Below, one piece after another: positions 1 through 33,386 of a DNA stretch of 33,386 bases; the stretch's first letter is position 1, and the number at the start of each line of letters is the position of its first letter. A program made the position numbers and the translations under genes. Source of the stretch: Planctomycetota bacterium. Its GTDB lineage: Bacteria > Planctomycetota > MHYJ01 > JACPRB01. A model generated the notes under the pieces. It did not search any database, was not told the DNA's origin, and saw nothing but the letters and a program-made list of their open reading frames with translations. Where the stretch lies: positions 1 through 33,386 of the forward strand of contig JAHFOZ010000003.1 of the NCBI GenBank assembly GCA_023261405.1, in the 5' to 3' direction.

Positions 1-3000
1 ATCATTGCCTACAACGGGATCGGAAGCGTCGTCGCCTCGAACGCCCCCTTCAGCTTCACCACGACCACCTCCGACGCCACCCCGCCCCTGGCGGGCGCCG
101 TCAACGACGGCAGTGGGGCGGACATCGACTACCAGGCTTCCCTCGCCACGATCCAGGCCAACTGGAACGGCTTCAGCGACCCGGATTCCGGCATCACGGC
201 CTACGAATGGGCCATCGGGACCACGCCCGGCGGAACCCAGATGCAGGCCTTCACGGGCGTGGGGCTCTCCACGTCCGCCACGAACTCCTCCTTGAGCCTC
301 TCCGGCGGACAGACCTACTACGTCTCCGTCCGCGCCACCAACGGAGGAAGCCTCACCGTCACCGCCTCGAGCGACGGCGTGCAGGTCGACGTCGCCGCGC
401 CGACGGGCACCAGCGTGGTCATCAACGGCGGCGCGGCCGCGACCAACGCCACCGTCGTCACCCTGGCCCTGACCGCGACCGACGCGGCCTCGGGGGTGGC
501 CCAGATGCGTTTCTCGAACGACGGCCTTTCCTTCTCGCCGTACGAGCCCTTCGCCCCCTCGAAGGCCTGGATTCTCGTGGCGGGTGACGGTCCGAAAACC
601 GTGTACGTCCAGTTCGTGGACGCCGTGGGCAACACCGCCCCCGTCGTCACCGACGGCATCACGCTCGACACCGCGCCGCCCAACGCCCCCACGCCCCTGG
701 CCCCCGCCGACTCAGCCTCCTTCGTCGGTGGCTCGGTGAATTTCTCCTGGACCAACGAATCGGGCAGCGGGGCCGTGGCCTACCGCCTCCAGGTCGACAA
801 CAGCGCCGGCTTCTCCTCGCCGGAAGTCGACGCCCCCGGGCTTGCCGTGACGAGCTTCACCCCGGGCTCGGCGCTCGCGGTGGGCAGCTACTCGTGGCGC
901 GTCATCGCCTCGGATGCGGCGGGAAACACGGCCGCCAGCGCCGTCTTCACCTTCACCGTCCAGACGACGCCCCCGGCGACCCCCACGGGCCTCCTGGCTT
1001 CGGTCAGCGGCGCGGATGTGACGTTCAACGGCACCGTGACGGACCCCGACCTCGACCCGGTGCGGCTCGACGTCGAGATCCAGCCCGTCGGGACGCCGTT
1101 CACCGGGACGCCCACCGCATTCAGCGCCTTCATCGCCAGCGGCGGCGTGGCGAGCCGGACCGTCCTCGGGCTGGCGAACGGGAGCTACGACTGGCGGGCG
1201 CGGGCCGTGGACCTCCAGGGCTTCGCCTCGGCGTGGTTCGACATCCCCGGGTCTCCCGACTTCGCCGTCAGCGTGGCGCCCAACAATCCCCCCGCGGCGC
1301 CGGCGGCGGCCGGCCTCGAGCAGCTGACGAACGCGCTCGTCCCCATTCCCGTCGGCAACGTCACCAACGAGACCCTGGTGAAGTGCCGGGCCACCGTCAG
1401 CGACCCGGACGGCGACGCGACCCGCCTGGAGATCGAGTTCCTTCCCACGTCCGCGGCCTTCACCGGGGTGCCCACCCACTCCAGCGCCCTCGCCCCGAAC
1501 GGCGCGGCCGTCGTCATCACCGCCTCGGGCCTGGCGAACGGGACCTGGCACTGGCGCGCCCGGTTCGTGGACGCCTCGGGTGCGGCCTCCGCGTGGACGA
1601 GCTTCGGGGGCAACGCCGACGGCGCCCCCGATGTCCAGGTGAGCGTCCCGGTGACTTCGCCCCTCTCGCCGGCCAGCCTGGCCGTCTCGGTCGCCGGGAC
1701 GAGTTCCTCGGTCACGCTGCAGGCCTTGCTCGTCGACCCGGGGGACACGATCCAGCTCCAGGTGGAAGTGGAGCCGAACCCCGGGACGTTCGGCGACGTT
1801 CCGGACGCCGGCAGCCCTTTCGTCGCGAGCGGCGGCACCGGCACGGTGCTGCTGGCCGGGCTGGCCGCGGGCAACTACATCTGGCAGGCGCGGGCGGCGG
1901 ACTCGGCGGGGAACATCAGCGCCTGGGTGGCCGGCCCCGGCTTCAGCGTCGCCCCCAACACGCCCCCCTCGGCGCCGTCGTCCCCCGGCGCGTTCAAGGC
2001 CGGCGGCGCCACCGCCGTCCCCCTCACCAACGAGACCCTCGTCGTCTTCCAGGCGGGCGTGAGCGACCCCGACAGCGACCCGGTCCAGCTGGAGGTGCAG
2101 GTCCAGCCCGGCGGGCTGTCCTTCGCCGGGGCCTTCGCCGCGAGCGGCGGCACGGCCTCCGTGGCCGCCACGCTCCCGCCGGGCTCCCACACCTGGCAGG
2201 TCTTTGCGCGCGACATCCGGGGGGCCGCCTCCGCGCTCGCGGCGGGCCCGCCCTTCACGATCAGCACCTCCGCCCCCGTGGTCTCCGCGGTCAGCGCCGT
2301 CCCGGCGACCGGCACGGCGCCGTTCAACGTGGACTTCTCCGCGTCGATCTCCGCGGCGAACGCCGTGGCGGGGATCGGCTGGGACTTCGACGGCGACGGG
2401 TCGATCGACTTCAACGGCGCGGGCTCCGCCACCGCCACGCGCGTCTACTCGGAGCCCGGGGTCTACCCGGCGAAGATCTACGTCACCGACATCGCGGGGA
2501 ACACGACGGTGGCGGGCGTCACGATCACGGCCAACGCGCCCCCGTCGCCGCTGTCCACGGTCGCCGCGGACAAGTCCGCCGGGCCCGCTCCGCTCGCGGT
2601 CAACTTCTCGGCGACGCTCGCCGGCGCGAGCAGGGTGGTGGCGCTGAGCTGGGACTTCGATGGCGACGGGAACCCCGATGCGGTGACCGCCGGACCGAAC
2701 GCGACCCACACCTACTTTGCGCCCGGCACCTACCCGGCCCGCCTCCGCGTCGTGTACGACGACGCCACCTACGAGACCGTCCCCCTGGCGCCGGCGATCG
2801 TGGTGACGAACCCGCCCGGCGGCCTTTCCACGGTCCGCATCGTGCGTGCCTTCGCCGACTCCGACAACGACCTCCAGCGGGGCGCGACCGAGGCCATCCT
2901 CGGAAGCAACCTCGTCTCGGGCCTGGGCGGCTCCACCGTGACCGTTCAGGCCGGGCAGCGCCTGGGAATGGAAGGCTCCACCACGCTGGCCGCCGGCCTG

Positions 3001-5574
3001 GAGGTGCACGCCTGGGAATGGGACTTCACGGGGTCGGGCGAGATCGACCGGGGATCCGCTACAAGCAGCACCGGCACGCACGTCTACGAATCGGCGGGGA
3101 ACTACGTGGCGACCCTCCACCTGACCGACCGGGTGGCCGCGACCGGGCTGCCCCGCGCACGCGCCAGCACTTCCGTGAACGTGAGGGTCCTCCCCCCGAC
3201 GGCGGAGAACCCCCGCGTGTTCTTCACCCAGCCGGCGTATCGCGGGCGGACGATCGGCGGCAACTGCTTCACGTTCGAGGTGACCGCCGTGCCCGCCACG
3301 GTCATCGATTACCCGACCGTCCGGGTGCAGTTCTCCCTGTTCTCCTCCGGCCCGTGGACCGACCTCCCGGTCTCGTCGGTCGCCCTCGGCCGGCCCGCCG
3401 TCCGCCTGACGGTGAACCTGGCGTCCCTCATCCCCGGGACCCTGACCGGCGGGACCCCCTACTACTGGCGTTGCCGCGCGACCACCCTGGGCGGCGTGCC
3501 TGTCACGATCGATTCCGACGCCCCGGACCAGCAGGGACCGTTCCCCCTCGTGCCGCTCGCCGCCGGCGCGCAGATCCAGAGCGACTGCACCGGCCCCCTG
3601 GTCACCACCCTCGAGCTGGACCCCACGGCCCGGAACGAGGCCGCCGCCCCGGGCCAGACCCGGGTGGTCATCCCCTTCGAGGGACTTCCGCCCCCTCCCA
3701 CGCCGGCCGACGCGCTGCAGATCCTCCTGAGGAACCTGGATTCCAACCCCGCCGGCACGTCCGCCTCCGTGGCCGACGGCATCAATTGCACGATGGCGTT
3801 CGTGAGCGGGTTCCGCGAGGTGAAGGTGACGGACGGCAGCGGCAACGCCTTCTCGCTGCTGAAGCCGGCCCGCGTGCGGATCTACTACAACGACGCCGAC
3901 GACGACGGCTTCCTGGACGGGACCTCCCAGAACGAGCTCGACCTGAGGATCTTCCGGTTCGTGAACGGCCGCTGGGCGGAGCTCGAGGACGTGATCCGCC
4001 ACCCGGGCGAGAACTGGATCGAGGGGACGACGACCGGATTCAGTTTCTTCTCGGCGGGCGCGGAGAACGTGTCGGGAGGAGGGACGCCGCTGATCGCGCG
4101 GGGGGACCACTGCTCCTCGGGGGCGGCGGCCGCCGGAACGAACCCGATACTCCCGGCGGCGCTGGGGGCGCTCCTCCTCGCCGGCGCCTGGGTCGCCCGC
4201 CGCCGCCGGGGCCCCAAGATCCTCGCGTGTCTCCTGGTCCTGTCGGGGGCTTCCGGCACCGTCTTCGCCCAGGAGCCGAACAAGCAGGAGGCGATCGAGC
4301 AGGAGAAGCGGAAGGCGTTGGGAGCGGGGGACCGCGGCGAGGCCGTCGGCGACGATCTCCTCTGCGAATACGGGGCATGGTCCAGGTCCGCCTACTACGG
4401 CTATCGCCGGGGGGACGGGAGAAAGGTCGGGTGGTTCGACGAGGACATCCGGGTCTGGCTGGACCTGGGATACCTGGAGGCGCACCGGCTCTATCTCCGC
4501 GCCCGCGAGGAGGTGCTCCTCTACTCGGGGGGCGACGACCCCGAGGGAGGGCACGACACCCAGGGGGGGCGGCCCCACATGGACCTCGCCTTCTATGAAG
4601 TGGGAAACGCCACGCTCCGGGCGCGCGCGGGCCGCCAGTACATCGGGCTGGGGATCGGCTTCGTCTACAACCAGGTCGGGGATGGGCTGAGCGCGGAGGC
4701 CCGCCTGGATCCCTTCCGCCTGTCGGCCTTCGGGGCGCGTTCGGTACACTCCCAGGACGACATCGACCGCAGCCGCCCCAACTTCGACGATTCCAGGCGC
4801 TTCTTCGCGGGCGGACAGCTGGACATCGACGTGCTCGGCGACCACAAACCCTACGTCATCGCCATGGTCCAGCGGGATCACAACGGGGACGAGAGGGCCA
4901 CGCAGGAGTTCACCTTCGACTCGGAGTACCTGGGGGCCGGGATCGCCGGGCAGGTGGGGACGTACATCACCTACGCGGCGGAGGGGGTCCTCGAGACGGG
5001 ATCCCGGTTCGCCACGGGCCAGGTGGACGATCCCGAGAAGATCCGGGCCATGGCGTTCCTGGCGCGCGGGAGCCTCTTCCTGAAGGAGGACAGTTCCCTG
5101 GTGCTCCGGGGCGAGTACATCTTCGGGAGCGGCGACGGCGACCGCTCCTCCGCCGTGAATACCGTGAACGGCAACACGGCCGGCACGGACGACGAATCGT
5201 TTCTCGGCTTCGGGTACCTCTTCACCGGCCTCGCCCTCTCCCCGCGGCCGATCAACCTGCACATCCTCCACGGCGGATTCGCGGCCACGCTCCACACGGA
5301 CGAGGCGGGGACGACGGCGGTGGACGCCGGGATCGACGCCTTCATCTTCCGCAAGCATCGCAAGGACGGCGGGATCGACGACCCCTTCGCGGCCCCCTTC
5401 AGCGGGTTCATCAGCCGGGACATCGGGGAGGAGATCGACCTCTACCTCAACTGGAAGGCGCTCTCCGACCTAGGGTTCACGCTCCGCTATGGCGCCTTCA
5501 TTCCCGGGCTCGCGTACAAGAGCTCGGATCCCTACCGGTATTACTTCGGGGTCGGGATGGTATACTCGTTCTGA
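1..5574 (+). CDS. Giant secreted cell-surface (adhesin-like) protein, 5'-partial: FN3/Ig-like repeats, three PKD domains, internal MYXO-CTERM-like segment, fused C-terminal alginate-export-like OM beta-barrel
   Basis: Frame 1 is open from nt 1. There is no stop before the listed ATG at 241, and nt 1-240 translate to IIAYNGIGSVV...YEWAIGTTPGGTQ, which continues the same repeat style. Stop is TGA 5572-5574. PKD signatures WDFDGDG (~2377 and ~2647) and WDFTGSGE (~3013) are each followed by Y..G.Y...L.V.D. The last ~434 aa have alternating-hydrophobic strand patterns, an LRARAGRQYIGLGIGF motif and a terminal ...GVGMVYSF aromatic residue, typical of OM barrels (resembles Pfam Alginate_exp from memory). 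Confidence 0.9.
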   Translation: MIAYNGIGSVVASNAPFSFTTTTSDATPPLAGAVNDGSGADIDYQASLATIQANWNGFSDPDSGITAYEWAIGTTPGGTQMQAFTGVGLSTSATNSSLSLSGGQTYYVSVRATNGGSLTVTASSDGVQVDVAAPTGTSVVINGGAAATNATVVTLALTATDAASGVAQMRFSNDGLSFSPYEPFAPSKAWILVAGDGPKTVYVQFVDAVGNTAPVVTDGITLDTAPPNAPTPLAPADSASFVGGSVNFSWTNESGSGAVAYRLQVDNSAGFSSPEVDAPGLAVTSFTPGSALAVGSYSWRVIASDAAGNTAASAVFTFTVQTTPPATPTGLLASVSGADVTFNGTVTDPDLDPVRLDVEIQPVGTPFTGTPTAFSAFIASGGVASRTVLGLANGSYDWRARAVDLQGFASAWFDIPGSPDFAVSVAPNNPPAAPAAAGLEQLTNALVPIPVGNVTNETLVKCRATVSDPDGDATRLEIEFLPTSAAFTGVPTHSSALAPNGAAVVITASGLANGTWHWRARFVDASGAASAWTSFGGNADGAPDVQVSVPVTSPLSPASLAVSVAGTSSSVTLQALLVDPGDTIQLQVEVEPNPGTFGDVPDAGSPFVASGGTGTVLLAGLAAGNYIWQARAADSAGNISAWVAGPGFSVAPNTPPSAPSSPGAFKAGGATAVPLTNETLVVFQAGVSDPDSDPVQLEVQVQPGGLSFAGAFAASGGTASVAATLPPGSHTWQVFARDIRGAASALAAGPPFTISTSAPVVSAVSAVPATGTAPFNVDFSASISAANAVAGIGWDFDGDGSIDFNGAGSATATRVYSEPGVYPAKIYVTDIAGNTTVAGVTITANAPPSPLSTVAADKSAGPAPLAVNFSATLAGASRVVALSWDFDGDGNPDAVTAGPNATHTYFAPGTYPARLRVVYDDATYETVPLAPAIVVTNPPGGLSTVRIVRAFADSDNDLQRGATEAILGSNLVSGLGGSTVTVQAGQRLGMEGSTTLAAGLEVHAWEWDFTGSGEIDRGSATSSTGTHVYESAGNYVATLHLTDRVAATGLPRARASTSVNVRVLPPTAENPRVFFTQPAYRGRTIGGNCFTFEVTAVPATVIDYPTVRVQFSLFSSGPWTDLPVSSVALGRPAVRLTVNLASLIPGTLTGGTPYYWRCRATTLGGVPVTIDSDAPDQQGPFPLVPLAAGAQIQSDCTGPLVTTLELDPTARNEAAAPGQTRVVIPFEGLPPPPTPADALQILLRNLDSNPAGTSASVADGINCTMAFVSGFREVKVTDGSGNAFSLLKPARVRIYYNDADDDGFLDGTSQNELDLRIFRFVNGRWAELEDVIRHPGENWIEGTTTGFSFFSAGAENVSGGGTPLIARGDHCSSGAAAAGTNPILPAALGALLLAGAWVARRRRGPKILACLLVLSGASGTVFAQEPNKQEAIEQEKRKALGAGDRGEAVGDDLLCEYGAWSRSAYYGYRRGDGRKVGWFDEDIRVWLDLGYLEAHRLYLRAREEVLLYSGGDDPEGGHDTQGGRPHMDLAFYEVGNATLRARAGRQYIGLGIGFVYNQVGDGLSAEARLDPFRLSAFGARSVHSQDDIDRSRPNFDDSRRFFAGGQLDIDVLGDHKPYVIAMVQRDHNGDERATQEFTFDSEYLGAGIAGQVGTYITYAAEGVLETGSRFATGQVDDPEKIRAMAFLARGSLFLKEDSSLVLRGEYIFGSGDGDRSSAVNTVNGNTAGTDDESFLGFGYLFTGLALSPRPINLHILHGGFAATLHTDEAGTTAVDAGIDAFIFRKHRKDGGIDDPFAAPFSGFISRDIGEEIDLYLNWKALSDLGFTLRYGAFIPGLAYKSSDPYRYYFGVGMVYSF
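961..2268 (+). repeat. Four tandem, diverged ~105-aa Ig-like modules inside the giant surface protein
   Basis: The protein-level pattern is repeated four times: (V/T)SDPD.D...LEVE..P.G..F.G.P...S.....G......GLA.G.Y.W.ARA.D..G..SAW......F.V.PN.PP.AP. Unit boundaries are approximately 961-1285, 1286-1650, 1651-1962 and 1963-2268. Confidence 0.7.
4102..4269 (+). other. Internal C-terminal-sorting-signal-like segment (GDHCSSG..hydrophobic helix..RRRR) directly followed by a signal-peptide-like segment (KILACLLVLSGASGTVFA/QE)
   Basis: Translation is GDHCSSGAAAAGTNPILPAALGALLLAGAWVARRRRG PKILACLLVLSGASGTVFAQEP. The first half has the Cys-Ser-Gly, TM-helix and Arg-cluster layout of MYXO-CTERM/PEP-CTERM-type anchors. 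The second half looks like an n-h-c signal peptide with an AxA-like cleavage site. No ATG/GTG/TTG and no stop occur in frame between them. Confidence 0.55.
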
Positions 5575-5587
5575 ACCGGAGGATCGC

Positions 5588-6070
5588 ATGCACCGCCTGC
5601 TTCCCGCGGCGCTCCTGATGCTGGGGGCGGCCTTCCCGGGCGAGGCCGACCCGCCGTCCCTGGAAGGGGACACGAGGTTTTACCGGGAGCTCCTCCAGAA
5701 GGCACGCTGCACGAACGAGGACGGCGCGCGCATCGTGCTGATCTTCGCGGAGAAGGCCGACTGGGCGAAACCCGACGAGCGCATGACCCGGGCGACCAAC
5801 ATGGGGTTCCTCGAGGAGAAGTGGGAGACCAAGGCGGAGGAGACGCTCCCCGCCGACCTGTTCGCGTACATGCTGTGCCAGGCCCTGAAGCTGAAGGGCG
5901 GGGTGACGGCGAGGCTCCTGGGGATGAGTCCCCGCACGGCCTATCGCGAGTGCGTCAGCCTCCGGCTCATGCGCGCCGGCGGTCAGGGCCGCGGCCTCGC
6001 CGGCCGCGAGGTGCTCAGCATCATGGCCCGCGCGGACGAGTACCGGAAGAAGCGGGAGGAGAAGAAATGA
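5588..6070 (+). CDS. Small secreted hypothetical protein (signal peptide; weak SLH-like helices)
   Basis: ATG at 5588 is preceded by GGAGG (5577-5581), 13 nt after the stop of the upstream gene. N-terminus MHRLLPAALLMLGAAFPGEA is signal-peptide-like. The stop TGA 6068-6070 overlaps the next start (ATGA). The ORF-track start at 5489 lies inside the upstream CDS and is rejected. Confidence 0.7.
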   Translation: MHRLLPAALLMLGAAFPGEADPPSLEGDTRFYRELLQKARCTNEDGARIVLIFAEKADWAKPDERMTRATNMGFLEEKWETKAEETLPADLFAYMLCQALKLKGGVTARLLGMSPRTAYRECVSLRLMRAGGQGRGLAGREVLSIMARADEYRKKREEKK

Positions 6071-6891
6071 CCTGCCTCGGGATCGCGCTCTGCCTCGCCC
6101 AGGCTGCCCCGGCGGCGCAGGAGCCGGCGCCGCCGAAGAAGGCCGCCCCGGCCGCCGTGGTCGAGAAGCTCAAAGGGGACGCGGACGTGAAGGCGCCCTC
6201 CGCGAAGGACTGGCAGCCCGCGAAGGAGGGGATGGGACTCGAGGAGGGGGCGCAGGTCTCCACGGGCTTCGACACCGAGATGGTCCTCAGGTTCGAAGGG
6301 GATCACCGGGTGACCCTGAAGGCGCTCACCCAGATCGAGGTGACGAAGCTGCTCCGGAGCGAGAAGGCGGTGGAGACGTCGATCCGCCTCGACATCGGAT
6401 CGATGAAAGGGAAGGTCGAGAAGGAGAGCGTTCCGGTCCGCTTCGAGGTGACCAGCCCGGTGGTCACCGCCTCGGTCAAGGGGACGGAGTGGACGTTCGG
6501 TTACAGCTCCGATTTCGGGTTCAGCGCCCGGGTCGTCGAGGGGCTCCTGGCGCTCGAGGGGGCCGGGGCGCCGAAGGTGGACGTCCCCGCGGGAGGCGCG
6601 GCGGCCACGCCCCCCGCGAACGCCCTGCAGCCGGGCGGCCCGCTGCCGCGCGGCCTGGCGCGGGGCTTCGAGATGCGCGAGAACGGCCGCGCCGTGGCGC
6701 TCTTCGATCGGGCCAGCCAGGCGGACTTCCGGGCGTCGGCGGTAGGAATGCCGCCCCAGTACGCCGAGTTCTCCCTGAACGACGCCGGGGTGTCGACCTC
6801 GGTGATGAGCCTCCGCTCGATCGTGAACGGGACCGGCTCCTTCCTGGTGCCCGCGGGCGGCGCCGTCTTCGCCCTCTGCCCCTGCCGCTGA
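6067..6891 (+). CDS. FecR-domain periplasmic protein
   Basis: ATG 6067 overlaps the upstream stop (ATGA) and is preceded by GGGAGGAG. FecR-like pattern: KGDADVK...WQPAKEGMGLEEGAQVSTGFDTEMVLRFEGDHRVTLKALTQI ... VTSPVVTASVKGTEWTF. It has a short hydrophobic N-terminus. Confidence 0.8.
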   Translation: MTCLGIALCLAQAAPAAQEPAPPKKAAPAAVVEKLKGDADVKAPSAKDWQPAKEGMGLEEGAQVSTGFDTEMVLRFEGDHRVTLKALTQIEVTKLLRSEKAVETSIRLDIGSMKGKVEKESVPVRFEVTSPVVTASVKGTEWTFGYSSDFGFSARVVEGLLALEGAGAPKVDVPAGGAAATPPANALQPGGPLPRGLARGFEMRENGRAVALFDRASQADFRASAVGMPPQYAEFSLNDAGVSTSVMSLRSIVNGTGSFLVPAGGAVFALCPCR

Positions 6892-6929
6892 GTGCCTCCA
6901 TCGACTCCCCGGATGCCAGTCCTCGTCGG

Positions 6930-9503
6930 ATGGGGCGGCCCCTCGCGGCGATCGCCTTGGGGGCGGGGGTCGCCGTCCTCGTCTCGCTCTCGACCCTGGG
7001 CCTCCCCCTCCACGAGCGCCTCGAGCTGCTGACCCTCGACCTCCGCTTCCGCTGGCGCTCCCCGCCGCCCGCCTCCCCGAAGATCGTCCACGTGGACCTG
7101 GACGACCGGTCGATCGCCGAGCTGGGCCGCTGGCCCTGGGACCGGCACGTGCACGCGCGGTTCCTCGACATGGCGGAGATCCTGGGCGCCAAACGGGTCG
7201 TCTTCGACGTGGAGTTCTCCGAGCCGCAGCGGGCCTTCGTCCCGGCCGCGGGCGCGGAGCGGGCCGCCGCCGTGGCGGCGGAGCACGCCCGCCGGCACGG
7301 CGAATCGCTCGCGGGTCTCGCGAAGGATCTTTCGGACTCGAGGACGACCCCGGCCCAGGCCGCGGAGCTGCTCAAGGTCGTCGCCGGCGGCGAGGAGAAG
7401 CTGACGGACCAGGTGAGGTCCGTCCTGGCGGAGGAGACGCTCGATTACGACCGGGTGTTCGTCGAGGCCATCCGCCGCCGCAAGGGGACGCTGGTCGGGT
7501 ACACGGCGAAGCGGGAGGGGAAGCCGGAGAAGGGCGGCGACCTCCTCGCGGGGCGCGCCTCGTTCGGGGCGGCGGGTCCGGGGACCTCCCCCGCCCTCGA
7601 GCTCGTGGCTCCCATCCTCTCGATCCAGGAGGCCGCGTCCGGCTTCGGGGTGACCACCATCGAGCCCGACCGCGACGGCGTGACCCGTCGCGTCGCCCTC
7701 CTCTGGAACTACGGGGGGAAACTACTTCCGCAGCTGGGGTTCCGGGCCGCGCTCGACGAGCTGGGCGTCGAGCCCGGGAAGATCTCCGTCGAGCCCGGAC
7801 GGATCCGCGCCGGCGGGCGGGAGATCCCGGTGGACGCCGAGGGCCGCGCGATCCTGGACTGGCGCGCGGGACCCCCGGGGGAGCTGTGGGCGGGGATGTT
7901 TCCCCACGTCTCCTACGTCGAGGTCTACCGGTACTGGGAGGACCTGGACGCCCTGGACCGGCTCTTCGCCGGCCTCGAGGCGAAATGGCCCCGGAAGGTG
8001 CTCTTCGGACGCCGGAACGGGCTGCGCAAGGGGTTGGACGCCTCGGCCGAGTCGCTGAAGAACCTGCGCGACGAGGAGGCCGAGCTGGTCCGGCTCCTCC
8101 GGACGCAGATCGCCGACCGCGAGCGGAGCGGCCCCTCGGAGGAGGAGCGCCGCTGGCTGGGGGAGGCCCGCGAGCTCCTCGAGAAGGCGTCGAAGCGCCG
8201 CGAGCTGGCGATCCAGAGGGAGGAGATGCTGCGGAAGGAATTCCGGGAGAGGACGACGTGGTTCGTGGGGGCCTCGTACGTCGCCGCGACGGACTTCCAG
8301 TCGTGCCCCCTGGACCCGCGCGAGAAGATCCCCGGGGTGACCATCCACAGCACCGTGTTCAACATGATGGAGCAGGGGCGTTTCATTTCCCCGCTCTCCG
8401 TCCCGCTCACGGCGGCCCTCGCGCTCCTTCTGGGGGGGCTGGCGGTGGCGGCGGCGATGCGGCTGAACGCGCTCCTCGGGGCCCTCGCCGTGGCGCTGGG
8501 CGTGGCGGCCTGGGCCGCGGCGTGTCACGTCCTGTTCACGAAGGGCACGTGGCTGGGGATGGTGGGGCCCTCGGCTTCGGCGGCGCTCTCCTTCGCGGCG
8601 GTGACGGTCTTCCGGTCCTTCTACGAGGAGAAGGACAAGCGCAAGATCCGGAGGCTCTTCGAGCACTACGTGGACCCCACGCTGGTGGAGCGCCTCGTGG
8701 CCGACCCGAGCCTGGCGGGCATGGGCGGCGCGGCGCGCGAGGGCACGGTCCTCTTCGCGGACGTCGCCAACTTCACCCGCTACAGCTTCCTGGCGAAGCC
8801 GGAGGAGGCGGTGGCCTTCGTCAACGGGTACCTCTCCATGGGCACGGACGTGATCCTCGCCCAGGGCGGGTACCTCGACAAGTACATGGGCGACGGCCTG
8901 ATGGCGGTCTTCGGCGCGCCGCTGGGAGCTCCGGGGCACGCGGTCCGGGCCTGCCTCTCGGCCCTCGAGATGCAGACCCGCGCCCCCGATTGCGTGGGGG
9001 ACTTCGAGCAGAAGGTGGGCCTGCCCTTCAAGATCCGGGTCGGGCTGGCCTCGGGCCATTTCATCGTGGGGAACGTGGGCTCGCGCGACCGGGTCAGCTA
9101 CACCGCGATCGGGGACACGGTCAACCTGGCCTCGCGCCTCCAGACCGCGGGCAAGGAGCTCAACCTCCGCATGCTCTGCAACGAGGAGACGGCGCTCGTG
9201 GCCGGGGGCAAGATCGAGACGCGGGACCTGGGGCTTTTCAAGGTGAGGGGCCGCGAGGCCGGCGTGCGGGTCCACGAGATCCTGGCGCCCGAGGGCGGCG
9301 TCTCCCAGGCCCTCCGGGAGTTCCGGAAGTGGTTCGACGACGGCCTGCGGGCCCACTTTGAGCACGACTGGACGCGCGCCTTCGACGCCTTCAGCCACGC
9401 GGCCGCGCTCATGCCCGAGGACAAGGCCACGCTGCTCTACCTGAAGCTCGCCGGGGAGTTCCGGAAGCAGCCCCCGGATAAGCTCGATCCGATCCCTCTT
9501 TGA
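6930..9503 (+). CDS. CHASE2 sensor domain / class III adenylate (or guanylate) cyclase
   Basis: ATG 6930 is the first start codon after the FecR stop. The N-terminal TM helix is followed by the CHASE2 signature (LDLRFRWR...IVHVDLDDRSIAELGRWPWDRHVHARFLDMAEILGAKRVVFDVEFSEP). Three TM helices (~8390-8620) come next, then a cyclase homology domain (GTVLFADVANFT...YLDKYMGDGLMAVFGAP...IRVGLASGHFIVGNVGS..RVSYTAIGDTVNLASRLQ). The Lys in DKYMGDG suggests ATP specificity. Confidence 0.93.
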   Translation: MGRPLAAIALGAGVAVLVSLSTLGLPLHERLELLTLDLRFRWRSPPPASPKIVHVDLDDRSIAELGRWPWDRHVHARFLDMAEILGAKRVVFDVEFSEPQRAFVPAAGAERAAAVAAEHARRHGESLAGLAKDLSDSRTTPAQAAELLKVVAGGEEKLTDQVRSVLAEETLDYDRVFVEAIRRRKGTLVGYTAKREGKPEKGGDLLAGRASFGAAGPGTSPALELVAPILSIQEAASGFGVTTIEPDRDGVTRRVALLWNYGGKLLPQLGFRAALDELGVEPGKISVEPGRIRAGGREIPVDAEGRAILDWRAGPPGELWAGMFPHVSYVEVYRYWEDLDALDRLFAGLEAKWPRKVLFGRRNGLRKGLDASAESLKNLRDEEAELVRLLRTQIADRERSGPSEEERRWLGEARELLEKASKRRELAIQREEMLRKEFRERTTWFVGASYVAATDFQSCPLDPREKIPGVTIHSTVFNMMEQGRFISPLSVPLTAALALLLGGLAVAAAMRLNALLGALAVALGVAAWAAACHVLFTKGTWLGMVGPSASAALSFAAVTVFRSFYEEKDKRKIRRLFEHYVDPTLVERLVADPSLAGMGGAAREGTVLFADVANFTRYSFLAKPEEAVAFVNGYLSMGTDVILAQGGYLDKYMGDGLMAVFGAPLGAPGHAVRACLSALEMQTRAPDCVGDFEQKVGLPFKIRVGLASGHFIVGNVGSRDRVSYTAIGDTVNLASRLQTAGKELNLRMLCNEETALVAGGKIETRDLGLFKVRGREAGVRVHEILAPEGGVSQALREFRKWFDDGLRAHFEHDWTRAFDAFSHAAALMPEDKATLLYLKLAGEFRKQPPDKLDPIPL

Positions 9504-9524
9504 TCCGGGCCCCTCGCTGCGCTT

Positions 9525-11000
9525 CTACCCGAACAGCTCCGTCACCGGCTGCGCCTGCACGAGCTCGCGCGGCTGCTTGAGGTGGTTGAGCACGATCGTG
9601 TCCGGTGCGATGCCGAAGGCGTGGTAGATCGTGGCCAGCAGCTGGATCGGGTGCACCGGCTTCTCGAGCGGCGCCGAGGCCGTCTTGTCGGACTTGCCGT
9701 AGACGGCTCCGCGGCGGATGCCGGCGCCCGCGATGAGCGAGGTGTAGCAGTAGGGCCAGTGGTCGCGGCCGTCGGCGGAGTTGCCGTTCCCCGAGGTCGA
9801 GACGCCGCGCTGCGGGCTGCGGCCGAACTCGCCGATCGCCAGGACCAGCGTCTCCTCGAGCAGCCCGCGGCGGTCGAGGTCGATGAGCAGCCCCGAGAGG
9901 CCCGCATCGAGCATCGGGCCGGCCTGGTTCTTCATGCGCTTGGGCAGGTCCACGTGCATGTCCCACGAGTGGTTGTCGGAGTTGGCCACCTTGGGCCAGA
10001 CCACCTCGACCACGCGGGTGCCAGCCTCGATGAGCCGCCGCGCGAGCAGGCAGCTCTGGCCGAACGTGGTCCGGCCGTAGAGGTCGCGGATCTCGGCGGG
10101 CTCGCGGTCGATCTCGAAGGCCTCGCGCGCGCGGCCGGAGGCCACGAGGTTGAGGGCCCGATCGTAGTACTCGTCCAGCTTGTAGTCGGACACCGCCTTC
10201 TCGATCTCGGGCATGGTGGCGTTGATCTCCTCGCGCAGCCTCGCGCGGCGCTGGAGACGGAAGGCGAAGACCTCGGGGCGCAGCTTGAGGTCGTCCACCT
10301 TGAGGCTGTCCAGCTTCGACATGTTCATGTCGTCGCCGTCGGGGAAGAGCGTGTAGGGGTCGTACCCCTTGCCGAGGAACCCGGCGGTCCCGCCCTTGCC
10401 CACGACGTTCGACTCCTGGAGCGGGCGCGGGAGCATGACGAAGGGGAGCATCGGCATGTCGGGCGGCCTGAGGCGGACGATGTTCGAGCCGTAGTTCGGG
10501 AAGTCCTTCGGATCCGGCGGCTCGAGCTGGCCGGAGGGGCTCACCTTGTCGGTGGTGTAGCCCGTCATCATCTGGTAGATGGCCGCGGTGTGGTTGAAGA
10601 GGCCGTTCGGGGTGTAGCTCACCGAGCGGATCATCGTGCACTTGTCGTTCACCTGGGCGAGCTTGGGGAGGACCTCGGTGAACTGGCAGCCGTCCACCTT
10701 CGTGGGGATGGGCTTGAAGACGCTCTTCACGTTGTCGGGCACGTTCTCCTTGGGGTCCCAGAGGTCGAGGTGGCTGGGGCCGCCCTGGAGATAGCACATG
10801 ATGACGTGCTTGGCCTTGCCCCATCCGGGGCCGCCGCCCTTCTTCTCTTCCTGCGCCCTGGCCTGGAGCTGGAACATCGAGCCCAGGGAGAGGCCCAGGA
10901 CCCCCGAGCCGCCCGCCCGGAGCATGTCGCGCCGCGTCATGCCGTAGCCGGCGCCGCAACAGGGATCGCTCTCGTGGCCGCGCGAAGGGACGACGATCAT
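9525..11000 (-). CDS. DUF1501 domain protein (sulfatase/alkaline-phosphatase-like fold), Tat signal
   Basis: ATG at 11000 is preceded by AGGAG, 20 nt after the stop of the upstream PSD1 gene. It has a twin-arginine motif ([12 protein letters not shown]). DUF1501 hallmarks: [15 protein letters not shown] ... GEFGRSP ... GRDHWP. Confidence 0.93.
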
Positions 11001-11020
11001 GGTCGGTCTCCTAAAGCTCT

Positions 11021-14000
11021 CTACCTATTGAACAGGAAAGCCGGGCTGTTGATCAAGGCCCATGCGAGATCCTGGGCCATCGTGAGCCGGGTATTCAGAG
11101 CCTGCTTTGCGCTCGCCTCCGCGTCCAGGCGGATCTGGACCAGCCGGGCGTCGATCGGCACCGGCCGGGTCACCCGCTCCACCGCGGCCTTGTGTTCCGT
11201 GAGCTTCGGGTCGACGGGCAGGGGAGCCTTGGCCGCGGCCACCGCGTCGGCGCGCTTCCGGTACTCGGGGTCAACCGCGCGCTGGTAGCGGAGGAGGGCG
11301 GTCTTCTGCTTGTCGCTGCGCTGCGCGGCGGGCGTGGCGACCGCGGCGCGGTACTCGTCGGCGAGCGTGAGGCCCACGGGCCTCGGCATCGTGGACACCG
11401 AGAGCCGGAACCGGCCGAGCGCGTACTCCGGCGAGCTGAAGTTGAAGTGGAAGACGAAGGTGAGGATCGTGCCGCCCTTCGCCCCCAGCGGCTCCTTGGG
11501 CTCGAACGTCGCCCAGTGCGTCGTCCCTGTCGCGGGCGAGACGGCCCAGCCCTTGCTCCCCGAAGTGGCGTTCCCGTCCACGGCCGAGGCGACCTCGAAG
11601 TTCACCTGGCTGAAGCTGGCGAGCGCCTTCTCCAGGGTCACCTTCGCGGCCTCCTGCGGCTTGGCCTTGGACGCCGCGCGGAGCTCGAGCTCGGTGAGGA
11701 CGAAGTTTCCGTCGGCGGCCCGGCCCGGGCCACGCGCGGGGAACTTCTCGTCGCCGATCGCCTCCAGGCGCACGGCCGTGATCCCCTCGAGCTGCGTCTC
11801 CGCGGTGAACGTGTACGTGCCCTTGGCGTTCTTGTCGAGCGCCGTCACCGAGAGGTCCGGCTCCACCGCCAGCTTCGCGCCGGTCGTGGCCGCGAGCGTG
11901 ACGGGCGCCAGCGGCACCCAGTCGGCGGAGACCGACTGCTTCTTCTCCCATTCGGTCACGCGGGTGCCGAGGGCCTCGTCGAAGGCTTTGAGGTCGGCCT
12001 CGGCCTTGGCGATCTTCTCCTGCTGGGCCTTCTTCTCGGCCTCCACCTGGGGTGCGATCTCCTTCTCGTAGGCGGCGAGCTCGGCCTGGGTCCGGGCCAT
12101 CGACTCCTCGCGCCGTTTCTCGAGGACGGGCTTCTCGCCGGTCCACCATGCCTCGCGGTCCTTCAGGATCTCGGCGAGCTTCGCGTTGTCCTCGGCGACG
12201 CCCGGGAGCATCTTGAGGGCGGCCTTCAGCTCCTGGGGCTTGGCGGGGCGGTTCAGGATGCGCATGAACATCTCGTCCACGAGCTTCGCGTCGTCCTTCT
12301 CGGTCTCCGCGAGCTTCGTGATCGCGTTGCCCGGATCGCCGATCGCGTCGGCGAGGGTGGGCCCGCTCACGAGGGCCATGACGGCGCCGAGGCGCAGGTC
12401 GCTGTTGCGCTCGCACTCGCAGGCGCTCTCGCGGACGGGCCGGCCGAAGGTGGCGAGGAAGCCGCCGGGGAGGTCGACTCCGGAATCGGGGATGGCCGCC
12501 GCGCGCGTGCCGGCCGCCACGCCGGGGATCTTCGAGGTGGAGCCCGTGACGCGCTGCACGGCGTCGTAGAGCACCTCTGCCGGGAGCCGCCGCGCGGCGG
12601 CATGGGAGCAGTTCACCTTGTCGTCCGCGTTCCACGGGTTGACCGCCACGGAGAGCTGGTAGGTCCGCGAGGTGCAGATGAGGCGGAGCATATGCCGCGG
12701 GTTGAAGCCGCTCTTCAGGAACTCGGCGGTGAGGTGCTCGAGGAGCTGCGGGTTCGAGGCCGGGTTGCCCGCGCGGATGTCGTCGATGGGCTCGATGATC
12801 CCGGTGCCGAAGAGGTAGCCCCAGAGGCGGTTGACGTAGCTCCTGGCGAAGTACGCGTTGTCGGCGGAGGAGATCCAGGCGGCCAGCTCCTGGCGGCGCG
12901 TGGCGTCCTTGGGGGCCTCGTACTTGCAGTCGAAGGGGAACTTGGGGGGCGCGGGCTGGTTGGTGCGCAGGTGGTTGATCTCGCCGTCCTTCTTGTCGGC
13001 GACGATCTCGTACATGGGCTTGGCGCCCTCGACGGCGGTGCCGCCGATCGTGCCGGCCGCGGCGGGGTCCTTCTGGAGGTCCACCCGGGCGAAGAAGGCG
13101 GAGGTCTCGTAGTACTGGTTCTGGGTCCACCGCTCGAACGGGTGGTCGTGGCACTTGGTGCAGTTGAAGCGGATGCCGAGGAAGAGGTGGGTGGTGTTCT
13201 CGGCGATGGACGCCGGGTCGCGGAGGATCTTGTAGTACGCGGCCGGCGGGTTCTCGCGGTTGGAGCCCGAGGCCGTGATGACCTTGCGGGCGAACTCGTC
13301 GTAGGGGGTGTTCTTCTCCACTTCCGTGCGGATCCATTTCCGGAAGGCCGCGGCGCCCTCGGTGCCCAGGAACTTCCGGTTCACCTGGAGGAGGTCGGCC
13401 CACTTGTTGGTCCAGTGTTCGATGAAGCCCTCGGAGCCGATGAGCTTGTCCACGACCTCGTCGCGCTTCACGCGGGTCTCGCGGGCGTCGGCGAGGAAGG
13501 CGCGGGTCTCGTCCGCCGTGGGGGGGAGGCCCGTGAGGTCGAGATGCACGCGCCGGAGGAACTCGGCGTCGGTGGCGAGGTCGGAGGGGCGGATCTTCAT
13601 CCGCTCCCACTTCGCGGCGGTGAGCTCGTCGATGCGGTTCCAGGCGGGCGGGGCCTCCCAGGCGAAGCCGGTCCGGTCGCCCATCACCGTGATGGGGGTG
13701 GCGGAGTAGGCACCTTCGAATCGGGCGAGCACGGCGGCCTCGCCGCGGCGCACGGCGGTCACGACGCCCATGCGGTCGGTGGTGGCGATCTCCGTGTTCG
13801 AGCTTTCGATGTAGGCGTCCCGGGTGACGTCGCGGATGCGGCCGTCGGCATAGGCGGCGAACACCCGGAGCTGCTGGCGGCCGGCGATGCGCTGGAGGAC
13901 GGGGCTCGAAGGCGCGATCTCGATCTTCGTCACGCGGGGGGCGGCGGGGTCCAGGCGCGCGCCCTGGGCGATCCAGGTCTTCACGATCTCGTAGTAGGCC

Positions 14001-16105
14001 TCGCCGGGGACGAGGACCTGGCCGCCCTCGTGGGGCACCTCGGCCGTGGTCTTGAGGAGCATCACGCTGTCCTGGGGCGAGGCCACGTTGACGCGCCGGG
14101 AGGAAAGCTCGTCCGTGAGGGCCCGGATGTCGGCCACGCTGTCATAGCCGCGGAGGGAGAGCTTGAAGCCGTTCTTCCCCTGGGCGGAGCCGTGGCAGGT
14201 GCCGGCGTTGCAGCCCACGCGGCTGAGCACGGGATTGACGTCGCGGATGAAGTCCGAGCGGAACTCCTCCTTGAGCCCGGAGACGGTCACGGGGACGGAG
14301 ACCGACTTGCCGGCGAAGGAGAGCTCGAGCGCGGCCTGCCCGTCCGATTTCGGCTGGACGAGGCCGGTCTTCGAGACGGCCGCCACGGCGGCGGAGAGCT
14401 TCGGGGCGACCATGCGGGTCATGTCCACCGCCTCGCCGGTCTCGAGGCGGCCCGTCACCACGAGCTGGACGTAGTCGAAGCGGTTCGAGAGGGCGATCTT
14501 GTCCGGCGCGACCTCGAGCGACGCGAGCTTGCCGCCCGCGGGGAGGACTTCCTCCTTCACCTCGGGCGAGGGGCGGTGCACGGGGGCGGTGCCGGTGGCG
14601 GCGGCGCGGGCGTCCACGGGCGCGGCGGGGAATTCCTTCGAGAGCTTGCCGGTCTCGGTCTCGTAGAGCCGGATGATCCCGTCGGAGCCTGCGGCAGCGA
14701 AGGCGGCGCCGTCGGGGCGGAAGGCGGCGGCGTAGACGATGCCGGTCTCGACCTTGACCTGGGCGACGACCTTGACGCCCTCGGTCTTGTAGTCGTCGAT
14801 CAGCTTCCGCTCGGCGGGGCTGCGGCTGTCGGCGACCTTGCCCATGGCGCCCTTGACCTTCTCGGGGAGGGCGGTGTCGAACTCGTAGGAGTAGACGGCG
14901 ATCTCGCTCCGTCCGTCGAGCCCGCCGGCGGCGAGGAGGCGCTTGCCGTCGGCGCTCACGGCCACGGCGTTGACGCGCCCGGGAATGGCGGGGAACTCGC
15001 GGATGATGTTCGAGTCGTCGCCGATGACGCGGCCGACGATGCGGTGCATGCGGTAGACCCGGGGGTGGCCGTCGTCGCCGCCGATGACGATCTCGTCGCG
15101 CTTGGGATGGCGGGCCACGGCGCCGATGCCGCCCTTGAGGGCGCCTGGGGTGATCGAGGAGATGTTGTCCACGAAGCGCTGGGTGGCGACCTCGATGAGC
15201 TTGACGGTGCGGTCGCGGCTGACCGAGGCGAGGTGGGAGCCGTCGACGGAGAAAACGGTGCCGAGCGCCCAGTCGTTGTGGGCGCCCTGGAAAAGGACCT
15301 GCTCGCCGGTCTTGGCGTCGATGGCGCGCACGGTGTTGTCGCCGCAGCCGAAACCGATCTTCGACCCGTCCGGCGACCAGCTGGCGCCGTAGACGGTCTC
15401 GTAGGTCACGGGGACGGAGAGGGTGAGCGTCTTCTTCTCGAGGTCCCAGACCTGGATCTCGCCGGAGCGGCCGGGGAGGCCGCCGGAGACGGCGAGCCGC
15501 TTGCCGTCGGGCGAGAAGCGGACGGACTGGATGCGCTCTGAGAGGCCGACCAGGCGGGCGACGCGCTCGGAGCCGTCGGCCTTGTAGAGGAGGGCCTCGT
15601 GGAAGCCGGCCACGGCGAGGAGCTGGCCGTCGGGCGAGAAGTCGAGCGAGGTGACGACGGGGGCGCGCGAGTAGACGGGGGGATGCTCCATGTCGAACTT
15701 GGCGCGGGCGCCGGCGGGGGTGTCGTCCAAGGCGCCCTCGGAGATCCACTTCGTGATGAGGGCGACGTCCTCCTTGTCGAGGGGCTTCTTCCCCTTGGGC
15801 ATCTCGATCTCGCCCTTGTCGTTGGTCGTGATCTGGGCGAGCAGGCTGCTCTTCCCGGGCTGGCCGGGGACGACGGCCTTGCCGAGGGTCTCGCCGCCCG
15901 CGAGGAGCTTGTCGAAGCTCGTCATGATGAAGCCGCCCTTGGCCTTGGCGGGCTGATGGCAGCCGAAGCACTGGGCTTGAAGGATGGGCCGGATCTTCTT
16001 ATCGTAGCTCACCTTGCCCGGGTCGGGCTTCTTCGCCTCCTGCGTCGCGGCGAGAAGCGCGAGCGCGGCGGTTGCGCCCAAGGCAAGCCGGAAGGATCGC
16101 ATCAT
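11021..16105 (-). CDS. PSCyt1 (CxxCH) - WD40 beta-propeller - Ig-like - DUF1549/PSCyt2 - DUF1553/PSD1 giant periplasmic protein with C-terminal coiled coil and beta-sandwich module
   Basis: The longest ORF starts at GTG 16114. ATG 16105/16102 with upstream GGGGTGGG gives the signal peptide [20 protein letters not shown]. Motifs: [14 protein letters not shown] (PSCyt1), repeated WD40-like SPDG..LA..G blocks, [37 protein letters not shown] + [12 protein letters not shown] (DUF1549), and [14 protein letters not shown] (DUF1553). Confidence 0.92.
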
Positions 16106-16153
16106 GGTGCCCACCCCGAAAAGAGTGAAGATACCGGCTGTTTACCTGCCGGG

Positions 16154-16169
16154 GGGCGGGGGGGTAGGG
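16154..16169 (+). other. Canonical G-quadruplex motif GGG-C-GGG-G-GGG-TA-GGG in the divergent intergenic region
   Basis: Sequence GGGCGGGGGGGTAGGG is read directly at 16154-16169 (the full G-run starts at 16151). It lies ~50 nt upstream of the minus-strand start codon, on that gene's template strand. More G-tracts are present at 16185-16209. Confidence 0.4.
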
Positions 16170-16328
16170 AAATTCGGAACTGCCGGGGGGCCGGGGGAGG
16201 CAGGTAGGGTCTTTCGGCGGATTCCCACAGCTCGGGGTGTTCTGCTGCCGGCATCCCGGTTGAATACGAAATCACGAACACCCCGCGAACTCAAGGTCGT
16301 GAGGTAGCTTGCACGGGCGCCGGATCTG

Positions 16329-16355
16329 CACCCGTGAAGCTTCGCCACCCGTGAA
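16329..16355 (+). repeat. Direct repeat CACCCGTGAA x2 (17-bp periodicity) upstream of an AT-rich -10-like element
   Basis: CACCCGTGAA occurs at 16329-16338 and 16346-16355. The second copy is part of a small hairpin CCCGT-GAA-ACGGG. TGTAATATAGGTAAGTA at 16373-16389 is the only AT-rich patch in the 400-bp divergent region. Confidence 0.5.
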
Positions 16356-16515
16356 ACGGGGCACCCTCTTCCTGTAATATAGGTAAGTAGGCTCCGGGGC
16401 GGGGTATCCTCCGGCCGGCCTGGGTACTGAGCCGCAGAAGTTCGGGGCCAGTTGTGCCTCCTGCGGCCAACGGGTCACGAACTTGCGAGTCGAAGTACTG
16501 CGAAAGGAACTTCAC

Positions 16516-19500
16516 GTGCTGCGTCTGGCGTCCATCACCCTCGGCGCGCTCCTCCTGGCCCTCGGGCCTGCATCCGGACAAGCCGGGCCGAAAGACGCCG
16601 GCAAGGTCGACTTCACCCGCGACATCCGCCCCATCCTCGCCAACAACTGCCTCCTCTGCCACGGGCCCGACGCGAAAGCGCGCAAGGCCGACCTGCGCCT
16701 CGACTCGCGGGACTCCGCCATGGCCGACCTGGGGGAGGGCGTCCGGGCCATCGTCCCGGGCCAGCCCGCCAAGAGCGCCCTCTACCAGCGCATCACCGCC
16801 GCCGATCCAGAGGACGTGATGCCCCCGGCCAAGACGGGGAAGAAGCTCACGAAGGTCCAGGTGGACCTCCTCAAGCGCTGGATCGAGGAGGGCGCCCCCT
16901 ACGCGAAGCACTGGTCGTTCGCCAGGCCCGAGCGTCCCGCGCCGCCTGCCGTGAAAGACGCGAAGTGGGCCCGCAACGACGTCGACCGCTTCATCCTCGC
17001 CCGCCTCGAGAGGGAGGGGCTCAAGCCCTCCCCCGAGGCCGACCGCCACGCCCTCGCGCGGCGCCTCTCGCTCGACCTCACCGGGCTGCCCCCTGCGATC
17101 GAGGACGTGGACCGTTTCGTGAACGACAAGGCCCCCGACGCCTACGAGACCTGCGTCGACCGCCTCCTCGCCTCGCCCGCCTACGGCGAGCGATGGGGCC
17201 GCGTCTGGCTCGACCTCGCCCGCTACGCCGATTCGCAGGGCTACACCGAGGACCGCCCCCGCGTCATCTGGGCCTTCCGCGACTGGGTGATCCGCGCGCT
17301 CAACGAGAACATGCCCTTCGACCGCTTCACGATCGAGCAGCTCGCCGGCGACCTCCTCCCGAACGCAACGGACTCCCAGGTCCAGGCCACCGGCTTCCAC
17401 CGCAACACGCTCACCCAGACCGAGGGCGGCACCGACGACGAGGAGTTCCGCAACTTCGCGATCATCGACCGCGTGAACACCACGATGGCGGTCTGGATGG
17501 GCGTCTCGTTCAACTGCGCGCAGTGCCACGACCACAAGTTCGACCCGTTCTCGCAGGAGGAGTTCTTCCGTCTCTTCGCCTTCTTCAACCAGACCGAGGA
17601 CAACGACCAGCCCGACGACAAGCCCCTCCTGATGATGTTCAGCGAGGAGCAGAAAAAGCAGAAGCAGGGCTGGCTGGACGAGATCGCCCGGCTGGAAACC
17701 GTCCTCGCCCAGCCCTCTCCCGAGCTCGAGGCGGGCCGGAAGAAGTGGGAGGAGGGTTTCCGGAAGCCCGTGGCGTGGACCGCGCTCAGGCCCGCCGAGC
17801 TCAAGAGCGCCTCCGGAGCCGCGCTCGCGCTCCAGGGGGACGCCTCCATCCTTGCGAGCGGAGGCACGCCGGCGAAGGACACCTACACGCTGCACGTCAC
17901 GACGGACGCGAAATCGATCGCCGCGCTCAGGCTCGAGGCCCTGCCCGACCCTTCGCTCCCCGCCTCCGGGCCGGGCCGCGGCGCCAAGGGCGACTTCCTC
18001 CTGTCGCGGGTCGCGGTCTCCCTCGTCCCGAAGGACGGCAAGTCGCTCGAGGCCCGCTTCGTGCGCGTGGAGCTCCCGGGCCAGCCGTACCTCTCGCTCG
18101 CCGAGGTCCAGGTCCTGAGCGGCGGCGCGAACGTCGCGCTCAAGGGGAAGGCGAGCCAGTCGAGCACCGGCTTCGAGGGCGTCGCCTCCCGGGCCATCGA
18201 CGGCGTGACCAACGGCGACTACCACGCGGCCAACTCCGTGACCCACACCGCCGGCGGCGAGGACAACCCGTGGTGGGAGGTCGATCTCGGGAAGCCCGTG
18301 CCGATCGAGAGGATCGTGATCTGGAACCGCACCGACGGCGGCACCTCCGAGCGACTCAAGGGCTTCAGGGTGAAGCTGCTCGACAAGGACCGCAAGGGGG
18401 TGGACGAGCGGAAGTTCGACAAGGCGCCCAACCCCAAGGTGGAGTGGCCGGTCGACGGCACGCGCGCCATCGCGCTCCGTTCGGCGCACGGGGAGGGCGG
18501 GGCGGCCGCGCTGGTGGCCAACGCCGACCCGAAGACCCAGGGCTGGTCGGGCGCGGCGGGGAAACCGCACGAGGCCGTGATCATCCTCGAGAAGCCCCTC
18601 GCCCTCGAGGCGGGGACGGTCCTGGGGCTGACGCTGGAGCACGCCTCGGGCGCCGCGCTGGGGAGGTTCCGGGTCTCGGCGACCGCGGACCCCGCGGCCC
18701 AGGCCGACCTGCCCGCGGACGTGCAGGCGATCCTGGGGAAGGCCGAGAGGTCGAAGGACGAAGCGGCGAAGGTCGAGACGTACTACCGGTCGATCGCCCC
18801 CGAGCGCGCGACGGAGCGCGCCCGCCTCGCCCAGGTCCGCAAGGACCTCGAGGGCCAGAAGGCGGCGATGACGGTCCCGGTGCTGCGCGAGCTGCCCGCG
18901 GCGCGCCGCCGGAAGACGCAGATCCAGGTGCGCGGCAACTTCCTCGTCAAGGAGAAGGAGGTCTCCGAGGGCGTGCCCGCGGTCTTCCACCCGATGCCCG
19001 AGGGCGAGCCGAAGAGCCGCCTCGCGCTGGCGAAGTGGCTCGTCCACCCGGACAACCCGCTCACGGCGCGCGTCGTGGTGAACCGGCACTGGGAGCAGCT
19101 CTTCGGGACCGGACTCGTCTCCACGAGCGAGGACTTCGGCGTGCGCGGCGAGCCGCCGTCGCACCCCGAGCTGCTCGACTGGTTGGCGACGGAGCTCGTC
19201 CGCGAGAAGTGGGACCTGAAGAAGCTCCTCAAGCTCCTGGTCACGTCCGCGACCTACCGGCAGGGCTCGAATCTTACGCCCGAGCTCGTCGGGAAGGACC
19301 CGGCGAACCGGCTCCTGGCGCGCGGCCCGCGGTTCCGCCTCTCGGCCGAGGCCGTGCGCGACCAGGCGCTCGCCGCGGGCGGGCTCCTGAGCCGCAAGAT
19401 GTTCGGGCCCTCGGTCTACCCGCCGCAGCCGAGGATCGGCCTGAGCGCGGCATTCTCCGGGTCGCTCGACTGGCAGACGAGCACGGGCGAGGACAAGTAC

Positions 19501-19956
19501 CGCCGCGGCCTCTACATCTTCTGGCGCCGCTCGGTCACCTATCCCTCGATGGCCACGTTCGACGCGCCCGACGGCAACGTCTGCTCGGTGCGCCGCATCC
19601 CGACGAACACGCCGCTCCAGGCCCTCGTCACGCTGAACGACCCGGTGTACGTCGAGGCGGCGCAGGGCCTGGCGCGGAAGATCGTGGCCGAGGGCGGCGC
19701 CTCGACCCGCGAGCGCGCGGGCTACGCCGTGCGGCGCTGCCTCTCGCGCCCGGCGCGCGACATCGAGCTTGACCGGCTGACGGCGCTCGTCGAGGAGGCC
19801 CGCGGGCGCTACGCCAAGGACGCCGCGAAGGCGAAGTCGATGGCCACGGAACCGCTGGGCCCGGTGCCCGCGGGGGCGGACCTCGCCGAGCTGGCCGCCT
19901 GGACGGTGGCGGGCAACGTGCTCCTGAACCTGGACGAAATGTTCCTCAAGAGGTGA
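16516..19956 (+). CDS. PSCyt1 - DUF1549/PSCyt2 - discoidin (F5/8 type C) - DUF1553/PSD1 protein
   Basis: The longest ORF begins at TTG 16483. GTG 16516 preceded by AAAGGAA gives the signal peptide (M)LRLASITLGALLLALGPASG. Motifs: [37 protein letters not shown], a discoidin-like block (QSSTGFEG..AIDG......NPWWEVDLG....IERIVIWNR) and the DUF1553 C-terminal region (PDGNVCSVRR). Confidence 0.92.
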   Translation: MLRLASITLGALLLALGPASGQAGPKDAGKVDFTRDIRPILANNCLLCHGPDAKARKADLRLDSRDSAMADLGEGVRAIVPGQPAKSALYQRITAADPEDVMPPAKTGKKLTKVQVDLLKRWIEEGAPYAKHWSFARPERPAPPAVKDAKWARNDVDRFILARLEREGLKPSPEADRHALARRLSLDLTGLPPAIEDVDRFVNDKAPDAYETCVDRLLASPAYGERWGRVWLDLARYADSQGYTEDRPRVIWAFRDWVIRALNENMPFDRFTIEQLAGDLLPNATDSQVQATGFHRNTLTQTEGGTDDEEFRNFAIIDRVNTTMAVWMGVSFNCAQCHDHKFDPFSQEEFFRLFAFFNQTEDNDQPDDKPLLMMFSEEQKKQKQGWLDEIARLETVLAQPSPELEAGRKKWEEGFRKPVAWTALRPAELKSASGAALALQGDASILASGGTPAKDTYTLHVTTDAKSIAALRLEALPDPSLPASGPGRGAKGDFLLSRVAVSLVPKDGKSLEARFVRVELPGQPYLSLAEVQVLSGGANVALKGKASQSSTGFEGVASRAIDGVTNGDYHAANSVTHTAGGEDNPWWEVDLGKPVPIERIVIWNRTDGGTSERLKGFRVKLLDKDRKGVDERKFDKAPNPKVEWPVDGTRAIALRSAHGEGGAAALVANADPKTQGWSGAAGKPHEAVIILEKPLALEAGTVLGLTLEHASGAALGRFRVSATADPAAQADLPADVQAILGKAERSKDEAAKVETYYRSIAPERATERARLAQVRKDLEGQKAAMTVPVLRELPAARRRKTQIQVRGNFLVKEKEVSEGVPAVFHPMPEGEPKSRLALAKWLVHPDNPLTARVVVNRHWEQLFGTGLVSTSEDFGVRGEPPSHPELLDWLATELVREKWDLKKLLKLLVTSATYRQGSNLTPELVGKDPANRLLARGPRFRLSAEAVRDQALAAGGLLSRKMFGPSVYPPQPRIGLSAAFSGSLDWQTSTGEDKYRRGLYIFWRRSVTYPSMATFDAPDGNVCSVRRIPTNTPLQALVTLNDPVYVEAAQGLARKIVAEGGASTRERAGYAVRRCLSRPARDIELDRLTALVEEARGRYAKDAAKAKSMATEPLGPVPAGADLAELAAWTVAGNVLLNLDEMFLKR

Positions 19957-19960
19957 GCGG

Positions 19961-21406
<1,446 letters not shown>

Positions 21407-21425
21407 AAACACCATGAGGGAACGC

Positions 21426-22436
21426 ATGAACCTGACTCGCTGGGGTGCCGTCGTCGCCGTGACGCTGTCCTGCCTGGCCGCGCGGCCCGCGGACGACCCG
21501 TGGGTGGTGTACGAGGGCGGCGAAGGCCCCGGCAAGGGGAAGCATGTGGTCCTCGTGAGCGGGGACGAGGAGTACCGCTCGGAGGAGACGCTCCCGCAGC
21601 TCGGGAAGGTCCTCGCGAAGCACCACGGGTTCAAGTGCACGGTCCTCTTCGCGATCAAGAAGGAGACGGGCGAGATCGACCCGAACACGGGCGACAACAT
21701 CCCCGGCCTGGAGGCGCTCAAGACGGCGGACCTGATGATCCTCTTCCTCCGCTTCCGCAAGCTCCCGGCGGAGCAGGCGAAGTTCATTGAAGACTACGTG
21801 AACGCGGGGAAGCCGGTGATGGGGCTTCGCACCTCGACGCACGCCTTCAACTACGCGAAGGACCACCCCTACGCCAAGTGGAGCTTCAACGCGAAGATCG
21901 AGGGCTGGCAGGACGGGTTCGGGAAGCAGGTCCTGGGCGAGACCTGGGTCAACCACCACGGGGCCCACGGCAAGGAGAGCTGCCGCGGGCTGATCGCGCC
22001 GGGACAGGAGAAGAACCCGATCCTGAAGGGCTGCGAGGACATCTGGGGGCCCACGGACGTCTACACCGTGAAGCTCCCGCTCGCCGCCGATTGCACGCCC
22101 GTCGTGATGGGCCAGGTGCTCCAGGGCATGAAGCCCGAGGACAAGCCGGTCGAGGGGAAGAAGAACGACCCGATGATGCCGCTCGCCTGGACCAAGTCCT
22201 ACAAGGGGGCGGAGGGGAAGGCCAGCCGGGTCTTCACGACCACAATGGGCTCCTCCCAGGACCTGCAGAACGAGGGCTTCCGGCGGCTGCTGGTCAACGC
22301 CTCCTTCTGGGGTCTCGGGATGGAGGGCCAGATCCCGGACCGCGCGAAGGTGGACATCGTCGGCGAGTTCGCCCCGAGCCCCTTCAAGTTCAACGGCTTC
22401 AAGAAGGGCGTGAAGCCGGCCGACCACCGGATGTAG
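21426..22436 (+). CDS. ThuA-like (class I glutamine amidotransferase-like fold) secreted protein
   Basis: ATG 21426 is preceded by GAGGGAA. An alternative ATG at 21414 has no RBS. It has a signal peptide (MNLTRWGAVVAVTLSCLAA). Recognised as ThuA-like from KHVVLVSGDEEYRSEETLPQLGKVLAKHHGF...ADLMILFLRFR... Confidence 0.8.
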   Translation: MNLTRWGAVVAVTLSCLAARPADDPWVVYEGGEGPGKGKHVVLVSGDEEYRSEETLPQLGKVLAKHHGFKCTVLFAIKKETGEIDPNTGDNIPGLEALKTADLMILFLRFRKLPAEQAKFIEDYVNAGKPVMGLRTSTHAFNYAKDHPYAKWSFNAKIEGWQDGFGKQVLGETWVNHHGAHGKESCRGLIAPGQEKNPILKGCEDIWGPTDVYTVKLPLAADCTPVVMGQVLQGMKPEDKPVEGKKNDPMMPLAWTKSYKGAEGKASRVFTTTMGSSQDLQNEGFRRLLVNASFWGLGMEGQIPDRAKVDIVGEFAPSPFKFNGFKKGVKPADHRM

Positions 22437-22446
22437 GGCCGCCTCC

Positions 22447-23280
22447 ATGGCGGACGTGGTCGTCACCGTCGCGGAGATCCGTCGGGAGACGGACGACGCC
22501 GTGACGCTCCGCCTCGATCTGGGCGGAGCCGCATTCCCGTACCGGCCCGGGCAGTACATCGAGATCGATCCGCATCAATTCCCGGAGCTCGCTGGCGAGA
22601 TCGCGACGCTCGAGGCCGCCAAGGGGATGCCCGAATCGCCGCGCGGCTTTTCCCTGAGCTCCGACGCGCTCGAGCCGGGGTTCCTCGAGATCTCCATCAA
22701 GGAGGATCGGAAGGGCGCCTATCCCCCGCTCCTGACGCCTTTCCTGGTGCGGCGCGTGAAGGCGGGGCAGAAGCTCGCGCTCACGGGTCCGGCCGGCCGC
22801 TACGGACTTCCCGAGTCGCCGCCCGCCGTGGCGGGCTTCCTGCACCTCTGCGCCGGGAGCGGCGTGGCGCCGAACCGCGGCATGATCCGCCACGCCCTCG
22901 CGCGCGGATGGCCCCAGCGACATCTCCTCGTGCTCCAGAACCGCACGGCGGCGGATGTCTTCTTTGCGGCCGAATGGCCCGCGCTTCTCGAGCGCCACGC
23001 GGACCGGCTCCGCGTCCGCCACGTCCTCTCGGTCACCTCCGGCGAGCATGTCTCGGTGGAACTCCTCCGGGGCGAGATGAAGGGCTGGCTGGACGGGGCC
23101 GCCGACCTGGCGCTCGTCTGCGGACCCAACCGGCCGCGCGAGTCCGTAGGGCCGGACGGGGCGAAGACGAAGCAGCCCGGGTTCTGCGAGCAGTGGTGCG
23201 GCCATCCCCGCCGGAAGCTGCCCGGGCTTCTCGATCAGCTCGGCTTCACACCCGACCGGATCCTGACGGAGATGTGGTAG
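22447..23280 (+). CDS. Ferredoxin-NADP reductase-like FAD/NAD(P)-binding oxidoreductase
   Basis: FR-type FAD-binding beta-barrel (PGQYIEI...PRGFSLSS, i.e. the R-x-[YF]-S motif), the NAD(P) motif LCAGSGVAPNRGM, and a C-terminal ...DRILTEMW. It lies 10 nt downstream of the ThuA-like gene. Confidence 0.85.
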   Translation: MADVVVTVAEIRRETDDAVTLRLDLGGAAFPYRPGQYIEIDPHQFPELAGEIATLEAAKGMPESPRGFSLSSDALEPGFLEISIKEDRKGAYPPLLTPFLVRRVKAGQKLALTGPAGRYGLPESPPAVAGFLHLCAGSGVAPNRGMIRHALARGWPQRHLLVLQNRTAADVFFAAEWPALLERHADRLRVRHVLSVTSGEHVSVELLRGEMKGWLDGAADLALVCGPNRPRESVGPDGAKTKQPGFCEQWCGHPRRKLPGLLDQLGFTPDRILTEMW

Positions 23281-23283
23281 CCT

Positions 23284-23973
23284 TCAGCGCTTCGAGCCGC
23301 CCGTGCCGCACTCGATCATCCTGGGCACGAGCTCGTCGAAGTACCGGTACGTCACCTGCTCCAGCCGGAGGAGTCCCGCGCCGGCCAGTTTCCGGTGTGC
23401 CTCGGGGCGACTCCAAGAGGTTCCGATCCGGGGGAGCATCTTCACGGTTCCCTTCGACTTCCGCGGCGGGTCCAAGGTCGCGGCGCGTCTCCGGTGGAGT
23501 TCCGGATAGACCTCGAAGCCCCATCGGTCGACCTCGAACGCGAGCTCCATCTCCTCCCGGAATCTCCCCGGGTCCAGGTGGCCCGGGACGGCGTTGAGCA
23601 CGGTCCCGTCGGCCAGGGCGAAGATCGACGTGACGTTCGACGTCCCCGCCCCGACGGGGAGGGTCCGGCACTGGGCCTCCGGGAGCGGCTTGTGCTTCTC
23701 GAACGTCTCTCCTGGCCTCTTGTTGATCCACACGCAGGCGAAGCGGGCCGCGAGGTCTTTCCGGATCGCCGGGTCGGAGAACGTCACGGTCCTCATCGCC
23801 TGCGCGGCCCCTCAGCACTTCTCCTGGTCGAGGTCGCCCACGAGGTGATAGACGAAGAGGAGCTTCTTTTCGTGGACCGCAGTCTGTCGGGCCTCCTCCA
23901 CGGAGGCGTGCCACTTCACCGGTTCGATGAGTTGCGCCAGCGCGGCCGCCAGGAGGAGGCTCGTCGTCACCAT
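23284..23973 (-). CDS. Secreted thioredoxin-fold protein interrupted by an in-frame TGA (23812-23814) at the redox-motif position: candidate selenoprotein, alternatively a pseudogene
   Basis: Minus-strand ATG 23973 gives MVTTSLLLAAALAQLIEPVKWHASVEEARQTAVHEKKLLFVYHLVGDLDQEKC-TGA-GAAQAMRTVTFSDPAIRKDLAARFACVWINK..., in frame with the listed ORF 23284-23796. The two halves together form one thioredoxin-like (Thioredoxin_7-type) domain. The downstream half alone has no signal peptide and no properly spaced RBS. Confidence 0.55.
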
Positions 23974-24029
23974 CCATCTTCCCCTGCGGCAGGGCTCTGA
24001 AAGGTGACGGTGAATCCGACGGAGCGGAG

Positions 24030-24065
24030 CCCCTCCCGGCAGCCTTCGCGGGGAGCCGGGAGGGG
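24030..24065 (-). other. Intergenic GC-rich stem-loop (11-bp perfect stem) between the DUF1326 and thioredoxin-like genes
   Basis: CCCCTCCCGGC (24030-24040) and GCCGGGAGGGG (24055-24065) are exact reverse complements with a 14-nt loop. On the transcribed (minus) strand it is not followed by a U-tract. Confidence 0.5.
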
Positions 24066-24076
24066 AAAATTCCGGT

Positions 24077-24877
24077 TTACTTGGGGTCGTGTCCGATCAA
24101 CTGCTCCTGGTACTTTTCGTGGTCGTTGTACTCGGAGTGGGCGGTCCAGCAGCCCCAGCCGATGGCGCCCCGGGCGACGCGCTCGGGGGTCAGCGTAAAC
24201 TCGGCGAAGTTGGCCTGCCGTCCGCTGAGGTCCCAGCTGTACCCGAGCGCGGCGTCCTTGTACTTGTGGGAGAGGCAGTCGGCGTGGATGAACCGGTCGC
24301 CGAAGGCGTCGAGGATCCCGGTGGAGACGACGGGCTCGGTATGGCCGGGATTGACGTGCGCGCGGGTCTTGAGCTCGAGGATGCCGGGGATGACCGCGCC
24401 GTACTCGCGGCGGTCGGCGGAGACGGTGTACGTGATCGGGACGCGCTTGAATCCCTTGAACTCTCCGGCCAGGTGTTTGGCCTTGGACCCCCACGCCTTG
24501 AGGTCGCCCGAGAGCATGTCACCCAGGGCCTTCTCCTGTTCGGGGGTGGCTTTGTCGTCGAGGTAGACGACGACCCAGTTGGCGTCGGTCTTCTCGCCGA
24601 AGCCGCGGCCGGCGACGACCCAGGCAAGTCCGGCCATGGAGGTCTTGCCGACGTGGCCGGACTCGATGCGGACGGCGTCCGTGTGGTCGCACCCATGGCA
24701 CTGCATGGGCTTCTTGTTGATGCGGCAGGGGCAGGGGGCCGCGCAGCAGCAGCCGATGATCCGGGATCCCTTCAGGGTGAAGGCGGGGGCTTCCGCGGCG
24801 GGCGCGGGCCCGGATTTCGAGGCGCAGCCGGCGGCGGCCAGGGCGAGGGCGGCGAACATCGCGCGGTGAAGGCTCAT
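24077..24877 (-). CDS. DUF1326 family Cys-cluster protein with lipoprotein-type signal peptide
   Basis: ATG 24877 is preceded by GGGAGG (6-nt spacing). MSLHRAMFAALALAAAGC is a lipobox-like signal. The DUF1326 hallmark cluster GCCCAAPCPCRINKKPMQCHGCDH is present. Stop is TAA 24077-24079. Confidence 0.85.
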   Translation of the reverse strand: MSLHRAMFAALALAAAGCASKSGPAPAAEAPAFTLKGSRIIGCCCAAPCPCRINKKPMQCHGCDHTDAVRIESGHVGKTSMAGLAWVVAGRGFGEKTDANWVVVYLDDKATPEQEKALGDMLSGDLKAWGSKAKHLAGEFKGFKRVPITYTVSADRREYGAVIPGILELKTRAHVNPGHTEPVVSTGILDAFGDRFIHADCLSHKYKDAALGYSWDLSGRQANFAEFTLTPERVARGAIGWGCWTAHSEYNDHEKYQEQLIGHDPK

Positions 24878-24905
24878 CTTTTCCTCCCTTTCAATAGATC
24901 CCGGG

Positions 24906-24934
24906 AGTCTACCTACTAGTAGGTAGGATGTCAA
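24906..24934 (-). promoter_or_regulatory. Sigma70-like promoter of the DUF1326 gene (-35 TTGACA, 17-nt spacer, -10 TAGACT) overlapped by a perfect 18-bp palindromic operator
   Basis: The minus strand reads TTGACA-TCCTACCTACTAGTAGG-TAGACT. The palindrome CTACCTACT/AGTAGGTAG occupies 24909-24926, covering most of the spacer plus the first 3 nt of the -10. It sits between a TetR gene and its divergent neighbour. Confidence 0.6.
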
Positions 24935-24975
24935 GAGAATCTGGAATCCCGCGCCTCCGGATGCTAGAGTAGGGC

Positions 24976-25563
24976 ATGCCCCGATCCGCGCCCGCCGGAA
25001 CCGCCGACCGCATCCTCGATCTCGCCGAGCGCCTCGTCCAGACGCGCGGCTTCAACGACTTCAGCTACGCGGATATCGCGGAGCAGCTCGGGATCCGGAA
25101 GGCGAGCCTCCATCACCACTTCGCCACGAAGGGCGACCTCGGGCGGCGACTCATGGTCCGCTACCACGACCGCTTTCGGGGCGCGCTGGCGGGGATCGAA
25201 ACCCGGGTGCAGGCCCCCGGGCGGAGGCTCCAGGCGTATGCGGCTCTCTATGAGGGCGTCCTCCGGGACGGCGGGCGCATGTGTCTCTGCGGGATGCTCG
25301 CCGCGGACTTCAGCACCCTCCCCAAGGGCATCCGGGACGAGGTGCGGCGGTTCTTCGACACCAACGAACGGTGGCTCTCGCGGGTCCTGTCCGCCGGGCG
25401 CCGGACGCGCGCGCTGAAGTTCGACGGAAGCCCCGAGGGGGAGGCGCGCGTCCTTCTCGACGGTCTCGAAGGCGCGATGCTCATCGCACGCATCTACGAA
25501 GACCCGGACAGCTTCGTCTCCACCGCCCGGCATCTGTTGGCGGCGCTCGGCATCAGGGGATGA
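24976..25563 (+). CDS. TetR/AcrR family transcriptional regulator
   Basis: N-terminal HTH: ILDLAERLVQTRGFNDFSYADIAEQLGIRKASLHHHFATKGDL. Length of 195 aa is typical. It is divergent from the DUF1326 gene. Confidence 0.93.
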   Translation: MPRSAPAGTADRILDLAERLVQTRGFNDFSYADIAEQLGIRKASLHHHFATKGDLGRRLMVRYHDRFRGALAGIETRVQAPGRRLQAYAALYEGVLRDGGRMCLCGMLAADFSTLPKGIRDEVRRFFDTNERWLSRVLSAGRRTRALKFDGSPEGEARVLLDGLEGAMLIARIYEDPDSFVSTARHLLAALGIRG

Positions 25564-25687
25564 TCCCGCCGTTGGCGATGATCCTCCGGAAGCGACCGCT
25601 CAGGCGCCCGCCCGGGCTTGAAAGTGCTCGGCGATCGGGGCGCAGGCCTCCCTTGTAGAGGCGGGACCGCTATGGTGGAATGTCGAG

Positions 25688-26860
25688 GTGCGGGACGTGA
25701 CGCTGCTGCTGGTCTGCCTGTGCGGTTGCACCGCCCTTCCCGGCCCTGCGGCGGAGATTTTCGCCGTGCCGGGGACGGGGATCCGGATGGAGATGGTCCG
25801 CGTTCCGGGGGGCCGCTTCGCGAGAGGGGAGGACGGTGAAGTCCGGGTCCGGCCGTTCTGGATTTCGACGCGCGAGGTCACCTGGGCGGACTTCGACTAC
25901 TTCTTCGAGTTCCCCGGGCAGGAGGAGGAAGACGGGGTCACCAGGCCCTCCAGCGGGAAGAGCTACCTGATGCTCAGCGGCCTCCCGCCCGACTTCATGG
26001 AGCCCGGGCGGCCCGTGACGAACCTCCGCTTCCACTCGGCGCTGGCGTATTGCGAGTGGCTCTCGCGCCGCACCGGGATGATCTTCCGCCTCCCCACGGA
26101 GGCCGAGTGGGAAGTGGCCTGCCGTGCGGGGGGCGAAGGGGAGGGATGGCATCGCGGCAACAGCGGCGGGCGGACGCACGCGGCGGGCGAGGGCAGGCCC
26201 GACGCCCTCGGCCTCCGCGACATGCTGGGCAACGCCTGGGAGTACTGCCTGGAGCCGCAGCGCCCGCCGGACTTCGAGCCGGTCCTCCGCGGGGGCGCCT
26301 GGAACTCGCCGCCCTCGGACCTCAAGGCCTCGAGTCGGAAGACCGCCCTTCCCGAATGGTCCGAAGCCGACCCGAACCGGCCGTTCAGCGTCTGGTGGTT
26401 TCGCGACGGGTACTCGCAGGGGTTCCGGGTCGTCCGCGTGCCCGAGGCCTCCGGACCTGAAGAGCGCGCGGCCTGTGCCCGGAAAATCGAGATCAGCGGC
26501 CTCGCCGGCCGCGAGCGCGTGGCGAAGGTCGCCGGGTCCGCCATGCACTTCAGCCGCGTGACCGGCACCGTCCGCAACGGTGGCGACCGGCCGCTGGAGG
26601 AGCTCGCCCTCAAGGTCTTCTACCTGGACCCGCAGGGGCGCCCACATCTGGAGGACACGACGTCGACCCAGACCCGCCGCGCGACGTTCAACGTCTGCTT
26701 CCCGGTGCTCGCCAACAGCGCCCATCCCGGGCCGCACGCGGCGCCGCTTCGGCCGGGGGAGAGCCGTGCGTTCGCGGTGGACCTCCCCCTCTCGTTCGAC
26801 TCCGAGGATCGCGTCGACGCCACCCGCTTCGGCGCCTCCGTCCTTTATGTGATAAAGTAA
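25688..26860 (+). CDS. FGE-sulfatase (SUMF1/EgtB/PvdO) family protein, lipoprotein-like signal, extra C-terminal beta-rich domain; lacks the FGE catalytic Cys pair
   Basis: GTG 25688 gives (M)RDVTLLLVCLCGC. Family motifs: MVRVPGGRF..G, FWISTREVTWADF, YCEWLS...G..FRLPTEAEWEVACR, GLRDMLGNAWEYC, LRGGAW, GFRVVR. There is no C....C after RGG. Confidence 0.88.
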   Translation: MRDVTLLLVCLCGCTALPGPAAEIFAVPGTGIRMEMVRVPGGRFARGEDGEVRVRPFWISTREVTWADFDYFFEFPGQEEEDGVTRPSSGKSYLMLSGLPPDFMEPGRPVTNLRFHSALAYCEWLSRRTGMIFRLPTEAEWEVACRAGGEGEGWHRGNSGGRTHAAGEGRPDALGLRDMLGNAWEYCLEPQRPPDFEPVLRGGAWNSPPSDLKASSRKTALPEWSEADPNRPFSVWWFRDGYSQGFRVVRVPEASGPEERAACARKIEISGLAGRERVAKVAGSAMHFSRVTGTVRNGGDRPLEELALKVFYLDPQGRPHLEDTTSTQTRRATFNVCFPVLANSAHPGPHAAPLRPGESRAFAVDLPLSFDSEDRVDATRFGASVLYVIK

Positions 26861-26876
26861 AGGGTTTACTTTATCA
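26850..26876. repeat. AT-rich perfect inverted repeat (12-bp arms, GGG loop) formed by the stop codons and last codons of two convergent genes
   Basis: TGATAAAGTAAA (26850-26861), GGG, TTTACTTTATCA (26865-26876). Both genes end ATA-AAG-TAA (..IK*). An additional CTTTAT/ATAAAG copy is at 26843-26857. Confidence 0.85.
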
Positions 26877-27588
26877 GTATACGGATCTTGAGGTTGCGGT
26901 ACTCGCCGCGGTCGGAGTGGTCCTGGAGGCAGATCCGGCCCTTCGAGGCCTTGGCGAAGAGCGGCTTGTCCTTGAACTTGCTCGCGGCCACCTTAGCGTT
27001 CCAGTCCTCGCTGCCGATCTCGTACTCGACGATCTTCTCGCCGTTCATCCAGTGCTCCACGCGGTTGCCGTCCGCCAGGAGGCGCACCTTGTTCCATTCC
27101 CCCGCCGGGCGCGTCAGGTCCTTCGAGGGGGCGTAGAGGCCGTAGCAGGCGCCCGCGAGCTCCCGCTTGTCGCGCGCCGGGTACTTCGCGTTGTCCAGCA
27201 CCTGCATCTCGGGGGCCTCGTGCCAGCTCGTGGCCGCCTTCTCGACCACGCGGTAGAGGACCCCCGCGTTTCCGCCCTTGGCGATCTTCCATTCCAGGGA
27301 GAGCTCGAAGTTGTCGTACTCGTCCACGGTGACAATGTCGTCGCCCCCGCCGGCCCCCTTGCCGCCCGTGCCTCCCGCGACCCGCGCCAGGACGCCGTCC
27401 ACGGCCTGCCAGCCGGGGGGGATCTTTTCCATCTTGTATCCGCGCCAGCCGTCGGTGGTCTTCCCGTCGAACAAGAGCTTCCACCCGGCCTTCTTCTCCT
27501 CCTCCGTGAGCGTGTTGTCCTGCCTCGGGGCGAGCCCGAGGGCCTGCGTCACGATCAGGACGGCGATCCCCAACACGGCGTGATTCAT
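26866..27588 (-). CDS. DUF1080 (3-keto-disaccharide hydrolase-like, ConA-like fold) secreted protein
   Basis: ATG 27588 is preceded by GGAGGA. MNHAVLGIAVLIVTQALG is the signal peptide. Hallmarks: LTEEEKKAGWKLLFDGKTTDGWRGY ... FELSLEWKI..GGNAG ... GRICLQDHSD..EYRNLKIR. The long 679-aa ORF extension upstream is a GC-rich artefact. Confidence 0.92.
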   Translation of the reverse strand: MNHAVLGIAVLIVTQALGLAPRQDNTLTEEEKKAGWKLLFDGKTTDGWRGYKMEKIPPGWQAVDGVLARVAGGTGGKGAGGGDDIVTVDEYDNFELSLEWKIAKGGNAGVLYRVVEKAATSWHEAPEMQVLDNAKYPARDKRELAGACYGLYAPSKDLTRPAGEWNKVRLLADGNRVEHWMNGEKIVEYEIGSEDWNAKVAASKFKDKPLFAKASKGRICLQDHSDRGEYRNLKIRILIK

Positions 27589-27672
27589 CGCATCCTCCGT
27601 AGATCCGTCTTCCTGATAGTACACGCGGAACCTTCCCTCCCGGACAAGAGAAGGGGAAGAGCAGGAGGTCCC

Positions 27673-29028
27673 ATGGGGCGAATGTCGATCCTCGGCGCAT
27701 TCCTCCTCCTGGCCGCCGCGACCCCCTTCGACTCCGCTCAGGGCAAGCAGGAGGCTTCCGCCTTCCGCGCCGGGTTCGCGGAGAGTGACATCACCCCGCC
27801 GATCGGCATCCCCATGCAGGGCGCCAACGCGAAGCAGAGGGCCGAGAAGGTCGTCGACCCGCTCTTCGCGCGCGCGGCGGTCTTCGAGAGGGGCGCCGAG
27901 CTCGTGGGCTTCATCCAGCTCGACCTCGCCTGCATCTCCGCGGAGGACACCGCCGCGATCCGGACGAGAATCGCCGCGGACCACGGCACGCCGGCGGCGC
28001 GTGTGATGGTGACGGCCACGCACAACCACGCGGGCCCTGCCGTGATCGACGAGGCCCTGCCGCGCGACCAGGCCTGGGTCGCTTCCATGGTCGAGAAAGC
28101 CTCGGCGGTCTTCGGCAAGGCGCTCGAGGCCCGGCAGGAGGCGCAGGCGGGGGCCGCGAGCGTCTTCGAGTGGGAGGTCTCGTTCAACCGGCGCATCGTC
28201 ATGCGCGACGGCACCGTGCGCACCCACGGCTCGTTCAAGAGCCCGGACGCGCTGCGCTTCGAGGGGCCGATCGACCCCGAGGTGGCCGTCTACGCCGTGC
28301 GAGGGAAGGACGGGAAGATCGCGGGGGCCATCGTCAACTTCGCCTGCCACCCGGGGCACTACTGGGCGAAGTGCATCCTGAGCGGGGGCTACCCGGGCGC
28401 GGTGGCGCGGGCGCTCAAGGAGAAGGGCGTCCCGGTCACGCTCTTCCTGCAGGGCGCGGCCGGCAACATGCACCACCAGGACCCGCGGGGATTCCCGGAG
28501 AAGACCCTGGAGGAGATCGGGCAGCGCCTCGCGGACGACGCGGAGAAGGCGATCGGGAAGATCAAGTGGAAGGCGCCGTCGCGGATCAGCGCCCGCTCGA
28601 AGACGCTGGAGATCCCCTACCGGATGCCGACCGAGGCGGACCTCCAGGGGACCGCGAAGGGCGCGCAGCGCTTCGGCGAGAAGGGCTACTACGACCGGAA
28701 GATCGCCGAGCTGCTCGAGGGGATCAAGAAGAAAAACGGGGTCGAGCCCGCCGAGGTGCAGGTCTTCCGCCTCGACGACGTGGCCTTCGCCGCGCAGCCC
28801 TCGGAGAGCTTTGCGGAGCACGGGCTCCGCATCAAGGAGGAGACCTCGCCCGAGCGGACCTTTGTGGTCTGCTATGCGAACGGGATGCTCGGGTACCTTC
28901 CGCACGTCGAAGGCTTCAAGCGCGGCGGCTACGAAGCCACGTTCGGCCCGCCGAGCTGCATGGCCCCCGACGCGGGCGACCGCCTGGCGGACGCGGCGAT
29001 CGAGCTCATCCGAGCGACTCGGCCCTGA
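27673..29028 (+). CDS. Neutral/alkaline non-lysosomal ceramidase N-terminal domain-like hydrolase
   Basis: ATG 27673 is preceded by AGGAGG. It has a signal peptide (MGRMSILGAFLLLAAATPFDSA). Motifs: FRAGFAESDITPPIGIPMQG, VDPLFARAAVFE, VMVTATHNHAGP, NFACHP. Confidence 0.85.
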   Translation: MGRMSILGAFLLLAAATPFDSAQGKQEASAFRAGFAESDITPPIGIPMQGANAKQRAEKVVDPLFARAAVFERGAELVGFIQLDLACISAEDTAAIRTRIAADHGTPAARVMVTATHNHAGPAVIDEALPRDQAWVASMVEKASAVFGKALEARQEAQAGAASVFEWEVSFNRRIVMRDGTVRTHGSFKSPDALRFEGPIDPEVAVYAVRGKDGKIAGAIVNFACHPGHYWAKCILSGGYPGAVARALKEKGVPVTLFLQGAAGNMHHQDPRGFPEKTLEEIGQRLADDAEKAIGKIKWKAPSRISARSKTLEIPYRMPTEADLQGTAKGAQRFGEKGYYDRKIAELLEGIKKKNGVEPAEVQVFRLDDVAFAAQPSESFAEHGLRIKEETSPERTFVVCYANGMLGYLPHVEGFKRGGYEATFGPPSCMAPDAGDRLADAAIELIRATRP

Positions 29029-29030
29029 GG

Positions 29031-30095
29031 CTATTTCGACTGGAAGATCTCGAGCCCTCCCGCTTCGATCTTGATGTCAAGCCCGTGGGGGAGCGTGAGG
29101 AGCTCCAGGACGTCCCCGAGCGTGAGATCTTTGACCTTGAACGTGATCGGCCCGGCCCAGCGCCCCCCGGTGATCTTGAGATCCGTGAACTCGCGGATGA
29201 ATTCGAGCATGTCCGCCGGCGAGGTATCCTCGAAGGCCAGATCGATCTTCATCGTCTGGAGCTTTCGGGAGGCAGCCGCACCAAGACTCGCCAGCTCCTG
29301 GCTTCTCCAGTGTCCGGCGAGGGGGATCGATCCCCAGGTTCGGGGGGGGCGCCGGATCTCATCCAGGAGGGCGGCCGCGCGCGCCGCCACCTCGGCGTCC
29401 TTCGACTCGGCGGCCTCCTCGAGGAGCGGGACCACGCCCCTCCCGAGCTTGCGGAGCTCGGCGGCGGCCTGGTCGCGCTTCTCGGGCGACTCGGCCCCGA
29501 GGGCGGCGACGTGCTCCCGGGCCCGCTTCTTGTCTTCCTCGCTGGGCGGGCCGGACGGTTCCTTCTTCGCGGCCGGCCACAGGCGCTCCGGGGCGGCCAG
29601 GAAGAGCACGCCGAAGCGTTGGTCGTAGTCGAGGCCGGACTGCAGGAACAAGTCGTCCAGAACCCGCCGCACCGGGACGTCGGCCTTCCTGAGGCTGACC
29701 GCGGCCGGATCGCGACGGGGCGCTGGATCCAGGACGATATTGAGGCCGGAGATCTCCCGCAAGTAATCGAGGACCGCGCTTACGGGCGCATCCTGCATGT
29801 CGATCGACATCTTGAGGGTGCCCAGCTTCTCGAACGTGGATTCGGCCTCCTTGGGCTGGATCGCGCTCTTCAGCTGGAACGCAAGGTCGGCCAGCGCTTC
29901 GTTCCGGGAGGAGTCTTTGAGCCGGGCGCGCGTCTGCGCCAGCGGAAGGAGGGCCTGGTCGCCCCTTCCGGCGAGGGCCTTCCGCGCGCGTGTGGCCGCG
30001 ACCTCGTCGGCGCCGCGGAAGATGCGGATCAACTCCTCGGTCGGGAGCGCCTCGGCTTGGAGCGCAAGCAAGGCGCCAAGGGCCATCGAGAGCAT
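29031..30095 (-). CDS. Secreted hypothetical protein: two STN-like small domains flanking HEAT-like repeats
   Basis: ATG 30095 is the only ATG/GTG/TTG start codon between the upstream stop (30136) and the hydrophobic N-terminus MLSMALGALLALQAEA. Duplicated motif: MSIDMQDAPVSAVLDYLREISGLNIVLD / IDLAFEDTSPADMLEFIREFTDLKIT. The central segment PEKRDQAAAELRKLGRGVVPLLEEAAESKDAEVAARAAALL is HEAT-like. Confidence 0.7.
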   Translation of the reverse strand: MLSMALGALLALQAEALPTEELIRIFRGADEVAATRARKALAGRGDQALLPLAQTRARLKDSSRNEALADLAFQLKSAIQPKEAESTFEKLGTLKMSIDMQDAPVSAVLDYLREISGLNIVLDPAPRRDPAAVSLRKADVPVRRVLDDLFLQSGLDYDQRFGVLFLAAPERLWPAAKKEPSGPPSEEDKKRAREHVAALGAESPEKRDQAAAELRKLGRGVVPLLEEAAESKDAEVAARAAALLDEIRRPPRTWGSIPLAGHWRSQELASLGAAASRKLQTMKIDLAFEDTSPADMLEFIREFTDLKITGGRWAGPITFKVKDLTLGDVLELLTLPHGLDIKIEAGGLEIFQSK

Positions 30096-30135
30096 CAGTA
30101 TACTGGACGGAAGGACCGCCCCGTGCCCGTGCGAC

Positions 30136-31500
30136 TCAGCGCGCCGCGCGGAAGCGGACGCGGAGCAGGTCGCCCTTCTTGTAGGCCCCTGTGCGGGGGA
30201 CGAGGACGAAGGGGTCGGAGACGATCGCCACGCCTTCGAGGAGTTCCACCTTCCCGACACGGCGCGGGAGGAGCAGCGCCGGGGGGCGGCCCCAGGAGCC
30301 GTCGGCGCGGGCGGCACCCTCGAGCGTGAACACCCCGTCCTTCTCGGTGAGCGTGAGCGGGAAGGGCGCGTCGCCCTGGCGGTCGAGGCGGGCCTCCCAG
30401 GCGGGGTCTCCATAGAAAGCCACGGTGTCGCGGTCCCAGAGGAGGCCGAGGGCGTCCTTCTCGCGGATCCCGTGCTTGCGCGCCAGGGCGGGCAGCAGGT
30501 TGGGGTCGGACTCGATCCCGAACTCGTCGAGGTCCACCCGGGCGTGTTTGGGGAAGCGCGACTCGAGCTGCCAGACGAGCGCCTGGTTGTTCAGGAAGAA
30601 ACTCTCCGCGTAGGTGTGGGCGCCCGTCATGAAGTAGTCATGCACGCCCCAGCCGCCGTAGCCGAACCACGTCGACACCGTGTAGCCCACCATCTGGTGG
30701 ACGCCCCCCGTGTGCATCCAGGCCAGGGCCATCGCGTCGCGGTCGGGGATGCGCCCCATGAGGCAGTTGCCGAGGGCGCTGTAGACTTTCGGGGAGGGCG
30801 AGGCGATGGGATGGCGCCCGCCGCGAAGGTCGAGGCCGAAGAGCTTCCCCTCCGCGCAGCGGAACTGGCCGTTCGGATACGAGTAACCGATCTGCCAGTC
30901 TCGCTCCGTGGCATGGCCGCTTGTCTGGAAGAGATCGCAGCCGCGGTTGAGCTCCTCGACGATCGCCTGCGTGCTGTCGTCGGGGCAGGCCTTCTTCTCC
31001 GGCAGCCCGCCCTTTTCCTTCCTCCAGCAGACGTTCTTCTCCCCCTCGGAGTACCACGCGCCCTCGGCGAAGATCTCGAGCGGCACGCCCGTCCCCGCCA
31101 GCGCTCGCCGGACGCGGAGGGGCTCCTTCCGCTCCGCGATGCGCTTCGCGTCCGCGGCGTCGTAGCCCGTAAGGATCCCCCAGAGGCAGTCCCCGTAAGG
31201 ATCGTCGTCGAGGGCCCTCGTCAGGCGATGGACGGCAACGACGAAAGGCCTGTCGGCCTCCTCCGGACGGGCGACGAAGCAGGCGTAGCGGGGGGCCACG
31301 CGGGACAGCTCGGCGCGGGCCTCCTCGACCCCCTTCTCCCAGGTCACGACCGCGGCGCCGCCGTGCTTCGCGCGAAGGGCCTCCACCACGCCGGTCCACG
31401 CCGCCTGTGTGGCCTTCGAGACGACGATCGCATAGGAGGGCTCGGGCGGACGCGCCTGGGCGAGGAGGAAGGCCGCAAGGATCGCGTGCAGGCTGTTCAT
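30136..31500 (-). CDS. Secreted protein with gingipain/peptidase C25-like (clan CD) His/Cys signature
   Basis: ATG 31500 gives the signal peptide MNSLHAILAAFLLAQA. TSGHATERDW resembles the G-H-G-S-E-T-x-W around the gingipain catalytic His (from memory). ALGNCLMG...AMALAWMHTGGVHQMVGYTVSTW resembles the A-C-x-x-G...A.A.M...GA...G.S..S.W region around the catalytic Cys. The 1068-aa ORF extension upstream of 31500 is antisense to the next real gene. Confidence 0.7.
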   Translation of the reverse strand: MNSLHAILAAFLLAQARPPEPSYAIVVSKATQAAWTGVVEALRAKHGGAAVVTWEKGVEEARAELSRVAPRYACFVARPEEADRPFVVAVHRLTRALDDDPYGDCLWGILTGYDAADAKRIAERKEPLRVRRALAGTGVPLEIFAEGAWYSEGEKNVCWRKEKGGLPEKKACPDDSTQAIVEELNRGCDLFQTSGHATERDWQIGYSYPNGQFRCAEGKLFGLDLRGGRHPIASPSPKVYSALGNCLMGRIPDRDAMALAWMHTGGVHQMVGYTVSTWFGYGGWGVHDYFMTGAHTYAESFFLNNQALVWQLESRFPKHARVDLDEFGIESDPNLLPALARKHGIREKDALGLLWDRDTVAFYGDPAWEARLDRQGDAPFPLTLTEKDGVFTLEGAARADGSWGRPPALLLPRRVGKVELLEGVAIVSDPFVLVPRTGAYKKGDLLRVRFRAAR

Positions 31501-31578
31501 GCCATGAGAAGAGACACCGCCGCCGGGTCCCTGCGTGCGGCCGGCGCCCGATCGTACCCCGCCTTCCCCGCGTACCCG

Positions 31579-31607
31579 TTCACATCCGGGGGGGTAATTG
31601 GTATAAA
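31579..31607 (+). promoter_or_regulatory. Candidate sigma70-like promoter (TTCACA - 17 nt - TATAAA) for the third PSCyt gene
   Basis: TTCACA at 31579-31584 and TATAAA at 31602-31607 have exactly 17-nt spacing, within the only AT-rich patch of the divergent intergenic region. GGAG at 31625-31628 lies before ATG 31639. Confidence 0.35.
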
Positions 31608-31638
31608 GTACCAGACCTCCTTTCGGAGTCCTCGGGCG

Positions 31639-33386
31639 ATGCTGCCGATCCGCTGTGCCGCGCTCATCCTCGTCCTCCTGGCCACGGGCCGCCCCGCGCC
31701 CGGCGCCGGAGATCCGCAAGACCCCGTCCGCTTCAACCGCGACATCCGCCCCATCCTCGCGGCCAACTGCTTCGCGTGCCACGGACCCGACCCGGGCTCC
31801 CGCAAGGCGAAGCTGCGCCTCGACCGCGAGGAAGGCTTCTTCGGAGACCGGGAGGGCGGCCCCACCGTCGTTCGTGGAAAGGCGGAGGCGAGCCCGCTTT
31901 ACCAGCGCATCACCCACAACGATCCCGAAGAGGTCATGCCTCCGACCAAGTCGAAAAAGACGCTCAAGCCGGCGGAGAAGGAGTTCCTCAAGAGATGGAT
32001 CGCCCAGGGCGCCCCGTGGGAGGCCCACTGGTCGTTGATCAAGCCCGAGCGGCCCGCGCCGCCCGCCGTGAAGGACGCCTCGTGGGTGCGGAACGCGGTC
32101 GACCGCTTCGTGCTCGCGCGCCTCGAGGCCGAGGGTCTCAAGCCCGCCCCCGAGGCCGACCGCCGCACGCTGGCGCGGCGCCTCTCGCTCGACCTCACGG
32201 GCCTCCCGCCCGATCCGGACGAGGTCGAGGCGTTCGTCGCGGACCGGTCCGCCGACGCGGTCGAGAAGCTCGTGGACCGCTGGCTGGCCTCGCCCCGCTA
32301 CGGCGAGCACCGCGCGCGGTACTGGCTGGACGCCGCCCGCTACGCCGACACGCACGGCCTCCACTTCGACAACTTCCGCGACATCTGGCCCTACCGCGAC
32401 TGGGTGGTGAACGCCTTCAACGCGAACCAGCCGTTCGACCAGTTCACCGTGGACCAGCTTGCCGGCGACCTCCGTCCCGAGCCCACGAAGGAGCAGCGGG
32501 TCGCCACCGGCTTCCACCGATGCAACATCACCACGAACGAGGGCGGGACCATCGCCGAGGAAAACCTCGCCAACTACGCCCGCGAGCGCGTCGAGTCGAC
32601 CTCCGCGGTCTGGCTCGGGCTCACGGCCAACTGCGCCGTCTGCCACGACCACAAGTTCGATCCCATCACCACGAAGGACTTCTATTCCCTGAGCGCCTTC
32701 TTCCGGAACACCACGCAGGGCGCGCTGGACGGCAACGTGCGCGACACCGCGCCCGTGATGATGATCCCGAAGCCGGAGGACGAGAAGCGCTGGGAGGAGA
32801 TCCCGAAAGAGGCCGAGGGGGCGAAGAAGGCCGCGGTCGACCGGCGCAAGGACCTCCGCGCGGAGTGGGAGAAGTGGCTCGAGACCGCCAAGGCCGAAGA
32901 CTGGGACGCGGAGGTCGCCAAGATCGGCCCGCCCGCCTTCCACCTCCCGCTCGACGCGGAGCAGCCCGCCGATGGGGTCACGGGCACGCTCGCCGGAAAG
33001 CCGGTGACGGCGAAGGCCGCCGCCCCGATCCACTGGGAGGAGCGGCCCGGCCACGGCAAGGCGCTGGTGCTCGACGGGAAGTCGCCCCTCGACCTGCAGG
33101 GCGACGCGGGGGCGTTCGAGAAAGACGGCAAGGTCTCCTTTGGCTGCTGGATCAAGCTGCACAAGGGCTTCCAGGGGGCGGCGTCGGTCATCGCCCGGAT
33201 GGACGACGACGACGCCTACCGGGGTTGGGACCTCTACGTCCAGAACAACGAGTTCGGCGCCCACCTGATCCACACGTGGCCCCAGGACGCGATCAAGGTG
33301 GTCACCACGGGCGGCCAGGCGAAGCCGGAAACCTGGCAGCACGTCTTCGTCACCTACGACGGCTCGCTGAAGGGCGAGGGGTTCAA
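31639..33386 (+). CDS. PSCyt1 - DUF1549/PSCyt2 - LamG/ConA-like lectin domain protein, 3'-partial (runs off the window)
   Basis: It is not in the ORF track because no stop is reached. I translated frame 1 from ATG 31639 to the window end without a stop: MLPIRCAALILVLLATG...IRPILAANCFACHGPD...[10 protein letters not shown]...CAVCHDHKFDP..., then a LamG-like block (GKALVLDG...VSFGCWIKL...ARMDDDDAYRGWDLYVQNNEFGAHL...WQHVFVTYDG). Confidence 0.9.
   Translation, partial: MLPIRCAALILVLLATGRPAPGAGDPQDPVRFNRDIRPILAANCFACHGPDPGSRKAKLRLDREEGFFGDREGGPTVVRGKAEASPLYQRITHNDPEEVMPPTKSKKTLKPAEKEFLKRWIAQGAPWEAHWSLIKPERPAPPAVKDASWVRNAVDRFVLARLEAEGLKPAPEADRRTLARRLSLDLTGLPPDPDEVEAFVADRSADAVEKLVDRWLASPRYGEHRARYWLDAARYADTHGLHFDNFRDIWPYRDWVVNAFNANQPFDQFTVDQLAGDLRPEPTKEQRVATGFHRCNITTNEGGTIAEENLANYARERVESTSAVWLGLTANCAVCHDHKFDPITTKDFYSLSAFFRNTTQGALDGNVRDTAPVMMIPKPEDEKRWEEIPKEAEGAKKAAVDRRKDLRAEWEKWLETAKAEDWDAEVAKIGPPAFHLPLDAEQPADGVTGTLAGKPVTAKAAAPIHWEERPGHGKALVLDGKSPLDLQGDAGAFEKDGKVSFGCWIKLHKGFQGAASVIARMDDDDAYRGWDLYVQNNEFGAHLIHTWPQDAIKVVTTGGQAKPETWQHVFVTYDGSLKGEGF

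Follow-up and report, generated by a model that had tools for sequence, protein, structure and literature searches.

The window (the whole 33,386-nt stretch of planctomycete DNA analysed here) carries a single open reading frame in which a giant surface protein and an outer-membrane barrel share one frame, each of them keeping its own sorting signal. This arrangement is probably a secondary fusion, specific to the lineage, of two genes that are otherwise separate, and its product would be a self-resolving polyprotein and not an autotransporter-like device. The fusion gives the impression of a one-off deletion and not of a new secretion device. The features discussed below are listed in Table 1.

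Table 1 Coordinates of the parts of the fused reading frame and of the downstream cassette genes in the window
Positions	Strand	Feature	Basis
1..4101	+	Adhesin-like passenger of the giant surface protein, 5′-open	Frame 1 ORF; Pfam, NCBIfam
4102-4122	+	GDHCSSG, signature motif of the Cys-type tag; Cys codon 4111-4113	TIGR03901
4144-4197	+	TM helix of the tag, PILPAALGALLLAGAWVA, predicted stop-transfer segment	Kyte-Doolittle
4198-4218	+	RRRRGPK, Arg cluster of the tag and basic n-region of the barrel signal peptide	Sequence
4219-4269	+	h- and c-regions of the barrel signal peptide, ILACLLVLSGASGTVFA, predicted signal peptidase I site VFA|QEP	Homologue alignment
4270-5571, stop 5572-5574	+	Mature AlgE-like outer-membrane beta-barrel, C-terminus ...MVYSF	PF13372, AF2, Foldseek
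5588..6070	+	Small secreted partner protein, 160 aa, own signal peptide; cassette gene 2	ORF, translation
6067..6891	+	FecR-domain protein; cassette gene 3	PF04773, 32 bits
6930..9503	+	CHASE2 sensor and adenylate/guanylate cyclase fusion; cassette gene 4	PF05226, 125 bits; PF00211, 67 bits

The fused reading frame

The frame had been listed as an ORF starting at position 241, but frame 1 is already open from the first base of the window and contains no stop until 5572-5574, so the 5′ end of the adhesin is located outside the window, where its N-terminal signal peptide would also fall. An exact-protein look-up of the listed ORF (241-5574) gave no record. The passenger is composed of Ig-like, PKD, Big_13 and OmpL47-type domains (matches to PKD_4, PKD and Big_13 in Pfam and to barrel_OmpL47 in NCBIfam) followed by approximately 330 aa of orphan sequence. 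The homologue search gave many homologues for the repeat region and no matches for the last ~334 aa of the adhesin and the junction, and there is thus no orthologue showing the end of the adhesin elsewhere.

The stretch ...GDHCSSGAAAAGTNPILPAALGALLLAGAWVARRRRGPKILACLLVLSGASGTVFAQEP... is found in the window exactly as quoted in the sequence-only reading, according to which the two parts are joined in frame with neither a stop nor an ATG, GTG or TTG codon between them. This proved correct, as the sole in-frame codon of this kind within 4000-4300 is a GTG at 4069. The other two frames likewise lack a nearby stop past the junction, as had been claimed, the first ones being located at 4688 in frame 2 and at 4596 in frame 3. 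The third-position GC content of frame 1 (0.87-1.00) is unbroken across the junction, which leaves no room for a hidden non-coding segment there. Only two hydrophobic segments (Kyte-Doolittle value >1.6 over 15 aa) are present in the 1857 visible residues, namely the TM helix of the tag and the barrel signal peptide. The RRRRGPK region between them carries a CGC CGC CGC CGG run, at which the fusion point would lie judging from the sequence.

The mid-chain sorting tag

The assignment of the Cys motif, the TM helix and the Arg cluster to a MYXO-CTERM-type tag agrees with a match to TIGR03901 at 4060-4215, the score of which is marginal (20.7 bits against a cutoff of 20, E 4e-4). The layout described for MYXO-CTERM tags, consisting of a Cys-containing motif, a hydrophobic TM helix and an Arg cluster (10.1101/2023.06.07.544157), is present in the window as GDHCSSG, then PILPAALGALLLAGAWVA, then RRRR, but the tag does not have the C-terminal placement, with 457 residues following its Arg cluster in the same frame. 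The tags used for comparison, those of P0261, P0231 and P0201, end 3-11 residues past their Arg cluster. Proteins possessing the repeat domains of the passenger carry similar Cys tags at their true C-termini, e.g. ...CGCSSGSGSF... in P0261. Such a tag need not be strictly terminal, since MrtX still cuts TraA with a FLAG tag placed after the Arg cluster (PMC11980579). There are no other CTERM-tagged ORFs within the 33-kb window, and no CPBP-type sortase or protease was detected among its genes.

The barrel and its stand-alone homologues

The signal peptide noticed directly after the tag corresponds to the second hydrophobic segment, and in the alignment with stand-alone homologues the region 4219-4269 falls on their N-terminal signal peptides, most of which end in ...A|Q. 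The alginate-export-type barrel proposed for the rest of the ORF is supported by both sequence and structure comparison. PF13372 (Alginate_exp) matches with 33.1 bits compared to the Pfam gathering score of 25.2, and the five closest database homologues are likewise annotated as PF13372. The AF2 model has a mean pLDDT of 86.6, a pTM of 0.82 and about 18-19 strands; the barrels of AlgE and the Alginate_exp family are 18-stranded. AlgE accounts for every one of the 17 best Foldseek matches (E down to 6e-18, target TM-score 0.66-0.74), with the entry 3rbh being the best one (E 6e-18, TM 0.73), and the search of the barrel against PDB by sequence gave no match. In terms of the model, the barrel is intact and confidently folded as an AlgE-like protein.

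The search among 1.84 billion representatives resulted in 407 barrel homologues, the best 150 of which are 184-660 aa long and include none with a giant N-terminal extension. In the word-indexed search, every homologue is stand-alone and 462-512 aa long. The initiator Met is aligned to the residue just before the RRRR of the window in 68 out of 78 homologues, and the N-terminus of P0011 reads MRRGP.... A comparison of syntenic loci had been suggested in the sequence-only reading, and at L001, L002, L004 and L005 the barrel gene is separate, has its own ATG and is preceded by unrelated genes. It is a stand-alone gene in the relatives and codes for approximately 460 aa. At three of these loci a TTGCCG/TTGGCG-N17-18-TATAAT-like box is located 7-10 nt before the barrel ATG; promoter scans detected no promoter-like box before the barrel of the window, near the junction. 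At the relatives' loci examined, the barrel is nowhere preceded by an adhesin gene.

Judging from these sequence comparisons, the barrel does not belong to the adhesin as a dedicated partner. Two explanations had been offered for the joined frame, and the loss of a stop and a start fits best, while fusion of the adhesin with its own dedicated barrel gene is at odds with the separate cassette of the relatives. The scan of the genome collection with a three-sequence alignment gave two distant loci only, and out of two metagenome scans the first gave no matches and the second only relatives with 33-34% identity. With no relative of more than 50% identity to either half in the homologue, genome-collection and metagenome searches, we infer the ancestral two-gene state for this lineage.

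The downstream cassette

The barrel heads a conserved cassette including genes for the barrel, the small protein, the FecR-domain protein and the CHASE2-cyclase, the upstream neighbours of which vary. The FecR-domain and CHASE2-cyclase genes hold the same positions in L001 and L002, which also possess a gene matching the small partner in size and position. The small partner shows homology (E 1e-17) to the N-terminal domain of P0077, in which a small protein and a barrel are fused. The ATG of the FecR-domain gene overlaps the stop of the preceding small-protein gene. The ORFs scanned across the window include no polysaccharide synthesis genes, and neither the window nor the relatives show the context of an alginate biosynthesis operon, the neighbours being the small protein, FecR and CHASE2-cyclase genes. 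This cassette may be a more general biological lead.

The junction in an independent assembly

The window originates from a groundwater metagenome, and its contig begins inside a repetitive gene. The junction is supported by the assembled contigs of one run (X1, sample S1) with approximately 6x depth, which is the only run holding the organism well, X2 and X3 being too shallow to cover the junction. The independent X1 assembly contains a 4530-nt contig with a depth of 6, covering 3400-4539 with 0 mismatches and 0 gaps and extending about 4.2 kb before the junction and 330 nt after it. There are no branching X1 contigs at the junction, the depth is 6.0 on one side and 5.6 on the other, and 13/13 sampled junction words are present in X1. 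It is unlikely that the junction is an assembly chimera, as this independent contig agrees with the window at every base across it. The short matches from X2 and X4 at 4155-4208 (33 nt, 3 mismatches, unlike flanks) were discarded, being unrelated fragments that code for TM helices.

Origin and processing of the fusion

The first of the two genes would have coded for a giant surface protein formerly ending in a Cys-type (MYXO-CTERM-like) tag, and the second for an AlgE-like barrel normally heading its own cassette. A deletion may have joined the CGC/CGG Arg run of the tag to the Arg-rich n-region of the barrel signal peptide, taking out the stop codon, the intergenic promoter and the barrel ATG; as both runs are read as Arg codons, in-register recombination would keep the frame. 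Because both sorting signals are intact, a membrane hairpin is to be expected, in which the tag helix would halt the transfer of the adhesin, RRRRGPK would remain cytoplasmic and the former signal peptide would restart the export of the barrel. A cut by signal peptidase I at VFA|QEP would free an ordinary mature barrel for BAM insertion, and a myxosortase-like protease may still cut the adhesin at the Cys tag. With both signals usable and the products separable, the fusion would be tolerated as a self-resolving polyprotein, mainly with the effect that the barrel/cyclase cassette comes under the transcription and translation of the adhesin. That the product is a working envelope polyprotein, the hairpin of which is resolved by signal peptidase I and a Cys-tag sortase into a surface adhesin and a barrel, so that adhesin production would be coupled one-to-one with the barrel/FecR/CHASE2-cyclase signalling cassette, is conceivable but rather doubtful. 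The literature search for bacterial polyproteins with an internal signal peptide gave nothing relevant.

The fusion could also be real but inactivating, i.e. a recent deleterious or neutral deletion in one population, by which the barrel and the cassette behind it would have been deprived of promoter and start codon, with a mis-sorted or degraded product and a locus on its way to becoming a pseudogene. The window has neither the promoter-like box nor the ATG seen in three relatives, its arrangement is unique when compared to the best 150 of the 407 homologues, it comes from one low-depth sample, and a very recent event would leave the domains intact. Nevertheless, we regard this as unlikely, given that neither half of the ORF nor any of the three downstream genes is damaged, that their third-position GC is high, that the two signals obey the positive-inside rule and would allow normal processing, and that there are no signs of decay. 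It is even less probable that the junction arose artificially, through a chimeric assembly or a faulty consensus in the metagenome-assembled genome, and that there are really two genes. The metagenomic origin, the low-depth support from X1 only, the location of the junction within a low-complexity CGC run and the start of the contig in a repetitive gene are all compatible with an artefact. However, a chimera requires a shared repeat of about the word length of the assembler, which for Logan is 31 bases, and the CGC run has only about 12 nt; besides, a shared repeat of word length would normally break the X1 contigs at this place, and the second X1 assembly crosses it with no mismatch and no branch at equal depth on either side. 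A small indel, in turn, cannot delete a stop, a promoter and a start and yet leave the coding signal unbroken.

Separate translation of the barrel from an internal non-canonical start, with a transcript beginning inside the adhesin gene, seems very improbable. There are candidate codons in frame (ATC 4219, CTG 4234 and CTG 4240) and the starts in the relatives seem to be leaderless or nearly so, but ATG, GTG and TTG codons and a promoter-like box are absent near the junction, a start at ATC 4219 would strip the signal peptide of its basic n-region, and leaderless initiation, to our knowledge, requires a 5′-terminal AUG or GUG. The least credible explanation is the autotransporter-like arrangement put forward in the sequence-only reading, an adaptive system with the barrel being an export pore or an anchor for the adhesin of the same polypeptide. 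The order of passenger and barrel in one ORF superficially resembles type V secretion, but between passenger and barrel the chain carries a stop-transfer helix, a cytoplasmic Arg loop and a cleavable signal peptide, Pfam finds no autotransporter, POTRA or ShlB-type domain, and the fold of the barrel is that of AlgE. Moreover, the barrel sits in a conserved signalling-type cassette with no adhesin upstream in the relatives' loci examined, and a giant passenger is found in none of the best 150 of the 407 homologues.

If the protein is made and processed as predicted, the secondary fusion would provide a natural example of two envelope proteins that are synthesised as one chain and then split by ordinary housekeeping proteases. 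It would mean that a C-terminal sorting tag and a signal peptide can be joined head to tail harmlessly, and it would bear on the origin and tolerance of gene fusions between secreted proteins, although with modest weight, since only one such event is seen, in a metagenomic genome of low coverage. For annotation, a sorting tag in the middle of an ORF followed by a signal peptide should be taken as a flag for a fused gene pair.

Comparison with known systems

The window shares with MYXO-CTERM proteins, such as TraA of Myxococcus xanthus, the substrate of the CPBP-family myxosortase MrtX, a tripartite tag after a large repeat-rich surface protein. In contrast to these proteins, its tag is located mid-chain with a marginal TIGR03901 score, its host is a planctomycete and not a member of Myxococcota, and the sortase gene is absent from the window.

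With AlgE and other Alginate_exp proteins, the barrel shares the PF13372 match, the fold, the signal peptide and the C-terminal ...YSF. It differs from AlgE in being only approximately 16% identical, in having the FecR/CHASE2-cyclase cassette instead of the alginate biosynthesis context and in missing its own start codon.

The order of a large passenger and a C-terminal outer-membrane barrel is common to the fused ORF and type V autotransporters. The type V barrel is 12- or 16-stranded and joined directly to the passenger without intervening topogenic signals, whereas the barrel of the window has the AlgE fold and no evident linker helix, and a stop-transfer helix and a second signal peptide are located between the two parts, so that passenger and barrel would be separated at the inner membrane.

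Established fusions within the barrel family are P0077 and P0100, both consisting of a small-protein domain and a barrel, from which it follows that this family does accept N-terminal fusions. [quoted passage not shown]

Fused reading frame and its joint

Frame 1 of the plus strand has no stop from base 1 of the window to 5572-5574. The ORF tool places the start at ATG 241, yet no stop lies upstream of it in this frame, so the adhesin gene is already running at the 5′ edge and its N-terminus lies outside the window. The ORF leaves the window at 1-15 and an independent Logan contig of X1, a public groundwater metagenome run, begins near base 10 by its own coordinates, both assemblies ending at the same place within the repetitive adhesin gene.

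The adhesin is a repeat-rich surface protein with PKD, Big_13 and OmpL47-type domains (HMM matches) and many generic homologues of its repeat region, and the ~330 residues after the repeats are orphan sequence for which the homologue search gave no matches. At about 1000-2400 (residues ~250-730, counted from the 241 start), inspection of the translation by eye shows a ~110-aa module in four or five copies, in which the motif ...(S/T)DPD(G/S/L)D...(L/V)E(I/V)... recurs and the ending is G(N/S)Y.W.AR..D..G..S.W; no Pfam match was reported across these modules.

The sequence-only reading placed a sorting-tag-like stretch mid-ORF, followed by a signal-peptide-like segment, and both are present at that site: the tag helix and the second hydrophobic stretch are the only strongly hydrophobic segments among the 1857 visible residues. 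It also holds that no stop and no ATG, GTG or TTG codon separates tag and barrel, the sole in-frame candidate within 4000-4300 being GTG 4069, before the Cys motif, and that the alternative frames stay open for several hundred nt, with the first stops past the junction at 4688 (frame 2) and 4596 (frame 3). Third-position GC of frame 1 stays at 0.87-1.00 throughout the junction, which indicates that both halves are coding in one frame with no hidden spacer.

Of the proposed MYXO-CTERM/PEP-CTERM-type anchor, the PEP-CTERM part was not sustained, as the Cys-motif region scores under the cutoff of that model, and MYXO-CTERM membership is marginal, a 52-residue stretch containing the Cys motif giving 20.7 bits with TIGR03901 against a cutoff of 20. 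Comparable Cys-TM-Arg tags stand at the true C-termini of several repeat-sharing proteins (P0261, P0231 and P0201), P0261 from a Myxococcota MAG ending ...CGCSSGSGSFEVGVWLAAAMLLLRRRAASQPVLR, so the window's tag is of a normally terminal kind. The MYXO-CTERM-type tag is terminal by its published definition (10.1101/2023.06.07.544157), a position that the window's tag does not hold in the ORF as it stands.

Features of the window and of relatives' loci carrying the barrel gene (L001, L002, L004, L005)
Feature	Sequence	Locus	Coordinates	Strand
Cys motif	GDHCSSG	window	4102-4122	+
Hydrophobic helix of tag	PILPAALGALLLAGAWVA	window	4144-4197	+
Arg cluster	RRRRGPK	window	4198-4218	+
Second hydrophobic stretch	ILACLLVLSGASGTVFA	window	4219-4269	+
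Mature barrel onset	QEP...	window	from 4270	+
PSCyt1/PSCyt2 protein		window	9525-16114	-
PSCyt1/PSCyt2 protein		window	16483-21406	+
PSCyt1/PSCyt2 protein		window	29767-33385	+
Four-gene cassette		window	4270-9503	
Four-gene cassette		L001	6401-11566	
Four-gene cassette		L002	2396-7503	
Four-gene cassette		L004	1942-7205	
Four-gene cassette		L005	789-6176	
Region with promoter-like box		L001	6360-6403	
Region with promoter-like box		L002	2353-2398	
Region with promoter-like box		L004	1900-1944	

Barrel, its stand-alone relatives and its cassette

The downstream part matches Pfam Alginate_exp (33.1 bits against 25.2), and AlphaFold2, supplied with a 79-sequence alignment, gives a confident barrel of about 18-19 strands (mean pLDDT 86.6, pTM 0.82), leaving the sorting-tag region disordered. 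The 17 best Foldseek matches of the model in the PDB are all AlgE (E down to 6e-18, target TM-score 0.66-0.74), in agreement with the alginate-export-type barrel recognised earlier.

A word-indexed search returned five homologues, all stand-alone (462-512 aa), and an exhaustive search of 1.84 billion representatives returned 407, the best 150 of which are 184-660 aa long with no giant N-terminal extension among them. In 68 of the 78 homologues aligned, the initiator Met falls on the residue directly before the window's RRRR, and their signal peptides, the majority ending ...A|Q, align with RRRRGPKILACLLVLSGASGTVFA, so what follows the tag is an ordinary signal peptide of the barrel, complete except for its Met. 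M followed by R or K is a common start in this family, one homologue (P0011) beginning MRRGP.... Judged from these homologues and from the relatives' loci described below, fusion is the derived condition and occurs in no other sequence retrieved.

In the relatives' loci the barrel heads a conserved cassette comprising the barrel, a 142-146-aa protein, a FecR-domain protein and a CHASE2-cyclase, with domains confirmed in L001 (= L003; groundwater Planctomycetota MAG) and L002 and a match by ORF order and sizes in L004 (uncultured Planctomycetales) and L005. The three downstream genes are likewise present in the window. Unrelated genes precede the barrel: L001 has an integrase fragment there, L002 a CNNM-family gene and L004 a ~390-aa ORF. 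The barrel is therefore not the dedicated partner of the adhesin that had been proposed. The cassette, in which the CHASE2 sensor is fused to an adenylate/guanylate cyclase and the small protein is secreted, persists in relatives whose barrels are as little as 34% identical, and it has the look of a signalling module spanning the envelope, not of a polysaccharide exporter. A TTGCCG/TTGGCG-N17-18-TATAAT-like box ends 7-10 nt before the barrel ATG in three relatives, which suggests leaderless or near-leaderless transcripts; a scan near the window's junction found no such box.

The window also carries three large PSCyt1/PSCyt2 genes, two of them also with PSD1 and an adjoining DUF1501 gene; one product has a WD40 propeller, another an F5/8 type C domain, and the third gene runs past the 3′ end. 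Such genes are characteristic of Planctomycetota, consistent with a groundwater planctomycete MAG as source.

Authenticity of the junction

X1 contains 98-99% of the region's sampled words, and two further runs of the same study, X2 and X3, contain the region thinly; all 13 sampled words of 4140-4300 occur in X1 and in no other run. The independent X1 contig (4530 nt, depth 6.0) aligns to 3400-4539 free of mismatches and gaps, and no X1 contig branches at the junction. The next X1 contig picks up at 4517 (depth 5.6), and this split inside the barrel gene, at 4517-4539, is spanned by X2 and X3 contigs without mismatch, so continuity holds there. An assembly chimera needs a shared repeat of about the assembler's word length, at which contigs normally break, and the low-complexity stretch at the joint spans only ~12 nt. 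Junction support comes from contigs of a single sample at ~6x depth; even so, these observations make an assembly artefact unlikely.

Proposed origin, processing and alternatives

The joint reads GCC CGC CGC CGC CGG GGC, and an Arg cluster is the last element of tags of the Cys type. The simplest origin would be a deletion between the Arg-codon runs of the tag and of the signal peptide, with loss of the stop, the barrel ATG and, between them, a short intergenic promoter region; since both runs read as CGC/CGG codons, in-register recombination preserves the frame. In the resulting protein two helices flank a loop that bears five positive charges, an arrangement predicted by the positive-inside rule to enter the membrane as a hairpin. 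The tag helix would halt adhesin transfer, RRRRGPK would remain cytoplasmic and the former signal peptide would re-initiate export of the barrel. Signal peptidase I could then cut VFA|QEP, yielding a mature barrel equivalent to that of the relatives and an adhesin carrying the tag and second helix. MrtX still cleaves TraA with a FLAG epitope after the Arg cluster (PMC11980579), so the tag need not be strictly terminal. We infer that the fusion may be functionally near-neutral, its main effect probably being that the cassette no longer has a promoter and start of its own.

The fusion is known from a single metagenomic genome of low coverage, with no sign that selection has acted on it. That it is a recent inactivating deletion is rather unlikely, and telling this apart from a tolerated fusion takes relatives or expression data. 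Translation of the barrel from an internal non-canonical start, for which there is no supporting signal, is very improbable. The autotransporter-like passenger-plus-barrel arrangement offered by the sequence-only reading is barely credible, given the stop-transfer and signal sequences between adhesin and barrel, the AlgE fold, the lack of any type V domain and the cassette context.

Comparison with known systems

Each part of the fusion is of a known kind, the adhesin being a Cys-type CTERM-tagged surface protein and the barrel an Alginate_exp protein; a head-to-tail junction of sorting tag and signal peptide is unusual and was not found elsewhere. The cassette's small protein (5588-6070), which has no Pfam match, shares homology with the N-terminal ~130 aa of P0077 (35% identity over 139 aa, E 1e-17), an established fusion of this protein in front of a same-family barrel, and P0100 by eye apparently has the same layout. 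This Rosetta-stone fusion suggests that small protein and barrel work together. In P0077, read from its sequence, nothing hydrophobic separates small protein and barrel, whereas the window's joint retains both tag helix and signal peptide, a contrast that supports the view of this joint as unrefined.

Follow-up and report, generated by a model that had tools for sequence, protein, structure and literature searches.

Animal thioredoxin reductases carry a C-terminal Gly-Cys-Sec-Gly sequence, in which the adjacent Cys and Sec can form a vicinal selenenylsulfide. Among prokaryotic selenoprotein families, Trx7/PDZ (NF041199) is the only one listed that is built on a Thioredoxin_7-type domain (PMC13188914, Table 1). 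In the consensus bSECIS model of Zhang and Gladyshev, a loop of 3–9 nt with a G in the first two loop positions is closed by a stem of 4–16 bp, at a distance of 16–37 nt from the UGA and with a minimum free energy (MFE) of −7.5 kcal/mol or lower (PMC13188914). Gemmata, Isosphaera and two further planctomycetes are reported to possess the complete Sec machinery (PMC4807772).

Here we describe a locus within a 33,386-nucleotide stretch of planctomycete DNA, hereafter called the window. As judged from sequence comparison, the locus is very probably a single gene that encodes an exported, 229-residue selenoprotein with a thioredoxin fold; the UGA at codon 54 would specify Sec and a hairpin within the open reading frame would serve as the SECIS element.

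An open reading frame interrupted by TGA

The complete gene occupies positions 23284..23973 of the minus strand and consists of 229 codons, with the proposed Sec at codon 54, followed by a terminal TGA stop (23284..23286). The frame opens at the ATG at 23973-23971, runs through MVTTSLLLAAALAQLIEPVKWHASVEEARQTAVHEKKLLFVYHLVGDLDQEKC to the TGA at 23814-23812, continues with GAAQAMRTVTFSDPAIRKDLAARFACVWINK and ends at the TGA at 23286-23284. An earlier note on this DNA had given positions for the ATG, the frame, the TGA, the downstream hairpin and an outer stem, all of which we confirmed on re-reading. An independent assembly (ENA ERZ27279977) contains a sequence identical to the window gene, TGA included.

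The start codon and a probable signal peptide, read from the sequence as MVTTSLLLAAALA with Q following, cover 23935..23973 (minus strand). The putative signal peptide has a hydrophobic stretch and an A-L-A end and is devoid of a charged n-region. Signal peptides are clearer in relatives (MKSIVGIVVMLAVAGSAWA, MKYVAVALLLLGSMAHA), and the Cys forms of the protein have an N-terminal membrane helix. The N-terminal peptide would be expected to export the protein from the cytoplasm.

The thioredoxin-like fold and the proposed Cys-Sec pair

The predicted thioredoxin-fold domain (residues ~19-150; 23524..23919, minus strand) is arranged as α0-β1-[C-U]-α1-β2-α2-β3-β4-α3 and spans the TGA. It is followed by a C-terminal helical region (residues 151-229; 23287..23523, minus strand) that varies among subfamilies (alignment A4) and is helical in the model of a homolog. 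The matches of the window protein to Thioredoxin_7 (PF13899) and Thioredox_DsbH (PF03190) are weak (17.5 and 17.3 bits, E ~0.004) and lie below the Pfam gathering threshold of 27 bits; both run across the TGA (residues 15/21-85). Thioredox_DsbH is matched by 18 of 19 family members, with a best E of 3e-6, and a profile search of the PDB retrieved the DUF255 entry 3ira (E 0.0016). The fold was modelled on P0131, a distant Cys-form homolog, rather than on the window protein. The alignment-based AlphaFold model of P0131 (pLDDT 78.9, pTM 0.68; pLDDT only 48 from the single sequence) has a thioredoxin fold with an N-terminal helix and the order β1-α1-β2-α2-β3-β4-α3, and its top Foldseek matches are 3ira, DsbH (2ju5), 3f9u, the DsbD C-terminal domain, ERp19 and AGR2. 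The description of the domain as Thioredoxin_7-like in the earlier note agrees with a thioredoxin-like fold of the DsbH/Thioredoxin_7 type. By these measures, the window protein is a distant relative of Thioredoxin_7 and not a formal member.

The window protein has C-U-G-A-A in place of a CxxC motif. The TGA had been equated with the first Cys of CxxC. This assignment rests on a gapless alignment with the DUF255 motif (CHWCHMM) and on the homolog P0131, which has a single Cys; the HMMER alignment to 3ira instead puts the preceding Cys on C1, at the cost of one extra gap. If the gapless alignment is correct, then Sec would reside at the N-terminus of helix α1, the site of the nucleophilic first CxxC Cys of thioredoxin-like proteins. 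The +3 position after Sec, where the resolving Cys would be found, is Ala or Gly in 19 of 19 aligned members, so the second CxxC cysteine is lost. A Cys codon (Cys53, TGC; 23815..23817, minus strand) directly precedes the Sec codon, giving a vicinal C-U pair. The residue before Sec is Cys in 32 of the 37 tabulated genes and Thr, Ser, Val or Ala in the others.

By analogy with the GCUG centre of animal thioredoxin reductase, the redox centre is most likely a vicinal Cys-Sec selenenylsulfide. The protein might then be a thiol/selenol oxidoreductase that acts in the periplasm or elsewhere outside the cytoplasm, in the role of a reductase or of a peroxidase-like scavenger. Alternatively, the Sec codon could be real and the C-U pair could be a ligand of a metal or metalloid (Hg, Cu, As or organometallic chemistry) instead of a redox couple. 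Several predicted bacterial selenoproteins with a CU pair are metal-associated, namely SaoB (CUxxT), SaoC, SaoL, HgcA and MbdU (PMC13188914). Many relatives of the window protein bear an extra N-terminal CxC, CC or CU motif, and a YHS-domain gene is located near the Cys form in L016. As far as the sequence itself is concerned, a metal-binding role of the C-U pair is equally compatible with it. However, both the fold and the placement of Sec match those of thiol-disulfide oxidoreductases, and no metal transporter or resistance gene is conserved in the neighbourhood. We therefore consider a metal ligand unlikely and favour the redox couple.

Conservation of the TGA and its exchange with TGC

Homologs were sought with search patterns from which the TGA position was left out. 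When 40 family genes from genome and metagenome collections were read at the nucleotide level, the aligned codon (23812..23814 on the minus strand of the window) proved to be TGA in 38, which lie on about 30 independent contigs, and the TGA-bearing homologs are 22-84% identical to the window protein. The other two genes, the distant homologs P0131 (L016) and P0150 (L035), have TGC. The exchange can be followed in L017, which reads V-U-LGAHLMR where its 53%-identical relative P0131 reads A-C-LGGHLMR. A second Sec/Cys site is present in an N-terminal extension, with C-U in L008a, L009, L010 and L013b and C-C in L011 and L013a. The dN/dS ratio is ~0.16-0.48 on either flank of the TGA, indicative of purifying selection. 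The earlier note had made its case for a Sec codon depend on homologs that are collinear across the TGA, on Cys or Sec at the aligned position and on the absence of decay. The 38 TGA-bearing genes are collinear with the window gene, the aligned position is TGA or TGC throughout, and both flanks are under purifying selection.

Reassignment of TGA to a sense codon was rejected: the window gene and 10 of 19 relatives are themselves terminated by TGA, so this codon ordinarily serves as a stop in their genomes.

A SECIS-like hairpin downstream of the TGA

The hairpin GAGGAC-CGUGAC-GUUCUC (18 nt; 23777..23794, minus strand) corresponds to the consensus structure of the alignments. In the window, a 6-bp stem closes the 6-nt loop CGUGAC, which starts 23 nt past the UGA and has G then U at loop positions 2-3. 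The element fits the bSECIS model, with an MFE of −13.9 kcal/mol for the segment from the UGA to +45. Taken alone, the window hairpin has a low stability (−5.2 to −6.0 kcal/mol), and the z-score of the window fold is only −1.2; the hairpin by itself is not beyond what chance would produce.

Across the family, the pattern as a whole does exceed chance. A model-fitting hairpin follows 37 of the 38 family TGAs, as opposed to 18.9% of the other TGA triplets in the same GC-rich loci, and its spacing from the UGA is nearly always 23-24 nt (18 nt in a few genes). Pairing within the stem is complete in 30 sequences (180/180 cells), compared with 27-56% in slid controls. Compensatory changes convert A-U to C-G in L017 and A-U to G-C in L014 and L032, and in the paralogs L017b and L035b the same location is occupied by a hairpin of wholly different sequence. 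Most of the stem does not vary, and it coincides with the conserved peptide RTVTFS, so that true covariation rests on few events. The Arg at +7 is encoded by a rare AGR codon in 19 of 19 genes, as against 49 of 352 (13.9%) elsewhere in those genes, a codon choice imposed by the stem. In both Cys forms (P0131 and P0150) the hairpin is broken. No Rfam family matched the window at gathering thresholds. Together, the agreement with the model, the compensatory changes and the loss in the Cys forms bear out the proposal that the hairpin is compatible with a bacterial SECIS element.

The hairpin is enclosed by an 8-bp outer stem formed by GGGCCGCG (23810-23803) and CGCGGCCC (23752-23745), spanning 23745..23810 of the minus strand. 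This stem, which the earlier note had included in the putative element, does occur in the minimum-free-energy fold of the window. However, it is out of register in L002-L004 and in more distant members and is not conserved beyond the closest relative. The outer stem was consequently rejected as part of the SECIS; it is specific to the window lineage and probably not functional.

If the Sec reading is correct, the UGA at codon 54 would be decoded as selenocysteine, and the hairpin 23 nt downstream, within the coding sequence, would be the bacterial SECIS element. Following the established bacterial mechanism, it would be expected to recruit SelB and Sec-tRNA(Sec) to the UGA-paused ribosome. Another scenario is that the TGA is read by a standard tRNA or is a leaky stop, with Trp, Cys or Arg inserted or with a mixture of the 53-aa and full-length products, and that the hairpin is a stimulator of read-through. 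In other systems, read-through can be stimulated by downstream structures; moreover, the hairpin described here is short, and the Sec machinery of this organism is putative. We think, however, that this scenario is very improbable. The codon stands where related proteins have a catalytic Cys and is replaced by a Cys codon in some homologs, a TGA/TGC exchange is seen a second time within the family, and the hairpin, which has the spacing and the G/U loop of a SECIS element, disappears where the codon is TGC. We know of no such read-through system in bacteria for redox-active Cys positions.

The two halves do not behave as separate genes

An internal ATG, Met60 (23794..23796, minus strand), is taken by gene callers as the start of a 170-aa fragment, which we regard as a false start; the entry P0001 begins here (MR[TA]V...). 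About 140 of the 158 cluster representatives that we examined begin exactly six codons past the TGA. One could envision two genes, one for a 53-aa secreted peptide and one for a 170-aa protein starting at ATG 23796, which is precisely the split that gene callers produce. The codon at +6 is ATG in 28 of 37 genes, in line with this arrangement, but in the remaining 9 it is CTG, CAG, ACG or GCG, and a 3′ piece that has no start codon in nine relatives does not stand alone. The two pieces are always in one frame and invariably 15 nt apart, the matches to thioredoxin domains cross the junction, and the Cys forms are single continuous open reading frames. In agreement with the earlier note, which held that neither half is a whole protein, the signal peptide, α0 and β1 all belong to the 5′ piece and are missing from the 3′ piece. 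Two separate genes are thus hardly credible. It can practically be dismissed that the gene is a pseudogene or the product of faulty sequencing or assembly, with the TGA being a nonsense mutation of a former Cys codon. TGC to TGA is a single-base change and P0041 (L033/L034) is truly a deletion derivative, but 38 genes of 22-84% identity, recovered from independent samples, share the TGA, the dN/dS ratio stays under 0.5 on either side of it and the independent assembly is identical.

Distribution of the family

With a cut-off of E <= 1e-10, the family counts 230 clusters (50% identity); it occurs mainly in Planctomycetota. Tandem arrays are frequent, some relatives are two-Sec proteins, and Sec and Cys forms stand at about 38 to 2 among the genes read. 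One entry, P0041 (loci L033/L034), is a genuine deletion derivative. The window protein has no match in NCBIfam, even at E up to 10, and no NCBIfam model exists for the family. It is missing from the 2026 list of 119 selenoprotein families, and we did not find it in current selenoprotein catalogues. The balance of these observations leans towards an uncatalogued, large, Planctomycetota-centred family of exported thioredoxin-fold selenoproteins that is almost obligately Sec-containing, has a vicinal Cys-Sec in place of CxxC and includes tandem arrays and two-Sec forms.

An all-against-all comparison of the open reading frames of the loci revealed no conserved neighbour gene besides family paralogs. 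A YHS-domain gene is found near the Cys form in L016. A GC3-filtered scan of the window and the loci yielded no other selenoprotein gene, the TGA-interrupted open reading frames being either family members or antisense-frame noise. Within the window and the relatives' loci that were read there is no selA, selB, selD or tRNA-Sec, and ARAGORN, run on the window and 11 loci, detected neither a tRNA nor a tRNA-Sec.

Discussion

If the reading as a selenoprotein gene is true, the family has been missed both by methods that depend on Cys/Sec pairs and by ordinary gene callers, because Cys homologs are so rare. Its confirmation would make a large addition to the ~119 catalogued prokaryotic selenoprotein families and would mean that families with near-fixed Sec escape both pipelines based on Cys homologs and gene callers. 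Planctomycetota are unmentioned in the catalogues that we consulted, and selenium use in this phylum would then have been substantially under-counted. Hundreds of "hypothetical" proteins of 150-250 aa that begin with MRTVTFS would turn out to be the 3′ portions of longer genes. A natural test of why Sec is retained instead of Cys is offered by the syntenic loci L017 and L035, where one gene has a Sec form with the hairpin and a Cys form lacking it. A Cys-Sec pair that takes the place of CxxC in an exported thioredoxin-fold protein would, if confirmed, be an unusual active-site design.

How does this putative design compare with those already described? The best matches in both sequence and structure are Thioredox_DsbH/DUF255 (PF03190) and Thioredoxin_7 (PF13899; 3ira, 2ju5, 3f9u), which have the fold and the N-terminal helix α0 in common with the family; the DUF255 motif C-H-W-C-H-M-M lines up with the family's U-A-A-G-H-V-M. 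The family differs from these proteins in having [C]-U-x-x-[G/A] for CxxC, scores under the gathering thresholds, a β1-α1 loop that is six residues longer and contains a GDLD motif, a C-terminal helical region of its own, and members that are nearly all Sec forms. Trx7/PDZ (NF041199) has CxxU, with Sec in the second position, and a PDZ domain, whereas the window protein has CU, lacks PDZ and does not match NCBIfam. The single-cysteine proteins AGR2, AGR3 and ERp19 are likewise secreted or ER-located and thioredoxin-like with an incomplete CxxC, and AGR2 and ERp19 are among the structural matches, but they are eukaryotic and free of Sec, and beyond the fold no relationship to the family can be detected in their sequences.

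With the bacterial SECIS element of the E. coli fdhF type, the family shares an in-ORF hairpin 3′ of the UGA, a small loop with an early G-U and a spacing of 16-37 nt. The window hairpin, a candidate SelB site, is nevertheless unrelated in sequence to the E. coli elements and has no Rfam match, and the family stem is only 6-9 bp. Sec likewise takes the place of the N-terminal nucleophilic Cys in the UxxC selenoproteins (Trx, Grx, DsbA-like, DsbG-like and thiol:disulfide interchange proteins), some of which are exported. Those proteins, however, keep the resolving Cys and are far outnumbered by their Cys homologs, whereas the family has no +3 Cys, has a Cys at −1 and is dominated by Sec forms. 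Finally, the pair of thioredoxin reductase is carried on the flexible C-terminal tail of a flavoenzyme, while that of the family would stand in for CxxC in a thioredoxin fold; the two are not homologous.

The window gene and its reading frame

On the minus strand of the window, a frame opening at ATG 23973 encodes a hydrophobic N-terminus followed by ...KKLLFVYHLVGDLDQEKC, meets a TGA at 23814-23812, resumes in the same frame as GAAQAMRTVTFSDPAIRKDLAARFACVWINK... and ends at a second TGA at 23286-23284. The earlier note had proposed selenocysteine (Sec) at the first TGA, and its coordinates and sequences all proved accurate when re-read in the window. Pfam matches of the window protein are weak (Thioredoxin_7, 17.5 bits; Thioredox_DsbH, 17.3 bits; cut-off 27); both span residues 15/21-85 and thus cross the TGA. 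An assembly error is contradicted by an independent ENA assembly, in which the same 1.6 kb is identical and includes the TGA.

The window has a G+C content of about 70% and carries planctomycete-typical genes (PSCyt1, PSCyt2, PSD1 and two DUF1501 genes). The immediate upstream neighbour, in the same orientation and separated by 103 nt from the start of the selenoprotein gene, is a DUF1326 gene (24077-24934, minus strand; Pfam E 2e-28) with the Cys-rich motif CCCAAPCPCRINKKPMQCHGCDH. Convergent with the selenoprotein gene, with stops 4 nt apart, is a ferredoxin-reductase-like gene (NAD_binding_1; 22447-23280, plus strand), whose product might, speculatively, supply reductant; this arrangement is not conserved in the other loci. 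For two very long minus-strand ORFs, of 1283 aa (16291-20142) and 1068 aa (30136-33342), Pfam returned nothing at E ≤ 1e-5. At 26866-29028 long ORFs on opposite strands overlap, with Pfam matches in different parts (3keto-disac_hyd on the minus strand, a weak Ceramidase_alk on the plus strand); the true genes are probably shorter and convergent, an illustration of how poor a guide ORF length is at 70% G+C.

Conservation of the TGA among homologs

Searching a word-indexed protein collection for the read-through sequence returned only five proteins, all of them 163-170 aa fragments of the post-TGA part. On the contigs of the four fragments other than the window's own, an adjacent upstream ORF of 53-83 aa lies in frame and is terminated by TGA at the aligned codon (4/4). 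Scanning a genome collection with peptide patterns that end at the Cys preceding the TGA yielded ten loci, nine of them in Planctomycetota MAGs and all ten with TGA; a metagenome scan with patterns distant from both the TGA and the hairpin found TGA in 12 of 12 loci covering the site. TGA was read at this codon in 38 genes, 22%-84% identical to the window protein, and the frame is collinear across it, as the proposal of a Sec codon had implied; the site is TGC in two cluster representatives, P0131 and P0150.

An exhaustive search of 1.84 billion cluster representatives with a profile built from the downstream fragments gave 520 clusters at E ≤ 0.001, of which 230 pass E ≤ 1e-10. About 140 of the 158 representatives examined start with MR[TA]V..., at an ATG six codons past the TGA, the pattern left when a gene caller resumes beyond an unrecognised Sec codon. 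The upstream DNA was read directly for P0001-P0005 and P0063, and we infer the upstream TGA for the remaining representatives. P0006, a downstream fragment named 'hypothetical protein' by NCBI, appears to belong to locus L014.

Tandem arrays are frequent: L005, L008, L013, L017, L021, L023, L025 and L035 contain two or three paralogs apiece, every copy having a TGA of its own. L007 and L011 are paralogs on separate contigs of one MAG (JBGPCZ01). L013 (CAZPCZ010000090.1) comes from a co-assembly bin labelled 'uncultured Gammaproteobacteria', the other named hosts all being Planctomycetota; the label could reflect mis-binning or horizontal transfer.

The earlier note had allowed that the gene might be decaying, but dN/dS is 0.16-0.48 both before and after the TGA (rough Nei-Gojobori estimates). 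As to whether the locus is one gene or two, gene callers begin the downstream piece at a codon that reads ATG in 28 genes but CTG, CAG, ACG or GCG in 9, and the pre- and post-TGA pieces are always in frame with constant spacing. Reassignment of TGA is ruled out because the window gene itself, like 10 of 19 relatives, has TGA as its true terminator.

A SECIS-type hairpin downstream of the TGA

The hairpin GAGGAC-CGUGAC-GUUCUC (23794-23777, minus strand), whose loop starts 23 nt past the UGA, is enclosed by an 8-bp outer stem (23810-23803 / 23752-23745, minus strand) within the minimum-free-energy fold; fold z-scores for the region were not significant. The bacterial SECIS model calls for a 3-9 nt loop with G in its first two positions, a stem of 4 bp or more and a spacing of 16-37 nt (PMC13188914), and we scanned with this published model tightened to at least 6 contiguous base pairs. 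A lone hairpin in this DNA means little: of all the remaining TGA triplets in the same loci, 18.9% are followed by a conforming one. Among the family TGAs, in contrast, 37 of 38 have a conforming hairpin, nearly always at 23-24 nt, and in the one exception that hairpin carries a single C.A mismatch.

Pairing is maintained through sequence change. Across 30 aligned sequences 180 of 180 cells are paired, whereas sliding the 3′ partners lowers the share to 27-56%. The L017 stem has an A-U to C-G change, accompanied by an Arg CGG codon and a Ser to Ala replacement. L014 and L032 encode different peptides (MRADVLK and MRTAVLK), yet form the hairpin GAGGRC-GGNC-GUCCUC, which has a loop of 4 nt and in which an A-U pair has become G-C, and the paralogs L017b and L035b (peptide HVFRVKTL) have a hairpin of unrelated sequence, CGUCUUC-CGGGU-GAAGACG, 18 nt past the UGA. 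The arginine codon that the stem forces to AGR is AGR in 19 of 19 genes, compared with 13.9% of the other Arg codons in the same genes, and synonymous sites are nearly frozen within the stem but variable just outside. In the Cys forms P0131 and P0150 the middle of the stem is interrupted by two or three mismatches, and the SECIS-model scan found the model hairpin in neither. The excess over background, the compensatory changes and the breakage in Cys forms bear out the SECIS-type hairpin of the earlier note, whose interpretation has support apart from the outer stem, kept only as far as the window's closest relative.

Cys forms, a second site and variant architectures

P0131 (...GYA-C-LGGHLMR...) and P0150 (...GYV-C-LGGHLMR...) are full-length ORFs with TGC at the site. 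Their closest Sec-form relative is P0063 on L017 (...GFV-U-LGAHLMR...), 53% identical to P0131. L017 and L035 share a two-gene arrangement in which gene 1 is a Sec form in L017 and a Cys form in L035, gene 2 being a Sec form in both.

One subfamily shows a second Sec/Cys exchange, located in its N-terminal extension. L008a, L009, L010 and L013b have the motif C-U-x(5-7)-KPW there (TGA at L008 9033, L009 1620, L010 9956 and L013 2680), and L011 and L013a have its Cys version, C-C (TGC at L011 9971 and L013 1700). Since the second-site TGA aligns with C-C in two paralogs, some members have two Sec residues. A short hairpin, AAGCCCU-GGN-AGGGCUU, lies 3′ of the second-site TGA; the hairpin evidence is weaker here because a similar one is kept in the Cys form L011.

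P0041, present in two independent assemblies (L033 3001-3960 and L034 1819-2778), is a deletion derivative lacking the segment for beta1, the GDLD loop and C-U, so that GKP is joined to HAMRTVTFSD; there is also an upstream frame change. The hairpin sequence is intact despite the deletion, and P0041 is probably a decaying copy. Some members, among them P0041 and L007 (9386-10588), have an additional N-terminal domain of ~130 aa (..LILLRQVHCDCDGPACAAL..). It resembles a divergent, all-Cys version of this fold, and the architecture would then be a tandem of a Cys domain and a Sec domain.

Fold and active site

Weak Thioredox_DsbH matches were obtained for 18 of 19 members (best E 3e-6), and the family profile matched the DUF255 structure 3ira at E 0.0016. 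An AlphaFold model of P0131, made with a 149-sequence alignment (pLDDT 78.9, pTM 0.68), has the order alpha0-beta1-loop-alpha1-beta2-alpha2-beta3-beta4-alpha3 followed by a helical bundle. Its best PDB matches (3ira, DsbH, 3f9u, the DsbD C-terminal domain, ERp19 and AGR2) have modest E-values, from 1.7e-3 upward, and are uniformly thioredoxin-fold. In the model, Cys118 directly precedes alpha1, in a low-confidence segment where the alignment is thin.

The earlier note had placed the TGA at the first Cys of CxxC. A gapless alignment of DUF255 T-C-H-W-C-H-M-M with the family C-U-A-A-G-H-V-M agrees, setting Sec on the first Cys and Gly/Ala on the second, whereas HMMER's own DUF255 alignment is shifted by one residue and has an extra gap; the single-Cys form P0131 supports the gapless placement. 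The residue before Sec is Cys in 32 of 37 tabulated genes and Thr, Ser, Val or Ala in the rest. The N-termini look like signal peptides, with a putative membrane anchor in the Cys forms.

Discussion

The conserved in-frame UGA, the conserved and compensated SECIS-type hairpin downstream, the Sec/Cys exchange and the thioredoxin-like fold are shown by the present analysis, and we consider it very probable that the TGA is a genuine Sec codon served by a SECIS element. If decoding follows the established bacterial route, the hairpin would be bound by SelB with its Sec-tRNA(Sec), and Sec would be inserted at codon 54. Neither the window nor any fetched locus, the parts of the genomes searched, contains selA, selB, selC or selD; complete Sec machinery has been reported from some Planctomycetes, including Gemmata and Isosphaera (PMC4807772). 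The motif suggests an exported oxidoreductase that might cycle via a vicinal Cys-Sec selenenylsulfide. The main alternative is that the C-U pair is a metal ligand instead of a redox couple, several predicted CU-motif selenoproteins being metal-associated.

A 2026 review describes 119 prokaryotic selenoprotein families with models (PMC13188914), none of which has a C-U motif in a protein of DsbH/Thioredoxin_7 type; the nearest, Trx7/PDZ (NF041199), has CxxU rather than C-U. NCBIfam release 20 has no match for the window protein or a two-Sec relative, and Planctomycetes are unmentioned in the deep-Sep paper, the BSepDB paper and that review. The Sec-decoding arrangement is an ordinary bacterial one and the fold is ordinary too; the family and its active-site design we could not find described, in a search that most subscription papers lay outside. 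We lean towards the view that this is a large, nearly obligately Sec family not yet catalogued. The deep-Sep authors state that their own method can miss families without Cys homologs, and the usual Cys:Sec homolog ratio is reversed here, which may explain why the family went unnoticed.
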